Notes under the pieces: generated by a model
What the model was told of the DNA's origin: nothing
What the model saw: the letters and a program-made list of their open reading frames with translations, nothing else
Database searches by the model: none
Program-made: the position numbers and the translations under genes
Source: Actinomycetes bacterium
GTDB taxonomy: Bacteria; Actinomycetota; Thermoleophilia; RBG-16-64-13
Direction of reading: 5' to 3'
NCBI GenBank assembly: GCA_021802965.1
Contig: JAJZQZ010000002.1
Location: 1 to 47,522, forward strand
DNA length: 47,522 nt
Part shown: piece after piece, positions 1-47,522 of the stretch
Layout of the letters: the number at the start of each line of letters is the position of its first letter
Position numbering within the stretch: the stretch's first letter is position 1

Positions 1-435
1 CCGGAGGAGGTGGTCTTCGATCTCGACTTGATCGTCGAGACCGGGGACGGCTCCACCCGGCTGCTGCGCTCGCCGTCGATCGAGCTGGCCGGAGAGGCCG
101 AGTTGCGCATGCTCTGCGACGCGGCCACGAGCGGCGGGGGAGGCGTGCAGATCGACACGTTCCTGCTCCGCGCCCGGGGCTCTGTGCCCCATTGGGAACC
201 TCCGGCCACCCCCCTCGGTGACCCGGACCCGGCAGGCGCCCTGAAGACGCACCGAGACGCCTACTGGCCGGGTGGCTTCAAGAGCACGCCGGTCTACGAC
301 TACGAGAAGCTGCAGTCCGGCAACGTGGTCGGGGGACCGGCCATCATCGAGTCAGACAGCACGACTTACGTCCTGCCTGCCGGGGGCAGCCTGACGGTGG
401 ACGAGTACCGCAACGGCATCATCCAAGTGGCTTAG
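1..435 (+). CDS. C-terminal fragment of a hydantoinase A/oxoprolinase-family (HyuA-like) carboxylase subunit; first of two paralogues, 5' end lies outside the window
   Basis: The frame is open from nt 1. The C-terminus GGPAIIESDSTTYVLPAGGSLTVDEYRNGIIQVA is clearly paralogous to the C-terminus of the 708-aa HyuA-like protein at 1022-3148 (VGPAVIEAEDTTYVVPAGKVFRIDEFLNGNIEDA). Confidence 0.8.
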   Translation, partial: PEEVVFDLDLIVETGDGSTRLLRSPSIELAGEAELRMLCDAATSGGGGVQIDTFLLRARGSVPHWEPPATPLGDPDPAGALKTHRDAYWPGGFKSTPVYDYEKLQSGNVVGGPAIIESDSTTYVLPAGGSLTVDEYRNGIIQVA

Positions 436-436
436 G

Positions 437-596
437 AGGCTGCTGAAATGCAAAGCCTTGGCTCACCAGAACGTGCTGGACGGCGCGATAGGGCGTCCTC
501 GGTCGCACACGTAGCGCTGCTACGCGCGCTCCCTGCGTCCTTCTCTCGCACTCGCCCATCGCGCCCTGGCGGCAAAGCGTCACTTTTCAGCAGCCT
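437..596 (+). repeat. Long form (160 nt) of an intergenic repeat bounded by 12-bp perfect terminal inverted repeats
   Basis: AGGCTGCTGAAA (437-448) is the exact reverse complement of TTTCAGCAGCCT (585-596). Internal hairpins are GGACG-n11-CGTCC and GTAGC-GCT-GCTAC. The right 64 nt are 86 % identical to 42336-42398, and both ends match the short copy at 33369-33436. Confidence 0.7.
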
Positions 597-614
597 TCAG
601 CGAAGGGGGGAGGC

Positions 615-1022
615 GTGAAGCGGCAGATCACCGAGTACCTCGATATCGACCTCGAGTCCGAGATGTGGTGCTGCCACACCTGCGGCGAGGTGCTCATCTC
701 GGCCCGCCAGCCCTACAAGCGGGGCTGTCTGGTGGCGGAGCGCGACCCGCGCGAGGTGCACAACCCCCACATCGAGGGCACCTTCACCTTCGCCCCCGAC
801 CCGGAGTGGTGCCGCCTCCTCGAGTTCTACTGCCCGGGATGCGGAGGGATGATCGAGACCGAGTACCTGCCCCCGGGACACCCGATCACCCACGACATCG
901 AGCTCGACATCGACTCGCTGAAGCAGAAGTACCTGGGGGCCGGCGCCACAGCGGCGGGCTCGGCGGGCGCCGACTGCGCCGGTGGCGACTCGTGCACGCT
1001 GGCCGGGGGAGGTGAGGGCTGA
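615..1022 (+). CDS. Small Zn-binding subunit of acetone/acetophenone-carboxylase type (gamma-like)
   Basis: GTG start preceded by the RBS GGGGGGAGG. Two Cys pairs are present (CCHTCG ... CPGCGG). Size and position between HyuA-like genes fit this subunit type, and the stop overlaps the next start (TGATG). Confidence 0.75.
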   Translation: MKRQITEYLDIDLESEMWCCHTCGEVLISARQPYKRGCLVAERDPREVHNPHIEGTFTFAPDPEWCRLLEFYCPGCGGMIETEYLPPGHPITHDIELDIDSLKQKYLGAGATAAGSAGADCAGGDSCTLAGGGEG

Positions 1023-3148
1023 TGTCCAAGTCCATCGACATCGACATCGGCGGCACCTTCACCGACTGCTTCGTGGTCTGGGACGACCGCACGGTCACGG
1101 GCAAGAGCCTGACCACCCGGCACAACCTGAGCCTCGGCTTCAAGCGGGTGCTGAAGGAGTGCGCGGGCAAGCTCGGGGTCTCCCTGCACGAGGTCCTCGA
1201 CCAGACCGACACCCTGCGGTACAGCACGACCATCGCCACCAACTCCCTCGTGGAGCGCAAGGGTCCCAAGCTGGGCCTCCTCACCACCATGGGCCACGAG
1301 GACACCATCTACATCGGCCAGGGCAGCCAGTGGGCCCACGGGCTCACGAACGAAGAGCAGCGCAACGTGGTGGGCATGCGCAAGCCCGCTCCGCTCATCC
1401 CCGTGGAGATGACCGTGGGTCTCCGGGAACGCGTCGACTGCTTCGGCAACGCCGTCATCCCCCTCAAACGGGAGGACGTGCTCGAGAAGGTGCAGTACCT
1501 GGTCGACAACGGCTGCCGGGGCTTCATCGTCTCGCTGCTCTGGTCGTTCCTCAATCCGGCGCACGAGCAGATGGTCAAGCAGATCATCCGGGAGGAGTAC
1601 CCCGACGTCTACCTGGGCAACGCCCCCATCATGCTCTCCAGCGAGGTGGCGCCCAAGCTCGGCGAGTACGCCCGCACCATGACCACCATCCTGAACGGCT
1701 ACCTGCACGGGGAGATGAAGGAGGAGCTCACCGCCCTCGCCGAGGACCTGCGCGACGAGGGGTTCCAGAAGCCCGTGCTGATCGTCCACAACACGGGGGG
1801 CACAGCCAAGACCTCTCGCACCGCGGCGGTGGCCACGCACAACGCCGGGCCCGTGGCGGGTCTTTTGGGCGCCGCCCACCTGGCCCGGAGCCTCTACGAC
1901 TACGAGAACGTGATCGTGTCGGACATGGGTGGCACGAGCTTCGACATCGGCGTCATGGCGAAGGGGGGCGTCCGCTTCTACCAGTTCGACCCCATCATCG
2001 ACCGCTGGCGCGTCAACATCTCCATGATCGAGACCAAGGCCATCGGCGCGGGCGGCGGTTCCATCGCCTGGATCCACCCCACCTACCGCACCATCCAGAT
2101 CGGCCCCCAGAGTGCCGGCTCCCTGCCCGGCCCGGCGGCCTTCGACATGGGCGGCACCGAGCCGACGGTCACCGACGCCGACATCGTGCTCGGCTACATC
2201 AACCCCGACTACTACCTGGGCGGGCGCAACCGCCTGAACAAGGAGCGCTCGTTCGCGGCCATCCGGGAGCACATCGCCGAGCCCCTAAGCATCGAGGTCG
2301 AGGATGCCGCCCTGCGCATCAAGCGCATCGTCGACGGCAACATGGGCAACGAGATCTTCAAGGAGACCGCCCTCAAAGGCTTCGACCCCCGGGAGTTCGT
2401 GCTCTTCTCCTACGGCGGCGCGGGCCCGACCCACTGCTGTGGCTATGCCGGCTACGTGGGCGTGCAGAAGACGGTCACGTTCCCCTTCGCCTCGGTGTTC
2501 TGCGCCTTCGGCGCCTCGACCATGGATGTACTGCACCAGTACGAGCTTTCCAAGCACATGATCCTGTTCGACCCGAAGACGGGCAGCATGCTCGACGACT
2601 ACGACCTCTTCAACGGGGCTGTCGAGGAGCTGCAACGGGTGGCGATCCGCGACATGCAGGGCGAAGGCTTCGACGCCTCGCGGATCATCTGGAGCCTGGA
2701 GCTCGAGATGCGCTACGGCACCCAGCTTAACTCCGCCCGGGTGTCGTCGCCGCGGGTGAAGGTGGGCGGCCCGGACGACATCAAGTCGATCATGGACATG
2801 CACACCAGCGAGTACAGCACGGTGTACAGCGCCATGGCGGCCTACCCTGAGGGTGGAGTCGAGGTCGACACCTTCATCCTGAAGGCGATCGTGCCCATCG
2901 AGAAGTACCGCTTCCCGAAGCTCGCGCTGGAAGGGGCCGACCCGAGCGCTGCCCGCAAGGGGTCGCGCCAGGTCTGGTGGGAGGAGGGTGCGCGGGACAC
3001 GCCGATCTTCGAGCGGAACGCGCTGCGGGCCGGCAACATCGTCGTGGGGCCGGCGGTCATCGAAGCCGAGGATACGACGTACGTGGTGCCGGCCGGGAAG
3101 GTGTTCCGCATAGACGAGTTCCTCAACGGCAACATCGAAGACGCATAA
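1022..3148 (+). CDS. Hydantoinase A/oxoprolinase-family ATP-binding carboxylase subunit (HyuA / acetone-carboxylase beta / Apc-alpha-like)
   Basis: 708 aa with the N-terminal signature IDIDIGGTFTDCF and a second DMGGTSFD ATPase motif. GC3 is high. Confidence 0.9.
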   Translation: MSKSIDIDIGGTFTDCFVVWDDRTVTGKSLTTRHNLSLGFKRVLKECAGKLGVSLHEVLDQTDTLRYSTTIATNSLVERKGPKLGLLTTMGHEDTIYIGQGSQWAHGLTNEEQRNVVGMRKPAPLIPVEMTVGLRERVDCFGNAVIPLKREDVLEKVQYLVDNGCRGFIVSLLWSFLNPAHEQMVKQIIREEYPDVYLGNAPIMLSSEVAPKLGEYARTMTTILNGYLHGEMKEELTALAEDLRDEGFQKPVLIVHNTGGTAKTSRTAAVATHNAGPVAGLLGAAHLARSLYDYENVIVSDMGGTSFDIGVMAKGGVRFYQFDPIIDRWRVNISMIETKAIGAGGGSIAWIHPTYRTIQIGPQSAGSLPGPAAFDMGGTEPTVTDADIVLGYINPDYYLGGRNRLNKERSFAAIREHIAEPLSIEVEDAALRIKRIVDGNMGNEIFKETALKGFDPREFVLFSYGGAGPTHCCGYAGYVGVQKTVTFPFASVFCAFGASTMDVLHQYELSKHMILFDPKTGSMLDDYDLFNGAVEELQRVAIRDMQGEGFDASRIIWSLELEMRYGTQLNSARVSSPRVKVGGPDDIKSIMDMHTSEYSTVYSAMAAYPEGGVEVDTFILKAIVPIEKYRFPKLALEGADPSAARKGSRQVWWEEGARDTPIFERNALRAGNIVVGPAVIEAEDTTYVVPAGKVFRIDEFLNGNIEDA

Positions 3149-3157
3149 GGGGGCCAC

Positions 3158-5194
3158 ATGGGCATGAAGCTAGATACGGCCGCCATGTGGAAACCGGCTG
3201 CGCCGACCGAGCGTGAGCTGGCCTGCGTGGACCTGGTCGAAGCGGCCGATTTCGAGATCTACGCGCGCAAGCTCGATCTCATCTGCGCGGAAGCGCGGCA
3301 GATCTTCGTGCGCATGGGCGCCGCGCAGATGCTCCAGTCGGGCGACGTGGCTCTGGGCATCTACACGGCCCAGGGAGACCTGGCCGCCTGCGACGTCAGC
3401 ATCTACCTGCACCTGGTGACCGGGCAGATCCCGATCAAGTACATCATGCAGACCTATCTGAGCGAGCCCACGGTGGGCGTGCGCGACGGGGACATCTACT
3501 TCGTCAACGAGGCCACCTTCGGCGGCATCCACAATCCGGACATGATCGTGGTCATGCCCATCTTCCACGAGGACGAGCTGGTCGGCTGGACCCTGGCCGC
3601 CCTCCACGAGGGCGAGACCGGCGCGGTCGACCCCGGAGGCATGTCGGTGGCGGCCAAGACCCGCTACGACGAGGGCATGCACTGGATCCCCATCAAGGTG
3701 GGCGAGAACTACCAGCTGAAGAAGGACCTGGTCGACATGATGGCCAATCAGGTCCGCGACCCGCGCATGCACACCATCGACCTGAAGGCCCGGGCAGCCG
3801 CCTGCGAGCGCATGATCAAGCGCGTCAGGGAGGACGTCATCGGTCGCAAGGGGGTCGACTTCTTCATCGGCCTCATGCGCAAGAACATCGACGTGGCCAC
3901 CGAGGCCGGCAAGGCCATGGTGCGCGAGCTGAACGACGGCACCTACCGCACGGTCATGTTCCTGGACGCCGTCGGGGCCGACTACGGGCTGGTGCGCATG
4001 AAGTTGACTCTCACCAAGAAGGGCGACCACATCGTCATGGACTTCTCGGGTACCTCGCCCGAGACGCCCGACGGACCCTTCAACACGTACAAGCACGTGG
4101 TCATCGCCGGCTCGGCCATGTACATCTATCAGTTCCTCTTCTCCGACCTGCCCCCGACCGCCGGCGCCATGACCCCGTTCGACTACGAGTTCACCGCCGG
4201 CTCGCTGCTCGACGCGAGCGCCGACGCCGCCTGCGCCTGCGGCGTGCTCACGGCCGGCTTCCTCTCCTTCTACGCCATCCCCTCCTGCTTCGCCAAGATG
4301 ATCTTCGACAGCCGCTGGCGCGACAGAGCGGCAGGCATGTGGGGGACCCCGTCGCCGCCCTTCATGTACGGCGGCTTGAACCAGTATGGGTTGCCCGTGG
4401 CCGGCCTGGCGTCCGACGCGCTGAACACTCAGGGCGCCGGTGCCCGTCAGGACCACGACGGCGAGAACGCCGCGGGTTTCTCCTTCTGCCCCACCGGCTT
4501 CCTGCAGGACGCCGAGTTCACCGAGTTGCAGCTCCCGTGGTTCTACCTCTTCCGCAATCGCCACATGCCCGACAACCACGGCATGGGCAAGTACCGGGGC
4601 GGCACGGGGGTCATGATCGGCTACGTGCCGCACAACGTGCCCTGGCTGGTCTGCGGCTCGTCGCAGGGCGGCAACAAGTTCCCGCCGGAGAAGGGCCTGT
4701 TCGGAGGATACGCGGCCATGACGCCGGTGGCGGTCCAGGTCACCCACAGCGACCTCAAGCAGCTCATGGCCGAGTCGAGCGACACGATCCCCTACGACGT
4801 CTTCGAGGTCCTCGACAAGCGGGCGGTGGAGGGCGACTACGCCATCGAGAGTATGATCCGGCCCTTCCGGCCCATCCCGGGCGACGACATCATGCTGATG
4901 CCGTCCTTGGGGGGCACCAGCTACGGCGACGTCCTCGAGCGCGACCCGCAGCTGGTGGTCGATGACCTGCGCTCCCGGGTCACGACGGACTGGACGGCGT
5001 GGAACGTATACCGGGTGGTCTACGACCCGGAGACCCTGCGCGTCGATCACGACGCGACGGCGAAGGCGCGCGCCGAGGAGCGTGAGGCCCGGAAGAAGCG
5101 GGGACGCCCGTACGACGACTTCGAGAAGGAATGGCTGCAGAAGCGACCGGCGGACGAGATCATCAAACGATACGGCGATTGGCCGAACCCATAG
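3158..5194 (+). CDS. Hydantoinase B/oxoprolinase-family carboxylase subunit (HyuB / acetone-carboxylase alpha-like)
   Basis: 678 aa with the RBS AAGGGGG. The length and sequence character are HyuB-like, and it directly follows the HyuA-like gene. Confidence 0.88.
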   Translation: MGMKLDTAAMWKPAAPTERELACVDLVEAADFEIYARKLDLICAEARQIFVRMGAAQMLQSGDVALGIYTAQGDLAACDVSIYLHLVTGQIPIKYIMQTYLSEPTVGVRDGDIYFVNEATFGGIHNPDMIVVMPIFHEDELVGWTLAALHEGETGAVDPGGMSVAAKTRYDEGMHWIPIKVGENYQLKKDLVDMMANQVRDPRMHTIDLKARAAACERMIKRVREDVIGRKGVDFFIGLMRKNIDVATEAGKAMVRELNDGTYRTVMFLDAVGADYGLVRMKLTLTKKGDHIVMDFSGTSPETPDGPFNTYKHVVIAGSAMYIYQFLFSDLPPTAGAMTPFDYEFTAGSLLDASADAACACGVLTAGFLSFYAIPSCFAKMIFDSRWRDRAAGMWGTPSPPFMYGGLNQYGLPVAGLASDALNTQGAGARQDHDGENAAGFSFCPTGFLQDAEFTELQLPWFYLFRNRHMPDNHGMGKYRGGTGVMIGYVPHNVPWLVCGSSQGGNKFPPEKGLFGGYAAMTPVAVQVTHSDLKQLMAESSDTIPYDVFEVLDKRAVEGDYAIESMIRPFRPIPGDDIMLMPSLGGTSYGDVLERDPQLVVDDLRSRVTTDWTAWNVYRVVYDPETLRVDHDATAKARAEEREARKKRGRPYDDFEKEWLQKRPADEIIKRYGDWPNP

Positions 5195-5231
5195 GGGCGA
5201 GTCTCAAGACCGGATCGAAGGAGGGAGGCTC

Positions 5232-6227
5232 GTGGCGACGGTGATGACATCGCGCGATCGCGTCCGGCGCTTCTTCGAGGGGGCGTCGGTCGACCGCATG
5301 CCCATCATCCTGCACGCGGGTCGCTATTCCGCGCGCCTGCAGCAGCTGACGTACCAACAGGCGTCGGCCGACCCCACTCTCCTGGCGAACGCCGTGCAGA
5401 GCGCCCTGAGGCTCTTCGGTGTGGACGGCATCGTGCTTCCCGCCGACCCGACCATGGAGGCCGAGGCTCTGGGCTGTGCGGTCGCCTGGGAGGACGACGA
5501 GCCGGTGGTGGTCAGTCACCCTCTGGCGGGCGAGGCGGCCGGGGCGGCGATCGAGACCGCGGGCATGGACACCCGCGGTCGGGTCGGCGTGATGCTGGAG
5601 GTCACCCGCCGCCTCATGGCTGTGATCGGCCGCGACGTCGCCGTGATACCGGCGGTCACCGGTCCGGCGACCCTGGCTCACCTGCTGCGGGGGCCGGAGT
5701 TCCTGGTCGACCTGGACGACGCCCCGGAGCGTGCCCGCCAGATCGTCGAGGGCGCGGCCAAGGTGACCATGCATATCGCCAAGGAGTGCCTGGAGATCGG
5801 CACCGGTCAGCTCGTGGTCAACGACCCGCTGGTGGGCAGCTTGAAGAAAGAGCACTATCAGTGGATCGGCAACATCCTGCGCCCGTTGTGGAACGTGGCC
5901 GACTTCTTCGACGCGCTCCTGCTCCTGGAGACCGAGGTCGCCGACCTCGAGCGGGTCCAGGATCTACTGCGGCTGGGCGCCGGCGGGCTGCTGGTGGGAG
6001 GCGGATACGCCCCCGCCGAGGTGGCCGGACTCGGGGGGGACACCGCCTGCGTGGCCGTGGGCTTTCCGCCGTCGTTCTTCAGCCGGCCGCCGGGAGAGCT
6101 CGAGCCGGTCGTGTCGGCCTGGTACGCGTCGGGTGAGCGGCAGCGGGGGCTGCTGGCCTGTGGCACCTTGCCCCGAGGGGCGCCGGCGGAGAACGTCCAT
6201 GAGGTGTTGCGCGTGCTGCGCGGATAG
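5232..6227 (+). CDS. Uroporphyrinogen-decarboxylase (URO-D / MtaA-CmuA-like) family protein
   Basis: GTG start after the RBS AGGAGGGAGG. The N-terminus (MTSRDRVRRFFEGASVDRMPIILHAG) matches the family's typical ..eR...al.g...DR.P. opening. The part of the track ORF upstream of 5232 overlaps hyuB out of frame. Confidence 0.6.
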   Translation: MATVMTSRDRVRRFFEGASVDRMPIILHAGRYSARLQQLTYQQASADPTLLANAVQSALRLFGVDGIVLPADPTMEAEALGCAVAWEDDEPVVVSHPLAGEAAGAAIETAGMDTRGRVGVMLEVTRRLMAVIGRDVAVIPAVTGPATLAHLLRGPEFLVDLDDAPERARQIVEGAAKVTMHIAKECLEIGTGQLVVNDPLVGSLKKEHYQWIGNILRPLWNVADFFDALLLLETEVADLERVQDLLRLGAGGLLVGGGYAPAEVAGLGGDTACVAVGFPPSFFSRPPGELEPVVSAWYASGERQRGLLACGTLPRGAPAENVHEVLRVLRG

Positions 6228-6260
6228 GCGCCCGGTGTGGCGTCGCCGAAGGGGGAGCAT

Positions 6261-7025
6261 ATGGGCAGGTTGGACGGCAAGGTCGCGGTCATCACCGGGG
6301 CCGCTTCGGGTATCGGCTTGGCGGCGACGAAGCTCTTCGCCCGGGAGGGGGCGGCGGTCTTGGCCGTGGACCTCGACGCCGGGCGTCTGGATGAGGCGGT
6401 CGCGGCGGCGAGCGGGCGCACGAGCGCCTTCGCCGCCGACCTCACCGACCCCGACCAGGTCGACCGGCTCATGGAGGCCGCGGTGGAGCGCTACGGGGGC
6501 ATCGACATACTCCTGCCCAACGCGGGCATCTGGGGCACGGTGGCCACCATGGACGTGTATCCCCTCGACATCTTCAGGCGGGTGATCGAGACCAACTTGA
6601 CCTCGGTCTTCATCACCACGAAGGCCGCCATCCCGCACCTGGTTCGACGCGGTGGAGGGAGCATCGTCTTCAGCTCCTCCGCCGGGGGGACGGGCGGCAA
6701 GCCGGGCAACGTCGCCTACGCGGCCACGAAGCACGCCGTCCTCGGTATCATGAGGACCACGGCGGTGGAGTGGGGGGCGAGCGGTATCCGGGCGAATGCG
6801 GTGCTGCCCGGCGCCATAGAGACGCCGATGATCCACCAGCTCGAGCGGACCTTCTCGCCCGACGACCCCGCCAAGGGCGCTGCCGCGCTGCAGGGAGACT
6901 CCCTCCTCAAGCGGTACGGCACGGCGGAAGAGGTGGCCGAGCTGATGCTGTGGCTCGCCTCCGACGCCAGCGCCTTCTGCACCGGGGGCGGCTACTTGAT
7001 CGACGGGGGGATGCAGCTGGCGTAG
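6261..7025 (+). CDS. Short-chain dehydrogenase/reductase (classical SDR)
   Basis: Contains TGAASGIG, NAG and YAATKHA (YxxxK). ATG start after the RBS AAGGGGGAG. Confidence 0.9.
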   Translation: MGRLDGKVAVITGAASGIGLAATKLFAREGAAVLAVDLDAGRLDEAVAAASGRTSAFAADLTDPDQVDRLMEAAVERYGGIDILLPNAGIWGTVATMDVYPLDIFRRVIETNLTSVFITTKAAIPHLVRRGGGSIVFSSSAGGTGGKPGNVAYAATKHAVLGIMRTTAVEWGASGIRANAVLPGAIETPMIHQLERTFSPDDPAKGAAALQGDSLLKRYGTAEEVAELMLWLASDASAFCTGGGYLIDGGMQLA

Positions 7026-7095
7026 CAGTCGATGGCCGCGGCTTTGCGTAGCCGTCGAGACGGCGGTTTCGGAGAACGATACGGGGGGAAGTGAG

Positions 7096-8298
7096 ATGCC
7101 ACTCGCAGTCATGCTGGCGCCTTCGAGGTACGTGCAGGGCCCGGGGGCCCTTTACGAGCTTGGCGGCCAACTACAGGCCCTCGGACTGAAGAACCCGCTC
7201 ATCCTGGCCTCTCCGAGCGCGAAGAAGGCGGTGGGCCCCGCCGTACGGGAGGGCCTGGACAGCCTGGGTATCCCCTACGCGTTCATGGACTTCCAGGGAG
7301 AGTGCACTCGGGCCGAGATCGCCCGGGTGCGTGACGCCTGCCTGGCCGGCGGTCACGACGCCATCGTCAGCTGTGGCGGCGGCAAGACCCTCGATACGGG
7401 TCGTGCCGCCGCCACTAAATCCGCCCTCAACGTGGAGAAGTCGCCGCCCGAGCTGATCCCCGACCTGGGCGCCGGCGTGGCCTGCATCAACGTGCCCACG
7501 GTCGCCGCCAGCGACGCCTCCACCTCGGCGGTCTCCCTGATCTATACCGAGAACCACGTGGTCGAGGCCACCATGATCTTCCCCACGAGCCCGACCATGG
7601 TCTTCGTGGATACCACCGTCATCGCCGGTTCGCCGACCCGGCTGCTCGTGGCCGGGATGGGCGACGCTCTCGCCACCTACTTCGAGGCCGACATGTGCTT
7701 CCGCACGGGGTCGCGCGCCGTGGTGACCCAGGCCCGCAGCACCCGCGCCGCCCAGGCGTTGGCTCGACTGTGCTTCGACCTCCTGATGACCTACGGCGCC
7801 CAGGCCCGCTTGGAATCCGAGGCCGGGATCGCGGGCCCGGCGATGGACGCGATCATCGAAGCCAACATCCTGCTCAGTGGGCTCGGGTTCGAGAGTGGGG
7901 GCATCTCCGGCTCGCACGCGGTGGGCCATGGCTTCTACCACGTGGCCGAGTACTTCGAGTCGCCCCGATTCCACGGCGAGGTGGTGGCCTTCGGCGCGCT
8001 GACGCAGCTCATGCTCGAGAGCCGTCCGCCCGAGTTCCTCGACGCCGTCTTCGGCCTCTGCCTCGACGTGGGCCTGCCCACCACCTTCGCCGACCTGACG
8101 CTCAAGGACACCTCCGACGAGGTCCTGGAGAAAGTGGCCCTGGCCGCGGCCCGGGACGTCGTGCTCATCAGCTCCATGTGCGGGGCCTCCGCGCAGCCCG
8201 ACGACCTGGGCCGATACTACGACCACGTCGTGATCCTGAACGCCATGAAGGCCGTGGATCTCTACGGCCGCAACCTGAAGGCCCGCGCTGGAAAGTAG
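7096..8298 (+). CDS. Iron-containing alcohol dehydrogenase, glycerol-dehydrogenase (GldA)-like
   Basis: Contains the GGGKTLDTGRAAA motif and downstream His residues (SGSHAVGHG). 400 aa. Confidence 0.85.
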   Translation: MPLAVMLAPSRYVQGPGALYELGGQLQALGLKNPLILASPSAKKAVGPAVREGLDSLGIPYAFMDFQGECTRAEIARVRDACLAGGHDAIVSCGGGKTLDTGRAAATKSALNVEKSPPELIPDLGAGVACINVPTVAASDASTSAVSLIYTENHVVEATMIFPTSPTMVFVDTTVIAGSPTRLLVAGMGDALATYFEADMCFRTGSRAVVTQARSTRAAQALARLCFDLLMTYGAQARLESEAGIAGPAMDAIIEANILLSGLGFESGGISGSHAVGHGFYHVAEYFESPRFHGEVVAFGALTQLMLESRPPEFLDAVFGLCLDVGLPTTFADLTLKDTSDEVLEKVALAAARDVVLISSMCGASAQPDDLGRYYDHVVILNAMKAVDLYGRNLKARAGK

Positions 8299-8308
8299 GG
8301 CGGCCGGC

Positions 8309-9241
8309 GTGACCAAGGTGGCGTTCATCGGAGGCGGGGGCACGGTCGGTTCCTCGGCGGCGTTCTGTCTGGCCCGAAGCGGGGCGGCGGCGGAGATCGT
8401 CCTCATCGACGCGCGGGACAACATGGCCCGCAGTCACGCCATGGACCTGGACCAGGCGGTTTCGCCTGAAAGCGCCACGACCGTCCGCGCGGGCGATTGG
8501 GCCGAGCTGTCCGGCGCCGACGCGGTGGTGCTCTCGGCGAGCCTGCCCGAACGGAACGTGGCCTCGCGAGACGAGTACCTGACGGGCAACCTGCAGATCG
8601 TGCGCGAGGCGGCGAGGCACATCGCCGCCCACAGCCCCCGAGCCGTCGTGCTGGTGGCCACCAACCCGGTGGACGTGTTCACCAGCGTGCTGCCCCTCTT
8701 CACGGGCATGGAGAAGCGGCGGTTTCTGGGTTACTCGTGGAACGACACGCTGCGCTTCCGCTGGGCCCTCGCCCGGACCCTCGGCGTGTCGGTGGGCACC
8801 GTCGACGGCATCGTGGTGGGCGAGCACGGCGAGGGCCAGATCCCTCTCTTCGATCGGGTGACCGTGGCCGGTCGGCCGGTGCGTCTGTCGCAGGACCAGC
8901 AGAGGGCCGTCGACCAGTCCATCCGCAGCTGGTTCGCGACCTACCAGGGGCTGCAGAGCGGGCGCACGAGCGGGTGGACCTCGGCGGTGGGGATCGCGAG
9001 CGTCATCGAGTCCGTCCTTGCGGGCGCCGACGCGCCCCTTCCCTGCTCCACCGGACTCGACGGGCAGTACGGGGTGTCGGGCGTGAGTCTGGGAGTCCCT
9101 GTGCGTCTGGGCCCGGCCGGTGCCGAGCAGATCGTCGAGCTCGAGCTCACCCCGTTGCAGAGCGAGCGGTTCCACGCCGTCGCCGATAAGGTGCGACGGC
9201 TGGTGGAGTCTGTTCTTGCCATCGACGAAGCGGGGGTGTGA
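8309..9241 (+). CDS. L-lactate/malate dehydrogenase-family 2-hydroxyacid dehydrogenase
   Basis: Contains the N-terminal Rossmann segment VAFIGGGGTVGSS, NDTLRFR (substrate Arg) and VGEHGEG (catalytic His). Confidence 0.85.
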   Translation: MTKVAFIGGGGTVGSSAAFCLARSGAAAEIVLIDARDNMARSHAMDLDQAVSPESATTVRAGDWAELSGADAVVLSASLPERNVASRDEYLTGNLQIVREAARHIAAHSPRAVVLVATNPVDVFTSVLPLFTGMEKRRFLGYSWNDTLRFRWALARTLGVSVGTVDGIVVGEHGEGQIPLFDRVTVAGRPVRLSQDQQRAVDQSIRSWFATYQGLQSGRTSGWTSAVGIASVIESVLAGADAPLPCSTGLDGQYGVSGVSLGVPVRLGPAGAEQIVELELTPLQSERFHAVADKVRRLVESVLAIDEAGV

Positions 9242-9246
9242 GAAAG

Positions 9247-10182
9247 ATGCGCATCGTGGTCGTCGGCGCAGGCGCTATGGGTTGTCTGTACGGGGGCCTG
9301 CTCCACCGTGCCGGCCACGACGTCACCCTGGTCGACGTGTCCGCGCGCCAGATCGAGGCGATCGACCGGGATGGCCTTGTCATCGAGATGGGCGGGGAAG
9401 AGGTGGTCGTGCCCATACGAGCGGCCTACGCCTCGGAGGTCACGCAGGCACCCGAGGCGCTCTTTGTCTTCACCAAGACCACGCACACCTCGTCCGCCCT
9501 GGAGTCGGCGCGTCCCTTCCTCGGCCCCGAAACGACCCTGGTGAGCCTGCAGAACGGCCTTGGCAACGTCGAGTTGATGGAGGCGTTCGCCCCTCGGGAG
9601 CGCATCGTCGTGGGCGTCACCACCTTCCCGGCCGACCTCGTATCGCCGGGCCGGATCCACACCCGGGGGGGTGGACAGACCAAGATCATGTCCGCCGACG
9701 GCGCCCTCACCGGGCGCCTGCACGAGCTGCGCGACGCGCTGGACGAAGCGGGATTCGACTGCCATATCGTGCCCGACGTGCAGGTGGCCATCTGGGAGAA
9801 GGCCGCTTTCAACGCCGGCCTGAACACGGTGGCCGCCGTGACTCGTTTCCCCGTCGGCCGCATGGCCGACTCGCCTCACGCCCGCCGGCTTGCCGAGCTG
9901 GTGGTGCGGGAGGTGACCGGGGTGGCCCGGGCCAAGGGGATCGCCGCCGACACCGAGGCCGTCCTCGAGACGGTGACATCGGCGCTGGCCGGCCACCGGG
10001 AGCACAAGCCCTCCATGCTGCAGGACATGCTGGCCGGACGCCGCACCGAGATCGAAGCCCTGAACGGGGCGGTCGTCCGCGAAGCGGAGGCGCTGGGGAT
10101 GACGGTGCCGGCGACGGAGGCCTTGTACCTGCTGATCAGCGCCTTGGAAGCGGCGCCCGCCGGCCCCGAGGCCGCGGCATGA
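9247..10182 (+). CDS. 2-dehydropantoate 2-reductase (PanE/ApbA) family oxidoreductase
   Basis: Begins MRIVVVGAGAMGCLYGGLL. I prefer ATG 9247 over GTG 9238 because an RBS (GGGGGTG) lies 8 nt upstream. Confidence 0.78.
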   Translation: MRIVVVGAGAMGCLYGGLLHRAGHDVTLVDVSARQIEAIDRDGLVIEMGGEEVVVPIRAAYASEVTQAPEALFVFTKTTHTSSALESARPFLGPETTLVSLQNGLGNVELMEAFAPRERIVVGVTTFPADLVSPGRIHTRGGGQTKIMSADGALTGRLHELRDALDEAGFDCHIVPDVQVAIWEKAAFNAGLNTVAAVTRFPVGRMADSPHARRLAELVVREVTGVARAKGIAADTEAVLETVTSALAGHREHKPSMLQDMLAGRRTEIEALNGAVVREAEALGMTVPATEALYLLISALEAAPAGPEAAA

Positions 10183-10213
10183 TGCGACGGGATCGACGCA
10201 AAGGGGGAGACCG

Positions 10214-11113
10214 GTGCTGACCGGCATACACCACACCAGCATAACCGTGAGTGACACGGCCCGCTCCCACGCCTTCTACCGGGAGGTCCTGGGGTTCGAC
10301 CTCGTGTGGGACTCGGAGGCTCTCGGGTTGAAGTTCGAAGGCCCCCTGGCCGACACCGTCACGCAATGCCCCGGCACGTCTCAGCGCCTCACGTTCATGA
10401 GGCTGGGGAGTCGACTGCTGGAGTTCGTCCAGTACACCCCGGCGGGCAAGGCTCAGCACGACAACCAGATGAGCGACACGGGGGCGGCGCACGTGGGCCT
10501 GCGCGCGAGCGATATCGACTCACTCTATCGCAGGCTGATCGAGCACGGGGCTCGGGTGCACTGCTCTCCCCAGGACGTCCTCGACATGCGCTTGTTCTAT
10601 TTCCGCGACCCCGACGGCGTCGGCCTGGAAGCGATGCAAGGGCGGTTGATCGGCGCGAGTCCGTCCGACCGGGACGATGCCATCCACCACACGAGCTTCA
10701 CCGTGAGCGACATGGACCGATCCCTCGGCTTCTATCGCGACCTGTTGGGCCTGCGGACCATCTTCGACACCGACGACGAGGGGATGCGCATGGAGGGGCC
10801 GGTGGCCGATGCCGTCACCGGTTGTCCCGATACGAGTCAGCGCCTGGTCTACCTGGCCGCCGGGACCGATCTCCTCGAGCTGGTCGAATACCGACCGACC
10901 GGCCGGACGTTGCTCGATCGCAAGGCGAGCGACACGGGTACCTGCCACGTCTGCTTCCTCACCGACGACATCGAGGGCCTCCACGCGAGGCTCCGCGAGA
11001 GCGAGGTCGTGCTGCACTGCGTCCCCCAGGAGATCGGGGAGACCACGGTCTTCTACTACCGCGACCCGGACGGCATCGTCCTCGAGGCGATGGGAGGCAC
11101 ACCTGTCGTGTAG
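10214..11113 (+). CDS. Tandem two-module VOC (glyoxalase/bleomycin-resistance/dioxygenase) family protein
   Basis: Two internal repeats are visible (IHHTSITVSDTARSHAFYREVLGF and IHHTSFTVSDMDRSLGFYRDLLGL). RBS AAGGGGGAG. Confidence 0.8.
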   Translation: MLTGIHHTSITVSDTARSHAFYREVLGFDLVWDSEALGLKFEGPLADTVTQCPGTSQRLTFMRLGSRLLEFVQYTPAGKAQHDNQMSDTGAAHVGLRASDIDSLYRRLIEHGARVHCSPQDVLDMRLFYFRDPDGVGLEAMQGRLIGASPSDRDDAIHHTSFTVSDMDRSLGFYRDLLGLRTIFDTDDEGMRMEGPVADAVTGCPDTSQRLVYLAAGTDLLELVEYRPTGRTLLDRKASDTGTCHVCFLTDDIEGLHARLRESEVVLHCVPQEIGETTVFYYRDPDGIVLEAMGGTPVV

Positions 11114-11178
11114 CCCGGCCCGCCGGCGGCACCCGATCGGCAGAAACTGAGCAGGCGAGAACGCGAAGGGGGCGACGA

Positions 11179-12141
11179 ATGGCAGTGGAGCGAGACCAGC
11201 TGCTCGACATGTATCGCTGTATGGTGAAGATCCGGGAGTTCGAGAACAGGGCCCACGACCTCTTCCTCGCGGGGGGCCTCCCCGGCTTCCTGCACCTCTA
11301 CTCAGGACAAGAGGCGGTGGCCGCCGGGGTCATGGCGACCTTGCGGCCGGACGACCTGATCGCCAGCACGCACAGGGGACACGGCCATGTGATCGCCAAG
11401 GGCGGCGACGTCCGCCTCATGCTGGCCGAGATCCTGGGGCGGGCCACGGGCTACTGCAAGGGCAAGGGCGGGTCGATGCACATCGCCGCCATCGAGCTTG
11501 GGATCCTGGGGGCGAACGGGGTCGTGGGGGCCAGCATCCCCATCGGGGTCGGAGCGGCGCTCGCCTGCCAATACAAGGACGGCGATCGCGTGTCGGTCAC
11601 CTTCTTCGGCGACGGGGCCTCCAACCGCGGGACTTTCCACGAGGCTCTCAACCTCGCCTCCATCTGGGACCTCCCCGCGGTCTTCATCTGCGAGAACAAC
11701 CTGTACGGCGTCGGCTTCTGCCAACGCGACCACATGCGCCCCTGCGACGTGGCCGAACGCGCGGCCGGCTACGGCTTTCCGGGGATCGTCGTCGACGGCA
11801 ACGACGCCGAGGCGGTCTACGAGGCGACGGCGACGGCGGTGGCGCGCGCCCGAGCGGGCGGAGGGCCCACCATGGTGGAGTGCAAGACCTGGCGCCATCA
11901 CGGGCACTTCGTCGGCGACCAGGCCCTCTACCGCGACCCCGCGGAGCACGCGGAATGGCTGGCTCGCGATCCTCTTCTCCTGTGTGCGAAGGTGCTCGCT
12001 TCCCGGGGCTGGGCCGACGAAGGCGCTCTCCTCGCCATCCAGGACGAGATCCGCGCCGAGATCGAGGAGGCGGTGGCCTTCGCGTTGGCGAGCCCCCAGC
12101 CCGCCCTATCCGACCTGCTCACCGACGTCTACAGCGACTAA
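11179..12141 (+). CDS. TPP-dependent 2-oxoacid/acetoin dehydrogenase E1 alpha subunit
   Basis: Contains the TPP motif GDGASNRGTFHEALNLASIWDLPAVFICENN and YRxxGH-like RHHGH. ATG start after GAAGGGGG. Confidence 0.9.
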   Translation: MAVERDQLLDMYRCMVKIREFENRAHDLFLAGGLPGFLHLYSGQEAVAAGVMATLRPDDLIASTHRGHGHVIAKGGDVRLMLAEILGRATGYCKGKGGSMHIAAIELGILGANGVVGASIPIGVGAALACQYKDGDRVSVTFFGDGASNRGTFHEALNLASIWDLPAVFICENNLYGVGFCQRDHMRPCDVAERAAGYGFPGIVVDGNDAEAVYEATATAVARARAGGGPTMVECKTWRHHGHFVGDQALYRDPAEHAEWLARDPLLLCAKVLASRGWADEGALLAIQDEIRAEIEEAVAFALASPQPALSDLLTDVYSD

Positions 12142-12153
12142 GGGGCGACCACT

Positions 12154-13122
12154 ATGGCAGTGCGCAACTTCGGCCAGGCGATCGCCGACGGCCTCATCTT
12201 GGAGATGGAGCGAGACCCCGACGTGTACATCGTAGGGGAGGATGTGGCCACCTTTCCCGCCTTCGGCGTGACCCGGGCGTGCTACGAGCGTTTCGGCGCG
12301 ACCCGGGTGCGTGACACACCCGTATCCGAGACGGCCATCATGGGGCACGCGGTCGGGGCGGCCGCGGCCGGCCTTCGGCCCGTCGCGGAGATCATGTTCA
12401 TGGACTTCCTCGGCATCATCCTCGACGAGCTGGCCAACCAGGCGGCCAAGATGCACTACATGTTCGGGGGCACGATGAAGGTGCCCTTGGTGGTGCGTAC
12501 CGTATCCGGAGCGGGGATCGGGGCGGCGGCGCAGCACTCGCAGTCCCTCGAGGCCTGGGTCACCCACACGCCCGGACTCAAGATGATCGCCCCCTCGACC
12601 CCGGCCGACGCCAAGGGCCTGATCGCGGCCGCGGTGCGGGACGATAACCCCGTGGTGTTCATGGAGCACAAGCTCCTCTACGCCACCGAGGGCGAGGTGC
12701 CCGACGGCGAGTACGTGCTGCCGATCGGCAAGGCCGACATCAAGCGGGCGGGCAGCGACGTCACCATCGTGTCCTGGTCGTCGATGGTGCAGAAATCGCT
12801 CGCCGCCGCCGACCTTCTGGCGGCCGACGGCGTGGCCGCCGAAGTGCTGGACCTCCGCACCCTCGTGCCTCTGGACAAGGACGCCATCCTCGAGTCCCTG
12901 GGCCGCACCCATCGACTGGTGATCGTGCACGAGGCGGTCAAGACCTCCGGGTTCGGCGCCGAAGTGGCGGCGATCGTGGCCGACGAGGGCTTCGACCTGC
13001 TCGACGCGCCGATCAAGCGGGTCACGGCTCCCGACACCCCGGTACCCTTCAGTCCGGTGCTGGAGGCGGCCTTCGTGCCCGACGCGGCCAAGATCCGCGC
13101 TGCCGTCCTGAGCCTGGGCTAG
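12154..13122 (+). CDS. 2-oxoacid/acetoin dehydrogenase E1 beta subunit
   Basis: Typical transketolase-like pyrimidine-binding and C-terminal domains (VYIVGEDV, RVRDTPVSE). It lies 12 nt after the E1alpha gene. Confidence 0.9.
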   Translation: MAVRNFGQAIADGLILEMERDPDVYIVGEDVATFPAFGVTRACYERFGATRVRDTPVSETAIMGHAVGAAAAGLRPVAEIMFMDFLGIILDELANQAAKMHYMFGGTMKVPLVVRTVSGAGIGAAAQHSQSLEAWVTHTPGLKMIAPSTPADAKGLIAAAVRDDNPVVFMEHKLLYATEGEVPDGEYVLPIGKADIKRAGSDVTIVSWSSMVQKSLAAADLLAADGVAAEVLDLRTLVPLDKDAILESLGRTHRLVIVHEAVKTSGFGAEVAAIVADEGFDLLDAPIKRVTAPDTPVPFSPVLEAAFVPDAAKIRAAVLSLG

Positions 13123-13130
13123 GCGGGGAC

Positions 13131-14399
13131 ATGGCTTCGATCATCACGATGCCCAAGCTCGGCCTCACCATGAAGACAGGGACGGTCACCCACTGGAACG
13201 CAGCTGTAGGTGACCCTGTGGTCGAGGGTGAGGTCGTCGTCGAGGTGATGACCGAGAAGATCACCTATCAGCTGGAATCGCCTGCGACGGGCGTCCTGCT
13301 GAAGGTGCTGGTCTATGAGGACGAGGAGGTGCCGGTCGGCACGCTGATCGGCGTGGTCGGTCAGTCAGGCGAGGACGTCTCGACCTTGCTCACGCGGGAC
13401 TTTGCGGCCGAGGCCGCCGCTTCGATCAGCGGTGTCGCCCCTGCGCCGGCCGACGCCGCCGCCGGCGCAGGGGCGCCTGCAGCGGCGTCGCCCGCCGGCC
13501 AGCCGTCTCCGGCTTCCCGGGTGGCCGCCACTCCGGCCGCCCGCAAGCTGGCGGCCGAGGTCGGCGTCGACATCACCCACCTCAGCGGCACGGGCCCAGG
13601 GGGACGGGTCACCATCGAGGACGTCACGCGGGCGGCTGAGGACGTCTACGCCGCCCCCGCCCGGGCTGCCGCCCCCGGCCCGTCGGCGGCGCCGGCCGAG
13701 CCGGAGCGGCCGGTCAGAGAGGTGGTGCCCTACCACGGAGTGCGCCGCGCGATCGGCGAGCGCATGGTCGCGAGCCACGGCACGTCGCCCACCGTCACCC
13801 ATCACGTGAAGGCCGATGTGCACCCTCTCTTGGAGCTCGTGGCCTCCATGAACGCCACCAGGCCCGAGGGGGAGCGGGTGTCGGTCACCGCCGCCGTGGT
13901 CAAGGCGGTCGCACTGGGGATCGAGAAGACGCCTCGCATCAACTCCAGCCTTCACGACGACCGGATCATGGTCTGGAGCGAGGTGAACGTGGGGGTGGCT
14001 GTGGCCGTCCCCGATGGTCTGATCGTGCCCGTGGTGCGCGACGTGGACCGTCTGGGGGTGGTGGAGATCTCGCGCCGCATCAAAGACCTCGCCGGCCGAG
14101 CCCGAGAAGACACGCTCCAGCCCGAGGAGGTGTCCGGCGGCACCTTCACGGTGACCAGCCTCAGCGGCTTCGGCTCGGTCGACTGGTTCAGCCCCATCAT
14201 CAATCCGCCGGAAGCGGCCATCCTGGGAGTGGGCCGGGTAGTGGACGACGTCGTCGTGGTCGACGGACGCGTCGAGGTCAGGCCGACGATGGGCCTCTCG
14301 CTCACCTTCGACCATCGGATCATCGACGGCGCGCCGGCGGCCGAGTTCCTGGCCGCCTTGCTCGACTGCCTGGCTCATCCGGAGAGGCTGGCGGAGTGA
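13131..14399 (+). CDS. Dihydrolipoamide acyltransferase (E2) with lipoyl, subunit-binding and catalytic domains
   Basis: Shows a lipoyl domain (VEVMTEKITYQLESP), an Ala/Pro linker, a subunit-binding segment (ATPAARKLAAEVGVDITHLSGTGPGGRVT) and the catalytic DHRIIDG motif. Confidence 0.9.
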   Translation: MASIITMPKLGLTMKTGTVTHWNAAVGDPVVEGEVVVEVMTEKITYQLESPATGVLLKVLVYEDEEVPVGTLIGVVGQSGEDVSTLLTRDFAAEAAASISGVAPAPADAAAGAGAPAAASPAGQPSPASRVAATPAARKLAAEVGVDITHLSGTGPGGRVTIEDVTRAAEDVYAAPARAAAPGPSAAPAEPERPVREVVPYHGVRRAIGERMVASHGTSPTVTHHVKADVHPLLELVASMNATRPEGERVSVTAAVVKAVALGIEKTPRINSSLHDDRIMVWSEVNVGVAVAVPDGLIVPVVRDVDRLGVVEISRRIKDLAGRAREDTLQPEEVSGGTFTVTSLSGFGSVDWFSPIINPPEAAILGVGRVVDDVVVVDGRVEVRPTMGLSLTFDHRIIDGAPAAEFLAALLDCLAHPERLAE

Positions 14400-14454
14400 T
14401 GCAGCCCGTTGTCGAGCGCTCGGCTCCACAGAGGCGGGCGCAACGGGGCGTGTC

Positions 14455-14483
14455 CTTGACAACCCATGCCCCGTCGGATACAA
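14455..14483 (+). promoter_or_regulatory. Candidate sigma-70/sigA promoter upstream of the IclR gene
   Basis: TTGACA (14455-14460), a 17-nt spacer, then TACAAA (14478-14483), in a non-coding stretch (third-position A/T 42 %). Confidence 0.35.
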
Positions 14484-14576
14484 ATGGCCGAGAGACGTAT
14501 ATGCCGAACCAGGTTTTCTCTGCAAAACCATGTCGGCCTCGTCCGCAACGGGGGACACTCGGTGGAGGGGGATCCA

Positions 14577-14592
14577 CTCTGAGTTCTCAGAG
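14577..14592. promoter_or_regulatory. Perfect 16-bp palindrome; candidate IclR-type operator
   Basis: CTCTGAG-TT-CTCAGAG ends 4 nt before the IclR ATG. Confidence 0.35.
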
Positions 14593-14596
14593 CACT

Positions 14597-15385
14597 ATGG
14601 GGGGCTATGTTCAGTGCGTGCCTGCAGTCGATCAGGCCACGCGTGTCATGTTCGCCCTCGCCCATACCGCGGGTGGCGCAGCCACGCTCACCGAGGTCTG
14701 CCGGGAAGTCGGCATCAACAAGAGCAAGGGGCTGGCCATTCTCAACACTTTGCGCTCGGCGGGATTGGTCACCAGGAACGACCGCTCGAAGAACTATCGG
14801 CTCGGGCCCGGTCTGCTCACCCTCTCCCGGGCGCTGCTCGACCAGAACGATCTGTCGCATGTATCGGCGCCATACCTGGCCGAGTTGGTGCGGGCCACCG
14901 GAGGGGTGGCGTTGCTGGGACTCATATCCGACGATCGTTTCTTCGTCGTGGCCCGCTCCGAGCCTCCCACGGGCAGCGGCATCAACATCCACGTCGGGCA
15001 CCGCTTCCCGCTGACGTGGGGTGCGCACGGCAAGGCTGTTCTGGCCGCGCTGGCGGAGGACGAACGTGAGCGGATCCTCTTTGAAGGTCCGCTCTACGTG
15101 GCGGGCGACCCCGGTCGGCACCCGGTGGATCTCGTGGCCCTTCGCACCGAGTTGGAGGAGTGCCGGCGTGTGGGCTATGCCCAAGACCTTCGGGTCACGC
15201 GCCCTGACGTCGCCGCCGTCGCGGCGGTGGTCATGGACCGATCCGCCGGAGCATCCGAGGACGCGCGCTTGGTCGGGTGTGTCGTCGCGGTCGGTGTGTT
15301 CGCGCCCGACGAGGTGTCGGGTTTCGGAAAGCTGGTCAGTTCCACCGCCTGCGAGATGAGCATGCATCTCGCATCATTCTGGTAG
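14597..15385 (+). CDS. IclR-family transcriptional regulator
   Basis: N-terminal wHTH (VPAVDQATRVMFALA...ATLTEVCREVGINKSKGLAILNTLRSAGLV) and an IclR effector domain. The 67-codon upstream extension in the track has non-coding codon statistics. Confidence 0.85.
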   Translation: MGGYVQCVPAVDQATRVMFALAHTAGGAATLTEVCREVGINKSKGLAILNTLRSAGLVTRNDRSKNYRLGPGLLTLSRALLDQNDLSHVSAPYLAELVRATGGVALLGLISDDRFFVVARSEPPTGSGINIHVGHRFPLTWGAHGKAVLAALAEDERERILFEGPLYVAGDPGRHPVDLVALRTELEECRRVGYAQDLRVTRPDVAAVAAVVMDRSAGASEDARLVGCVVAVGVFAPDEVSGFGKLVSSTACEMSMHLASFW

Positions 15386-15497
15386 GAAGACGGAAGACTA
15401 CGGACCGGGACGTTCAGGAGGCAGGGGGCGCATATGACATGACCGAGATCGAGGCACCAGTTTGCTGATTGGAACGTACGCGAGGGGGACACATACT

Positions 15498-16838
15498 GTG
15501 AAGCACAAGAGGATCGTAGCATTGGGCGCCGTTTGCGCGGTGCTGCTGCTCGCCGCGATCGTGGTCCTGAGCTCCTGCGGGGGCGGCACGACCACGACCA
15601 CAGCGGCCTCGACTCCGGCGACCACGGCGGCGCCGGCTGCTGGCGGCTCGACCGACACGACGGCGGCCGTCGCGGCGGCCGGCGACGACATCGTGGTCGG
15701 CGCGATCAACTCCCTGACCGGCGGTAACGTGCTGACCGGCGCAGAGGAAAAGTGGGCCCAGGAGAAAGCCGTCGCCGACATAAACGCCAAGGGTGGGGTC
15801 AAGCTCAACGACGGCAAGATGCACAAACTCGTGCTGAAGTTCGCCGACGACAAGAGCCAGCCCACCGAGGGTGCGGCGGCGATGGAGAAGCTGATCAAGA
15901 CCGACGGTATCAAGCTGGTCTTGAGCTCGAACATCACCCCGATCAACCAGGCCGCCGCTCAGGTGGCCGAGAAGTACGGGGTCTACTTCGACATCTGCTC
16001 GAGCTGGATCGACGACGCCTCGCCCGACGGGAAGTTCCCGGGCTTCATCGGCGGCATGAACCTGAAGTGGTCGACCGACATGTTCGAGTCGGCCGGCGAA
16101 TCCGGTAAGGTCGCCGTGGGAGCGGTCAAGGCGATGGATCCGGCTGATCAGCCCAAGAACTTCGCCGTGATGACAGAGAACACGCCGGACGGTGTGGGCT
16201 TTGGCGACGCGACCAAGGCGGGTCTCGAGGCCCAGGGCTGGAAGGTGGTGTCCTACGAGAAGTTCGTCGAGGGCAACAAGGACTTCTCGTCGATCATCCT
16301 GAAGTTCAAGCAGGCGAACGTCGACGGGGTGGTCACTCTGATCTCTCCCGCCGACGGCATCACCTTCGTCAAGCAGATGAAGGAGCAGGGCTGGTCACCC
16401 AAGTACCTCTTCGGGTACAAGGGCTTCTGGCCGGTCGACTTCTACAAAGCCCTCGGGACCAACGCAGAGTACATCGGTCACGACGGCTTCTGGTCGGAGA
16501 CATTGCCGTACCCGTACGCCAAGGAGCTCGGGGCGGCGTTCTCGGCCGAGCACGGCGGCGCCACTTCCAACAGCATCGGCCTCTACTACGCCGCGGTGCA
16601 GATCCTCGCTCAGGCCCTGGAAAAGGCCGGGACGGCCGAACCGGGTGCGGTGAGGGACCAGGTCTTCGGCGGTACGTTCCCGGGAACCACCATGGGTGAT
16701 ATCACGTATACCCCGAAAGGCATCGCGCACATCCCGTTCCTCGCCTTCCAGTGGCAGCAAGGCAAGCGCGTGGTCGTATACCCGACCGAGTTCGCAACCG
16801 GGAAGATGCTGACGTTCGCCCCGTGGGATAAAAGGTAG
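15498..16838 (+). CDS. ABC transporter substrate-binding lipoprotein, LivK/Peripla_BP_6-like (HAAT family)
   Basis: Signal peptide with lipobox (LAAIVVLSSC), a Thr/Ala-rich linker, then a type-I periplasmic binding fold. GTG 15498 follows GAGGGGGA; start 15462 is also possible. Confidence 0.85.
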   Translation: MKHKRIVALGAVCAVLLLAAIVVLSSCGGGTTTTTAASTPATTAAPAAGGSTDTTAAVAAAGDDIVVGAINSLTGGNVLTGAEEKWAQEKAVADINAKGGVKLNDGKMHKLVLKFADDKSQPTEGAAAMEKLIKTDGIKLVLSSNITPINQAAAQVAEKYGVYFDICSSWIDDASPDGKFPGFIGGMNLKWSTDMFESAGESGKVAVGAVKAMDPADQPKNFAVMTENTPDGVGFGDATKAGLEAQGWKVVSYEKFVEGNKDFSSIILKFKQANVDGVVTLISPADGITFVKQMKEQGWSPKYLFGYKGFWPVDFYKALGTNAEYIGHDGFWSETLPYPYAKELGAAFSAEHGGATSNSIGLYYAAVQILAQALEKAGTAEPGAVRDQVFGGTFPGTTMGDITYTPKGIAHIPFLAFQWQQGKRVVVYPTEFATGKMLTFAPWDKR

Positions 16839-16918
16839 ATAGCCGCCGGGCTCCGGGCGACCCCCCCATGCCGACGAATCGGCTGACAGGGGCGCCGGAG
16901 CGGCAGCCTGACGATGGA

Positions 16919-16951
16919 CCCCGCCCTCCTCGATCGTCGAGGAGGGCGGGG
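16919..16951 (+). terminator. Strong GC hairpin (15-bp perfect stem, 3-nt loop) after the binding-protein gene; intra-operon attenuator or terminator
   Basis: CCCCGCCCTCCTCGA-TCG-TCGAGGAGGGCGGGG. There is no clear U-tract. It lies in a 284-nt gap before the ATPase gene. Confidence 0.5.
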
Positions 16952-17122
16952 GGTCTGCTAATGCTTCAGACTGGAAGATGAGGGTCGGTTTCATGCATCA
17001 GAGGGCCATATTCCCAAAGCTGCCGCCATCTGCTACCGTGTCGTCCGGCCTGCCCCGGGGCGGCTCCGCTACGGGATGATGATTCTTTGGGGGGATCCTA
17101 GATTGTTGAAGAGCGGTGCACG

Positions 17123-17860
17123 ATGACCCCTGCTGGTGGGCCTCTTCTCACCATGAGTCGCGTCTCCAAGCACTTCGGGGGCCTGCAGGTCATCACAGAC
17201 CTCGATTTCGTCGTGCACGAGCAGGAGACCGTAGGATTGATCGGCCCGAACGGCGCCGGCAAGACCACGGTCTTCAATCTCATCACCTCGATCTACCGGC
17301 CGGATCGCGGCAGCATCACGTTCGACGGGAACGAGATCGACGGTCTGGCCCCTCACAAGATATGCCACCAGGGCATATCCAGGACCTATCAGCTCGTGAG
17401 AGCCTTCCTGAAGATGTCCGTCATGGATAATGTCATGACGGCGGCCGTCTACGGCGGAAAGCATCGGCAGAGCCCCAAGCAGCGGGCCATGGAGGCCGTC
17501 GAGCTGGTCGAGCTGTCGCACAAGCGTGATATCAAGGCGGCGCAGCTGACCCTGTCGGACAGGCGCTTGCTGGAGATAGCCATGGGCCTGGCATCGATGC
17601 CGAAGCTGATCTTGCTGGACGAGCCCATGGCCGGTCTGACAGAGGTCGAGATAAAGCACCTTCTCGGAGTGATCGGGGCCACGCGTGACGAGCGGAGATT
17701 CTCCATCCTGTGGATCGAGCACAGGGTGGACGCGGTCCTAGACTTCTGCGACCGCGTGGGCGTGCTGGACTACGGCGTCAAGATCGCCGACGGCATCCCC
17801 GACGATGTGGCGTCCGACCCGAAAGTGATCGAGGCTTACCTTGGCGAACCCGTTGCTTGA
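17123..17860 (+). CDS. ABC transporter ATP-binding protein, LivG-like
   Basis: Walker A GPNGAGKTT and a LivG-type opening PLLTMSRVSKHFGG. Confidence 0.9.
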   Translation: MTPAGGPLLTMSRVSKHFGGLQVITDLDFVVHEQETVGLIGPNGAGKTTVFNLITSIYRPDRGSITFDGNEIDGLAPHKICHQGISRTYQLVRAFLKMSVMDNVMTAAVYGGKHRQSPKQRAMEAVELVELSHKRDIKAAQLTLSDRRLLEIAMGLASMPKLILLDEPMAGLTEVEIKHLLGVIGATRDERRFSILWIEHRVDAVLDFCDRVGVLDYGVKIADGIPDDVASDPKVIEAYLGEPVA

Positions 17861-18572
17861 GGTCAGACAGCTGAATGTCGCCTACGGCGACGTTCGAGCC
17901 CTGTGGGATGTCTCCCTGGAGGTCGAAGAAGGGTCCATCGTGGCCCTGGTCGGCGCCAACGGGGCGGGGAAGACGACCTTGCTGAAGTCCATCGCCGGCC
18001 TGCTTCGCCCCCTTGGCGGGCAGATCCTCTTCGAGGGCGAGGACCTCGGTCGGCTGAACACGAAGCATCGTGTCGACAAGGGCATCGTCATGGTGCCCGA
18101 AGGACGGCGCCTCTTTCAGACGCTCACCGTCCTCGAGAACCTGAGGCTGGGAGCGTACCTACCGAAGGCGCGGGCCGGCTACGACGACTCCCTCGATCGG
18201 GTGTTCACCCTGTTCCCGAGGCTGCAGGAACGAAAGAACAGCAAGGCCGGCCTGCTGAGCGGGGGCGAGCAGCAGATGCTGGCCATCGGGCGGGCCGTCA
18301 TGGCCGGGCCGAGGCTCGTGATGATCGACGAGGCCTCGCTGGGCCTCAGCCCCATCCTGACCAGGCACATCTTCGAGCTGATCGTCGCCCTCAACGGTCA
18401 AGGAGCCACAGTCCTGCTGGTCGAGCAAAACATCCACATGGCCCTGAAGATATGCAGCAAGGCGTACGTGATGAAGACGGGGCACATCGTGCTCAGCGGC
18501 ACGGGAGAAGAGCTCCTCGCGGACGTCGACGTGCGGAAAGCCTACGTAGGCGAGCGGGGGAGCAGGCTATAG
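17841..18572 (+). CDS. ABC transporter ATP-binding protein, LivF-like
   Basis: Walker A GANGAGKTT, signature LSGGEQQ, Walker B LVMIDE. The TTG start overlaps the previous gene by 20 nt. Confidence 0.88.
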   Translation: MANPLLEVRQLNVAYGDVRALWDVSLEVEEGSIVALVGANGAGKTTLLKSIAGLLRPLGGQILFEGEDLGRLNTKHRVDKGIVMVPEGRRLFQTLTVLENLRLGAYLPKARAGYDDSLDRVFTLFPRLQERKNSKAGLLSGGEQQMLAIGRAVMAGPRLVMIDEASLGLSPILTRHIFELIVALNGQGATVLLVEQNIHMALKICSKAYVMKTGHIVLSGTGEELLADVDVRKAYVGERGSRL

Positions 18573-19453
18573 TGAGTTCGCTGATTCAGGTGGTGATCAA
18601 CGGGATCCTCCTTGGGTCGATGTATGGCATCGCGGCCGTTGGTCTGAGTCTCATCTTCGGTACGATGCGGATCATCTTCATCGCCCAGGGAACGATGATC
18701 GTGCTGTTCGCCTACCTGGTCTACTGGGCGTCTATCAAAGCCGGTGTCGACCCGTATCTTTCGCTGCTGTGGGTGGTGCCGTTCGCGTTCATCCTGGGTT
18801 TGGGGTTGTTCTACGTCTTGTTCCGGAAGGCCGCCGCGCTCGAGGACAGGAACGTCTCGTTACTGCTCGCGGTGGGGCTCATGTACTTGATAGACAACCT
18901 CATCTTGAAGCTTTGGTCGGCCACGCCGCGCGGGCTTGACATCCCGTATTCGGACGCCATGATCGTGGTTTCGGGTATCCGGGTGTCGTGGCTGCGGCTG
19001 GCCCTTCTGGGGCTCGGGTTGGGGTCCGCGCTGGTTGTCTACCTGTTTCTCAAGAGGACCCGGGTGGGGACCGCCGTGAGGGCCGCCTCCGAGGACATGG
19101 AGGCGACGACCATCCAGGGGATCAACTCCGTCTGGGTCTGCGCGATCAGCTTCGCCATCGGCATCGCCATGGCCGGGGTGGCCGGCGTCGGCATGGCCAC
19201 GGTCTACTCGTTCGACTATCAGTTCGGGTTCGTCTTCGCCATCAAGGCTCTCGTCGCGCTCGCCCTCGGGGGCATAGGCAACGTCTTCGGCGCCCTGGCC
19301 GGGGGTCTCATTCTGGGCATCATCGAGAACCTCGCGGCGTACTACGTCGGCATCGAGTGGATCGAGGTGGCCTCCTACGGGATCTTCATGCTGGTACTGA
19401 TCTTCTTGCCTCAGGGCTTGTTCGGTAGGCGGGGGCTGGTCAAGAAGGTCTGA
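18572..19453 (+). CDS. Branched-chain-amino-acid-type ABC permease, LivH-like
   Basis: The GTG overlaps the LivF stop (TAGTG). It opens with the hydrophobic segment VSSLIQVVINGILLGSMYGIAAVGLSLIFG. The upstream part of track ORF 17903-19453 is out-of-frame overlap. Confidence 0.85.
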   Translation: MSSLIQVVINGILLGSMYGIAAVGLSLIFGTMRIIFIAQGTMIVLFAYLVYWASIKAGVDPYLSLLWVVPFAFILGLGLFYVLFRKAAALEDRNVSLLLAVGLMYLIDNLILKLWSATPRGLDIPYSDAMIVVSGIRVSWLRLALLGLGLGSALVVYLFLKRTRVGTAVRAASEDMEATTIQGINSVWVCAISFAIGIAMAGVAGVGMATVYSFDYQFGFVFAIKALVALALGGIGNVFGALAGGLILGIIENLAAYYVGIEWIEVASYGIFMLVLIFLPQGLFGRRGLVKKV

Positions 19454-19496
19454 CCGCGACGGCGATCAAGAGGATCGCTACGGACATGAGACTACT

Positions 19497-20498
19497 ATGG
19501 ACTGGAGAGGTTTGAACAAGCGGAGGATAGTCTCGCTGGTACTAGGGGCTTTGGCGGTGGTGTTCTTCGCGACTCTGCCTTTCTACTACGATGTCCACAA
19601 CGGGCAGTTCGGCGTCTTCTTCTTCAACGTCTTCGTGTACGTCATCGTCGCGCAGGGCTGGAACCTCGTGGGCGGATACACGGGCCAGATCAGCCTGGGC
19701 CAGAACGCCTTCTTCGGCGTCGGCGCGTACACCATGGCGTTGCTCTGGTTCAACAACGTGACCCACACCGGCTATTACTTCGACCCGGTCCTGATGATCG
19801 CGGCCGCGATCGCGCCGGCGATCCTCGCGGTGCTGGTCGGACTGCCCTTGCTCTCCCGCCTGCGGGGCGACTACTTCTCGTTCGGCACTCTGGGGATGGG
19901 GATGATCGTCACCGTTTTGTTCATCAACGGGGGGATGTTCACCGGTGGCGCGGAGGGCCGGATGCTGGTCCCTAAGATGCCCAAGGACGTCGTGTTCAAC
20001 CTGCGCACGCACTACTGGGTCTCTCTGCTGGTGGCCGTCATATGCACCCTGGTGGTCTACTTCATGACGACCTCGCGGGTGGGACTTGCTCTCAAGGCCA
20101 TCCGCGAAGACGAGGTCTCGGCGGCGTCGCACGGCGTCAACGTGCTCAAGTACAAGGTGCTCGCATTCGCGGTGGGGGCGGCCATGGCCGGGGTGGCGGG
20201 CAGCATCTACGGCTACTACCTCCTGCAGGTGACGCCGTCGAACGTCCTGACTCAGAACTGGCTGTTCTTGCCGATCCTCATGGTGGTGCTGGGGGGGACC
20301 GGGACCATCATCGGCCCCTGGGTGGGCGCGTTCCTGATCTATCTCATGTCCTGGTACGGAGATTCGTACTTCACGGGCTACAGCCCGGTGATCTCGGGGG
20401 TCGTCATCATACTGGTGATGCTGTTCCTGCCGGGCGGGCTCGTCGGCCTCGCCCAGCGGGTGCCGGGCCTGGGGCGAGGGGGCGGCAGCTCCGGGTAA
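19497..20498 (+). CDS. Branched-chain-amino-acid-type ABC permease, LivM-like
   Basis: Multi-TM protein carrying GWNLVGGYTGQISLGQNAFFGVGAY, typical of LivM. Confidence 0.85.
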   Translation: MDWRGLNKRRIVSLVLGALAVVFFATLPFYYDVHNGQFGVFFFNVFVYVIVAQGWNLVGGYTGQISLGQNAFFGVGAYTMALLWFNNVTHTGYYFDPVLMIAAAIAPAILAVLVGLPLLSRLRGDYFSFGTLGMGMIVTVLFINGGMFTGGAEGRMLVPKMPKDVVFNLRTHYWVSLLVAVICTLVVYFMTTSRVGLALKAIREDEVSAASHGVNVLKYKVLAFAVGAAMAGVAGSIYGYYLLQVTPSNVLTQNWLFLPILMVVLGGTGTIIGPWVGAFLIYLMSWYGDSYFTGYSPVISGVVIILVMLFLPGGLVGLAQRVPGLGRGGGSSG

Positions 20499-20531
20499 GC
20501 GCCGGGCGCGCACGAGCGAAAGGGGGGCATC

Positions 20532-21005
20532 GTGGACGATGTCGTTGCGGGACGGCCGGTCTTCTCCAACCTGCACCACGTGGGCGTGGTCGTCAGGGAC
20601 ATCGACAAGGCCATAGCCCACTTCGAGGCGCTGGGCTTCGGCCCCTTCCAGTTCGATGAAGGCGTACGCGTGTTCGCCATCGACTTCGACGGCGAACTGC
20701 ACGGCGAGCCGGCGCGATGGACGGTCAAGATCAGCAACGGCAAGATGGGCGACGTCGATCTCGAGCTGCTCGAACCGGGCCCTCAGCCTTCAGCGCTGCG
20801 CGAGACCCTCGAGTCCACGGGGGAGGGCATGCATCACATCGGCTTCCTCACCGACGACTTCGAGGACGACGTGGCGGCCATGCTGGCCCAGGGCGCCAAG
20901 ATATGGACCATGTCCAAGCGGGACGACGCCCCCAGCTTCCTGTTCTTCGAAGCGGCCGAGGTGGGCGGAACGGCCATCGAGCTCCGCACCGCCGGCCCAG
21001 GCTGA
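20532..21005 (+). CDS. VOC-family protein (glyoxalase / methylmalonyl-CoA-epimerase-like)
   Basis: Contains LHHVGVVVRDIDKAIAHFEALGF and MHHIGF. GTG start after AAGGGGGG. Confidence 0.75.
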   Translation: MDDVVAGRPVFSNLHHVGVVVRDIDKAIAHFEALGFGPFQFDEGVRVFAIDFDGELHGEPARWTVKISNGKMGDVDLELLEPGPQPSALRETLESTGEGMHHIGFLTDDFEDDVAAMLAQGAKIWTMSKRDDAPSFLFFEAAEVGGTAIELRTAGPG

Positions 21006-21066
21006 GCGCGCACGCTGTGCGTGGGCGGATGCCGATCCACGCGATGTCGAAGAGGAGAATAGGCGG

Positions 21067-22086
21067 ATGAGAGCAGGAGTCCAGTACGGGCCGCGGGACG
21101 TGCGCGTCGAAGACGTGCCCGAGCCGCCCACCGGCCCTGACGAGATCAAGGTCAAGATCGCGTACTGCGGGGTCTGCGGCACCGACCCCGAGATCTACGA
21201 GGGCGACTTCGGCCTCATGAAGACCGAAGGGTGGCCGAAGGGCCCCAAGATCGAGGGACACGAGGCCTCCGGTATGATCGTCGAGCTGGGGAGCGCGGTC
21301 CAGCAGGGCTATGCGGTCGGCCAGCGGGTGGCCATGAACTTCCGCTCGTCGTGCGGGGCCTGCTACTACTGCCGCAACCGCATGGAGCACTTCTGCGAGC
21401 ACGTCTCCATCGCCTCCGGCGCCTTCGCGGAGTACGCGGTCTACAAGGAGAGCTGCATCTACGCCCTCCCCGACCACGTGAGCATGGAAGAGGGAGCCCT
21501 TCTCGAGCCGGTGAGCGTGGCGGTGCACGCGACCGACCTTGCCGACATCCAGCCGGGCCGGTCGGTGGCCATCCTTGGCGCCGGCACCATCGGCCTGCTC
21601 ATGGTGCAGCTCGCTCTGCGGGCCGGCGCCGCGCGCGTCTTGGTCTCCGAGCCCGTGGCCGAGAAGCGGGCGCTGGCGCTGTCCTTTGGCGCCGACGTGG
21701 CCGTGGACCCGCGAACCGAGGATGTGCTCGCCGCGGGCCTCGAGCTGACCGACGGCCGGGGGTTCGGCACCGTGATCGAGGCCAGCGGTAGCCTTGGGGT
21801 GGCTCAGCAGGCCGTGGGCATGGCCGACAAGTGCGGGACCGTGCTCTGGATGGCGGTGTACCCCGACGAAGCGACCATCCCCATCAACCCGTTCCACCTC
21901 TATGCGAACGAGCTGACCATCCGCTCCGTCAACGTCTCGCCGTATGCGTTCCCGCGGTCGGTGCAGCTCCTGCCGAAGCTCCAGCTGCAGCCTCTCATCA
22001 CCGAGATCCGCCCTCTTGCCGAACTGCCCAAGGTGCTGGCGACGTTCCGCAAGAGCGGCAGCATCAAGACTTTGATACGCCCGTGA
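21067..22086 (+). CDS. Zn-dependent alcohol/polyol dehydrogenase (MDR family, threonine/sorbitol-DH-like)
   Basis: Contains CGVCGTDPEIY, GHEASG, the structural Zn cluster CGACYYCRNRMEHFC and the Rossmann segment ILGAGTIG. Confidence 0.9.
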   Translation: MRAGVQYGPRDVRVEDVPEPPTGPDEIKVKIAYCGVCGTDPEIYEGDFGLMKTEGWPKGPKIEGHEASGMIVELGSAVQQGYAVGQRVAMNFRSSCGACYYCRNRMEHFCEHVSIASGAFAEYAVYKESCIYALPDHVSMEEGALLEPVSVAVHATDLADIQPGRSVAILGAGTIGLLMVQLALRAGAARVLVSEPVAEKRALALSFGADVAVDPRTEDVLAAGLELTDGRGFGTVIEASGSLGVAQQAVGMADKCGTVLWMAVYPDEATIPINPFHLYANELTIRSVNVSPYAFPRSVQLLPKLQLQPLITEIRPLAELPKVLATFRKSGSIKTLIRP

Positions 22087-22141
22087 CGATCAACCGGAAC
22101 CAGAGGGAGTCGGCCATGCGACCGAGCGAGCGAGAAGAGCC

Positions 22142-22345
22142 ATGAGCGAGAAGATCAACTGCGGCCATTGCGGCATGATGCTGTACCACGGCGAGGAGAT
22201 CGCCCGCCGCCTGTACATGCGGGCCATCCCGTCGGAGGAGACGGTGCTGGGCTTCTACGGCAACGCGTGCCCGCGGTGCAAGGGCGCGCTGTCCTTGGAG
22301 ACGGTCAAGGTGGAGATCAAGGGACGGCGTACCCATGCACGATGA
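22142..22345 (+). CDS. Small (67 aa) Zn-ribbon protein of unknown function
   Basis: Contains CGHC ... CPRC. GC3 is very high across all 67 codons. The 3' end overlaps the transketolase N-subunit start by 11 nt. Confidence 0.6.
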   Translation: MSEKINCGHCGMMLYHGEEIARRLYMRAIPSEETVLGFYGNACPRCKGALSLETVKVEIKGRRTHAR

Positions 22346-23231
22346 GCAGCTGATACAGGAGCTCCACACCAAGGCGAACCGGCTGCGCAACCACTGCTTC
22401 ACGCAGTTCTGCACCTTCGAGCAGGGGCACGCCGGCGGCACCATGTCGGTGGTCGATATCGTGGCCGCGCTGTACCTGCACCACATCAAGTTCGACCCGC
22501 AGAACGTCGACTGGCCCGAGCGTGATCGGGTCATCATGTCGAAGGCCCACTGCTGCGAGGCCATCTACGCGGCCCTGGTGGAGCTGGGCGTCTACCCCGA
22601 GGAGACCCTGGGCACGTACTACTGCTACGGCTCGCCCTTCCAGGGTCACGCCGACCGCTGGTGCACCCCGGGCATCGACTACTCGGGTGGCTCGCTGGGG
22701 CAGGGCCTCTCCTTCGCGGCCGGCCTGGCCCTGGCCGAGAAGCTTAAGATGCAGTTGGAGCCCCCCGCGCGCGGCGAGACCTTCTTGCCCCGTTACATCC
22801 TGCGCTACGCGCCCACATACCGCACCTACTGCATCGTCGGCGACGGCGAGCTGCACGAGGGACAGATCTGGGAAGCGGCCATGTTCGCCCACAAGTTCAA
22901 GCTCGACAACCTCGTCTGCATCGTCGACTACAACAAGTGGTCGCTCGACGGCCCCACCAACGACGTCATGCCCATCGAGCCTCTGGTGGACAAGTGGAAG
23001 TCCTTCGGCTGGTGGGTCAAGGAGATCGACGGCCACGACATGCGCCAGATCGTCGACTCCCTCGACATGGCCGACCGGCTCTACGGCGACAATCAGCCCA
23101 AGTGCATCATCGCGCACACGGTCAAGGGGTTCGGCGTGTCCAACTGGGAGTCGCTGCACATGCACTTGGGCCGCGGCGAAGAGATGATGAAGGGCGTCAG
23201 GGAGGGACGGGAGAAGTATGGCGACCTATAA
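22335..23231 (+). CDS. Transketolase, N-terminal (TPP-binding) subunit of a split enzyme
   Basis: Contains GHAGGTMSVVDIVAALY and GDGELHEGQIWEA. 298 aa. Confidence 0.9.
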   Translation: MHDEQLIQELHTKANRLRNHCFTQFCTFEQGHAGGTMSVVDIVAALYLHHIKFDPQNVDWPERDRVIMSKAHCCEAIYAALVELGVYPEETLGTYYCYGSPFQGHADRWCTPGIDYSGGSLGQGLSFAAGLALAEKLKMQLEPPARGETFLPRYILRYAPTYRTYCIVGDGELHEGQIWEAAMFAHKFKLDNLVCIVDYNKWSLDGPTNDVMPIEPLVDKWKSFGWWVKEIDGHDMRQIVDSLDMADRLYGDNQPKCIIAHTVKGFGVSNWESLHMHLGRGEEMMKGVREGREKYGDL

Positions 23232-24207
23232 CGAGCACATCCAGATAGGCGAGCCCGCCCTCATCAACAAGGGCATCGAGAAAGCCATCACGGCGGCTGC
23301 CAAGGCCAACCCGCGCATCCTGGCCATCCTCGAGGACATGGGCTTTCCCGGCATCGAGTGGTGGACCACCACCATCCCCGAGCGCATGATCGAGTGCGGC
23401 ATCGCCGAGCAGAACGGCGCGGTGGTGGCCGGGGCCCTGGCCTCCGAGGGCTTCATCCCCATCATCAACAACTTCCTGTTCGCGAACGTGGGGCGGGCCT
23501 TCAACCAGGTGCGCCAGAGCATCCTGGTCGACCGCTTCAACGTGAAGTTCATCGGGCGCGAAGGCGCCTGGGGCGAGGTCGGGGTCTCGCACAATACCAT
23601 CGAGGGGCTGGCCAGCAGCCGTACGCTGCCCAACCTGGTCATCCTGAACCCCGCCGACGTAGTCGAGGCGGAGAAGGCCGCCGAGGCCATGCTGCAGTAC
23701 ATCGGGCCGGTGCTGCTGCGCCAGGAGTCGTCGCCCACCCCGTTGCGCATCTTCCGGGACGACTACCCCTTCGACATCGGCAAGGCCTACACGGTCAAGG
23801 AAGGCGCCGACGCCACCATCATCGCCACGGGGTACATGCTCACTGAGGCGATCCGGGCGGTGGAGCTCTTCGAGGCTCAGGGTCTGGATGTGGCCATCGT
23901 CAACATGTGCACGATCAAGCCGCTGGACGAAGAAGCCATCATCGCGGCCGCCCGGAAGACCGGCGCCATCGTGACGGCCGAGAACGGCACCATCGTCGGC
24001 GGGTTGGGCGACGGCGTCGCCTCCGTCCTGGCCGAGAACTACCCGGTGCCGATGGTGAAGGTGGGCGTCGAGGACGAGTTCAGCCAGTCCGGCCTCATCA
24101 CCCCCGAGCGCGACGAGCTCATGGAGCACTTCGGCCTCGCGGCCGAGGACCTGGTGGTGGCGGTGCAGGATTGCGTCGCCAAGAAGGAGCGATTGCGCAG
24201 GGTCTGA
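23218..24207 (+). CDS. Transketolase, C-terminal (pyrimidine-binding plus C-terminal domain) subunit
   Basis: Contains ECGIAEQNGAVVAGALA and overlaps the N-subunit gene by 14 nt. Confidence 0.9.
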   Translation: MATYNEHIQIGEPALINKGIEKAITAAAKANPRILAILEDMGFPGIEWWTTTIPERMIECGIAEQNGAVVAGALASEGFIPIINNFLFANVGRAFNQVRQSILVDRFNVKFIGREGAWGEVGVSHNTIEGLASSRTLPNLVILNPADVVEAEKAAEAMLQYIGPVLLRQESSPTPLRIFRDDYPFDIGKAYTVKEGADATIIATGYMLTEAIRAVELFEAQGLDVAIVNMCTIKPLDEEAIIAAARKTGAIVTAENGTIVGGLGDGVASVLAENYPVPMVKVGVEDEFSQSGLITPERDELMEHFGLAAEDLVVAVQDCVAKKERLRRV

Positions 24208-24278
24208 CGCGGGTAGGCCCGCGGGTGATAGGGATAGACGAGACAGGCTGCTTCAGGACTCACGAGGAGGGCTGAGAC

Positions 24279-24917
24279 ATGTTGGTCGCCACCTGGATGA
24301 CGGCGGACCCGGTGACGGTGACTCCGCACGCGCGGCTCAAAGAGGCCGAGGACCTCATGACGAAGCATGAATTCCGGCATCTGCCGGTCGTCGACCAGGG
24401 GAAGCTGGTCGGGATCCTCACCATGAACGACGTGCGCAAGGCCAGCCCTTCGCCGGCCACCACTCTCTCCAGGGGAGAGGTCAACTACCTGCTCGACCAG
24501 ATCGTCGTCAGCGACGTCATGACACGTGACCCGATCACGGTCGGCGCGGACACCCCCGTGGAGGACGCCGCGCTCCTCGCCTACCGGCACAAGATCGGGG
24601 CGCTCCCGGTCGTGCAAGAAGGCCGGCTGGTCGGCATCATCACTCAGAGCGATCTGTTCGACATCATGATGAGCATCTTCCAGGCGGGAGAGGGCAACCG
24701 GCGCATAAGCATCGAGGGTATGCCCCGCGAGTTGGGTTCTTTCCGCAAGGTGGTCGACATCCTCGACGAGTATCGGACGCCCTTCAGCAGCATCCTGGTC
24801 TTTCCGCAGCGCGACTCCGGCCTCTACACCTACTTCGTCCGTGTCCCCGACCGCCAGCTGCCCGAGATCATCGAGGCGCTGAAGGTGGCGGGGATGCCGG
24901 CGACACACGTGTCGTAA
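24279..24917 (+). CDS. CBS-pair protein with a C-terminal ACT-like domain (AcuB-like)
   Basis: Two CBS repeats (MTADPVTVTP...HLPVVDQGKLVGILT and MTRDPITVGA...ALPVVQEGRLVGIIT) followed by a tail of about 70 aa. RBS GAGGAGGG. Confidence 0.7.
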   Translation: MLVATWMTADPVTVTPHARLKEAEDLMTKHEFRHLPVVDQGKLVGILTMNDVRKASPSPATTLSRGEVNYLLDQIVVSDVMTRDPITVGADTPVEDAALLAYRHKIGALPVVQEGRLVGIITQSDLFDIMMSIFQAGEGNRRISIEGMPRELGSFRKVVDILDEYRTPFSSILVFPQRDSGLYTYFVRVPDRQLPEIIEALKVAGMPATHVS

Positions 24918-26376
24918 CCCGGCCTCTTGCGTGGGCGGGCAGGTACGAGCGCGCGCTGCCCGCCCGCCCGCACCCGACGGCCACACCGATCTGATACGCG
25001 ACGTGTTCCGCCATGAAGAAGCCCAGGAAGACGGGGTAGCTCAGCCGCGGACGGCGGATCCAGTAATCGATGGCCGACACGTAGACCAGGGCGACGGCTG
25101 CGAAGAGCCACACCCCGTGGACGAGTAGGCCGATGCCGGCCAGAACCACCAGGTAGTACCTGACCAGGTGGAAGAGCACGAAGTGCAGCATCGACAGGTG
25201 CCCGCGGGCGACGGCGAACCACACCCGGCGTGTAGGCACGTGCACTCCCGCGCGTCTTAGGCGCATGCTGCGCCGCATCCCCTCCCACAGAGGCGGGCCC
25301 AGGGTGGCGAGCAGCAGCCACGGCTGGAGCAGGATCAGGGCCGCCGACAGCGCGATGACGCTGGCCAGCGGAGCGAAGGCCATCGGGAAGCGCTTCCGCT
25401 TATCCGGATGCAGGCTGTGCAGTGGAGCCTCCGACGTGCCGTACTCCGCCCGCCGGCGGAGCATCGCGCTCAGACGAGCGCGATGCTTGTGGCGCACGGT
25501 CCCGGCCGCCGCGTATATCAGGTACCCACCGGCCGCGCGCAATCTCCAGCACAGGTCGACGTCTTCGCCCACGCGCAGTTCCTCACGCAGCCCTCCGAGG
25601 GCGAGATACGCGGTGCGGCGCACGAGCAGGTTGCATGTGGGCACGTAGAACGTATCTGTCCCGGCGGCGGCCAGCAGGACGTGCCCGCCCATGTCGAGGG
25701 GCGATGCGACCTGCTCGTAGCGGTCGAGGCGCGACCGGTCGTAGTATCCGGCGACCCGCCCGCCGACCGCGACGGCGGCCTGCCAGGCGAAGTAGGGCAC
25801 GAGGTCGCGCAGCCAACCTTGCTCGGCCACGCAGTCGCTGTCGATGAAGGCGAGGATCTCGCCCCCGGCCTCCCGCGCCGCCCGGTTGCGGGAGTAGGAC
25901 TGGCCCTGGTTGCCCTCGTTGGCGAGGAAGCGGGCTCCATAGCGGGCGGCGACGCTCTCCGTGACGTCGGGCCGCTCGGAACCGTCGTCCACCACGATGA
26001 CCTCGAGGAGGTCCGGAGGATAGTCGAGCAAGGCGAGCGCCCCGAGGCAGTCGGCCAGATCGTCCGGGCGGTCCTTCGTGGGGATGACGACCGACACGCG
26101 CGGCGCCCAGGCCGGATCGGCCTGGGCGCCGACGACCTCCAGGATGCCCCGGCTGCGAAAGCGTTCGCAGAGGCGCAGCACGCGTTCCTCGTCGGTACCG
26201 ACGGCGGTCGCCAATCGGGTCACGGTCGCGCCTTGACGGGCGGCCTCGAGCATCCGGACGGCGCCCGCGTTGACGCTCATGACGCTGAGGGGGAGGGAGC
26301 AGACCACCCGCTGTTTTCCCTCGGCAGTGGTATCGAAGGCCACGCCGGCCCGCAGCCTGTAGGACAGAGGGATCAC
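24868..26376 (-). CDS. mftF: Mycofactocin-system-type GT2 glycosyltransferase with a C-terminal membrane region
   Basis: GTG 26376 overlaps the fixA stop (GTGA). The GT2 core is VSVVIPTKDRPDDL...VIVVDDGS...FIDSDC, followed by 4-5 predicted TM helices. It is the last gene of the mftABC-containing operon. The 277 N-terminal codons of track ORF 24868-27207 are a spurious overlap with fixA. Confidence 0.72.
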   Translation of the reverse strand: MIPLSYRLRAGVAFDTTAEGKQRVVCSLPLSVMSVNAGAVRMLEAARQGATVTRLATAVGTDEERVLRLCERFRSRGILEVVGAQADPAWAPRVSVVIPTKDRPDDLADCLGALALLDYPPDLLEVIVVDDGSERPDVTESVAARYGARFLANEGNQGQSYSRNRAAREAGGEILAFIDSDCVAEQGWLRDLVPYFAWQAAVAVGGRVAGYYDRSRLDRYEQVASPLDMGGHVLLAAAGTDTFYVPTCNLLVRRTAYLALGGLREELRVGEDVDLCWRLRAAGGYLIYAAAGTVRHKHRARLSAMLRRRAEYGTSEAPLHSLHPDKRKRFPMAFAPLASVIALSAALILLQPWLLLATLGPPLWEGMRRSMRLRRAGVHVPTRRVWFAVARGHLSMLHFVLFHLVRYYLVVLAGIGLLVHGVWLFAAVALVYVSAIDYWIRRPRLSYPVFLGFFMAEHVAYQIGVAVGCGRAGSARSYLPAHARGRVTTRVSPASPPPSAPR

Positions 26377-27293
26377 GGTCGGAGGTGGGACTCCACGGTG
26401 CTCGGGCCGCGGCGCAGATGATCGAGCCAGCCCTCGTCGCGCAAGAGCTGAAAGAGCTCCTCCGCGGCCTCCTCGCCGCCGGCTCGGACGAGGCGTTCCT
26501 CGCGGCGGGTCACGGCGCCCCGAACCAGCTTGAGGATCCGGTCGAAGGCGGGCAGGGACGAGTCGGGCGCGGTCAGGGGGTGCAGCTTCGGCCGGGGAGC
26601 GCGCGGGAGCGTCGTGTGGAGGGCGCTGTCGGCCTGGCGGATCCGCGCGAGGGGCACGCCAAGGTCGGCCAGGCTCCACACCGTGATGTCGGCGGTCGCC
26701 GCCCGCAGGCGGGCGGCGACAGGGATGTCTCGGGTGTCGGCCTCCGCCGGCGACACGGTGACTACCGCGGGAAGCGGGGCCGAGACCCGCTCGCGCCAGC
26801 CCCGAACCAGCGAGCGCTCGATCAGCAGTCTTCCACCCTCTCCCCAGCCGATATCGCCCGCCTGGGTGACACAGCACGTCCCCAGCGCTTCGGCCACGAG
26901 CACCCCGATCTGGCCTCCAGCTCCGAGGGGGCCGGGTGTGCCCAAGAGAGCCAGGTCGCACTCGAGAGCGGCGCCGGCAGCGGCCAGGATGACCGCCGCG
27001 CCTTGGGTGCGGGCCTCGGCGGCCTCTTCGTCCCAGATGCGTACCGCCCGGTCGGCGCCTTTGGCCAGGCCTTCGCGCAGCCACTCGTCGGCGCTCTGGG
27101 GCCCCAGGTGCACGAGGATGATCTCGATCTCGGGGCGGCCGATCCTCAGGCTCAGGGCGAGGTCGAGAGCACGGGCGTCGGCCGGTTTCACCCTGCAAAC
27201 AGACCACTCGGCGCGCACGCGTCTACTCGCGAGGTCCCGCTCGGGCGGTACCCGGAGGTCGAGGCCCAGCTCCTGGCACACCAGTATCTTCAC
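26373..27293 (-). CDS. fixA: Electron-transfer flavoprotein beta subunit (FixA/EtfB family), divergent, with a C-terminal extension
   Basis: Contains MKILVC, GADRAVRIWDE, DLALLG, GQIGVLVAEALG and LPAVVTV. At 306 aa it is longer than the usual length of roughly 250-260 aa. Confidence 0.82.
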   Translation of the reverse strand: MKILVCQELGLDLRVPPERDLASRRVRAEWSVCRVKPADARALDLALSLRIGRPEIEIILVHLGPQSADEWLREGLAKGADRAVRIWDEEAAEARTQGAAVILAAAGAALECDLALLGTPGPLGAGGQIGVLVAEALGTCCVTQAGDIGWGEGGRLLIERSLVRGWRERVSAPLPAVVTVSPAEADTRDIPVAARLRAATADITVWSLADLGVPLARIRQADSALHTTLPRAPRPKLHPLTAPDSSLPAFDRILKLVRGAVTRREERLVRAGGEEAAEELFQLLRDEGWLDHLRRGPSTVESHLRP

Positions 27294-27308
27294 CGGGTGA
27301 TCCTTCTT

Positions 27309-27584
27309 CTACGTGAGTCGGAAGCGCACACCGTAGCCTCCATGCGGGTAGTGCCAATCGAGCGCGCCTTGATCGCAGAGCAGCAGGCACGTGCCGCACT
27401 CGAGGCAGGTCTCGTACGCGAACTCGACGCGGCCGCGCTCCTCGCTCCACGTGTAGCAGCGGGCGGGGCACACGAAGGTGCACGCGCGGTGGGTGCACGC
27501 CTGGCAACGCTCGTGGTCGAGGCGGATGTGCGGCTCCGGGTGGATCCGGTAGCTGACCAGGTCGAACAGTTCGTCGACTACCAC
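27309..27584 (-). CDS. fixX: FixX-type ferredoxin-like protein
   Basis: 91 aa with CQACTHRACTFVCPARCY and CLECGTCLLLC. It overlaps the fixC end by 7 nt. Confidence 0.85.
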   Translation of the reverse strand: MVVDELFDLVSYRIHPEPHIRLDHERCQACTHRACTFVCPARCYTWSEERGRVEFAYETCLECGTCLLLCDQGALDWHYPHGGYGVRFRLT

Positions 27585-28885
27585 AGGAACGCCCTCCCTC
27601 CCTCGATGAGGTCGCCGATGACGCGCCGCAGCGGCAGGACATCCCGCAGCGCCTCCCGTCCCAGCTTGCCGATCTTCTGCTTCGGCTGTCCGTCCGACCG
27701 ATATATCTTCTCCATCAGCGTTCCCACCACCCTTGGGTAAGCCTCGAAGAGACGGTCGTGGTGCATGAAGTCGACGGCCCGGCGGAAAGTCGTCATGTCG
27801 CGGAGCACGAAGCTCTGCTTGAGGCGTTCCTGGTAGGCGCCGAGCCGGGCGGCGGAGAGATCGGCGGCGGTCAGGGCCTCATCGGTCACCTCGGCGGCGA
27901 TCATGCCGGATGTCATGGCCAGGTTCATGCCTTCCTGATTGAGCCCGTTCGTGTAGCAAAGACCGGCCGCGTCGCCCGCGAGCAGCAGCCCGGCGGTGGA
28001 GAGTCTGGGCACCATGCCGATGCCGCCCTCGGGGAGCAGATGCGCGGAGTACTCCACGAGCCGGCTCCCGCGCAGCAAGGGAGCCACGGCCGGTGACGCC
28101 ACGAAGCGATCGAGGAGGTCGTAGGGAGCCAGTCCACGCTGTTTGAGCGAATCCAGGTGCATGACCAGGCCGACCGAGAGGGTCTCTGTCTGGGTGTAGA
28201 CATAGCCCCCGCCGCGGATGCCGTCCGTGCAGCCGAGGACCTCATGGGTAGCCCCCTCTCGGCCCGTGAGCCCGAAACGGTCGTCGATCTCGGCTTCGCT
28301 TAAGCGATAGAGGGCGCGGATCCCCAGGGCCAGCTGGCTGGGCTTGAACCCGGCGTGCAGCCCCGCTTCTTGCGCGAGCAGAGAAAGGGTGCCGTCACAC
28401 GCGATGATTATCGGAGCCTCGAGATCGTCGCCCGGCGAGCCCAGGTTCACGCCTCGCACAGCCCCGTCGCGGACCAGCAGTCCGGCCACCCGGCACCCGC
28501 AGAGCAAGGTGACCCCTTGCTTCTCGGCCTGCTGCGCGTACCAGCGGTCGAACAGAGGGCGGTAGAGGGTGAAGCCGGTCAGAGCGCGTTCCGCTGAAGC
28601 GTCGGCATGGAAGGTCACCGAGGTCGACGAGGCCTCGCCCACCACCGTCAGCACCCGCTTGGTCACGGCCCGTTCCCAGGGAGCCTGCTCCCAGAAGTCG
28701 GGCAGCAGCCGCTCGGGAGTGGGACAGTACGCCATCATGCCGCCGAACATGTTCTTGCTGCCCGGGCTCTCCCCACGCTCGAGGAGCGCCACGCGTCTGC
28801 CCTTCTGGGCCAGAGTGAGGGCGGCGGTGGTCCCGGCGGGACCCGCGCCGACGACGATGGCGTCGAAGTCGCCGCGGTCGTTCAC
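27578..28885 (-). CDS. fixC: FAD-dependent ETF:quinone oxidoreductase (FixC family)
   Basis: GTG 28885 overlaps the fixB stop (GTGA). Contains the dinucleotide fold FDAIVVGAGPAGTTAALTLAQKGRRVALLERG. Confidence 0.85.
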   Translation of the reverse strand: MNDRGDFDAIVVGAGPAGTTAALTLAQKGRRVALLERGESPGSKNMFGGMMAYCPTPERLLPDFWEQAPWERAVTKRVLTVVGEASSTSVTFHADASAERALTGFTLYRPLFDRWYAQQAEKQGVTLLCGCRVAGLLVRDGAVRGVNLGSPGDDLEAPIIIACDGTLSLLAQEAGLHAGFKPSQLALGIRALYRLSEAEIDDRFGLTGREGATHEVLGCTDGIRGGGYVYTQTETLSVGLVMHLDSLKQRGLAPYDLLDRFVASPAVAPLLRGSRLVEYSAHLLPEGGIGMVPRLSTAGLLLAGDAAGLCYTNGLNQEGMNLAMTSGMIAAEVTDEALTAADLSAARLGAYQERLKQSFVLRDMTTFRRAVDFMHHDRLFEAYPRVVGTLMEKIYRSDGQPKQKIGKLGREALRDVLPLRRVIGDLIEGGRAFLW

Positions 28886-29877
28886 GAGCCTGCCCCTTCC
28901 GTGCCGGGGCCTCCGCCGGCCGCGGATGACCCCACGGCCTCCGGGGTGGGGGCTGCATCGCGCCACGCCTGGATCTTCCCGAGCAGGGCGGGGAGCACCT
29001 CCTCGAGCTCCGCGACGAAACCCACGTCCGAGAACTGGAACATCGGGGCTCGGGGGTCGTGGTTGACCGAGACCACCCGCTCAGCGCCGCGGATGCCCGC
29101 GACGTGGTGAGGCGAACCCGAGACCCCCAGGGCGATGTACAGGTCGGGCGCGACCGTCTTGCCCGTCTGTCCCACGAGTCGCTCCTTGGGAAGCCTGCCG
29201 TCGTCGACGACCGGGCGGGTAGCCCCGACCGAGCCTTCGAGCAGGTCGGCGAGTGCGCGGGCTTGGTCCAGCAGGTCCTCTCGGGCCGCGCCCGAGCCCA
29301 CCGCGACGATCCGCCGGGCGTGGACCAGGTCCACGGAGCGGGCGTCGGGCGCGAGAAGCTCGAGTCGCACGACCCCATCCAAGCCCGGGACCTCGAGATC
29401 CGCGCGCTCGACGGGCAGCTCGGCCGGGGGCGGCCCGCCTTCGGGATCGGCCGCGTCGACGATGAGGGTGACGACCTGTACCCGCCCGGGGGCGTACGTG
29501 GTCTCCTGCTCCAGCCACCCGCCCAGCGCCGGCCGGGTGAACGTCGGCACGCCTTCGGGGAAGGTGACCTGGGTGCAGCCGAGGAGGGCGCCTGTGCCCA
29601 GCCGATGGGCGAGCATCGGCGCCAGTTGCCGGCCGACATCCGAGTCGGGCAGCACCACGAGACCGACGGCGCTCTTGCTCACCCGGGCGGCCAGGGCTTC
29701 GGCCACGGCCTCGAGACGGTGAGGCGCCACGTCCGTCCAGGTCCACGCCGCGGCGGCGCCGCCGGCGGCTTCGGCGAGGCGCAAAGCCTGGGCGACCAAG
29801 GGGTCTCGCTGCGCGCCGTCACCGACGGAATCGGCCTCGGACGGCTCCAGCACGACCAGGATCGCGGGACCGTTCAT
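28882..29877 (-). CDS. fixB: Electron-transfer flavoprotein alpha subunit (FixB/EtfA family)
   Basis: ATG 29877 overlaps the upstream stop (ATGA). The FAD-binding C-terminal domain reads GATRPVVDDGRLPKERLVGQTGKTVAPDLYIALGVSGSPHHVAGI. Confidence 0.85.
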   Translation of the reverse strand: MNGPAILVVLEPSEADSVGDGAQRDPLVAQALRLAEAAGGAAAAWTWTDVAPHRLEAVAEALAARVSKSAVGLVVLPDSDVGRQLAPMLAHRLGTGALLGCTQVTFPEGVPTFTRPALGGWLEQETTYAPGRVQVVTLIVDAADPEGGPPPAELPVERADLEVPGLDGVVRLELLAPDARSVDLVHARRIVAVGSGAAREDLLDQARALADLLEGSVGATRPVVDDGRLPKERLVGQTGKTVAPDLYIALGVSGSPHHVAGIRGAERVVSVNHDPRAPMFQFSDVGFVAELEEVLPALLGKIQAWRDAAPTPEAVGSSAAGGGPGTEGAGS

Positions 29878-31823
29878 ACCCTCTTGCCGGCCATGTAGCC
29901 CTCGTGGATGGCCATGTCGACCCGGCGCGGGGCGACACAGTCGCCGATGCGGTACAGCTCGGGCACCTTGCCCTTGAGGGCGAAGTAGAGGCCGTCGTCG
30001 GCGTCGTTGCCCATGGCCGTCACGACGCTGTCGTAGCCGCCGAGGACGTCCCACACGTTGGAGTACACGTTGAACCCGTGGATCTCCGTGCCCTTGATCT
30101 CCATGACCGCGAAGTCGGGGGTGAAGGTGACTCCCTTCTGCAGCAGCCGCTGGCGCGTGAGGTAGAGGTCCTGGGACGGGCCCAGCTCGGCGCCCACGAA
30201 GAGGCTGGACGTGATGACATGCACCTTCTTGCCCAGCTCGGCCAGGAGCTCCGCTGTGGCCGTCGCCTGATGGTGGCCGTCGTAGTCGATGAGCACCACG
30301 TTCTCGCCGAGGTCCGCTTGGCCCATCAGGACCTGCCAGACGTTAAAGACCTTGGGTCCGTCGGCTCCGCCGACGGGGCAGGCCTTGGGACGAGAGCCCG
30401 TGGCCACGATGACGGCGTCCGGGGAACGGTCGAACAGTAGCGCGGGGGTCATCTCCACGCCCAGCTCCACCGGCACGCCCAGATGCTTGAGCTGGTTGCG
30501 CTCGTTGCGGACGATCACACCGAACTCCTCGCGGCCGGCGCCCTTCACGGCCAGGAGGATCTGCCCTCCGAGCTCCTCTCCCCGCTCGACCAGGGTGACG
30601 TCGTGGCCGCGCAGCGCGGCCGTCTTGGCCGCCCACATGCCGCCGGGGCCGCCGCCCACCACGAGCACACGCTTCTTGCGCAAGGTGGGCCTCAGGTTGG
30701 CTTCGCCCTCCGTGTCCTCGCATCCGACGGCCGGGTTCTGCACGCATCCGATGGTCTTGTTGAGCCCGACGCGCCCGTAGCAGTTCTGGTTGCACGCGAT
30801 GCAGTAGCGGATCTCCTCCGTCCGGCCCTGGCGCGCTTTCGAGGCGAAGTCCGGGTCGGCGATCTGCCCCCGGACGACGCCGATCATGTCGGCTTGACCC
30901 TCGGCGAGCACCCGTTCCGCCAGGGTCGGGTCGTTGATGCGGCCGGTGGCGAAGACCGGCAGGGTGGCCACCTCCTTGATGCCCGCGGCCAGAGGCACCG
31001 CGTAGCCCAGGGGCAGGTGGAGCGTCCCGCCCACCAAGTACAGGTTGTAGAAGGTGGAGAGGGTCAGATTGAAGAAGTCGAGGCCGCCCTTCTCCTGCAG
31101 GTACTGAGCGATCTGTTTGGCGTCGTCGAGGGTCAGGCCTCCGGGGATCAGCTCGTCGGCACAGAGGCGCACGCCGAGAGTGAAGTCGGTCCCCAGGGTC
31201 TTGCGCACGGCCGCGATCAGCTCCACGGCGAACCGGAGGCGGTTCTCGAAGGCTCCGCCGTATTCGTCGCTTCTGAAGTTGGTCAGCGGCGACATGAACT
31301 GTCGGGCCAGCGAGCTGTGTCCGAACTGCAGCTCGACCCCGTCGAAGCCGCCTTCGCGCACGTGGACGGCCGACCGGCAGAAGTACTCGATGACCTCCAC
31401 GATGTCCTCGGGCTCCATCGCTTTGGGGGTCTCCCGGTAGAGGACGTCGGGGATGGGAGAGGGCGCCCAGACCGGCAGGCGGGAGAGGCTGCCGCTGCAC
31501 TGCTGCCCGTTGTGGTTGAGCTGAGCGAAGATGCGGGTCTCGTAGGCGTGGACCGCGCGGGTGATCTTCTGGTAACCGGGAACGACCTGGGGTCGGAAGG
31601 CTTCGATCAGGTGCTCGTAGGCCCGGTCCGTGGGGTGGACCGACTGCTCCTCCGTGATGATGAGGCCGGCGCCGCCCCGGGCGCGCGCCGCGAGGTAGTG
31701 CATAAGGCGGTCGGTCGGCAGGCCGTCGGCGGCAAGGTTGGTGAGGTGGGCCGAGAACGAGATGCGGTTGGCGACCTCGACCCGGCCTATGCGCAGCGGG
31801 CTGAACAGGTTGGGGAACTGCAT
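29874..31823 (-). CDS. FMN/[4Fe-4S] OYE-family flavoprotein with a C-terminal FAD/ADP-binding domain (2,4-dienoyl-CoA reductase / trimethylamine-dehydrogenase family)
   Basis: Shows an OYE TIM-barrel N-terminal half, the Cys cluster CIACNQNCYGRVGLNKTIGC and an intact first Rossmann motif VLVVGGGPGGMWAAKTAALRGHDVTLVE. The second dinucleotide motif is degenerate (VVLIDYDGHHQATA). Confidence 0.85.
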   Translation of the reverse strand: MQFPNLFSPLRIGRVEVANRISFSAHLTNLAADGLPTDRLMHYLAARARGGAGLIITEEQSVHPTDRAYEHLIEAFRPQVVPGYQKITRAVHAYETRIFAQLNHNGQQCSGSLSRLPVWAPSPIPDVLYRETPKAMEPEDIVEVIEYFCRSAVHVREGGFDGVELQFGHSSLARQFMSPLTNFRSDEYGGAFENRLRFAVELIAAVRKTLGTDFTLGVRLCADELIPGGLTLDDAKQIAQYLQEKGGLDFFNLTLSTFYNLYLVGGTLHLPLGYAVPLAAGIKEVATLPVFATGRINDPTLAERVLAEGQADMIGVVRGQIADPDFASKARQGRTEEIRYCIACNQNCYGRVGLNKTIGCVQNPAVGCEDTEGEANLRPTLRKKRVLVVGGGPGGMWAAKTAALRGHDVTLVERGEELGGQILLAVKGAGREEFGVIVRNERNQLKHLGVPVELGVEMTPALLFDRSPDAVIVATGSRPKACPVGGADGPKVFNVWQVLMGQADLGENVVLIDYDGHHQATATAELLAELGKKVHVITSSLFVGAELGPSQDLYLTRQRLLQKGVTFTPDFAVMEIKGTEIHGFNVYSNVWDVLGGYDSVVTAMGNDADDGLYFALKGKVPELYRIGDCVAPRRVDMAIHEGYMAGKRV

Positions 31824-31826
31824 GGC

Positions 31827-32849
31827 CTAGGCCACCTCCACTGCGGATCGCAGGCATTCCGGGTCCGGCAGACCCAGGGTTTCGGTCAGGAAATACGCGA
31901 CCGCCGGGCACCCCCCGTGGCATACCGAGAAGCGGTCGCAGGCCCGGCAGGCGTCGACCTCGAGCTCCCGGAACCGCTCGAACACGGGGGAAGAGTCGAA
32001 GATACTCGCCAGGCTTTCGTCGACGACACTACCCGCGAGGAAGGCCGGGTCGCACAGGAAGGCGCAGGGATAGATCGACCCGTCGGGGGCGATCGCGCAG
32101 GTCATCTTGGCCGCTCCGCACATGTTGAGCCCCAGATGGCGGCGGCTGTCGGGAGCCAGGGCGAAGAAGGAGTCGCCGGTGAGGATCTCGGGCCGCTCGC
32201 CCAGAAACCGGGACAGCTCGGTGAGCTGCTGCCGGGTGAGGCGGTACTCGTCCCACGTGGCGCAACCCCCTCCCGACGGGCGGAAGCGGGAGAGGCGGGT
32301 CTTCGCGCCGTAGTGCCGGCACAGCCGGTCGAACTCGGCGATCTGGCCCACGTTGAGTCGGGTCACGACCATATTAAGGCTGTAGTGAGGGAACCCTCGC
32401 GAAGCGAGCAGCTCGATGCCCGCGAGGATCCGGTCGAAGGTGCCCCCGCCACGGATGACGTCGTTGGTGGCCCGATCGGACCCGTCCAGGCTCACCTGCA
32501 GGTAGAGCGATTCCATTGCGAGGAGCTCGTCGAGTAAAGCATGGTCCAGAAGGGTGCCGTTGGTGCTGACGCAGGTGGTGATGCCCCGGGCCTGCGCATA
32601 GCGCAACAGGTCGAGGAAGTCGTCGCGCAAGAACGGTTCCCCCCCGCCGAAGTTGACCTGGAACACCTGCATCCGCGCCAGCTCGTCGATGAGGGCCCGG
32701 CACTGGTCGGTATTCAGCTCGCCCTGACCGCGGGCGCGGAGGTCCGCCGAGAGGCAATGGCTGCAGCGGAGGTTGCAGGCCTCCGTTATCTCCCAGGTGA
32801 CGTTGACGGGAGCGTTGAGGCGGGTGTTACTCAGCTGGCGGTGCGGCAA
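31827..32849 (-). CDS. mftC: Radical SAM/SPASM peptide maturase, mycofactocin MftC-type
   Basis: Contains TWEITEACNLRCSHC (Cx3Cx2C) and C-terminal SPASM cysteines (CGAAKMTC...YPCAF...CRACDRFSVCHGGC). The apparent TTG start overlaps mftB by 23 nt. Confidence 0.85.
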   Translation of the reverse strand: MPHRQLSNTRLNAPVNVTWEITEACNLRCSHCLSADLRARGQGELNTDQCRALIDELARMQVFQVNFGGGEPFLRDDFLDLLRYAQARGITTCVSTNGTLLDHALLDELLAMESLYLQVSLDGSDRATNDVIRGGGTFDRILAGIELLASRGFPHYSLNMVVTRLNVGQIAEFDRLCRHYGAKTRLSRFRPSGGGCATWDEYRLTRQQLTELSRFLGERPEILTGDSFFALAPDSRRHLGLNMCGAAKMTCAIAPDGSIYPCAFLCDPAFLAGSVVDESLASIFDSSPVFERFRELEVDACRACDRFSVCHGGCPAVAYFLTETLGLPDPECLRSAVEVA

Positions 32850-33078
32850 CGATCAACCCTTTGTGCATCAGGTTCTGCAGGAGGCGCGACACGGCCGCTT
32901 CGCGCGGTCCTTCGAGCGGCTCGATTCCGAGCACACGCCGCTCTCCCGTGAACGGGGGAGGGGTGAGGCTGTCGCCCGAGCGCACGAAGGTCAGGTTGGT
33001 CGAGCGGGTGTCGTAGAAGAGCAGCCCGAACGACTCCTGGCGCACGCGCACCCAGTCGGGCACAACATACTCGGTCAT
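32827..33078 (-). CDS. mftB: Mycofactocin biosynthesis chaperone (PqqD/RRE-like)
   Basis: 83 aa with WVRVRQESFGLLFYDTRSTNLTFV, typical of MftB/PqqD-family peptide-binding proteins. It sits between the precursor and the radical SAM gene. Confidence 0.75.
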   Translation of the reverse strand: MTEYVVPDWVRVRQESFGLLFYDTRSTNLTFVRSGDSLTPPPFTGERRVLGIEPLEGPREAAVSRLLQNLMHKGLIVAAPPAE

Positions 33079-33124
33079 ACGAGCGGGCGTGGCGGTGGTC
33101 AGAGGAGCGGGAGACCCATCCCTG

Positions 33125-33250
33125 TCAATAGACGCCGCAGATACCGTCGACGGCCAGATCTTCGACCTCGATCTCTTCGAGGATGGCGGGCTCGTCGCAG
33201 TCGGGGCATCCGCCGTTCAGGACGTCGCCGTCGCTGGGGCAAGGATCCAT
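33125..33250 (-). CDS. mftA: Mycofactocin-type RiPP precursor peptide (41 aa), absent from the ORF track
   Basis: Hand translation of the - strand gives MDPCPSDGDVLNGGCPDCDEPAILEEIEVEDLAVDGICGVY followed by a stop. The RBS GGAGG lies 8 nt upstream. The C-terminus matches the conserved MftA ending (..VEEVSIDGMCGVY in mycobacteria). Confidence 0.85.
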   Translation of the reverse strand: MDPCPSDGDVLNGGCPDCDEPAILEEIEVEDLAVDGICGVY

Positions 33251-33276
33251 TGAGAAACCTCCGTGCGGGGTGAACA

Positions 33277-33297
33277 CCGGACGCCCCTCGCGTCCGG
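33277..33297 (-). promoter_or_regulatory. Hairpin in the mftA leader, 27-47 nt upstream of the ATG
   Basis: CCGGACGC-CCCTC-GCGTCCGG is a perfect 8-bp stem, extended to 9 bp by the flanking A76-T98 pair. Confidence 0.35.
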
Positions 33298-33329
33298 TAG
33301 TGCTCTATTGTCTCACGTTAATCGTGGAA

Positions 33330-33358
33330 CGGCGGCGAAGGCCTGGCCTCCGCCGCCG
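33330..33358 (-). terminator. GC-rich hairpin between the Zn-ADH gene and mftA (possible terminator or attenuator)
   Basis: CGGCGGCGAAGGCC / GGCCTCCGCCGCCG inverted repeat with one mismatch and no U-tract. Confidence 0.35.
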
Positions 33359-33368
33359 AGCGCCATGG

Positions 33369-33436
33369 GGCAGCTGAGAAGTGACGCTTCGCCGTCGGGC
33401 GCATTCCCGGCGGCCAGGGCTTCGATCTCAGCAGCC
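33369..33436 (-). repeat. Short, internally deleted form (68 nt) of the TIR-bounded repeat seen at 437-596
   Basis: Read on the - strand it is GGCTGCTGAGATCGAAGCCCTGGCC...GCGCCCGACGGCGAAGCGTCACTTCTCAGCTGCC. The left ~27 nt and right ~37 nt align to the two ends of the 160-nt copy. Its own 11-nt termini are inverted repeats with one mismatch. Confidence 0.65.
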
Positions 33437-33455
33437 GCCCATGTCGGGCCTCAGA

Positions 33456-34565
33456 TCAGTCCCACTCGCAGACCCAGCGCCCGTTGAGCTGCCGCTTCTC
33501 CATCTTCTCCATGATGTCGTTCAGCTCTTCGAGCTTGAATTTGCCGGCCACCAGCTTGTCGAGCTTCATCTCGCCTGTCATGGCCAGGTCGCACAGCTTG
33601 GGGATGTCGTCGTGGGTCGAAATGGAGCCATACAGGCCGCCGATCATCGACTTCTGCTGCAGCGGCATGAAGGTCAGGGGCATCTGGGCCACCTGGTCCT
33701 GAGGCATGACGCCGACCACTATCAGGCGACCGGCCATGGCGAGGGTCCACCAGGCCTGTACGAGGGCGCCGGCGTCGCCGATGGCCTCGAAGGCCACGTC
33801 CACCCCGCCGCCGGTGAGCTCCTGGATGATCGGTACCGGGTCTTCCTTCGAGTTGCAGATGAAGTGGGTGGCGCCCATGGCCATCGCGAGCTCGCGACGG
33901 TCCTCTTCGAGGTCCACGGCGATGACCGGGTTGGCATGGCGCGCCCGGGCGGCCCGCAGCACGTTGAGGCCGACACCGCCCATGCCCCATATCGCGACCT
34001 TGTCGCCGGGCTGGATGTTGGCCAGGTTGGTGACCGAGCCCCAGCCGGTCGGGATGCAGCAGCTCATGAGGGCGGCCCACTCGAGGGGCATGTCCTTGCG
34101 GATCGGCACGACGCCGGTCTCGGGCACGACGTTGTAGTCAGAGAAGCCGGACACGAAATTGCCGTGGAGCACCGGCTTACCGGCAGCGTCGGTCATACGG
34201 GACGTGCCGTCGAGCATGGTGCCGGCGAGGAAGTGCGGGAAGTTGCCCGTGCACACGTTGCCGAGCCCGCTGCGGCACATCGGGCAGTCACCGCAGGGGA
34301 TCATCCACGTGCTGGCGACGTGGTCTCCCACCTGCACGCGGGTAACGCCCGGGCCCACGGCCTCGACCACCCCTGCGCATTCGTGACCGGCCACCATGGG
34401 CGTCGCGATCTGGATGCGGCCCATGGCCACGCTTAGGTCGCTGTGGCAGTACCCGGTGTAAGCGTACTTGACGAGCACCTCGCCGGCCTGCGGCGGGGCC
34501 AGCTCCAGCTCCTCGATGTTGTAGCCCTTCCCTATGTCTCTTAGAACGGCAGCTCTGATCTTCAC
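33456..34565 (-). CDS. Zn-dependent alcohol dehydrogenase (class-III / nicotinoprotein-like MDR)
   Basis: Contains GYCHSDLS, GHECAG, the structural Zn site CGDCPMCRSGLGNVC and the Rossmann segment IWGMGGVG. GTG start after the RBS AAAGGAGAG. It lies directly upstream of the mft operon. Confidence 0.9.
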   Translation of the reverse strand: MKIRAAVLRDIGKGYNIEELELAPPQAGEVLVKYAYTGYCHSDLSVAMGRIQIATPMVAGHECAGVVEAVGPGVTRVQVGDHVASTWMIPCGDCPMCRSGLGNVCTGNFPHFLAGTMLDGTSRMTDAAGKPVLHGNFVSGFSDYNVVPETGVVPIRKDMPLEWAALMSCCIPTGWGSVTNLANIQPGDKVAIWGMGGVGLNVLRAARARHANPVIAVDLEEDRRELAMAMGATHFICNSKEDPVPIIQELTGGGVDVAFEAIGDAGALVQAWWTLAMAGRLIVVGVMPQDQVAQMPLTFMPLQQKSMIGGLYGSISTHDDIPKLCDLAMTGEMKLDKLVAGKFKLEELNDIMEKMEKRQLNGRWVCEWD

Positions 34566-34614
34566 CCGATCTCTCCTTTGTAGTCTGTTCGCCTCGAACC
34601 TGGTTGCATCGAAC

Positions 34615-35685
34615 CTACGTCTGCGCGGCCGCCTCCGTGGCGTCCGCTTCCTCCAGTGGGCCGCTGTCCGCGCCTGGAGAGCGCCCGAGCCCCCGCACCC
34701 GGTACCCGACGGGCATCAGCTGCAGTCCGAACCGTTCCTCGATGGTCCCCCACAGCCCTCTCGGCAGCAGGAGCGCGAAGAGGATGGCGACGACGCCGAG
34801 GCCGATCAGGTACCAGACTCCCAGATCGGCGAACCAGTCTTGGATCAGAAAGAGCAGGATGGCCCCCAGGACCGGTCCTTCGAACGTCCCCAGACCGCCC
34901 ACCAGCACCATGAAGATGGCGAAGGCGGTCCACTGGACGCTGAAGATCGAGTTGGGCTGGATGAAGAGGGTGTTGGCGAGGGTCATGGCGCCGGCGGCGC
35001 CGAAGCCGACCGCCGCGAAGATGTAGAGCACGCGCTTGCCCGCCATCACGCGCACACCCACCGACGCGGCCGCCTGTTCGTCGTCGCGGATGGCCTGTAG
35101 TGACGAGCCCATTCGGCTGCGCAGCAACACGAAGAGCACGATCAGAAGCACGGCCGTGGCGCCCAGGGCGAACCAGTAGGTGTAATCCTGCCTGTGTTCG
35201 GGCCCGTACTGGTTGAGCTCGATCAGCGATATCCCGGTGCCGGCGCCCAGCCCCTTGTCCAGTGACACGATCACCGTGAACGCGGCCGCGACCACCCAGG
35301 TGGCGATGGAGAACTGGCCGCCCGTGAGCCGCAGGAGCAAGAAGGAGAAGACCACCGAGATGGCGCCGGCGAGGATGATGGCCAGGAACATGGCGGGGTA
35401 GGGGGGGACGCCGTGGTGCGCGAACCACACGGTGCCGTATGCGCCGATGCCGATGTAGGCCTGCTGTCCCACAGAGACCAGCCCGCCGTAGCCCGCGAGA
35501 GCGTTCCACATGGACGCGATCATGATGAGGATGAAGAGGGCGGTGAGCTTCTGGACGACGTTCGCGCTCATGAACATCGGGAAGAAGGCGAGCACCACTA
35601 CCAGCAGTCCTGCGCCTCCGGTGAAAGCCCGAGAGACCTTCGTCCAGCGCTGGACCGAGAGGCCGGTGGTCCGCAGGGGGTTCAT
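34615..35685 (-). CDS. ABC permease, LivM-like (second HAAT system)
   Basis: ATG 35685 overlaps the LivH-like stop (ATGA). Contains MWNALAGYGGLVSVGQQAYIGIGAY. Confidence 0.85.
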   Translation of the reverse strand: MNPLRTTGLSVQRWTKVSRAFTGGAGLLVVVLAFFPMFMSANVVQKLTALFILIMIASMWNALAGYGGLVSVGQQAYIGIGAYGTVWFAHHGVPPYPAMFLAIILAGAISVVFSFLLLRLTGGQFSIATWVVAAAFTVIVSLDKGLGAGTGISLIELNQYGPEHRQDYTYWFALGATAVLLIVLFVLLRSRMGSSLQAIRDDEQAAASVGVRVMAGKRVLYIFAAVGFGAAGAMTLANTLFIQPNSIFSVQWTAFAIFMVLVGGLGTFEGPVLGAILLFLIQDWFADLGVWYLIGLGVVAILFALLLPRGLWGTIEERFGLQLMPVGYRVRGLGRSPGADSGPLEEADATEAAAQT

Positions 35686-36560
35686 GCTGTGCCCTCCCGC
35701 GCCGCCAAGATCCCGCCGCTCCGTACCGCGATGACCGCGAGAAACACCAGGTGGCCGGCCAGGTTGGCGTACTGCGGGTTGATCTGGGCGCCCAGGGTCT
35801 GAGCGACTCCAAGGATGAGCCCGCCGACCAAGGTGCCCCAGAGGGACCCGAAGCCTCCGATGACCACCGCTTCGAAGGCGAATATCAGCTGGGTCGGGCC
35901 CGCCGAGGGTTCCACCACGGCCCGGATCGCCAGAAAGACCCCGGCGAGGGCCGCCGTGGCGACGGCGATGCCCGCCGCCCGTGCGTAGACGCCCCGGGAG
36001 TCGATGCCCACGAGCTCGGCCGTGTCCGAGTCCTGGGCGGTGGCGCGCATCGCCCTGCCGAGCGTGGTGCGGCGCAGGAAGAGGGAGAGCCCGCCGAGGA
36101 CCGCGACGGCCACGGCCAAGATCAGGATCCCCAGGGCCGAGATCGAGAACTGCTGGCTCACCTTCCAGCTGGTCGTCGTCACGGCCCCCGCCTGCCCTCC
36201 AAGCGAGCGCACGTCGGGCGAGAAGACCCCGAGGAGGACGTTGTCGATCACGATCGCGAGGCCGAACGTAGTAAGAAGCGGGATAAGGATACCCGCCCGG
36301 AGGCTGCGTTCGAGGAGCCCGCGTTGGAGGGCCCACCCGACGCCGAACATGACGATGAGGCTTGGGATGAGTACGAGGAAGGGGGAGAGGGAGGTCTTGT
36401 CGACGATCCACCAGGTGATGAAGGCGCCGAGTACGGCGAGGGAGCCGTGCGCCAGGTTGATGATGCGCATCACGCCGAAGATGAGGGAAAGGCCGCACGC
36501 GAGCAGCGCGTAGAAACCGCCCAGGATGATGCCTTGGAAGACCGCGTTCACATAGGTCAT
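35682..36560 (-). CDS. ABC permease, LivH-like (second HAAT system)
   Basis: Begins MTYVNAVFQGIILGGFYALLACGLSLIFG and has an ATGA overlap with the upstream ATPase gene. Confidence 0.85.
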   Translation of the reverse strand: MTYVNAVFQGIILGGFYALLACGLSLIFGVMRIINLAHGSLAVLGAFITWWIVDKTSLSPFLVLIPSLIVMFGVGWALQRGLLERSLRAGILIPLLTTFGLAIVIDNVLLGVFSPDVRSLGGQAGAVTTTSWKVSQQFSISALGILILAVAVAVLGGLSLFLRRTTLGRAMRATAQDSDTAELVGIDSRGVYARAAGIAVATAALAGVFLAIRAVVEPSAGPTQLIFAFEAVVIGGFGSLWGTLVGGLILGVAQTLGAQINPQYANLAGHLVFLAVIAVRSGGILAAREGTA

Positions 36561-37288
36561 GCCGGAGCTCCCTTCGGCTGCACCCTGCCGAGCCCGAAGT
36601 AGGCTTCGGTGATCTCGCGGCTGGTGAGACGGTCGGCCGGTCCCTCGAGCACCATCCGCCCCTCGAGCATGCAGATGATCCGTTGCGCCACCTTGCGCGC
36701 CCGGGCGAGGTCCTGCTCGACGAGGACGATGGTGGCTCCGCCGTCGATCAAGGTGTGCAGCGAGCGGTAGACGCCTTCGACGGCGATGGGCGACAGCCCC
36801 AGGGAGACCTCGTCCAAGAGGAGCAAGCGCGGGTTGGTCATGAGCGCGCGCCCGATGGCGCAGGCCTGCTGCTCGCCCCCGGAGAGGGTGGCCGCCCGCT
36901 TGAATCGCAGCGGCTTCAAGATCGGGAAGGCTTCCAAGACCGTATCGACCTTCCATGCGCCTCCACGGCGTCCGTTGGCCCCCGCGACGATCAGGTTCTC
37001 TTCGACGGTCATGTCCGGGAACAGACGGCGGCCTTCGGGGACCAGGGCGAGCCCGGCCCGCACTCGCCGGTGCGCCGGCATGGCGGTGACGTCCGCACCT
37101 TCGAAGACCACGCGGCCGCTGGCCGGCCGATGGGCCCCGGCGATGGCCCGCATGAGGGTCGTCTTTCCGGCGCCGTTCGCGCCGACGAGGGCGAGGATCT
37201 CCCCTTCGCCGACCTCGAAGCTGACATCCCGGACGGCCTTGAGCAGCCCGTGCCGGACGTCGAGGTTCTCGACCGAGAGCAGACTCAT
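36557..37288 (-). CDS. ABC ATP-binding protein, LivF-like
   Basis: Contains GANGAGKTT, LSGGEQQ and LLLLDE, with an ATGA overlap with the LivG-like gene. Confidence 0.9.
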   Translation of the reverse strand: MSLLSVENLDVRHGLLKAVRDVSFEVGEGEILALVGANGAGKTTLMRAIAGAHRPASGRVVFEGADVTAMPAHRRVRAGLALVPEGRRLFPDMTVEENLIVAGANGRRGGAWKVDTVLEAFPILKPLRFKRAATLSGGEQQACAIGRALMTNPRLLLLDEVSLGLSPIAVEGVYRSLHTLIDGGATIVLVEQDLARARKVAQRIICMLEGRMVLEGPADRLTSREITEAYFGLGRVQPKGAPA

Positions 37289-38025
37289 ACCACCCCGCTC
37301 CCCAGGTAGGCGTCTATCACGGCTTCGTCGCGCAGCACCGAGTCCGGGTCGCCATCGACGATGACCCGGCCGGCGTTCATGCACACCAGGCGGTCCACCA
37401 CCTGCAACAGGACGTGGACTATGTGCTCGATCCAGACGATGGCCACGCCCTGCGCGCGAAGCTGTTTGATGGTCAGCACGAGTTCGGTCGCTTCCTCGTC
37501 GGTGAGGCCGCCGCCGATCTCGTCCAGCAGCACGACCACCGGGTCGGTGGCCAGAGCCCGGGCCAGCTCAAGGCGCTTGCGGTGAAGGAGGCCGAGGCTT
37601 TCCGCCCGTCGGTTGGCGAGCGGGGTCAGGCCGCACAGGTCGAGCACCTCGAGACAGCGCTCGTAGCAGCGCGAGCCGCGCAGGCCTCCGCCGCTGGATG
37701 CACTCACGAAGACGTTCTCGAACACCGTCATATCCCCGAAAGGCCGCGGGATCCGGAAGGCGCGGCCTATGCCCAGGCGCGAACGCTGCGTGGCGGAGGT
37801 CCCGTTGATCTGCTGGTCATGGAACCACACGGAACCCCCGTTGGGCTCGAGGGATCCGGCCAGCACGTTGAGGAGGGTCGTCTTGCCGGCTCCGTTGGGA
37901 CCGACTATGCCGACCGCCTCATCGGCCCCCACCGAGAAGTCGACCCCGTCGAGGACGGCGAGCGCCCCGAAGTGCTTATGGATGTCCCGTGCCGAAAGTA
38001 CGGGTGTAGCTGACTCCTTGGACAT
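37285..38025 (-). CDS. ABC ATP-binding protein, LivG-like
   Basis: Contains GPNGAGKTT and a DIHKHFGALAV opening. Confidence 0.9.
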   Translation of the reverse strand: MSKESATPVLSARDIHKHFGALAVLDGVDFSVGADEAVGIVGPNGAGKTTLLNVLAGSLEPNGGSVWFHDQQINGTSATQRSRLGIGRAFRIPRPFGDMTVFENVFVSASSGGGLRGSRCYERCLEVLDLCGLTPLANRRAESLGLLHRKRLELARALATDPVVVLLDEIGGGLTDEEATELVLTIKQLRAQGVAIVWIEHIVHVLLQVVDRLVCMNAGRVIVDGDPDSVLRDEAVIDAYLGSGVV

Positions 38026-38060
38026 GCATCCCCCGTGATCGCCTGCACTTTATCGTGCGG

Positions 38061-38115
38061 CCGGCGGTCGGACCGCCGGGATACGTGCAAGGGCGGCTCG
38101 GAAGCCGCCCTTGCA
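38061..38115 (-). terminator. Two tandem GC hairpins between the binding-protein gene and the ATPase gene (intra-operon attenuator or mRNA stabiliser)
   Basis: The first is CCGGCGGTC-G-GACCGCCGG (38061-38079). The second is TGCAAGGGCGGCT-CGGA-AGCCGCCCTTGCA (38086-38115, 13-bp perfect stem). Confidence 0.5.
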
Positions 38116-38154
38116 TCATGACGCTACCTGCCCCGCTCAGTGGCGCACGACCGT

Positions 38155-39531
38155 CTACGCATACGGCTGCAGCTTCGCCGAAGTGGGGATGTTCGGGTCT
38201 TCGACGTTGTCGACGCAGACCCAGTCGAAGGGCCACTTGCCGGTGCCCTTCACCCATTGGCCGTTCACCAAAGTGGTGGGGACGACGTTGGGCGACACCG
38301 GGAACTTGCCCCATTCGAGGATGCCCAGAGGCGTCTCGACCTTCATCTTGGCCATCGCCGCGGCCACGGCCGCTTTGTCCTTGGGATTGCCCGATGCCTT
38401 CAAGGCTTCGATGCCCACGTCGAAGAGGGAGAGGCTCGGGCCGAGCTGCTGGTTCCACTGCTTGCCCGAAGCCTTCTCGTAGCCGTCGCCCAACTCTTTC
38501 GAGGTGACGCCGGTGAGGGTGGACTTGTACGGGAAGATCGGCGCCCAGTAGGCGGCCCCGGCCAGGTTGTTGCCCAGGTCGCCGAGGGCTTCGATCTGGG
38601 AGGGGAAGAGGCCAGTCTTGGCCAGCTGCACGATCTTCGGCTTGAAGCCCTGCTGTGCGGCCTGACGCCAGAAGGTCGTGAAGTCGGGCGGGATGGGGAA
38701 GGTGTTGAACATCTCGCAGTTCTCGCTCTTGAACTTGGAGATCTGGGCCGAGTAGTCGTTCGTGCCGTTCTCGTACGCGCCCGGGTCGACGATGGTGTAT
38801 CCGTCCTTGGCCAGCAGCGGGCCCAGGGCGGCGCGGATGGCGTTGCCGTCGGCGTCGTTGGGCCACATCACACCGATCTTCTTGTTCGTGGGTATCTGCG
38901 GCCACGAGGACACATAGGTCTGATGGAACTGCTCGACACCGAAGGCGAAGATGAACCCGAACTTGAAGGGCGACGGCTGGTCCGGCTTGGCGCCGCGGCC
39001 GAAGTACCACGCCTCCCAGGGGCATACCGTGCAGATGTGGGGGACGCCTGCCGCCTCGGCCGCGTCGGAAACCGGGTTGATGGTCTCGGGGGTGGACGTC
39101 GTGAGGATGAGGTCGACCTTGTCGGAGTTGATCAGCTCCTGGGCGACCTGAGCGCCCATGGCCGGGTTGGACTGGCCGTCCTTGTCGATGATCTCTACGT
39201 TGTACTTCTTCCCGCCTATGTCGAGGCCGTTGGCGAGGGCCTTTTTCGCCAGGTCGATGACATAGGGGTCGGGTTCGCCGAAGCCCGAGGCCGGGCCGGT
39301 GCGGGGACTGACAAAACCTATCTTGATGGTCTCGCCGGCCGGGGCGGATCCGGCGGTGGTGGCTGTGCCGCCAGCGGTCGTCGCCGAGCCGCCGGTCGTG
39401 GTCGTGGTGCTCGAACCACACGCGGCGAGCACGCCCGGGACCGCCAGCAGTCCCCCCGCGATGCCCGCGCGCTTGAGCAAGTCGCGCCTCGAGATCTGAT
39501 CCGCAAGGATGCGGTCAATCTTGTCAGCCAT
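38155..39531 (-). CDS. ABC substrate-binding lipoprotein (LivK-like) with a Tat-type signal
   Basis: Contains SRRDLLKRAGIAGGLLAVPGVLAAC (twin-Arg plus lipobox) and a Thr/Gly/Ala linker. ATG 39531 follows GGGGGG. Confidence 0.85.
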   Translation of the reverse strand: MADKIDRILADQISRRDLLKRAGIAGGLLAVPGVLAACGSSTTTTTGGSATTAGGTATTAGSAPAGETIKIGFVSPRTGPASGFGEPDPYVIDLAKKALANGLDIGGKKYNVEIIDKDGQSNPAMGAQVAQELINSDKVDLILTTSTPETINPVSDAAEAAGVPHICTVCPWEAWYFGRGAKPDQPSPFKFGFIFAFGVEQFHQTYVSSWPQIPTNKKIGVMWPNDADGNAIRAALGPLLAKDGYTIVDPGAYENGTNDYSAQISKFKSENCEMFNTFPIPPDFTTFWRQAAQQGFKPKIVQLAKTGLFPSQIEALGDLGNNLAGAAYWAPIFPYKSTLTGVTSKELGDGYEKASGKQWNQQLGPSLSLFDVGIEALKASGNPKDKAAVAAAMAKMKVETPLGILEWGKFPVSPNVVPTTLVNGQWVKGTGKWPFDWVCVDNVEDPNIPTSAKLQPYA

Positions 39532-39569
39532 GGTACCCCCCCTGTCCGTGACTGCGGATGATGCCCCGA

Positions 39570-39599
39570 AATCTAACACCTTCGTGAGCGCACTGTCAA
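39570..39599 (-). promoter_or_regulatory. Candidate promoter of the second ABC operon
   Basis: On the - strand: TTGACA (39599-39594), an 18-nt spacer, then TAGATT (39575-39570). It lies about 40 nt upstream of the ATG. Confidence 0.45.
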
Positions 39600-39605
39600 C
39601 GCCAC

Positions 39606-39625
39606 GTCTAACGTCTGACGATAGG
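39606..39625. promoter_or_regulatory. Candidate GntR/FadR operator, copy 1
   Basis: GTCTAACGTCTGACGATAGG with the palindromic core CGTC-T-GACG. It is 19/20 identical to the inverted copy at 40478-40497 and sits 6 nt upstream of the -35. Confidence 0.5.
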
Positions 39626-39640
39626 TCGCCACGGTCGTTC

Positions 39641-40354
39641 TCAGGCGTCTCTTCTCGAGGTCGCGGCCATGCGGTCTTCGAGGCCGGACAGGTGGCGCGT
39701 CATCTCCACGGCGGCCCCCGCGGGGTCCCGCGCCGCTATTTGCCGGTAGATGGCTCCGTGTGCCGCCAGGATCTCGTCGGTCGCGCCGGGTTGGGTGATG
39801 ATCTCGTTGATCTCGGTCTTGAGGGTGGTCCTGAGCGAGGTGACGACCCGCACGAAGACCTCGTTCTTGGAGGCCTCGGCGATGCGGAGGTGAAAGTTGA
39901 CGTCCTCCTCGATGAAACGGGCGGGAGTCGCTGTGACTCCGCGCATGCGCTCGAGATCCTCGTGCAGCGACACGATCTCCTCGTCGAGGGCCCGCGCGGC
40001 CGCCAGTTCGGCGGTGCGCACCTCGATGACCTTACGGGCTTCCATCAGGTGCTCGAACCCGGTCGTCGGGCAGGGGAGGGGCGTGGTGGTGGCGAAGGAG
40101 TCGGCGGGGTCGGGGGGCCGGACGAAGGTCCCTCCGTTGTACCCGCGCTTGACGTACAGCAATCCCATGAGCTCCAGGACCTTGAGGGCCTCACGGATCG
40201 CCGAGCGGCCCACGTTGAACTGCTTGGCGAGCTCGGATTCGTTCGGCAGCTTCTGCCCAGGCTGAAGATGGCCCAGAAGTATCTCTCGCTGGATGCTGCC
40301 GGCCACCTGCTCGAAGAAGCGCTCGTTCTTCAGAGCTTTGAACATCTGAGCCAT
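39641..40354 (-). CDS. GntR-family (FadR/FCD subfamily) transcriptional regulator
   Basis: Contains the HTH ESELAKQFNVGRSAIREALKVLELMGLLYVKRG and an all-helical FCD-like C-terminal domain. The track's 41-codon N-terminal extension is Cys/Ser-rich and covers the predicted promoter. Confidence 0.8.
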   Translation of the reverse strand: MAQMFKALKNERFFEQVAGSIQREILLGHLQPGQKLPNESELAKQFNVGRSAIREALKVLELMGLLYVKRGYNGGTFVRPPDPADSFATTTPLPCPTTGFEHLMEARKVIEVRTAELAAARALDEEIVSLHEDLERMRGVTATPARFIEEDVNFHLRIAEASKNEVFVRVVTSLRTTLKTEINEIITQPGATDEILAAHGAIYRQIAARDPAGAAVEMTRHLSGLEDRMAATSRRDA

Positions 40355-40475
40355 GCCGCTACCCGAGCATGAAGACGGCGGGGCGCACCACGATGCCGTG
40401 GCGGTGTTCCGTGCGCACGATCCCCCCTGTGCAGGATGTAGACCCCCGAAGACGGCGGCGTCGCCGCCTGGGGAC

Positions 40476-40505
40476 ATCCTATCGACAGACGTTAGACTTC
40501 GTCAA
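40476..40505 (-). promoter_or_regulatory. Candidate promoter of the GntR gene
   Basis: On the - strand: TTGACG (40505-40500), an 18-nt spacer, then TAGGAT (40481-40476). The operator copy fills the spacer and the -10. Confidence 0.45.
40478..40497. promoter_or_regulatory. Candidate GntR/FadR operator, copy 2 (autoregulatory position)
   Basis: The reverse complement reads GTCTAACGTCTGTCGATAGG. Confidence 0.5.
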
Positions 40506-40527
40506 CGCGCCGCGATCGGCGGAGCCC

Positions 40528-41175
40528 CTACTGGACCACCACGATGCCGCAGAACTTGCCGCACTGCGCCTCTGCCGCCTTGATCGCGCTGCCGGTCGGG
40601 TAGACCTCCCACCCGAGCTGGGCCATCATCCTGAAGACGTCGATGCCCACCGCCTCCATCGAAGGCCGGGCCTTGAGGGGATGGCGACAGCGTTCGCCCT
40701 TGACCGCCATGCAATCGTTGGTCTGGCTGCAATAGGTGTGTCGACAGGAGCCGGCGCCCAGACCGAAGGCCATGTAGTGGCCGTCGTAGAAGGCTTTGCT
40801 CTCGAGGTCCGCGACGACGTCGAAGACCTGCTGCTGCGCCGTCAACCGTTCGACGACCGTGGCGCGGTCGCGCACGATGACCGCGGGATCCACATCGAGG
40901 GAGAAGAAGACCGACCACTCGTAGTTGGCCAGTATCTCCCGCATCTCCGCAGGCGCGACGGTGTTGGGCGGGCAGTTGGCCGAGATCCCGTAGCCCGAGC
41001 AGCGGGGGATGCGGCACTTGAGCACCACACGGTCGTCCAGTGGGATATCGGTGACCGGCACCACGGCGGCGCGCGATGCTCCGAGCCCCAGAGCGGTCTC
41101 CAGGTACCGGCTCAGATCCGCCTGCAGCTCCGATCGGTACATGTCGACTTCGATCTTGCGTTGCGTGATGCTCAT
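40528..41175 (-). CDS. Cys-rich predicted metal-binding protein (DUF2284-like)
   Basis: 215 aa with KCRIPRCSGYGISANCPP and further Cys (GSCRHTYCSQTNDC, RCRHP). The family assignment is from memory. Its ATG overlaps the acyl-CoA dehydrogenase stop (ATGA). Confidence 0.55.
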   Translation of the reverse strand: MSITQRKIEVDMYRSELQADLSRYLETALGLGASRAAVVPVTDIPLDDRVVLKCRIPRCSGYGISANCPPNTVAPAEMREILANYEWSVFFSLDVDPAVIVRDRATVVERLTAQQQVFDVVADLESKAFYDGHYMAFGLGAGSCRHTYCSQTNDCMAVKGERCRHPLKARPSMEAVGIDVFRMMAQLGWEVYPTGSAIKAAEAQCGKFCGIVVVQ

Positions 41176-42332
41176 GTCGCACTCCCTCTTGGGCTGCCGA
41201 ACAGGTTGCGGGCGAGGGCCATCTGGTGCAGCTCGTTCGCGCCTTCGAAGATCTGGAAGACCTTCGCGCCGCGCATGAATTGCTCGACCCCGTACTCTAC
41301 GGTATACCCGTAGCCCCCCATCACCTGCACCGCGTCGGTGGAAACCTTCATTGCCGCGTCAGCGGCGACGAGCTTCGCGAGCGCGGAGAAGCGCTCGATG
41401 TCCCGCGACTTGGCCTCGTACTTGGAGGCGGCGGCGTAGACGACGCACCGGGCCGACTCGACTTGGGCGACCATGCGCCCGACGATCATCTGCACCGCCT
41501 GCATCTTCGCCAGAGGGCGCCCGAACTGCACTCGTTCCTGCACGTAGCGCGAGGAGATGTCCAGCGACCCCTGGGCCACGCCGAGCGATTGCGCGGCCGA
41601 GCAGATCCGCGAGCGATGGAGCGTCTTGAGCAGGATGTCGAGCCCTTGGCCCACCTTCCCGAGGAGGTCGGCGTCGGGGACCCAGGCGTTCTCCAGCACC
41701 ACGGAACAGGTGGCCGAGCCGCGCATGCCCATCTTGTGCTCGATCTTGTCGACGGTGAAGCCCGGCTGGTCGGTCTCGACCAGGAAGGCGCTGATCTTGT
41801 CCTTGCCGTCGACGTCGACCTTGGCGAAGCAGACCAGCACGTCGGCGATGTTCGCGTGGCTGATGAAGGTCTTGCGGCCGTTGAGCCTCCACCCACCCTC
41901 GACCCGCCTGGCCCGGGTGCTCATGGCTTTGACGTCCGACCCCGCGTTCGGCTCGGTCAGCCCGAAGGCGGTCATCTTCTCGCCGGTGGCAAAGGCCGGC
42001 AGCCAGCGAGATCTCTGCTCCGCGCTCCCGAAGAGGGTGATGGGCGTCGCGCCGAGGGACTGGACACCGATGATCATCGAGCAGGCCGGGCATACCCGAG
42101 CTATCTGCTCCACGACCACGCACAACGTCACGAGGGACCCGTCGAGGCCGCCGTACTGCTCGGGTACGGCGACGGTGAAGAGGTCGAGGTCGCGAAAGAG
42201 CTCGACGACCCAGCCGGGGATCTCTCCCGCTTCGTCGATCTCGGCGGTTCGCTTCCGCACCTGTTCCATCATGAGCTCGCGCACCATCTGCCGCATGGCG
42301 GACTGCTCTTCGGTCAACGTGAAATCGATCAT
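41172..42332 (-). CDS. Acyl-CoA dehydrogenase
   Basis: Begins MIDFTLTEEQ and contains TEPNAGSD and GGYGYTVEYGVEQFMRGAKVFQIFEGANE. ATG 42332 has the RBS GAGGA; the track's upstream 18 codons are unlikely to be coding. Confidence 0.9.
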   Translation of the reverse strand: MIDFTLTEEQSAMRQMVRELMMEQVRKRTAEIDEAGEIPGWVVELFRDLDLFTVAVPEQYGGLDGSLVTLCVVVEQIARVCPACSMIIGVQSLGATPITLFGSAEQRSRWLPAFATGEKMTAFGLTEPNAGSDVKAMSTRARRVEGGWRLNGRKTFISHANIADVLVCFAKVDVDGKDKISAFLVETDQPGFTVDKIEHKMGMRGSATCSVVLENAWVPDADLLGKVGQGLDILLKTLHRSRICSAAQSLGVAQGSLDISSRYVQERVQFGRPLAKMQAVQMIVGRMVAQVESARCVVYAAASKYEAKSRDIERFSALAKLVAADAAMKVSTDAVQVMGGYGYTVEYGVEQFMRGAKVFQIFEGANELHQMALARNLFGSPRGSAT

Positions 42333-42335
42333 GTG

Positions 42336-42398
42336 CCTGCGTCCTCGTCTCGCGCTCGTCCGTCGCGCCCGGCGGCAAAGCGTCATTCTTCGGCAGCC
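42336..42398 (+). repeat. Truncated copy (63 nt) of the intergenic repeat; fills the LuxR-stop to ACAD-start spacer
   Basis: 55/64 aligned positions (86 %) are identical to 532-595, including GGCGGCAAAGCGTCA. It lacks the left terminal arm. Confidence 0.7.
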
Positions 42399-42401
42399 TG
42401 C

Positions 42402-45218
42402 TCAGGAGATGAGACCGAGCTCCCGAGCTCGCGCGACCGCCCGGGTGCGGCTGTGAGCGCGTAGCTTACCGTTGATGTTGCGCAGATGGAACTTGACCGT
42501 GGGCACGGTGACGAACAGCCGGTCGGCGAGCTCGCTGTTGGAGAGTCCCCGCGCCACCATCTCGAGGATCTCCGTCTCTCGCGCCGTGAGGGGCTCGGAT
42601 GGCTGCTCTCCCACGTGCTCGAAGGCGTCGGCGCCCTGCCCGAGCGTGGCGGCCACCGGGAGTCCGTGGGCGGCGCGGGAGCCCGTCGCGCCCGCCTCCA
42701 GCACGCGGTCAAGGTAGTCGATCGTCAGAGTGCCGGCGAGCGGGGGCTCCTCGGCGAGCGCGCTCCGCAGCTCGGCCGCCAGGCGCAGCACCCTGGCCCC
42801 TTCGTCGGCGAACGTGCGGACGAACCCCTCCTGGCTTCCGAAGAAGAGGGCCTCGCGCAGCGTCCGGAGCGCCCCGCGGTGGTCGCGGGCGCCCTCGAGA
42901 GCCTCGGCCATGAGGATGCGCAGCTTGAGCGCCCGACGCAGGTGGCCCGTGTCGCCCGCCCTCGCCAGCTCGGTACGGGCGAGAGCGAGCGCCCGTGCGT
43001 GCTGCCCCGATCGGGTGAGGAGCCTGACCCGGCTCACCTCGCACGTCTCGGGGTCGCTGGCCGGCATGCCCCAGCCGGCGAAGAGCCGCCAGACCTGGGA
43101 GTCTTCGTCGCTCTGCTGCTGCAGCTGTTCGGCCTCCGCCACGTGTCCATGCTGCAGAGCCAGGCGGATCTTCTCCAGGCGGAGGGTGGCGGCGACCCGC
43201 GGCGTCGCGCGTTCTCGGCCGAGGAGCTCGGCCTCTTCGAGCAGGCGCGAAGCGGCCTTCTCCTCTCCTCGCACGACATGCACCCGCGCGAGCGTGAGGT
43301 ACCCGAGCATCATGACGTCGAGCGGGACGCATTCCCTGAAACGGTCACGCGATTCGGCCAGCAGCTGCTCGGCTTCGTCGAGCCGGTCCATCTCGTAGAG
43401 CGCCTCGGCCAGGAAGACCGCCGCAACCGCGCCCGTCTGACTCTGGGTGAGCGAAGCCTGGCGCACCGTCGTCTCCGCCGCTTGGTAGCGTTCGAGCGCG
43501 ACGCTGAGGCGCCCTTGGAGCAGATCCAACGCTCCGATCAGGCAGACGGAATACATCGCCCCGAAGACGTTCCCCCCCCGGGAGTGACAGACCTCGGCGC
43601 TCTCCAGGAGGTCGCGCGCTTCGTCGAAACGTCCCGCCTCGAGGAGGCGGCAGCCGAGGCAGTTGGCAAGAACACCATAGGGGAACGACTCGCGGTCGGC
43701 GATCAGCGGAAGATTCCGCTCCGAGAGCTCGAGGCACTCGTGCACGTTGTCGGTCAGCGAGAGCACGACCGATTCGAGCGAGTACACCTGGTCGAGGACG
43801 GTCGGGTCGGCCGGGTGGTCCGGATCGAGCCCCTGCACGATCTGATCGAGAACGACGCGGGCCTCGGCATGGCGGTGGCGCATCGAGAGGGCCCAGCAGA
43901 GCGCGATGCGCAGCTCGGGGTGGCGGTCGAGGGTCTCGGAGGGGAGGCGGTCGACCCAGTCGGCCACCGTGCGCAGTTGCCCGAGCCCCACGAGCGTCAT
44001 CGCGCACTCGGCGACCAGGCCCGCGGCCCTGTCGAGGTCGCCGGCCGCCAAAGCATGCTTCGCGGCTTCGACCGCGTGCCCCTGATCCACGAACCAGTCC
44101 GCCGCCAGATGATGCAGGTCGGGCACGGCCTCGGGCAGATACCGCTCGGCCTGACTCCGGAGGAACTCCGAGAAGAGGTTATGGTAGCGGTACCAGCGCC
44201 GGTCCTTGTCGAGCGGCATGAGGAAGAGGTGGGCCTGCTCGAGGTACGAGAGGAGCTCGTAGCTGTCCGACCGTCCGGTGACCGTGTCGCACAGGGGGCC
44301 TGAGAGCCGGTCGAGCACGCTGGTCTCGAGCAAGAAGCGCCGCACATCCTCCGGTTGGCGCGAGAGGACATCTTCGGCCAGGTAGTCGGCGATGTCGGCG
44401 AAGGAACCCGAGAACGACTCGATGAGCGCCTTCTTGTCGGCGCGTCCGGTAAGAGCGAGGGCGGAGAGCTGCAGGCCGGCGGCCCAGCCTTCGGTGCAGC
44501 CGTAGAGCCGGGCAAGCTCGTAGTCGGCGAGCTCGAGGCCCCGGCACCTGCGGAGGAAGAGGTCGGTCTCGTCCCAGGCGAAGCGCAGGTCGTCGAGGTC
44601 GATCTCGCAGAGCTGGCCCCGCACGCGCAGCCGGGCGAGGCCCAGGTCGGGAGTGCGCCGTGATGCCACGACCAGCAGCTGCCCGGGAAGTGAGCCGGCG
44701 ATGAGTCCCCGCACGATCTGCAAGACCTCGGCGTTGTGCACGACCTCGAAATCGTCGAGGAACAGCGCGATCGGCCGGCCGTACTCTTCGGTCATCCACT
44801 GGCGTATGCGCAGGATGTGCTCTCCCGCGCCGTTCCCGGCGCCGTAGGGAGAGCCTTCCCGGGCGACCCCGTCGAGGGAAGGGTCGATGGTGCGGAGCGC
44901 TCCCACGACGTACGCTTGGAACCGGGCCACGTCGTTGTCGGCCTCGTCCAGCGTGAGCCAAGCGGTGGGGACGCCGCGCTCCTGCAGCCGGGCGTGGAGC
45001 TGGAGCATGACCGTGGTCTTGCCGAACCCCGCCGGGGCGTGGATGAGGGCGAGTCTCGAGTGCAGAGCGGAGCCGAGCCACTCGTCGATCCGGTTTCGCT
45101 CGATCGAGGAGTCGGCGAGCGGTGGGCTGAGCTTCGAACGCAGGAGCCGCGGGTCGTGCTCGCTCGACTCGAGTGGCTCACGCCCGACTTGTTCGGTCGG
45201 TCTTTCGGTGCCCTTCAC
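42402..45218 (-). CDS. Large ATP-binding LuxR-family regulator (LAL / MalT-like)
   Basis: Contains Walker A HAPAGFGKTTVM, a long TPR-like helical region and a C-terminal LuxR HTH (LTARETEILEMVARGLSNSELADRLFVTVPTVKFHLRNINGKL). I prefer GTG 45218 (RBS GGGGGGAG) because codons 45219-45350 show 34 % A/T at third positions versus about 19 % just downstream. Confidence 0.82.
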   Translation of the reverse strand: MKGTERPTEQVGREPLESSEHDPRLLRSKLSPPLADSSIERNRIDEWLGSALHSRLALIHAPAGFGKTTVMLQLHARLQERGVPTAWLTLDEADNDVARFQAYVVGALRTIDPSLDGVAREGSPYGAGNGAGEHILRIRQWMTEEYGRPIALFLDDFEVVHNAEVLQIVRGLIAGSLPGQLLVVASRRTPDLGLARLRVRGQLCEIDLDDLRFAWDETDLFLRRCRGLELADYELARLYGCTEGWAAGLQLSALALTGRADKKALIESFSGSFADIADYLAEDVLSRQPEDVRRFLLETSVLDRLSGPLCDTVTGRSDSYELLSYLEQAHLFLMPLDKDRRWYRYHNLFSEFLRSQAERYLPEAVPDLHHLAADWFVDQGHAVEAAKHALAAGDLDRAAGLVAECAMTLVGLGQLRTVADWVDRLPSETLDRHPELRIALCWALSMRHRHAEARVVLDQIVQGLDPDHPADPTVLDQVYSLESVVLSLTDNVHECLELSERNLPLIADRESFPYGVLANCLGCRLLEAGRFDEARDLLESAEVCHSRGGNVFGAMYSVCLIGALDLLQGRLSVALERYQAAETTVRQASLTQSQTGAVAAVFLAEALYEMDRLDEAEQLLAESRDRFRECVPLDVMMLGYLTLARVHVVRGEEKAASRLLEEAELLGRERATPRVAATLRLEKIRLALQHGHVAEAEQLQQQSDEDSQVWRLFAGWGMPASDPETCEVSRVRLLTRSGQHARALALARTELARAGDTGHLRRALKLRILMAEALEGARDHRGALRTLREALFFGSQEGFVRTFADEGARVLRLAAELRSALAEEPPLAGTLTIDYLDRVLEAGATGSRAAHGLPVAATLGQGADAFEHVGEQPSEPLTARETEILEMVARGLSNSELADRLFVTVPTVKFHLRNINGKLRAHSRTRAVARARELGLIS

Positions 45219-45251
45219 CTGCTCCCCCCTGGGATCCGATGAGCCGTTACC

Positions 45252-45280
45252 ATTCTGCCGCTCTGATGGGGGATTGACAA
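45252..45280 (-). promoter_or_regulatory. Candidate promoter for the LuxR-family gene in the divergent intergenic region
   Basis: On the - strand: TTGTCA (45280-45275), a 17-nt spacer, then CAGAAT (45257-45252). The same hexamer region reads TTGACA on the + strand. Confidence 0.3.
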
Positions 45281-45393
45281 CCCCGGCCCTCGCGCGACTA
45301 TCCAAAGGGACGGGGCGGGCGGTTCGCGCTGCGGTTAGTGTGTACTCCACCGACCGCCTCGACTGGTCGATAGGGTCGCATCAGAACGGGGGG

Positions 45394-46431
45394 ATGATGA
45401 AGGCGTATCGCTTCTGCGCGTGGCAGACGGAGCCCGAGTTGGTGGAGAAGCCGGTGCCGGAGGCGGGGCCGGGGCAGGTGCTGCTCAAGATCGCCGGATC
45501 CGGCGTGTGCCACTCCGACCTCCATGTCATGGAGTGGCCCGAGGGGGTCAACGACTGGGACCTGCCGTTCACCTTCGGCCACGAGAACACAGGGTGGGTC
45601 GAGGCCGTCGGCCACGGCGTGGGCGGCCTCGAGGTGGGTGAGGCGGTGGCCGTGTACGGGGCCTGGGGCTGCGGTCGCTGTGCCAATTGCCGCACGGGCA
45701 AGGAGAACTATTGTCTGGCCCCGGGGCGCGCGCTCGGTGGGGGCCTGGGCGCCGACGGCGGCATGGCCGAGTACATGCTGGTCCCGGCCGCACGCTGGCT
45801 GCTCCCGCTTGGAGACCTGGACCCCCGCGAGGCCGCGCCGCTCACCGATGCCGCGCTGACCCCCTACCACGCCATCAGACGCTCGCTGCTCCTGTTGACC
45901 CCTGGGTCATCGGCCGTAGTGATCGGGGCGGGCGGCCTGGGCCAGATGGCGATACAGATCCTCAAGGCGCTGAGCCCGGCTCGCGTGGTCGCGGTCGACA
46001 CCGATCCGGCCAAGCTCGGCCTGGCGAGGCAGAACGGCGCCGACGACACCGTCCTCTCGTCCGACTCCGCGGCGACCACCATCAGGGAGATCACGCGGGG
46101 CAGAGGCGCCCGACTGGTGCTGGACCTCGTGGGCTCCGACGCGTCGATGGCCCTGGCGGCCAAAGTCGCGGCGGTGCAGGGCCACCTCACCGTCGTCGGT
46201 CTCGCCATGGGGACGCTCGCATTCGACTTTCGTGCGGTTCCCTGGGAATGCTCGATTGCGGCGACGTACTGGGGCACGCTCCCCGAGTTGGCCGAGGTGA
46301 TCTCCCTTGCCCAGACGGGCAAGATCCGGTCGCGCGTGGAGTACTTCCCGCTCGAGAGGGCCCGCGAGGCCTACGCCCGCATGCGCGCCGGGACGCTCGA
46401 CGGGCGCGCCGTCATCACGCCGAACGGATAG
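45394..46431 (+). CDS. Zn-dependent alcohol dehydrogenase (MDR family)
   Basis: Contains GVCHSDLH, GHENTG, CGRCANCRTGKENYC and VIGAGGLG. ATG start after ACGGGGGG. Confidence 0.9.
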   Translation: MMKAYRFCAWQTEPELVEKPVPEAGPGQVLLKIAGSGVCHSDLHVMEWPEGVNDWDLPFTFGHENTGWVEAVGHGVGGLEVGEAVAVYGAWGCGRCANCRTGKENYCLAPGRALGGGLGADGGMAEYMLVPAARWLLPLGDLDPREAAPLTDAALTPYHAIRRSLLLLTPGSSAVVIGAGGLGQMAIQILKALSPARVVAVDTDPAKLGLARQNGADDTVLSSDSAATTIREITRGRGARLVLDLVGSDASMALAAKVAAVQGHLTVVGLAMGTLAFDFRAVPWECSIAATYWGTLPELAEVISLAQTGKIRSRVEYFPLERAREAYARMRAGTLDGRAVITPNG

Positions 46432-46460
46432 CACACGCAACCAGGCATGGGGGAGGCATC

Positions 46461-47225
46461 ATGAGGGGGATGGAGGGCAAGGTCGCTTTGGTGACGGGCG
46501 CGGGCTCGGGCATCGGGCGGGCGACCGCTCTGGCGTTCGCCCGCGGGGGAGCGAGGGTGGTGGCGGCCGACCTGGCCGCGGAGGGCAACCGGGAGACGGT
46601 CGCGCTCATCCGGGAGGCCGGCGGCGCCGCCGAGCAGGTGCAGGCCGACGTGTCGGTCTCCGACGATGTGCGGGCGATGGTGCGCTTCGCCATCGACAAC
46701 TGCGGGCGTCTCGACTATGCGGTCAACAACGCCGGCATCGGGGGGGAGCTGGCCTTTCACACCGCCGACTACCCCGAGGAGGCCTGGCAGCGGCTCATCG
46801 GCATCAACCTGACCGGGGTCTTCTTGTGCATGAAGTACGAGATCCCCGAGCTGCTCAAAGCGGGGGACGGGGTCATCGTCAACATGGCCTCCGTCCTGGG
46901 CACCGTCGGCCTGCCGGGAGCGGCGGCCTACACCGCGGCCAAGCACGGCGTCCTCGGTCTCACCAAGACCGCCGCGCTGGAATACGGACCCCAGGGGCTG
47001 CGGGTGACGGCCCTCTGTCCCGGCTTCGTAGAGACTCCGCTGATCCGGCAGGGCGGCATCGAGGAGGGAGACGATATCCACCGCGCCATCGCCGGTATGC
47101 ACGCGCTGAAGCGCTGGGGCACCGCGGACGAGGTCGCCGCGGCGGCGGTGTGGCTCTGCTCGGCCGAGGCTTCCTTCGTGACCGGGGCGGGGATGCTCGT
47201 CGACGGAGGGTATACCGCGCAGTAG
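46461..47225 (+). CDS. Short-chain dehydrogenase/reductase (classical SDR)
   Basis: Contains TGAGSGIG, NNAG and YTAAKHG. RBS GGGGGAGG. Confidence 0.9.
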   Translation: MRGMEGKVALVTGAGSGIGRATALAFARGGARVVAADLAAEGNRETVALIREAGGAAEQVQADVSVSDDVRAMVRFAIDNCGRLDYAVNNAGIGGELAFHTADYPEEAWQRLIGINLTGVFLCMKYEIPELLKAGDGVIVNMASVLGTVGLPGAAAYTAAKHGVLGLTKTAALEYGPQGLRVTALCPGFVETPLIRQGGIEEGDDIHRAIAGMHALKRWGTADEVAAAAVWLCSAEASFVTGAGMLVDGGYTAQ

Positions 47226-47345
47226 AAGACTATCCCTATGGACGGTGCGGCCTTTCGGCGACCCGCGTAGGGTGTCGCCATGACCCGGCGAAGGACGTGC
47301 CGGCGGTGATGGGGGGCTGAGCTCAAGGTATCGGGGGGAGCCGCG

Positions 47346-47522
47346 GTGCGAGAGGTAGCGGTAGTCGGCGTCGGCATGACGCGTTTCGGCAAGTTGCTGG
47401 AGAAATCCAACAAGGACCTGGTGCGGGAGGCGGTAGAGGCCGCCTTGACCGACGCCGGAGCGGAGAAGCGGGACCTCGAGGCCGCCTACGTGGGCAACTC
47501 GATGGCCGGGATCTTGACCGGT
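47346..47522 (+). CDS. N-terminal fragment of a thiolase-like protein (SCP-x / lipid-transfer-type thiolase); 3' end lies outside the window
   Basis: Hand translation from the GTG gives VREVAVVGVGMTRFGKLLEKSNKDLVREAVEAALTDAGAEKRDLEAAYVGNSMAGILTG. RBS GGGGGGAG lies 5 nt upstream. It is not in the ORF track because it is under 60 aa. Confidence 0.6.
   Translation, partial: MREVAVVGVGMTRFGKLLEKSNKDLVREAVEAALTDAGAEKRDLEAAYVGNSMAGILTG

Follow-up and report, generated by a model that had tools for sequence, protein, structure and literature searches.

The window, by which we mean the whole 47,522-nucleotide stretch that was analyzed, is contig C28 of the genome assembly (3.24 Mb, 263 contigs, 78% complete, 67% G+C) of an uncultured soil actinobacterium, the source sample of which was a mine-drainage metagenome. 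Positions 1-5194 hold a HyuA / small Zn subunit / HyuA / HyuB carboxylase cluster with an acetophenone-carboxylase-like layout, which is interrupted by a palindromic element. This element lies between the first HyuA/Apc-like gene, whose stop codon TAG is found at 433-435 of the + strand, and the gene of the small subunit, whose ribosome-binding site GAAGGGGGGAGG (602-613) precedes a GTG start at 615. A sequence-only reading of this DNA had described the spacer as a 160-nt element (437-596) closed by a perfect 12-bp inverted repeat, and this anatomy was confirmed, since AGGCTGCTGAAA (437-448) and TTTCAGCAGCCT (585-596) are perfectly complementary. Alignment of the window copy with 27 other full-length copies from its own genome extended the element by one base on either side, to true ends at 436 and 597, which gives 162 bp in a family with a consensus copy length of 161-163 bp and a consensus of CTAG-GAGGCTGCTGAAG...CTTCAGCAGCCTG-CTAG. 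The family profile matched the window copy over 432-598 (E 3e-48). The features of the element and its two further copies in the window are as follows:

432-435, + strand: left flanking tetranucleotide TTAG (YTAR target or duplication), the TAG of which is the upstream stop codon
436-597, + strand: probable MITE of subfamily A, 162 bp, in the (+) orientation of the profile and sense to the operon
436-448, + strand: left terminal inverted repeat GAGGCTGCTGAAA, identical at 11-12 of 13 bases to the IS5-group insertion sequence (IS) end CAGGCYGCTGAAA
448-618, + strand: 56-codon ORF of this copy alone; its ATG lies 8 nt past AGGAGG, it spans the element, and its TGA stop overlaps the GTG at 615
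491-506, + strand: conserved core motif 1 GGGCGTCCTCGGTCGC; on the complementary strand GCGACCGAGGACGCCC, an internal loop
507-527, + strand: apical hairpin (helix 6), variable in sequence with compensatory changes
528-549, + strand: conserved core motif 2 GCTCCCTGCGTCCTTCTCTCGC; on the complementary (folded) strand GCGAGAGAAGGACGCAGGGAGC
585-597, + strand: right terminal inverted repeat TTTCAGCAGCCTT, consensus CTTCAGCAGCCTG
598-601, + strand: degenerate right flank CAGC, where the second YTAR copy is expected (TCAG, 597-600, if one base was lost)
33369-33436, − strand: internally deleted short form that consists of the two arms (about 40 nt of one and about 28 nt of the other) and lacks the core
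42335-42402, + strand: truncated right-end copy (profile positions 100-168, E 5.7e-12; 86% identity in blastn)

The AGGAGG at 434-439 is composed of the AG of the left flank and the GAGG of the element, and the ORF that starts behind it may re-link translation between the two flanking genes, i.e. restore their coupling. Its ATG is missing in the family consensus GAAGATCG and no reading frame is kept open consistently among the family copies, so the bridging ORF is not a feature of the family.

The two additional copies, which had been reported at 33369-33436 and 42336-42398, are both real according to blastn and the profile, and all three copies of the window are intergenic; the one at 42335-42402 fills the spacer of two minus-strand genes and is antisense to both. 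When the 160-nt sequence was compared with the whole assembly using blastn, 28 full-length matches and many partial ones were found, and an nhmmer profile built from these matches, combined with blastn, raised the count to at least 112 non-overlapping loci in the own genome. Full-length copies account for about 38 of these, while the others are left halves, right halves or core-less arm-to-arm deletions, the form seen at 33369-33436 being present at seven other loci. The copies of this genome diverge from each other by 11-28%. The family was also found in 20 of 41 related genomes, representing 15 of the 30 sampled genera of the same taxonomic family, and a scan with the core motif yielded more than 113 loci in metagenome-assembled genomes (MAGs) labelled Solirubrobacterales, Solirubrobacteraceae, Gaiellales, Gaiellaceae, Conexibacteraceae or Thermoleophilia. 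The sequence-only reading had allowed that the three window copies could be a local duplication relic if there were no further copies, no covariation and no conserved termini; further copies, covariation and conserved termini were all clearly found, and with 112 loci here and hundreds more in related genomes we give no credence to a local relic or a chance palindrome without a family. A literature search revealed no published description of these repeats, so that they are a known kind of element, ordinary mobile DNA, in a family that is undescribed as far as this search goes. Among individual loci, two full-length copies lie head to tail with 5 nt between them in one relative (L007:1497-1830, i.e. 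G005:C29:4110-4432), and in the ATP synthase operon of the own genome half copies occupy the atpF/atpH spacer and the site after atpC, before murA (C223:781-852 and 5888-5982). Half copies 3-5 kb apart were considered as the ends of a large composite transposon, and this idea was rejected because the intervals between them turned out to be a two-component system and the atp operon, as expected for independent fragments.

In genomes of two sister genera (G007 and G005), the orthologous gene pair overlaps by a GTGA stop/start and contains neither a spacer nor an element, and the window copy is therefore an insertion. By comparison with these relatives, it has split a coupled gene pair and shortened the first protein by about seven codons; the spacer that resulted is structured and measures 179 nt. 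Three further copies of the own genome, on contigs C65, C14 and C142, likewise have no element at the orthologous sites of the same-genus genomes G001 and G002. At the C14 site the sequence is ...T CTAC AG... where the element is missing and CTAG-element-CTAC where it is present. Copies of subfamily A, to which the window copy belongs, carry CTAG-like flanks on both sides. The left flank equals the right one in only 7 of 37 copies, which, with a nearly invariant target, is not significant against shuffled pairs (p = 0.17). The copies are also old, and the flanks of old copies decay independently of each other; the data are thus consistent with, though not proof of, a 4-bp duplication in this subfamily. 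In 22 of 79 left flanks and 18 of 77 right flanks, the tetranucleotide was found to include the stop codon of a neighboring gene. With respect to neighboring genes, the copies lie mostly between convergent or tandem genes and seldom between divergent ones (35 vs 6), and they show a strong sense bias (45:8) in the fetched loci of the other subfamilies but only a slight one (21:14) in the own genome, both comparisons being based on a crude GC3 gene caller.

A candidate for the mobilizing partner was present in the G007 genome, where the PF01609 matches include a 1433-bp IS with about nine intact copies at 99-100% identity, plus fragments. Its 389-aa product matches NF033581 (IS5 family) with 242.6 bits at a cut-off of 140 and contains DUF772 and DDE_Tnp_1. 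The ends of this IS are CAGGCTGCTGAAAAAG and CAGGCCGCTGAAATA, and its flanked copies read TTAA-CAGGCTGCTGAAAAAG...TATTTCAGCGGCCTG-TTAA and CTAG-...-CTAG. In most of the homologues from other genera (62-81% identity), the CAGGCYGCTGAAA end and YTAR flanks are retained; the one in G010, which is 81% identical, is flanked by TTAG on both sides and has a subfamily-A element about 130 bp away. Altogether, a 4-bp YTAR duplication was seen in three of four IS copies (TTAA/TTAA, CTAG/CTAG and TTAG/TTAG). The fourth (L177, G007:C1, ~1904923-1906089), a copy of the 1433-bp IS, has the unequal flanks CTAG and TTAG, which suggests recombination between IS copies. The right end of the element, directly beside CTAG, agrees with the IS terminus at all of 12 positions, while its left end differs from the IS end at a single position, where G replaces C as the first base and, combined with the flank, yields AGGAGG. 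Since the similarity between IS and element is confined to these 13-bp termini, the element is not a simple deletion derivative of the IS. Other PF01609 matches of the own genome (C77 and C16) were also considered as partners and were discarded, as their termini are unrelated.

These findings led us to conclude, with a probability of roughly 0.8, that the segment 436-597 is a non-autonomous transposon (MITE) of the IS5 family with IS5-group ends, and its mobilization by an IS5-group transposase is what we infer from the shared termini. The pattern of long, internally deleted and truncated forms had already suggested a MITE-like family to the sequence-only reading, and this view was borne out by the 112 loci, the empty sites, the conserved termini, the CTAG-type flanks and an IS5-group IS with the same terminal repeat. 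That reading had, however, seen neither a target-site duplication nor a transposase: decayed YTAR flanks are in fact present and a matching transposase exists in relatives, while its finding of no transposase holds for the own assembly. According to the proposed mechanism, the IS5-group transposase, acting in trans, would have bound both termini and pasted the element into the TTAG that ends the first HyuA/Apc-like gene. In a genome of 67% G+C, YTAR sites would be mostly limited to stop codons, and a preference for this target would explain why copies sit on them; such insertions would be tolerated because the duplication restores the stop codon. At the present locus, the insertion would have parted two genes that share a GTGA overlap in relatives and left the first of them to stop at the TAG of the flank, and the copy would now be co-transcribed with the operon. 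A homologue of the partner transposase was absent from the own, 78%-complete assembly (tblastn), and it was also missing in several copy-rich genomes, including G005, which is 100% complete, holds at least 22 copies and contains no PF01609, PF13358 or PF01797. Because there is no cognate transposase in the own assembly and its copies differ by 11-28%, the window copy is most likely an immobile fossil, and the expansions of the family look like old events that are now orphaned.

The interior of the element was analyzed for its capacity to fold. The RNA of the window + strand has a predicted energy of −79.5 kcal/mol (z = −1.85), whereas the complementary strand reaches −100.3 kcal/mol (z = −6.7) and forms one long imperfect hairpin, and it is again the complementary strand that folds better in 54 of 55 full-length copies (mean −96.4 vs −79.6 kcal/mol). 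Its consensus structure, derived from 37 diverse copies, contains 55 pairs, 37 of which show compensatory changes; 93.6% of cells are paired, compared with 79.8% in shuffles and 32-44% with slid partners, and the covariation score is 0.478 against 0.23. Furthermore, G·U pairs occupy 208 cells and A·C mismatches 25 (23 vs 2 positions), an excess of about 8:1 that was seen in both subfamilies and that identifies the complement of the window + strand, i.e. the complement of the strand transcribed with the window operon, as the better-pairing one. Covariation of the outermost helix is to be expected because both ends must fit one transposase, but the inner helices and the apical hairpin covary too, and in the latter (helix 6) 8 of 13 pairs are altered on both sides. 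The folded strand also presents two near-invariant loop motifs, GCGAGACAAGGACGCAGGGAGC (motif 2) and GCGACYGAGGACGC (motif 1). The first of these belonged to the 22-nt retrieval pattern, so its invariance in the fetched loci arises partly by construction, while motif 1, which lies outside that pattern, is near-invariant across the subfamilies. As judged from these patterns of substitution, the interior is under selection in single-stranded form and in one polarity, that of the complement of the window + strand, and it may help transposition or act as RNA. In the own genome, core, stems and termini show an even spread of singleton substitutions, which gives no signal of purifying selection per copy, and selection is therefore placed on the source elements, on which it probably acts, rather than on each inserted copy. 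In one Gaiellaceae MAG (L089, ~5422), a copy of subfamily B carries an extra hairpin of about 45 nt inside the left core motif.

Relatives with the same interior and other ends were also found. Subfamily B, present in Gaiellaceae, has the termini GAACTCGCATCGAAATGAAG...CATTCCGAAACGAGTTC and 3-bp TNA duplications that match within each copy (TAA/TAA, TTA/TTA, TGA/TGA and CTA/CTA). Its terminus is identical at 18 of 21 bases to that of a 901-bp IS of the G037 genome (L157), the ends of which read TTA-GAACTCGAATCGAAACGAAGG...CATTCTGATGCGAGTTC-TTA and which contains two overlapping frames and an A6G slippery site, an arrangement typical of the IS427 group. To judge from these termini, subfamily B is an independent parallel, a MITE with IS427-type ends. 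Subfamily C consists of relatives of about 100 nt that keep the core and have no conserved termini; their closing stems vary by species and stay complementary, and their terminal CTGAG...CTCAG or CTTAG...CTAAG are inverted rather than direct and include the upstream stop codon. A copy of this kind occupies the atpG-atpD spacer of six related Solirubrobacteraceae MAGs (L061, L023, L042, L086, L110 and L095), where it is about 100-130 nt long, sense to the genes and placed exactly on the atpG stop codon, and has covarying stems and an apical hairpin of variable length. Where this stop codon is TGA instead of TAG, the opposite arm has TCA instead of CTA. The copy was absent at eight correctly oriented loci from eight genomes of the nearest sampled family and is thus confined to one clade.

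Three readings compete with the proposed one, or qualify it, and two of them concern the transposase. The CTAG flanks would equally fit a MITE of the IS630/Tc1-mariner type, which inserts at CTAG and duplicates TA, and DDE_3 genes are indeed present in G000 (as a fragment), G001, G007 and G022. However, the intact IS630 copies of G001 and G022 have CTAG-TAGTCCGTTCC as their end, a sequence without relation to the element termini, and gave no profile match, no IS630-family member with GAGGCTGCTGAA termini was seen, DDE_3 is missing in G002, G005, G010, G013 and G023, all of them copy-rich, and it is the IS5-group IS that matches the termini exactly, so that we regard an IS630 origin as very improbable. 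Scarcely credible, in turn, is a REPIN/REP-like or IS200/IS605-type palindromic element moved as single-stranded DNA by a Y1 (RAYT/TnpA) transposase. The long strand-specific hairpin, the tetranucleotides at both ends, the dispersal and the use of the element, like REPs, as a target by other insertion sequences all resemble such a system, but PF01797 (Y1_Tnp) was found in none of 25 genomes of the taxonomic family, including the copy-richest, while control genomes and other families of the class were positive, and this absence excludes the REPIN and IS200/IS605 mechanisms. The bias in orientation relative to replication, moreover, is weak in G007 (about 24 of 37 copies co-oriented, with replichores taken from a sampled GC-skew profile that places the origin near 2.65 Mb and the terminus near 0.6 Mb) and cannot be separated from the gene-strand bias. 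The IS5-family MITE has its own difficulties: classic MITEs keep their termini while the interior drifts, whereas here the interior is conserved and subfamily C has no conserved termini; the partner transposase is missing in the own genome and in several copy-rich ones; and one of the four IS copies has unequal flanks.

According to the third reading, the element is in the first place a structured module of RNA or single-stranded DNA that has its own function, and the IS5-family ends are mere vehicles lent to it. It could serve, for instance, as a signal for processing or stability, as a terminator or insulator that acts directionally, or as a scaffold for protein binding. In this form, the core of about 90 nt (two loop motifs containing GCGTCCT and a covarying hairpin) would be a self-contained single-stranded module (an RNA of defined polarity or a strand-specific DNA hairpin being most likely) that was repackaged in at least two IS5-family groups and survives without ends at fixed loci such as atpG-atpD. 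Several observations speak for it: (i) the core motifs and helices are common to subfamilies with unrelated termini and different duplication lengths, (ii) subfamily C combines the lack of conserved termini with species-variable yet complementary stems and inverted closing pairs, (iii) at atpG-atpD in six MAGs a change of the stop codon is compensated on the other arm, (iv) a single-stranded form is indicated by the covariation and by the 8:1 ratio of G·U to A·C, and (v) copies of relatives are present in contigs of a soil metatranscriptome, although these contigs carry no strand information and may include DNA. Against it stand the even spread of singletons in the own genome, with no detectable purifying selection per copy, the antisense orientation of the better-pairing strand, which holds for the operon at this locus and for most neighbors in subfamilies B and C, the persistence of core-deleted short forms, the partial retrieval artefact behind the invariance of motif 2 in the fetched loci and the confinement of the atpG-atpD copy to one clade, with eight genomes of the nearest sampled family lacking it. 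Nor was any Rfam family matched: among the Rfam covariance models the best hit on the window copy had E = 1.7, and none reached E ≤ 0.1 on four loci with subfamilies B and C. An integron attC site, another structured single-stranded candidate, was dismissed, as the copies are scattered among housekeeping genes and not arranged in arrays. We therefore consider a primary module with borrowed ends unlikely, at perhaps one chance in four, and hold its repackaging and end-less survival to be an equally tentative proposal; the strand-specific covariation of the interior nevertheless leaves room for a single-stranded function within the IS5-family MITE that we prefer. The sequence-only reading had also put forward a co-transcribed RNA role, for example as an RNase III site, a stabilizer or a means of uncoupling the two subunits; such a role may exist, but the strand that pairs better is complementary to the one transcribed with this operon.

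The repeats also serve as targets. In a variant subfamily, motif 2 contains CTAG, the insertion site of other insertion sequences. Three contigs of the own genome (C38:1-182, C13:1-182 and C221:1-120) begin with the same IS end, including a transposase C-terminus (...KKVALVACMRKLLTILNAMVRENRPFDVSLHHA, followed by the stop), and this end is joined at ...GGTTA-CTAG-TCTSGCGCG to the right parts of three different element copies, the CTAG being that of the variant core motif. The core of the MITE seems to be a landing site for this IS, much as REPs are for IS621 and IS1111. The sole PDB match of the KKVALVACMRKLLTILNAMVRENRPFDVSLHHA C-terminus was the C-terminus of the IS621 (IS110-family) transposase, with E = 1.5, Pfam gave no match on these 33 aa, and the IS is absent from the relatives, so its assignment to IS110 is weak. 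A second multi-copy IS end, ...GGGGGCGACCA-CTAG, was noticed at C247:1-125 and C209:18-125 and at the ends of contigs C65, C222 and C72; it adjoins five different sequences, always at CTAG, one of which is the core CTAG of an element copy, and it is thus another CTAG-targeting IS that breaks the assembly.

For annotation, the proposed reading means that the spacer is mobile DNA and no dedicated regulator of the carboxylase operon, and the same family explains many puzzling palindromic spacers of 100-170 nt in Thermoleophilia MAGs as well as many assembly breaks. For the biology of operons, the locus is a natural experiment in tolerance, as an overlapping, translationally coupled gene pair has become two cistrons with 179 nt of structured spacer between them. 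A MITE with an interior more conserved than its termini is unusual, the more so as this interior is strand-specific and shared by two IS5-family groups and by end-less forms; if it should prove to be a functional module after all, transposons would be spreading a functional structured element rather than junk.

Among known systems, the element is closest to the MITEs of the IS5 family (4-bp YTAR in the IS5 group, TNA in the IS427/IS1031 group), with which it has in common the short non-coding form, the IS termini, the YTAR/CTAG flanks, the dispersal and the filled and empty sites, and subfamily B likewise matches an IS427-type IS. It differs from them in sharing with its IS the 13-bp termini alone, in the conservation of the interior rather than the termini across orders and in an own genome that lacks the partner IS. 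The Correia/NEMIS elements of Neisseria, which were compared at the level of architecture and function, are also MITEs of about 100-160 bp with terminal inverted repeats and full and internally deleted forms, and both kinds insert beside genes and are co-transcribed into hairpin RNA; in Correia elements, which occur in Neisseria alone, the duplication is TA, and an IHF site and promoter elements are present. With REP/REPIN sequences and their RAYTs, the family shares dispersed hairpin repeats at the 3' ends of genes that are landing sites for other insertion sequences, but its whole taxonomic family is without a RAYT/Y1 gene and its termini match a DDE transposon. MIRUs are comparable in that they, too, are repeats between the cistrons of operons, and the small ORF of the window copy has a stop that overlaps the start of the next gene; this ORF is, however, specific to the window copy, and MIRUs are tandem units of 46-101 bp without terminal inverted repeats. 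The unusual interior echoes the problem posed by the ERIC/IRU (127 bp) and YPAL/RU-2 repeats of enterobacteria and yersiniae, which are intergenic, co-transcribed, long imperfect palindromes found in both orientations and inside operons, with the whole sequence and hairpin conserved across genera far beyond neutral expectation. To our knowledge, no transposase partner of ERIC has been identified. The likeness, an intergenic and conserved long hairpin, is one of architecture and function. The present element belongs to a different phylum, would have no sequence relation to these repeats, is about 162 bp long, is flanked by CTAG and has termini that match a specific IS. It offers a tractable system for this problem, in which both the transposase and the ends are defined and the core lends itself to deletion or compensation.

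Follow-up and report, generated by a model that had tools for sequence, protein, structure and literature searches.

A conserved variant-type mycofactocin operon carrying an OYE-ETF-FixCX module between mftC and mftF

Canonical mycofactocin systems, as in Mycobacterium, Tsukamurella and Streptomyces NBC_00080, comprise mftR and mftA-G. Their precursor peptide MftA ends in CGVY, and they are associated with Zn-alcohol dehydrogenase (ADH)/SDR-type dehydrogenases and with alcohol or ketone catabolism. Genome-wide phylogenetic profiling found MftD and MftE missing from some mycofactocin-positive genomes, and the dependent dehydrogenases differ in type and copy number among genomes (Haft 2011). The GMC-family mycofactocinol dehydrogenase MftG reoxidizes mycofactocinol and feeds the electrons into the respiratory chain (Graca et al. 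2025, PMC11778925); with values of -255 mV for premycofactocin and -74 mV for menaquinone, transfer from the one to the other is downhill (PMC11778925). MftG is absent from 77 of 311 (~25%) genomes with mftC, which are left without a known reoxidation route.

A second layout is already named by protein-family databases. RefSeq annotates an OYE-EtfA-FixC-FixX-EtfB module beside mftABC on six Streptomyces plasmids (e.g., NZ_CP107787.1, NZ_CP108009.1) and two haloarchaeal ones (Haloterrigena turkmenica pHTUR01, Halolamina), where it adjoins mftABC and mftF in the absence of mftD and mftG and carries the NCBI names "mycofactocin system FadH/OYE family oxidoreductase 1/2" and "mycofactocin-associated ETF alpha/beta". 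NCBIfam/TIGRFAMs hold models for these neighbors (TIGR03996, TIGR03997, TIGR04503, NF038209, NF040489), with names that also include "variant-type mycofactocin precursor" and "mycofactocin system FadH/OYE family oxidoreductase 2". The layout is thus not new, although the sequence-only reading of our locus was aware of no description of it; the open literature searched contained neither functional work on the module nor any discussion of it.

Here, we describe a related locus in a 47,522-nucleotide stretch of an Actinomycetes bacterium genome (the window). Nine genes lie on the - strand between 24868 and 33250 in the order mftA, mftB, mftC, OYE_2, etfA/fixB, fixC, fixX, etfB/fixA, mftF. Recomputing the junctions gave a 46-nt gap between mftA and mftB, a 23-nt mftB/mftC overlap, a 3-nt gap before OYE_2, an ATGA overlap of OYE_2 with etfA, a GTGA overlap of etfA with fixC, a 7-nt fixC/fixX overlap, a 15-nt gap before etfB and a GTGA overlap in which the GTG start of mftF overlaps the etfB stop codon. 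For all nine genes, independent gene calling on a near-identical public contig gave products of equal length. A co-oriented Zn-ADH gene lies 205 nt upstream of mftA.

Features of the variant-type mycofactocin locus, with product lengths and best family-model matches.
Gene	Product	Position	Strand	Length (aa)	Match
adh	Zn-dependent alcohol dehydrogenase	33456..34565	-		TIGR03989 (NDMA-dependent ADH; best NCBIfam match), 322 bits, below cutoff 440
mftA	Variant-type mycofactocin precursor, end ...ILEEIEVEDLAVDGICGVY	33125..33250	-	41	NF040489, 41.3 bits, cutoff 30
mftB	Peptide chaperone	32827..33078	-	83	TIGR03967, 40.3 bits, above cutoff 33
mftC	Radical SAM/SPASM maturase	31827..32849	-	340	TIGR03962, 356 bits, above cutoff 265
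OYE_2	Mycofactocin-system FadH/OYE family oxidoreductase 2	29874..31823	-	649	TIGR03997, 948 bits, above cutoff 793
etfA/fixB	ETF alpha (FixB-like), electron-transferring FAD domain	28882..29877	-	331	NF038209, 146 bits, below cutoff 240
fixC	FixC-type FAD oxidoreductase, predicted ETF:quinone oxidoreductase catalytic subunit	27578..28885	-	435	PRK10015, 324 bits; PRK10157, 313 bits; below cutoff
fixX	FixX-type ferredoxin-like protein	27309..27584	-	91	FixX (PRK15449; best NCBIfam match), E = 1e-12, below cutoff
etfB/fixA	ETF beta (FixA-like), divergent	26373..27293	-	306	TIGR04503 (best NCBIfam match), 81 bits, below cutoff 200
mftF	Family-2 glycosyltransferase	24868..26376	-	502	TIGR03965, 349 bits, above cutoff 280

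The gene order, gaps and overlaps given by the sequence-only reading agree exactly with these values, and NCBIfam and Pfam matches bear out its gene identifications. MftB, MftC and MftF clear the curated cutoffs, as in canonical systems, and are genuine members of their families. MftA keeps the Gly-Val-Tyr end, sharing CGVY with its canonical counterparts, and scores higher with NF040489 than with TIGR03969 (26.9 bits), the reverse of canonical MftA peptides, and NF040489 is specific for the variant type. Its recognition region reads EEIEVEDLAVDGIC as opposed to LVEEVSIDGMC in canonical MftA. The C-terminal 19 residues do not vary among most of the 35 loci with a variant MftA, and in the remainder they differ at only a few positions. 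MftC shares 65-80% identity with MftC of uncultured Actinomycetota and only 41-45% with canonical MftC, from which it forms a separate clade. The locus further differs from canonical systems in the five-gene flavoprotein chain embedded between mftC and mftF and in lacking MftD, MftE, MftG and MftR. The plasmid clusters keep MftE, which the window lacks, and have a canonical-type MftA; those of Streptomyces also have a canonical-clade MftC and add a second paralogue, OYE_1, whereas the window has OYE_2 only. The window type is further set apart by ETF subunits under the curated cutoffs and by a fixed upstream Zn-ADH.

We looked for the missing canonical genes in several ways. No MftD, MftE, MftG or TetR-type MftR came out of an NCBIfam scan that took in virtually all plausible genes of the window, tblastn with the canonical proteins gave a best E of 0.03, and profile HMMs run on all six-frame open reading frames gave E > 0.4 for MftD and MftE and only ~20 bits for MftG, falling on the FixC FAD-binding region. 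The reported absence of all four therefore holds, and it extends through a further 1.7 kb past the right end of the window. With relatives included, the absence of MftD and MftE covers 10-20 kb on each side of mftC, and no candidate gene for the MftE step is conserved in these neighborhoods.

The survey of MftC homologue neighborhoods suggested by the sequence-only reading covered GTDB loci whose MftC reaches at least 46% identity, and it recovered the cassette gene order in 35 of 36 adequately flanked loci. Actinomycetota, Syntrophorhabdaceae, Thermodesulfobacteriota, delta-proteobacteria, Desulfobacterales and Bacillota are all represented among them, and the order recurs on metagenome contigs. 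In 29 of 40 related GTDB loci, mftA is directly preceded by a co-oriented ADH homologue (at least 45% identity); apart from this usual companion, no other neighborhood gene is conserved around related loci. The most conserved module gene is fixX, with 65-86% identity inside the window-type clade and 38-49% in the rearranged Bacillota/Desulfobacterales and plasmid-type modules. One gene order recurring in dozens of genomes is more than chance: the locus is genuine and represents a widely conserved variant type of mycofactocin cofactor operon. The Zn-ADH belongs to this unit, which forms a ten-gene cassette (ADH, mftA, mftB, mftC, OYE_2, etfA, fixC, fixX, etfB, mftF). Around it, the window is a catabolic island with acetone/acetophenone carboxylase-like genes, acetoin/pyruvate dehydrogenase, acyl-CoA dehydrogenase, several ADHs and SDRs, and two Liv-type transporters.

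The module and MftD/MftG are strictly mutually exclusive across 52 informative loci, the absences being confirmed by HMM searches: the 48 module-bearing loci have no MftD, no MftG and eight MftE, while MftD is present in all four well-flanked module-free reference loci. On Streptomyces plasmids, the module occupies the exact mftD slot, between mftC and mftF/mftE, and a sister plasmid carries mftR, mftG and mftA-F in its place. Since module-type and canonical Streptomyces MftC are 75% identical and act beside the same canonical MftA, the module would replace MftD and/or MftG while leaving the core chemistry unchanged.

OYE_2 comprises an FMN TIM barrel, a [4Fe-4S] linker and an FAD/ADP domain, and among solved structures it best matches 2-naphthoyl-CoA reductase (6qkg), FadH (1ps9), histamine dehydrogenase and trimethylamine dehydrogenase. 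Both its CxxCxxxC...C cysteine motif and its first GGGPxG motif are conserved; among 46 homologues, the first dinucleotide fold is kept, as are the cluster cysteines save in two loci with CxxD at the second cysteine. At the second dinucleotide site, GCGGIG in FadH corresponds to IDYDGHH in OYE_2, and none of the 46 homologues has GxGxxG there. Judged by these motifs, OYE_2 lacks an NAD(P)H site family-wide, as does ETF-dependent trimethylamine dehydrogenase. Trimethylamine and histamine dehydrogenases belong to the same three-domain family and have ETF as electron acceptor (PMC6502838), the partner predicted for OYE_2 as well. The Methylophilus methylotrophus system (PDB 1o94) likewise combines an OYE-type FMN barrel, a [4Fe-4S] linker and a vestigial dinucleotide domain, but its similarity to OYE_2 is only ~190-200 bits, below that of C=C reductases, and in the window the ETF genes are accompanied by their own FixCX quinone reductase.

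NF038209 (mycofactocin-associated ETF alpha) is the best NCBIfam match of ETF alpha, which also matches Pfam ETF and ETF_alpha. Its motif VGQTGKTVAPDLYIALGVSG...HDPRAPMF aligns with solved ETFs, indicating an intact FAD domain, and its best PDB matches are bifurcating ETFs (5ol2, 7koe, LctC, CarE). ETF beta aligns with CarD and with Methylophilus ETF beta, its second-best PDB match; its nucleotide-site motif is TPGPLGAGGQIG in place of RQAIDGDTAQVG, and its first ~30 residues align with no solved ETF beta. FixC is closest to the E. coli FixC/YdiS models, with Pfam ETF-QO_FixC_C matching its C-terminal domain, and FixX is closest to the E. coli FixX model. As in FixABCX/EtfABCX of Azotobacter, Rhodospirillum and Thermotoga maritima, the set thus unites ETF alpha, ETF beta, a FixC flavoprotein and a FixX ferredoxin, with quinone the presumed partner. 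It differs in the beta subunit lacking the conserved motif, in giving no sign of an NADH site, in the order etfA-fixC-fixX-etfB and in being coupled to an OYE-type enzyme.

We give roughly even odds to OYE_2, ETF and FixCX forming an NAD(P)-independent oxidizing branch that replaces MftD and/or MftG and passes core electrons to quinone. Maturation by an alternative route and a wire to the quinone pool, the two roles first proposed for the module, are still the strongest candidates, and the exclusion of MftD and MftG, the 75% MftC identity and the predicted lack of an OYE NAD(P)H site strengthen them. Against this reading, both ETF subunits fall below the cutoffs of the mycofactocin-associated models, and in one close relative that has ADH, mftA, mftB, mftC and mftF, both the module and MftD are missing from the vicinity. 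By structure, OYE_2 is closest to C=C reductases and not to amine or alcohol dehydrogenases, which speaks against a core oxidase, as does classical OYE chemistry, which targets the beta carbon, quaternary in the mycofactocin ring.

The affinity of OYE_2 by HMM to BaiCD, bilirubin reductase and FadH-type C=C oxidoreductases also fits an alternative that we consider unlikely, in which the module is a mycofactocin-linked catabolic system for another substrate (an enoate, enoyl-CoA or aromatic acid), located with biosynthesis as are mycofactocin-coupled SDRs and ADHs, the MftD, MftE and MftG functions being elsewhere or unneeded. The catabolic genes of the window and the position of the Streptomyces clusters within polyketide gene clusters favor it. 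Dependent dehydrogenases are nevertheless variable (Haft 2011), whereas the module is single-copy, translationally coupled, fixed between mftC and mftF and kept across phyla, and the perfect exclusion of MftD and MftG would be left unexplained.

Reverse flow appears rather improbable. EtfAB-FixCX would then bifurcate electrons, as in nitrogen fixers or Thermotoga EtfABCX, drawing on NADH or mycofactocinol and reducing quinone to yield low-potential electrons that drive OYE_2 as a low-potential reductase or reduce the MftC radical SAM clusters. [quoted passage not shown] ETF beta, though, has neither the motif of the aligned bifurcating ETFs nor an N terminus that aligns with solved structures, no ferredoxin or flavodoxin acceptor gene is conserved near related loci, canonical systems need no dedicated MftC reductant supply, and what the system is short of is two oxidizing enzymes, not a reductase. 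That MftD, MftE and MftG are encoded elsewhere and the module is a functionally unrelated insertion is very unlikely: the absence searches cover only loci and their flanks, and Thermomicrobium roseum has mftE away from its cluster, but mftD is near the cluster there and always adjoins mftC in canonical reference loci, it is missing from all module-bearing loci, some with 20 kb of flank on each side, and both the profiling result (Haft 2011) and the conserved order with overlapping stop and start codons argue against this reading.

If the module is indeed an oxidizing branch, MftB and MftC would form on MftA the same cross-linked pyrrolidinone (AHDP) end as in mycobacteria, which MftF would glycosylate. 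OYE_2 would then oxidize carbon 3 of the core, acting on the 3-amino form in biosynthesis (the MftD step), the 3-hydroxy form, mycofactocinol, in turnover (the MftG step), or both. Without MftE, the core may be released by a peptidase encoded elsewhere or by oxidation that cleaves the N-C-alpha bond. [quoted passage not shown] The module may thereby do the job of MftG, mycofactocinol reoxidation with delivery of electrons to the respiratory chain, through wholly different protein families. The Zn-ADH is a candidate mycofactocin-coupled nicotinoprotein and electron input, and together with it the operon would link alcohol through mycofactocin to quinone by a self-contained route that needs neither O2 nor NAD(P).

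Nine unambiguous ORFs occupy 24868-33250 on the minus strand, and every junction proposed by the sequence-only reading was reproduced when start and stop codons were recomputed (see table). Independent gene calls on a near-identical public contig give products of the same lengths (41, 83, 340, 649, 331, 435, 91, 306 and 502 aa); this agreement, together with a gene order kept in dozens of genomes, rules out chance or mis-called ORFs. MftF, like MftA, MftB and MftC, is a universal mycofactocin component, and all are encoded here. MftB (TIGR03967, 40.3 bits against a cutoff of 33), the radical SAM/SPASM protein MftC (TIGR03962, 356 bits against 265) and the glycosyltransferase MftF (TIGR03965, 349 bits against 280) match NCBIfam families, while the 41-aa MftA ORF, which terminates in ...VDGICGVY and so carries the Gly-Val-Tyr end of mycofactocin precursors, scores 41.3 bits with NF040489, the "variant-type mycofactocin precursor" (cutoff 30), and 26.9 bits with TIGR03969, also above that model's own cutoff.

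Between mftC and mftF lies a module of five genes: OYE_2 (a FadH/OYE flavoenzyme), etfA (fixB), fixC, fixX and etfB (fixA). OYE_2 matches TIGR03997, "mycofactocin system FadH/OYE family oxidoreductase 2", over profile positions 1-644 of 645 with 948 bits (cutoff 793). The best families for the ETF subunits are both mycofactocin-associated and both fall under cutoff (ETF alpha NF038209, 146 bits against 240; ETF beta TIGR04503, 81 bits against 200); with scores like these and with synteny that matches that of the named members, the two subunits are divergent relatives of these families, not members by the curated rule. For FixC and FixX, the matching models are those of E. coli FixC/YdiS and FixX, again with scores under cutoff. 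Scans of the region for Rfam families, tRNAs, consensus promoters and terminators found none and are uninformative on operon structure.

Features of the mycofactocin cassette, and its junctions from recomputed start and stop codons
Feature	Position or spacing	Strand	Remark
Zn-alcohol dehydrogenase	33456-34565	(-)	205 nt upstream of mftA, co-oriented
mftA to mftB	gap 46 nt	(-)	recomputed codons
mftB/mftC	overlap 23 nt	(-)	recomputed codons
mftC to OYE_2	gap 3 nt	(-)	OYE_2 start 3 nt past mftC stop
OYE_2/etfA	ATGA overlap	(-)	recomputed codons
etfA/fixC	GTGA overlap	(-)	recomputed codons
fixC/fixX	overlap 7 nt	(-)	recomputed codons
fixX to etfB	gap 15 nt	(-)	recomputed codons
etfB/mftF	GTGA overlap	(-)	recomputed codons

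The arrangement had been taken as undescribed, which is wrong at the database level: NCBIfam-named families and RefSeq-annotated clusters exist, and the locus belongs to the variant-type mycofactocin systems with an OYE/ETF module, a kind whose layout has already been curated. The cluster of Haloterrigena turkmenica pHTUR01, drawn in a figure of Haft (2011), and that of Halolamina comprise mftE and mftA-B2-C-F adjoining etfB-FixX-FixC-FixB-OYE. A tblastn search with MftC and OYE_2 against annotated plasmids found six Streptomyces plasmids, whose RefSeq clusters run from mftA-B-C through "FadH/OYE family oxidoreductase 1" and "2", "mycofactocin-associated ETF alpha", an FAD-dependent oxidoreductase (FixC), a 4Fe-4S dicluster protein (FixX), ETF beta and an optional mycofactocin-coupled SDR to mftF and mftE. 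The open literature searched has no paper that discusses the module or that connects mycofactocin to ETF (electron transfer flavoprotein) or to Thermoleophilia; one paper names an OYE, and that only as a BLAST name. In Streptomyces NZ_CP016083.1 (loci L053/L055), NZ_CP102515.1 (L060) and NZ_CP107797.1 (L062), the mft-OYE-ETF clusters sit inside type I polyketide synthase clusters, with a methylaspartate mutase, a PLP enzyme, an AMP-binding enzyme and an FAD monooxygenase just downstream, a setting suggestive of a possible role for mycofactocin in the tailoring of secondary metabolites.

MftG, a GMC oxidoreductase, and MftR, a TetR regulator, are accessory components of mycofactocin systems. 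MftD, the FMN-dependent pre-mycofactocin synthase, and MftE, a peptidase of the creatininase family, are present in most but not all of them (Haft, 2011). The sequence-only reading saw no MftD, MftE, MftG or TetR-type MftR in the window, and this was borne out by an NCBIfam scan of essentially every plausible window gene, by tblastn with canonical MftD, MftE, MftG, MftR and MftM from annotated plasmids (E up to 10), and by HMMs built for MftD, MftE and MftG and run at maximum sensitivity on the window and 43 related loci (8,024 six-frame ORFs). MftD has no match in the window, in the 1.7 kb beyond it or in the 43 related loci by any of these methods (HMM E > 0.4). The same searches over the same scope returned nothing for MftE, for which the best HMM E-value among the 8,024 six-frame ORFs was 0.4, and the MftG HMM gives only ~20 bits, falling on the FAD-binding region of FixC. 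The 1.7 kb past the right end of the window, taken from a related MAG contig, hold a thiolase and a partial gene but no mft genes; for the window and this extension, tblastn and HMMs rule out an MftD or MftE overlooked in some other frame or close beyond the edge. A recurrent MftE match inside OYE_2 (24 residues, 50% identity, E about 1) was judged to be chance. The regulators of the window are of GntR, IclR and MalT/LuxR types, with no TetR among them, again as first read. All-against-all clustering of neighbourhood ORFs from 44 loci found no conserved alternative peptidase: only the ten genes of the cassette (the Zn-alcohol dehydrogenase, or ADH, mftA, mftB, mftC, the module and mftF) are conserved.

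This cassette is widespread. Relatives of the window MftC at 64% identity or more number at least 120 when proteins are clustered at 90% identity, most of them from uncultured Actinomycetota and Thermoleophilia, and contigs encoding two of these have the same gene order. A scan of GTDB with one genome per species yielded 40 loci with an MftC at least 46% identical, and in 35 of the 36 adequately flanked ones a tblastn matrix shows the cassette order, usually with the ADH, kept through mftF. Hosts include Actinomycetota (Gaiellales, Thermoleophilia), Syntrophorhabdaceae, Thermodesulfobacteriota and "delta-proteobacteria", and many are anaerobes. The last 19 residues of MftA, ILEEIEVEDL[A/T]VDGICGVY, are nearly invariant across host phyla and differ from the canonical end ...LVEEVSIDGMCGVY; NF040489 is specific for the variant type, whereas canonical, Streptomyces module-type and haloarchaeal MftA score higher with the canonical model. 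Within the module, fixX is the best-conserved gene.

Several loci depart from this plan. A rearranged order, OYE-OYE-etfA-fixC-fixX-etfB-mftB-mftC-mftF, is found in Bacillota (Ca. Formimonas warabiya, Peptococcaceae, Pelotomaculum) and Desulfobacterales; these loci (L029-L034) have no GVY-ending ORF within 900 nt upstream of mftC, and their precursor gene, by this search, must be located elsewhere or differ in sequence. The locus L007 (CAWBOK010000003.1, 547199-568194; MftC 76% identical) has ADH, mftA, mftB, mftC and mftF only, with neither the OYE/ETF/FixCX module nor MftD/MftE within 10 kb; this close relative represents a minimal system, unless its module is sited elsewhere. The Thermoleophilia MAG MFD02159.bin.2.70 carries two cassette copies on different contigs (L019 and L040), the second far more divergent (MftC 46% and OYE_2 55% identical) and with fragmented matches. 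A Thermodesulfobacteriota locus has an extra radical SAM gene, 21% identical to MftC, between etfB and mftF (L022:7735-8577).

The distribution of the module relative to MftD and MftG is clear-cut. We considered 57 loci with an MftC at least 40% identical and called the module when at least three of its five genes were found. Among the 48 module-bearing loci, none has MftD (0/48), none has MftG (0/48) and eight have MftE, these eight being the Streptomyces and haloarchaeal ones; conversely, MftD adjoins mftC in all four well-flanked module-free loci (Tsukamurella, Streptomyces NBC_00080, M. chubuense and Thermomicrobium roseum). In Streptomyces, the module occupies exactly the mftD slot. Between module-type and canonical Streptomyces/Tsukamurella clusters, MftC is 75% identical; these MftC proteins nest together in a rough NJ tree, and the two kinds of cluster share canonical MftA. 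The swap therefore took place on an unchanged MftABC chemistry. Judged from gene content, such a swap is what one would see if the module, though not orthologous, had replaced MftD and/or MftG. Three deep MftC clades contain module-bearing loci: the actinobacterial canonical, the haloarchaeal and the variant-type clade. The canonical-type T. roseum locus (L052; NC_011961.1, 816239-835204) encodes mftD, mftA-B-C, mftF and two NDMA-dependent ADHs with no mftE within 9 kb, so beyond the variant clade, too, MftE can be missing or lie apart from the cluster.

The OYE_2 sequence has the three domains of a FadH/OYE enzyme. Among solved structures, its best matches are 2-naphthoyl-CoA reductase (6qkg, 325 bits) and E. 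coli 2,4-dienoyl-CoA reductase (277 bits), followed by histamine dehydrogenase (204 bits) and trimethylamine dehydrogenase (188 bits). The CxxCxxxC...C cluster motif (CxxD in two loci) and the first GGGPxG fold are conserved. At the NADPH site of FadH, GCGGIG, the window protein reads IDYDGHH, and GxGxxG is found at this second dinucleotide site in none of 46 mft-linked OYE_2 homologues. FadH draws its electrons from NADPH, while 2-naphthoyl-CoA reductase has no NADPH site and is fed by an external one-electron carrier, and in trimethylamine and histamine dehydrogenases the cluster hands electrons directly to ETF (PMC6502838). OYE_2 shares with the latter two enzymes the FMN barrel, the cluster motif, a dinucleotide domain without an NAD(P)H site and adjacent ETF genes, although the C=C reductases are closer by sequence and amine oxidation here is putative. 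Since OYE_2 lacks a pyridine-nucleotide site, as they do, its association with overlapping ETF genes is a known kind of partnership. ETF alpha keeps the FAD-domain signature, and FixC has the ETF-QO/FixC C-terminal domain.

The surroundings of the cassette point to the use of alcohols and ketones. The best family for the ADH is TIGR03989 (322 bits, under the cutoff of 440), the NDMA-dependent (nicotinoprotein) ADH clade tied to mycofactocin by Haft. From its enzyme content, the remainder of the window looks like an alcohol/ketone catabolic island: it encodes acetone/acetophenone-carboxylase-like subunits, SDRs, a glycerol dehydrogenase, further Zn-ADHs, pyruvate/acetoin dehydrogenase E1 alpha/beta and E2, a split transketolase, an acyl-CoA dehydrogenase with a DUF2284 protein, and two Liv-type ABC transporters. 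Genes at 1-6227 (+) encode ApcB-, C- and D-like acetophenone/acetone carboxylase subunits, all under equivalog cutoffs, and are followed by a URO-D/MtaA-family protein that is also weakly ApcE-like; their likeness suggests ketone carboxylation within the same island. The two Liv/Urt-type sets, each with a binding protein, two ATPases and two permeases, flank the cassette at 15462-20498 (+) and 34615-39579 (-), the latter next to the ADH, on its upstream side, with a GntR regulator after it. At 22335-24207 (+), the transketolase halves (N- and C-terminal) are separate overlapping genes followed by a CBS-pair protein gene, the 3' end of which makes a convergent 50-nt overlap with the mftF stop region (24868-24917). 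At 40528-42386 (-), downstream of a MalT/LuxR regulator, the DUF2284 protein and the acyl-CoA dehydrogenase are translationally coupled; the former is related to metal-binding domains of ArsM/MbdU selenoproteins, and the latter is of the acryloyl-/cyclohexanecarbonyl-CoA type.

Mycofactocin biology is known almost entirely from mycobacteria, where the cofactor is finished by MftE and MftD and electrons are returned to respiration by MftG. We propose, with the chances about evenly balanced, that OYE_2-ETF-FixCX oxidizes the mycofactocin core in place of MftD and/or MftG and passes the electrons to quinone. From the Val-Tyr end of MftA, MftB and MftC would make the cross-linked AHDP lactam, as in mycobacteria; OYE_2 would then oxidize C3 of the AHDP ring, acting on the amine to mature the cofactor (the MftD step), on the mycofactocinol alcohol in turnover (the MftG step), or on both. 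Electrons would run from FMN to the [4Fe-4S] cluster, ETF, FixCX and quinone, and the co-conserved Zn-ADH would load the cofactor. This direction is thermodynamically downhill, since premycofactocin lies at -255 mV and menaquinone at -74 mV (PMC11778925). MftG is missing from about a quarter of mftC genomes (77/311), a gap that the module route would fill, and the anaerobic hosts are compatible with a route of maturation and recycling that needs no O2, an argument that does not rest on oxygen dependence of MftD. Against replacement by OYE_2 stand its nearest relatives, which reduce C=C bonds, the MftE step, for which clustering of the 44 loci offers no candidate gene, and the module-free relative L007; moreover, the absences are established only for the window, 1.7 kb beyond it and related loci.

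Other readings fare less well. OYE_2-ETF-FixCX could be a cofactor consumer, that is, a mycofactocin-dependent catabolic system for another substrate, and we consider this unlikely; the C=C reductases nearest to OYE_2 and the catabolic island speak for it, while it leaves the mutual exclusion with MftD and MftG unexplained. Electrons might instead flow in reverse, from a bifurcating EtfABCX-like complex to a low-potential OYE_2 or to MftC, a reading that we hold to be rather improbable. ETF alpha and beta together with FixC and FixX make up the same set of four as in bifurcating FixABCX/EtfABCX complexes. ETF beta is divergent, with TPGPLGAGGQIG where aligned bifurcating ETFs have RQAIDGDTAQVG and ~30 N-terminal residues that align to no solved ETF beta; a second, bifurcating FAD and an NADH site in this subunit are hypothetical. 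More doubtful still is that OYE_2, as a single enzyme, makes both MftE and MftD unnecessary and also reoxidizes mycofactocinol. It would dehydrogenate the N-C-alpha bond between the MftA peptide and the cross-linked pyrrolidinone to an N-acyl imine, whose spontaneous hydrolysis would release a peptide amide and the redox-active keto-lactam; mycofactocinol would later be reoxidized in the same active site, and the electrons of both reactions would pass through the dedicated ETF and FixCX to menaquinone. This proposal, if true, would mean O2-independent making and recycling of mycofactocin, suiting anaerobes and the uncultured Actinomycetota with the cassette. Least probable of all is that canonical mft genes lie unlinked elsewhere and the module is an unrelated insertion, set against a gene order kept across phyla.

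For genomes without MftG or MftD/MftE, no route has been proposed in the open literature searched. Taken together, our findings describe a large, cross-phylum clade in which, L007 excepted, OYE/ETF/FixCX stands in place of MftD and MftG; what they contribute is a clean pattern of exclusion with respect to MftD and MftG, an NAD(P)H site lost throughout the OYE_2 family, and a clade of great breadth. Database names that reflect context alone thereby lead to a definite hypothesis that bench work can test, with ten genes and with AHDP, PMFT and PMFTH2 already synthesizable. If the chain does the jobs of MftD and MftG, it would constitute a branch in which the cofactor is matured and recycled independently of O2 and NAD(P), give a function to five database families now named by context only, and provide a new physiological partner for ETF:quinone oxidoreductases.

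Follow-up and report, generated by a model that had tools for sequence, protein, structure and literature searches.

How mycofactocin could be made and recycled in organisms whose gene clusters hold neither MftD nor MftG is the question raised by the locus described here. Biosynthesis and recycling of this cofactor are understood only for the mycobacterial MftA-G set, and a large group of clusters, including those of Streptomyces, Saccharopolyspora, haloarchaea, Geobacter, Syntrophorhabdales and Gaiellales, is devoid of the essential MftD and of MftG. In such clusters an OYE protein (sometimes accompanied by OYE1) and the ETF/FixCX genes are the only conserved redox genes that are still unexplained. 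In M. smegmatis, deletion of mftD abolishes mycofactocin, which makes MftD essential, and deletion of mftE is leaky (PMC7491314). The mftD phenotype implies that a substitute is needed where the gene is missing, and that one exists follows from S. erythraea, which produces both mycofactocinone and mycofactocinol (MMFT-2, MMFT-2H2 and MMFT-3; PMC9679996). The pairing of a missing mftD with the presence of TIGR03997 was published in 2024 for Saccharopolyspora clusters (PMC11162802) and is not new. Literature searches that paired mycofactocin with ETF, with Geobacter or with anaerobes turned up no pertinent paper.

The window, i.e., the whole 47.5-kb stretch of DNA that was analysed, contains a cluster of this type in the order mftA-mftB-mftC-OYE2-etfA-fixC-fixX-etfB-mftF, preceded by an alcohol dehydrogenase gene:

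33456..34565, minus strand: Zn-dependent alcohol dehydrogenase, 5' of mftA (TIGR03989 NDMA-dependent ADH, 322 bits, under the cutoff of 440)
33125..33250, minus strand: mftA, mycofactocin precursor of 41 aa with the end VDGICGVY (NF040489 variant-type MftA, 41 bits, cutoff 30; TIGR03969, 27 bits, cutoff 25)
32827..33078, minus strand: mftB, peptide chaperone of 83 aa (TIGR03967, 40 bits, cutoff 33)
31827..32849, minus strand: mftC, radical SAM/SPASM maturase (TIGR03962, 356 bits, cutoff 265)
29874..31823, minus strand: OYE2, three-domain flavoprotein of 649 aa (TIGR03997 member, with Pfam domains)
28882..29877, minus strand: etfA/fixB-like ETF alpha subunit, 331 aa (PF00766, E = 3e-28; PF01012)
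27578..28966 (longest ORF), minus strand: fixC-like ETF:quinone oxidoreductase flavoprotein (FixC and PRK10015 models, 313-323 bits; ETFQO_UQ-bd domain)
27309..27584, minus strand: fixX-like ferredoxin of 91 aa (4Fe-4S motifs; Fer4 families; weak Fer4_ETF_QO match)
26373..27293, minus strand: etfB/fixA-like ETF beta subunit, 306 aa (PF01012, 82 bits)
24868..26376, minus strand: mftF, glycosyltransferase (TIGR03965, 347 bits, cutoff 280)

The genes are tightly packed. OYE2 starts 3 nt past the mftC stop, which is the mftD slot of canonical clusters, and the sequence-only reading was thus right in seeing the position of MftD occupied by this gene. It had also noted that the OYE2 stop runs into the ATG of the ETF alpha gene, and the overlap can be read directly in the junction GTATGAACGG, where the TGA of OYE2 (29876..29874) overlaps the etfA ATG (29877..29875); the two genes are translationally coupled. 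Further downstream, the real start of fixC probably lies near 28880, at the etfA stop, and mftF begins with a GTG that overlaps the stop of etfB. The arrangement is conserved: the cassette is found again in about 70 of 80 related genome loci, and mftB-mftC-OYE2-etfA-fixC-fixX-etfB-mftF is kept in 67-76 of 81 loci, whose hosts include Actinomycetota, Desulfobacterota and Acidobacteriota, with mftC next to OYE2 and mftF downstream in 73-76, etfA, fixC, fixX and etfB downstream of OYE2 in 70-77, and fixX at the same position in 76. Altogether, OYE2 is linked to mftC and ETF genes in more than 150 loci. The cluster of the window belongs to the OYE2-only subtype, which has neither OYE1 nor mftE and possesses a variant-type MftA (…DGICGVY). 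Alcohol dehydrogenases flank the cassette.

In content, the four accessory genes correspond to the FixABCX/EtfABCX set (T. maritima 7KOE; E. coli fixABCX and ydiQRST) but differ in their order, etfA-fixC-fixX-etfB, and in being fused to a cofactor biosynthesis cluster. The fixC product scores 236 bits against T. maritima FixC (7KOE_C). The best solved relatives of the ETF alpha subunit are the bifurcating-type ETFs 5OL2 and 7KOE (136 bits vs 105 for the Paracoccus ETF), while the ETF beta subunit, which also has relatives in the PDB, is too divergent to be assigned to a type. Mycofactocin-specific models exist for both subunits, and here both stay under the cutoff (NF038209 mft_etfA, 146 bits, cutoff 240; TIGR04503 mft_etfB, 81 bits, cutoff 200).

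The OYE2 reading frame has the strongest coding signal of the region (GC3 of 0.92). Its product is a full-length member of TIGR03997 ("mycofactocin system FadH/OYE family oxidoreductase 2"; 948.4 bits, cutoff 793.15, residues 5-648 on profile positions 1-644), the sister family of TIGR03996 (OYE 1). It does not represent a new family, since NCBIfam already names both the family and its ETF partners as mycofactocin components, and nothing sets it apart from other members, which share its genomic association with mftC, mftF and ETF genes. Hundreds of public relatives named TIGR03997 are 75-87% identical to it, and the homologues available are at least 74% identical. The protein consists of an FMN TIM barrel (Oxidored_FMN, residues 6-336, E = 8e-60), a [4Fe-4S] linker and two alpha/beta domains (Pyr_redox_2 on residues 385-640). 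The motifs listed by the sequence-only reading (FMN barrel, cysteine cluster, GGGPGG and the missing second GxGxxG) were all found where it had placed them, on the minus strand. The Cx2Cx3Cx11C cluster, CIACNQNCYGRVGLNKTIGC, spans residues 341-360; three of its four cysteines are invariant across 80 relatives, and at the second position 56 of them have Cys and the other 24 Asp. The intact first dinucleotide motif, GGGPGG, occupies residues 390-395 and is accompanied by a FadH-like GREEF motif; the two hint at FAD in the first dinucleotide domain. At the second Rossmann position (residues 509-522, VVLIDYDGHHQATA) no GxGxxG is present, and the aligned site reads LIDYDGHH in OYE2 vs IIGCGGIG in FadH. 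The glycine motif is indeed missing, but the word degenerate, used by the sequence-only reading, misleads, and a vestigial second alpha/beta domain is ruled out: among the 80 relatives the conservation of this domain is 0.79, vs 0.76-0.82 for the other domains, and IDYDGH is nearly invariant.

The absence of MftD was followed over 160 related loci, 80 from genomes and 80 Streptomyces-type loci from metagenomes, each examined over +/-10 kb, in addition to the 47.5-kb window. No MftD, MftE or MftG was found in the window or within +/-10 kb of the 80 genome loci, and tblastn with MftD references gave no match in the window or the related loci. Within the same distance the 80 metagenome loci contained no MftD or MftG, and 18 of them contained MftE. 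The MftC and MftF controls were detected where the search for MftD came up empty. For MftG, a Streptomyces reference was added to that of Tsukamurella (423 aa), with which tblastn had missed an annotated Streptomyces mftG, and the related loci again gave no match. Twelve plasmid records with mftC fall into two groups, with an MftD ortholog on four and an OYE gene on eight separate records. Among nine plasmid clusters inspected in detail, four possess MftD without OYE/ETF and five OYE, EtfA and FixCX without MftD. In every mft cluster sampled, MftD and OYE exclude each other. Both cluster types occur in Streptomyces, their MftC proteins being 73% identical and the IDGMCGVY core common to both.

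Which activity, then, does OYE2 contribute? Most likely it serves as a dehydrogenase linked to ETF, with C-3 of the mycofactocin core as its site of action, and is a candidate substitute for MftD and probably for MftG too; for this best explanation, in which a TIGR03997 flavoprotein without an NAD(P)H site is coupled to ETF, the chances seem about even. OYE2 would remove a hydride at C-3 in the pyrrolidinone core and thereby oxidise AHDP to premycofactocin without O2, the job of MftD. It would probably also re-oxidise mycofactocinol, the job of MftG, which is plausible since both reactions would take place at one carbon and by almost the same chemistry. Electrons would leave via the [4Fe-4S] cluster, possibly with FAD, to EtfAB, FixC/FixX and the menaquinone pool. 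What the comparisons show is the family to which OYE2 belongs, its motifs, the conservation of the cassette and the systematic lack of MftD and MftG nearby; its substrate, which way the electrons flow and ETF as the direct partner are what we infer. A fully bifunctional version, in which this single OYE-type flavoprotein carries out both the O2-independent oxidative deamination of AHDP and the re-oxidation of mycofactocinol and feeds a dedicated EtfAB-FixCX chain to menaquinone, possibly with bifurcation to ferredoxin, appears doubtful. Two paralogues, OYE1 and OYE2, are present in many actinobacterial clusters, so OYE2 might have just one of the two proposed roles.

MftD is reported to use O2 in vitro. 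It is the premycofactocin synthase (TIGR03966, FMN_dh) and occupies the same slot after mftC; both it and OYE2 use FMN and can remove a hydride beside a carbonyl. However, MftD is an alpha-hydroxy-acid-oxidase barrel that stands alone, whereas OYE2, in which the Pfam domain search gave no FMN_dh match, combines an OYE barrel with a [4Fe-4S] cluster and two Rossmann-type domains and is encoded with ETF and FixCX. The two are not homologous, and any equivalence would be one of function. As to the proposal of an O2-independent replacement for MftD, the mftD slot and the absence of MftD speak for it, but its oxygen argument loses force, since the same module is present in Streptomyces and haloarchaea, which are aerobic.

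The proposal had also leaned on a kinship with the amine dehydrogenases TMADH, DMADH and HADH (2TMD/1DJN, 3K30, 6DE6), which have the three-domain architecture and the four-cysteine cluster in common with OYE2 and use ETF as redox partner; TMADH and HADH pass their electrons to it (PMC6502838). The second Rossmann sites are also alike, VVVYDDDHYYLGGVVAELLA in HADH vs VVLIDYDGHHQATATAELLA in OYE2, both without glycines (VVVYDDDHYY in HADH). Nevertheless, this kinship was not borne out. The Cys that forms 6-S-cysteinyl-FMN (PHC motif; VPHCNG in HADH) is replaced by Leu in OYE2 (SAHLTN), HLTN being conserved in its family, and GREEF resembles the GKEEF of FadH beside FAD, not HADH. OYE2 is 27-28% identical to HADH vs 32-34% to NCR and FadH, and its scores are 188-204 bits with amine dehydrogenases vs 277-325 with NCR and FadH, the closest solved structures being NCR (6QKG, 325 bits) and FadH (1PS9, 277 bits). 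In a neighbour-joining (NJ) tree, a rough one with few references and of the kind that the sequence-only reading had called for, OYE2 forms its own clade apart from HADH and 6L6J and nearer to NCR and FadH. Membership in the amine-dehydrogenase clade is ruled out by this separate clade, the lower identity and the Leu in place of Cys. Nor does the loss of an NAD(P)H site mark an amine oxidiser, for NCR, a reductase, is without one as well (PMC6502838). The missing amine-dehydrogenase Cys and the presence of the module in aerobes were both counted against the best explanation.

Because MftG is absent too, the data are equally compatible with a mycofactocin(ol):ETF oxidoreductase, i.e., an MftG analogue that would connect the mycofactocin pool through EtfAB-FixCX to menaquinone, possibly also to ferredoxin by bifurcation, with the AHDP step left to another, unlinked enzyme. 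ETF, FixC and FixX constitute a respiratory-type, high-flux chain, and a four-gene module of this kind looks like more than a single low-flux biosynthetic step would need, a point counted against the MftD role. The ETF alpha subunit is nearest to bifurcating-type ETFs, alcohol dehydrogenases lie on the flanks, and MftG is missing genome-wide in the hosts of OYE-type clusters Geotalea, Geobacter pickeringii, Saccharopolyspora, Halolamina, Haloterrigena and S. yangpuensis. More generally, 77 of 311 genomes with mftC have no mftG, and residual mycofactocinol oxidation suggests that other dehydrogenases are at work (PMC11778925). However, Thermomicrobium possesses MftD but neither MftG nor the OYE module, which argues that absence of MftG alone does not demand the module, and in the clusters L151 and L166 the mftD slot is still occupied by OYE1-OYE2 while ETF and FixCX genes are missing beside it. 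An MftG analogue would, moreover, leave the essential MftD step without a candidate, in clusters that are passed between phyla as whole units, and we regard it as unlikely that OYE2 is confined to this role.

A reversed electron flow is decidedly less probable: OYE2 would be a reductase fed by a FixABCX-type complex, much as NCR is proposed to draw on a low-potential donor. Its target would be a C=C or C=O bond, either of a mycofactocin intermediate or of some unrelated substrate such as an enoyl-type compound from neighbouring alcohol/ketone pathways. Its nearest characterised relatives are NCR (325 bits), FadH (277 bits) and the BaiCD (419 bits) and bilirubin reductase (338 bits) models; that NCR, FadH and BaiCD are C=C reductases was also counted against an MftD role. 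NCR and FadH act on CoA thioesters. NCR is the closest parallel, having, like OYE2, no NADPH site and relying on a protein partner thought to be ferredoxin-like and to dock at the loop matching IDYDGH (PMC6502838), and GREEF matches the GKEEF of FadH beside FAD. However, the Tyr proton donor present in OYE, NCR and FadH (Y166 of FadH, GSEGYLINEF) is Ser in OYE2 (FGHSSLARQF), and this Ser within GHSSLARQF is conserved in the 80 relatives. Moreover, OYE2 is tied to mftC and mftF and to no catabolic gene across phyla with differing neighbours, and the strict exclusion of MftD would go unexplained. OYE2 is highly unlikely to be just another NAD(P)H-dependent 2,4-dienoyl-CoA or enoate reductase that lies beside the mft genes by chance, despite the domain architecture and 34% identity shared with FadH. 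FadH keeps its GxGxxG for NADPH and OYE2 does not, the nearly invariant IDYDGH taking its place; the linkage to mftC and ETF is maintained in more than 150 loci, and OYE2 falls under the cutoffs of all reductase models while exceeding that of TIGR03997.

If the fully bifunctional version is true, one module replaces both MftD and MftG, which would explain how strict anaerobes such as Geobacter and Syntrophorhabdus produce and use mycofactocin. Once shown, the function of OYE2 would complete the pathway for organisms without MftD, establish how the cofactor can be made independently of oxygen and reveal the path of alcohol-derived electrons to the quinone pool in anaerobes. In genome mining, rules that require mftD misclassify such clusters (cf. 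antiSMASH, PMC11162802). The Zn-dependent alcohol dehydrogenase at 33456..34565, next to the cassette, is a candidate mycofactocin-dependent enzyme, and the same family is found at that position in 28 related loci.

The window has a GC content of about 67 %, and its real genes are marked by codon-position GC. Identification with NCBIfam and Pfam places a mycofactocin (mft) cassette on the minus strand, in order of transcription:

33456..34565, minus strand, Zn-ADH (TIGR03989, under cutoff)
33125..33250, minus strand, mftA, terminal VDGICGVY, match to 'variant-type MftA' NF040489
32827..33078, minus strand, mftB (TIGR03967)
31827..32849, minus strand, mftC (TIGR03962, 356 bits)
29874..31823, minus strand, OYE2, the target, 649 aa (TIGR03997, 948 bits)
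28882..29877, minus strand, ETF alpha (PF00766, PF01012)
27578..28966, minus strand, FixC-like flavoprotein (FixC models, 313-323 bits)
27309..27584, minus strand, FixX-like ferredoxin (Fer4 families)
26373..27293, minus strand, ETF beta (PF01012)
24868..26376, minus strand, mftF (TIGR03965), its GTG start overlapping the etfB stop

In scans of practically all remaining ORFs of the 47.5-kb window, no FMN_dh protein (MftD, premycofactocin synthase), creatininase (MftE) or GMC oxidoreductase (MftG) turned up. This variant cluster type is already recognised by NCBIfam.

The OYE2 gene starts 3 nt past the stop of mftC and, as the sequence-only reading had it, its own stop overlaps the ATG of the ETF alpha gene (junction GTATGAACGG), whose 331-aa product carries ETF and ETF_alpha domains. 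Within the target, Pfam assigns residues 6-336 to Oxidored_FMN (E = 8e-60) and residues 385-640 to Pyr_redox_2. The motifs described earlier are likewise present: the Cx2Cx3Cx11C cluster (CIACNQNCYGRVGLNKTIGC), the first dinucleotide motif GGGPGG, and a second Rossmann position that lacks a glycine motif (VVLIDYDGHHQATA). The match to TIGR03997, 'mycofactocin system FadH/OYE family oxidoreductase 2', is full-length and exceeds the cutoff of 793 bits, while the next-best models all stay under their own cutoffs (BaiCD, 419 bits; TIGR03996 OYE_1, 378 bits; bilirubin reductase, 338 bits). Relatives in public databases already carry the TIGR03997 name, and the target gene is a new member of this named family in an uncultured actinobacterial genome. 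The cluster motif occupies residues 341-360 (DNA about 30744-30803); its second ligand is Asp in 24 of 80 close relatives (loci L020, L031, L033 and others), which read CIADNQNC vs CIACNQNC. The Asp-bearing versions from Syntrophorhabdales, Acidobacteriota and Goldbacteria suggest an Asp-ligated [4Fe-4S] cluster or another cluster type.

A genome scan gave 246 loci around relatives, 80 of which were fetched (64-85 % identity). They were drawn from MAGs of Gaiellales and Thermoleophilia, from Geobacter and Desulfuromonadales, and from Syntrophorhabdales, Acidobacteriota and other groups. An unbiased clustering of every ORF in these loci returned a single conserved cassette, mftB, mftC, OYE2, etfA, fixC, fixX, etfB and mftF, on the same strand and at fixed offsets; 67-76 of the 81 loci contain it, and contig ends account for the rest. 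MftD, MftE and MftG references taken from annotated plasmid clusters had no tblastn match in the 80 fetched loci or the window; as controls in the same loci, MftC matched in 73-76 and MftF in 69. In Geobacter/Desulfuromonadales loci (e.g. L055:17114-18883, L040:1876-3132) an Fe-alcohol dehydrogenase gene precedes the cassette, and behind it come a gene for an aldehyde:ferredoxin oxidoreductase-like protein of 589 aa and genes resembling MoaD/ThiF. These flanks, identified by reading the sequences alone, suggest that the cofactor is tied to a route from alcohol through aldehyde to acid.

Twelve records in a plasmid collection contain mftC. Four of these (Thermomicrobium, Streptomyces NBC_00080, M. 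chubuense and Tsukamurella) encode an MftD ortholog whose identity to the reference is 62 % or more, and none of the four clusters has an OYE or ETF module. The other eight have an OYE gene, with 47-48 % identity to the target in six Streptomyces and 39-40 % in Haloterrigena and Halolamina. All five OYE plasmids inspected (three Streptomyces, both haloarchaeal) show the order OYE, etfA, FixC-like flavoprotein, FixX ferredoxin, with an annotated ETF beta gene and mftE, and lack both mftD and mftG. The Streptomyces order is mftA-B-C-OYE1-OYE2-etfA-fixC-fixX-etfB-(SDR)-mftF-mftE, and NCBI already annotates these ETF genes as 'mycofactocin-associated'. Because the two Streptomyces cluster types have 73 % identical MftC and share the IDGMCGVY core, this is a within-genus exchange of [MftD (+MftG)] for [OYE1+OYE2+EtfAB+FixCX]. 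Another 80 loci, from metagenomes and centred on OYE2 of the Streptomyces type, gave no match to MftD or MftG (0/80 each); FixC matched in 57, MftC in 49 and MftE in 18. Two of these 80 (L151:2682-10400 and L166:6967-14819) read mftC-OYE1-OYE2-x (about 0.8 kb)-mftF-mftE with no adjacent ETF/FixCX genes, so the OYE pair can persist without a dedicated electron-transfer module. Tandem paralogues, OYE1 (TIGR03996) then OYE2, are typical of actinobacterial clusters (L084, L089, most of L090-L169); the window-type cassette has OYE2 only, with a second copy in 1 of 81 loci. OYE1 is missing the active-site His (EIDAGQYSLLRQF).

Deletion of mftD abolishes all mycofactocins and leads to accumulation of its substrate AHDP (Peña-Ortiz et al., PMC7491314). 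Nevertheless, 17 Saccharopolyspora clusters in BGCFlow lack mftD and contain a TIGR03997 gene 'with unknown function' (PMC11162802), and MMFT-2, MMFT-2H2 and MMFT-3 were detected in S. erythraea (Ellerhorst et al., PMC9679996). The pairing of absent mftD with TIGR03997 is thus already in print; our literature search found no published function for TIGR03997 or the associated ETF. The redox centre requires MftD, yet MftD-less, OYE-bearing clusters belong to a mycofactocin-making genus. Because the OYE protein(s) of such clusters lie in the mftD slot and no other conserved redox enzyme there lacks an assignment, it is very probable that OYE2 acts on the mycofactocin core. Loss of mftE gives a leaky phenotype, since a different peptidase can take over (PMC7491314). 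The canonical MftD-type cluster of the Thermomicrobium roseum plasmid (L083) has neither mftE nor mftG nearby, so MftE is dispensable in clusters of more than one type, which agrees with that phenotype.

What kind of OYE protein this is can be approached through solved structures. Ranked by sequence, the target is closest to the 2-naphthoyl-CoA reductase NCR (6QKG, 325 bits), then FadH (1PS9, 277 bits), histamine dehydrogenase (HADH, 3K30, 204 bits), 6L6J (194 bits) and TMADH (188 bits). In a rough NJ tree, window-type and Streptomyces OYE2 form their own clade, nearer NCR and FadH and apart from HADH and 6L6J. Where TMADH and HADH link FMN covalently via Cys (PHC) the target has Leu (AHL), and in place of the Tyr proton donor of OYE, FadH and NCR it has Ser, in a conserved GHSSLARQF. 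The FAD-proximal GKEEF of FadH is matched by GREEF, whereas the second Rossmann site, IDYDGH, resembles YDDDHY of HADH; it is nearly invariant in 80 sequences, and the second domain is as conserved (0.79) as the others (0.76-0.82). In TMADH and HADH the bound nucleotide is ADP, and the cluster hands its electrons to ETF; NCR has no NADPH site, and a ferredoxin-like donor is thought to dock at the loop equivalent to IDYDGH (PMC6502838). The loss of GxGxxG thus speaks against NAD(P)H use by the target, and a plain NAD(P)H enzyme is scarcely credible; by itself, however, the loss is no sign of the amine oxidation proposed earlier.

Among the accessory proteins, FixC is nearest its T. maritima counterpart in the EtfABCX complex (236 bits), ETF alpha is nearest bifurcating-type ETFs, only modestly so, and ETF beta is divergent. 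FixX, a small ferredoxin, has 4Fe-4S motifs and matches Fer4_ETF_QO weakly. Together they form a predicted ETF-to-quinone path. MftG is missing from 77 of 311 mftC genomes, and the MftC-positive/MftG-negative entries include Geotalea uraniireducens, Geobacter pickeringii, five Saccharopolyspora, Halolamina, Haloterrigena and S. yangpuensis (PMC11778925). Premycofactocin, the MftD product, has a midpoint potential of -255 mV (PMC7491314).

The sequence-only reading had cast the enzyme as ETF-dependent, either an O2-independent MftD replacement or a mycofactocinol:ETF oxidoreductase. AHDP, with its C3-NH2, and mycofactocinol, with its C3-OH, would both be oxidised by removal of the C-3 hydride beside the lactam carbonyl, so one enzyme could plausibly serve both. 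We see an even chance that OYE2 covers the MftD step and probably recycling too: the mutual exclusion with MftD fits a biosynthetic role, and the attached ETF-FixCX chain with the genome-wide lack of MftG fits recycling. These last two features would equally suit an enzyme of recycling only, which we consider rather unlikely, and a reductase fed by the Fix complex seems less probable still.

Elsewhere in the window, an acetone-carboxylase-like set at 492-5194 (+), comprising a gamma subunit (PF08882) and hydantoinases A and B in that order, is followed by an MtaA/URO-D-like protein, an SDR, a glycerol-dehydrogenase-like Fe-ADH, an LDH/MDH and a ketopantoate-reductase-like gene; this neighbourhood appears given over to small alcohols and ketones. 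Between these catabolic genes and the mft cassette lie genes for E1 alpha, E1 beta and E2 of a 2-oxoacid (acetoin-type) dehydrogenase, together with a split transketolase pair, at 10306-14399 (+) and 22335-24207 (+). Two complete branched-chain-amino-acid-type ABC transporter sets, each with one binding protein, two permeases and two ATPases, flank the mycofactocin cassette (15462-20498, +; 34615-39579, -). At 40528-45350 (-), about 9 kb from the ETF genes, a large MalT/LuxR regulator accompanies a DUF2284 metal-binding protein and an acyl-CoA dehydrogenase whose best model is the acryloyl-CoA reductase AcrC (under cutoff); this dehydrogenase could be a second ETF client.

Follow-up and report, generated by a model that had tools for sequence, protein, structure and literature searches.

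A 41-residue peptide that ends in GVY is encoded beside mftB- and mftC-like genes in the 47.5-kb window analysed here (the whole stretch of DNA presented above), and its N-terminal leader carries three cysteines. These features raise the question of what kind of precursor this is, and whether the leader cysteines matter to the system that would mature it. Our reading is that the peptide is the mftA product of a Thermoleophilia/Gaiellales-like lineage of uncultured Actinomycetota, that it belongs to the already catalogued variant-type mycofactocin system and that its leader cysteines are dispensable; we give this reading a probability of roughly 0.8.

The precursor and its family

The minus-strand ORF is as first described, and it has a GGAGG ribosome-binding site (Table 1). 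Translation of 33125..33250 (ATG...TAT TGA) yields MDPCPSDGDVLNGGCPDCDEPAILEEIEVEDLAVDGICGVY, 41 aa, with cysteines at residues 4, 15, 18 and 38, and the three leader cysteines of the original prediction (C4, C15 and C18, with the CPDC pair) can all be read in it. No other ORF in the window ends in CGVY followed by a stop. There is no in-frame ATG, GTG or TTG 3′ of the ATG within the ORF, so the 18 N-terminal residues belong to any product of mftA; on the 5′ side, only a GTG at 33277, nine codons away from the ATG, could serve as another start. The peptide had been called unannotated, which holds for the ORF track only, as homologues already carry the name 'mycofactocin precursor' at JGI or 'variant-type mycofactocin precursor' at NCBI.

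The NCBIfam HMM NF040489 (variant-type mycofactocin precursor) matches residues 19-41 of the peptide over profile positions 1-23 of 23 (41.3 bits, cutoff 30, E = 1.4e-10). TIGR03969 (MftA) matches the same residues marginally (26.9 bits, cutoff 25), below its exception model NF040489. The C-terminus reads ...EEIE(V/I)E(D/E)L-x-VDGICGVY with an immediate stop, and the gene lies directly upstream of mftB and mftC, which is the gene context of NF040489. The products of these two genes also score above the cutoffs of their models, bearing out the proposal of an MftA-family precursor beside MftB and MftC. A conserved C-terminal MftA core had likewise been anticipated and is present, but it spans 23 residues (19-41) and not 13; over this block the window peptide is identical to the consensus of 83 relatives of 41 residues. 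A Pfam scan of the peptide gave no match, and PF23709 is attached to only a few mftA homologues. PDB sequence searches with MftA and MftB returned nothing useful, there being no solved structure of MftA, MftB or MftC. Our literature search found no paper on the variant-type mycofactocin system, and no mycofactocin paper for Thermoleophilia, Gaiellales or Syntrophorhabdus; the NF040489 family is known at the database level only and is experimentally untouched.

With this family the window peptide shares the common length class of 41 aa, the identical 23-residue C-terminus and the neighbouring genes (ADH, mftB, mftC, OYE2, ETF/FixCX and mftF). It differs in having all three of the sporadic leader cysteines, at 4/15/18 and not at 5/14/17. 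Canonical Mycobacterium MftA (TIGR03969) resembles the window peptide in being short, in its acidic leader and ...DG-x-CGVY C-terminus, in the position of its gene before mftB/mftC and in the presumed chemistry on the C-terminal Val-Tyr. However, the N-terminal extension in the window is longer, and to our knowledge mycobacterial MftA has no such leader cysteines. The canonical core is IDGMCGVY (BGCFlow preprint, 10.1101/2023.06.14.545018) compared with VDGICGVY in the window.

A protein search with the mftA peptide recovered 246 homologous peptides, and the peptide comparisons drawn from it rest on the 120 that were listed; these hardly vary over their last 23 residues and are highly diverse at the N-terminus. 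We obtained a sample that is independent of the N-terminus by back-translating the invariant core to a degenerate DNA pattern and scanning two collections with it, which gave 144 loci, 43 from species-representative genomes and 101 from metagenome contigs. The 43 genome loci, all from MAGs, come from Thermoleophilia, Gaiellales, other Actinomycetota, Syntrophorhabdales, other 'delta proteobacteria', Acidobacteriota and Spirochaetes. The hosts of the variant operon are uncultured and possibly anaerobic lineages across phyla, where habitat is read from taxon names only. Two leader styles are seen: an actinobacterial one ('MDT..DD.LA..P.P...DEPAILEE...'), in which 41 residues is the commonest length (83/162 unique), and a Lys/Glu-rich one in other phyla. 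Within the 41-residue actinobacterial class, moderate conservation in the leader is found at M1, D2, T3/T4, D7, L9, A10 and P13.

Haft (2011; PMC3023750) described MftA N-termini as unalignable, with conservation in the last 23 residues only, and suspected that long N-termini were start-site errors. Contrary to that suspicion, relatives at the actinobacterial loci begin at an equivalent 'MD' and have the same ACGGAGG site before the start. Together with the lack of a downstream start in the window ORF, this shared start and site indicate that the N-terminal extension of variant MftA is a conserved translated feature and not a start-site artefact. For the window itself, mftA is one more member of a catalogued family and a correct small-ORF call.

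Could this ORF nevertheless be an unexpressed or decaying copy, whose odd leader reflects lost constraint? The leader does depart from the family consensus by several indels, and a scan of the 205-bp gap between the ADH gene and mftA found no sigma-70-like promoter or terminator, which is a weak test for Actinomycetota. Yet the 23-residue block is intact and identical to the consensus of the family, neither the ribosome-binding site nor the start shows damage, and this is the only mftA of a complete, intact operon. We therefore regard a silent or decaying copy as highly improbable.

Table 1. Features of the mftA operon in the window (positions count from the first letter of the window)
Feature	Position	Strand	Remarks
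Zn-dependent alcohol dehydrogenase (ADH)	33456..34565	-	best match TIGR03989 (NDMA-dependent ADH) 321.6 bits, below cutoff 440
Ribosome-binding site GGAGG	33258..33262	-	7 nt before mftA ATG
mftA, 41-aa variant-type mycofactocin precursor	33125..33250	-	stop codon 33125-33127
Variable N-terminal leader, residues 1-18	33197..33250	-	hypervariable among relatives; Cys sporadic, confined to three columns
Leader Cys codons	C4 = 33241-33239, C15 = 33208-33206, C18 = 33199-33197	-	
Conserved 23-residue block DEPAILEEIEVEDLAVDGICGVY, residues 19-41	33128..33196	-	HMM match; near-invariant across 83 41-mers
Core Cys codon, C38	33139-33137	-	
mftB, peptide chaperone (RRE-type)	32827..33078	-	TIGR03967 40.3 bits, cutoff 33
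mftC, radical SAM/SPASM maturase	31827..32849	-	TIGR03962 356.4 bits, cutoff 265; Radical_SAM + SPASM
OYE2, mycofactocin-system FadH/OYE-family oxidoreductase 2	29874..31823	-	TIGR03997 948 bits, cutoff 793; Oxidored_FMN + Pyr_redox_2
ETF alpha/FixB-like (etfA)	28882..29873	-	NF038209 (mycofactocin-associated etfA) 145.6 bits, below cutoff 240; ETF + ETF_alpha
FixC-like ETF:quinone oxidoreductase flavoprotein	27578..28966	-	NF007542/NF007450 E about 1e-93 to 1e-96, below cutoffs; ETFQO_UQ-bd
FixX-like ferredoxin, 91 aa, Cys-rich	27309..27584	-	conserved position between fixC and etfB
ETF beta/FixA-like (etfB)	26373..27293	-	TIGR04503 (mycofactocin-associated etfB) 80.9 bits, below cutoff 200; ETF
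mftF glycosyltransferase	24868..26340, start approximate	-	TIGR03965 346.7 bits, cutoff 280

The operon and its proposed chemistry

The gene belongs to an operon of ten genes in the order ADH-mftA-mftB-mftC-OYE2-etfA-fixC-fixX-etfB-mftF (window 24868-34565, minus strand). The ADH gene lies directly upstream of mftA, a pairing kept in most related loci, and its product is a probable mycofactocin-dependent redox partner. Among solved structures the closest relative of MftC is PqqE (6c8v, E = 1.4e-23), and CteB (5wgg) is also among the closest. OYE2 joins an FMN domain to a pyridine-nucleotide-disulphide-type FAD/NAD(P)-binding domain, and is expected from its homologues to carry a 4Fe-4S cluster. 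Its nearest solved structures are 2-naphthoyl-CoA reductase, dienoyl-CoA reductase, histamine dehydrogenase and trimethylamine dehydrogenase, the last of which passes its electrons to an ETF. The start of ETF alpha is approximate, the mechanical ORF extending to 30054 and overlapping the OYE gene, and the HMM match of mftF covers residues 298-757 of a 779-aa mechanical ORF (24868..27207). For FixX, the homologue at locus L145 has a weak match to Fer4_ETF_QO, plus weak or faint ones to Fer4_9 and Fer4_2.

A scan of all GC3-supported window ORFs of at least about 200 aa found no mftD (TIGR03966/FMN_dh), mftE (TIGR03964/creatininase) or mftR (TIGR03968, TetR-type) in the 47.5 kb; the regulators that do occur are a GntR-family protein (39641-40477) and a MalT-like protein (42402-45350). 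MftD, MftE and MftR are found in most but not all mycofactocin species (Haft 2011, PMC3023750). Relative to the canonical mftABCDEF cluster, the window retains mftF but lacks mftD, mftE and mftR, and has OYE2, ETF and FixCX between mftC and mftF. The mft clusters of Saccharopolyspora also lack mftD and contain a TIGR03997 FadH/OYE oxidoreductase, and S. erythraea is said to produce methylated mycofactocin (BGCFlow preprint, 10.1101/2023.06.14.545018), which suggests that mftD-less TIGR03997 clusters are functional. Those clusters reportedly match the remaining mycofactocin genes, mftD alone being named as missing, so mftE would be included, whereas the window lacks mftE as well; moreover, they have the canonical IDGMCGVY end, and the window has ETF/FixCX in its operon. 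A wider parallel is offered by PqqA/PqqD/PqqE, where a short peptide, a small chaperone and a radical SAM/SPASM enzyme likewise give a redox cofactor from few residues. In that system, however, the modified residues are Glu and Tyr, the downstream enzymes are others and the precursor has no sequence similarity.

Is this arrangement peculiar to precursors with cysteines, as would follow if a Cys-rich leader marked the clusters that carry Fix/OYE genes? We searched the 43 genome loci with the window proteins by tblastn. OYE2 directly follows mftC in 29 of the 33 informative loci (the other 10 of the 43 end too early to judge its position), and EtfA, FixC, FixX, EtfB and sometimes MftF lie behind OYE2 wherever the locus is long enough. 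Moreover, all ten genes of the window operon recur at locus L145 (a 458-kb contig, seen in a 20-kb view), where the 10 kb on each side contain no creatininase or FMN_dh gene. The order ADH-mftA-B-C-OYE2-EtfA-FixC-FixX-EtfB(-MftF) is kept in Actinomycetota, in Syntrophorhabdales and in other groups, independently of leader cysteines, and only 7 of the 29 OYE2-bearing loci have any. Since the OYE/Fix genes are present at nearly every variant locus, with cysteines or without, the cysteines are no marker of such a subset, and the proposed link is not supported; the Fix/OYE association is a trait of the variant-type family as a whole and spans phyla. Four loci deviate. In L038 OYE2 is missing and mftF directly follows mftC, L043 and L032 have an OYE2-like gene that is either displaced or more divergent, and in L008 no OYE2 was seen downstream of mftC.

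In the mycobacterial pathway, MftA is bound by MftB, and MftC acts on its C-terminal Val-Tyr by decarboxylation and cyclisation; the cofactor derives from this Val-Tyr moiety alone and is glycosylated by MftF (PMC11778925). By analogy, we infer a similar route here. The chaperone MftB would bind the acidic part of the conserved block, about residues 19-36, and present the C-terminus to MftC, which would oxidatively decarboxylate Tyr41 and crosslink it to Val40. The Val-Tyr-derived moiety alone would then go on to the cofactor, to be glycosylated later by MftF, and the neighbouring alcohol dehydrogenase would use this mycofactocin-type cofactor. As residues 19-41 are nearly invariant and residues 1-18 variable, what matters for recognition and chemistry seems to lie in the last 23 residues, and the conserved block presumably holds both the MftB/MftC recognition segment and the C-terminal Val-Tyr core. 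Residues 1-18 would be a fast-evolving leader extension, with cysteines that the system does not need.

Since the window lacks MftD and MftE, the later steps may depart from the mycobacterial scheme. A reasonable candidate reading is that OYE2, ETF and FixCX would act either as an O2-free substitute for the missing MftD (amine) oxidation, or in re-oxidation of the cofactor towards quinone. An operon of mftABC, OYE2, ETF/FixCX and mftF without mftD or mftE is arguably more interesting than the leader cysteines, as it could reveal an O2-free way of making or recycling mycofactocin. Its components are already named in NCBIfam.

Leader cysteines among relatives

Three leader cysteines had been noted as unusual, and they are. 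In the DNA scan, 81 unique peptides with a ..P-x-[IV]-[ILM]-EEIE-core junction have no leader cysteine in 56 cases, one in 19, two in five and three in one. When the DNA scan was pooled with the protein-search matches listed, 161 unique actinobacterial-type peptides besides that of the window were available. At least one leader cysteine is present in 48 of these (30%) and none in 70%, and a single peptide has three (L079/P0006, MDTTCDDALANAPCPACEEEP...). A leader CxxC (C-P/S-x-C) occurs in six other unique peptides among the matches listed and the DNA scan (P0004, P0006/L079, P0020, P0025, P0032 and P0118), five of them inside the core-junction filter and P0004, with a QEP junction outside it, added. 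Conservation of the cysteines among close relatives is largely contradicted: the loci nearest to the window by MftC/OYE2/ADH identity (L013, L010, L005 and L040) keep the operon with 0 or 1 leader cysteine, L013 having 77% identity to the window in MftC and 84% in OYE2. The three leader cysteines of the window are therefore a rare, non-conserved lineage feature and do not define the variant system. A global enrichment of cysteine in the leaders was also considered and rejected, the overall frequency being 2.6% compared with 1.7-2.3% expected from leader codon base composition. Leader cysteine stands at the level of base composition; it is simply not purged as in ordinary proteins.

These counts bear directly on the suggestion that the leader cysteines are extra radical-SAM/SPASM crosslink sites, in which case the product would be sactipeptide- or ranthipeptide-like instead of a cofactor. 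Such families conserve their crosslinked cysteines, and here most relatives lack them; what does not vary is the GVY end, and the sole invariant cysteine is C38 of the core. As a SPASM enzyme, MftC has thioether-forming maturases among its relatives (StsB, PapB and CteB matches), but as an MftC equivalog it scores 356 bits against a cutoff of 265, far above the thioether-maturase models, and MftB and MftF are present. The antiSMASH rules do class clusters without mftD as ranthipeptide (BGCFlow preprint, 10.1101/2023.06.14.545018); against this stands the methylated mycofactocin reported for S. erythraea, from a genus with mftD-less TIGR03997 mft clusters. A crosslinked product of this kind seems to us very improbable.

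More remarkable than the number of cysteines is where they fall. In the 41-residue class they lie almost only in alignment columns 5, 14 and 17, which hold 13 of the 15 leader cysteines in the DNA-scan set (seven in column 17, three in column 14 and three in column 5) and 29 of the 32 in the protein-search set, among the matches listed. In neither set did any of 20000 within-sequence shuffles reach the observed concentration, a statistic without tree control that shared ancestry inflates. With leaders collapsed to 35 clusters, column 17 accounts for 9 of 22 cluster-column events, column 14 for 5 and column 5 for 4. All combinations of cysteines at these columns occur, on varied leader backgrounds. 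In the DNA alignment the window codons for C4, C15-P and C18 are homologous to columns 5/14/17, shifted by small indels, which makes the window peptide one of two carriers of the complete triad among the 161 relatives and itself. Mutational accessibility is insufficient as the sole cause, given that columns 6, 8 and 15, equally rich in Gly/Ser, are almost free of cysteine. Search bias was rejected too: the query cysteines are offset by one column, and the set that is independent of the N-terminus gives the same columns. Such a pattern is not expected under pure neutrality and suggests that these positions are retained or used repeatedly. It fits an ancestral triad that decays in most lineages, and it also fits a facultative function.

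A facultative function could mean that C4 and C15-P-D-C18, possibly with the invariant core Cys38, are functional in the window lineage, be it in Zn/Fe binding, as a ligand to an open site on an auxiliary Fe-S cluster of MftC, or as a thiol/disulfide switch by which precursor stability or maturation would follow redox state. The use of the same columns over diverse leader backgrounds, the alignment of the window codons with them and the C-P/S-x-C knuckle in six other peptides speak for such a role, and C38 would bring the number of potential ligands to four. However, 70% of actinobacterial-type leaders do without any cysteine, the nearest loci have 0 or 1 and still keep the operon, and in columns 5/14/17 cysteine is freely replaced by Ser, Gly, Asp, Arg and Tyr. 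Co-occurrence of C14 and C17 (5 observed) is marginal, at Fisher p = 0.058 without phylogenetic control. A ligand role would have a precedent in CteB, one of the nearest solved relatives of the window MftC, in which a substrate cysteine ligates an auxiliary cluster; but the window MftB has no cysteine, and the leader has a single proper CxxC knuckle, the first half reading C4-P-S-D7. A two-knuckle zinc-ribbon or rubredoxin-like motif was rejected, as there is one CxxC (C15-P-D-C18) and no Pfam or PDB match. On balance we consider a functional triad in the window lineage unlikely.

Dispensable cysteines remain our preferred reading. The N-terminal extension, cysteines included, appears dispensable judging from its variation among relatives, and C4, C15 and C18 are most likely remnants or polymorphisms of a dispensable triad that is sporadic in one actinobacterial subfamily; as a column-restricted polymorphism the triad is a small curiosity. 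Because the same three columns are reused and CxxC pairs occur in six other peptides, we keep a lineage-specific metal-binding or redox role in view, as a slim chance. It is similarly doubtful that, across the Thermoleophilia/Gaiellales-like subfamily, the polymorphic C...C-P-x-C and the core cysteine would together make a site for a metal or an Fe-S cluster, or act as a disulfide switch. If they did, the precursor of a redox cofactor would gain its own redox- or metal-dependent control of maturation, with a larger effect possible where the leader stays attached in mftE-less systems.

Two further observations concern leader sequences. Acidobacteriota-style leaders (...E-L/S-E-C-K-N...EPDILEEIEIEDFAVDGICGVY) have one leader cysteine in L004, L053/L092, L077 and L108, which alternates with Tyr in otherwise similar peptides (L049, L141), and so present a second case of polymorphic leader cysteine in the variant MftA family. 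In the DNA-scan set the column 17 cysteine codon is always TGT (L010, L065, L079, L102, L023 and others), and most other column 17 codons also end in T (GCT, ACT, TCT, AAT, AGT, GGT), whereas just 19% of third positions in leaders are T. Shared ancestry combined with rapid non-synonymous change may lie behind this, or else a constraint at the nucleotide level.

The wider window

Further dehydrogenases are encoded near the cluster at 6237-7025, 20656-22086, 44887-46431 and 45687-47225, all on the plus strand. They comprise an SDR with a TIGR03971 match (mycofactocin-coupled SDR; 190 bits, cutoff 300), two Zn-dependent ADH paralogues and another SDR, and it is possible that these SDR/ADH enzymes are additional mycofactocin-dependent enzymes. 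Another stretch of the window looks like a catabolic island. A gene pair at 1022-5194 (plus strand) has strong sub-threshold matches to acetophenone carboxylase gamma/delta subunits and caprolactamase (hydantoinase/oxoprolinase family), and is followed by a URO-D-like gene, an SDR, a glycerol dehydrogenase, an LDH/MDH-like gene and a ketopantoate reductase.

There are two ABC transporter sets of the branched-chain-amino-acid/urea type, at 15462-20498 (plus strand) and 34562-39579 (minus strand), each with a binding protein, two permeases and two ATPases; one set immediately precedes the ADH-mftA operon and shares its strand. A transketolase is split into N- and C-terminal halves encoded by adjacent genes (22335-24207, plus strand) and is followed by a CBS-domain protein (24279-24917), both convergent to the end of the mft operon. 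Lastly, the MalT-like regulator (minus strand) is a LuxR-family protein of 982 aa with a match to NF003420 of 377 bits, below cutoff, and its gene adjoins that of an acyl-CoA dehydrogenase (41172-42386).
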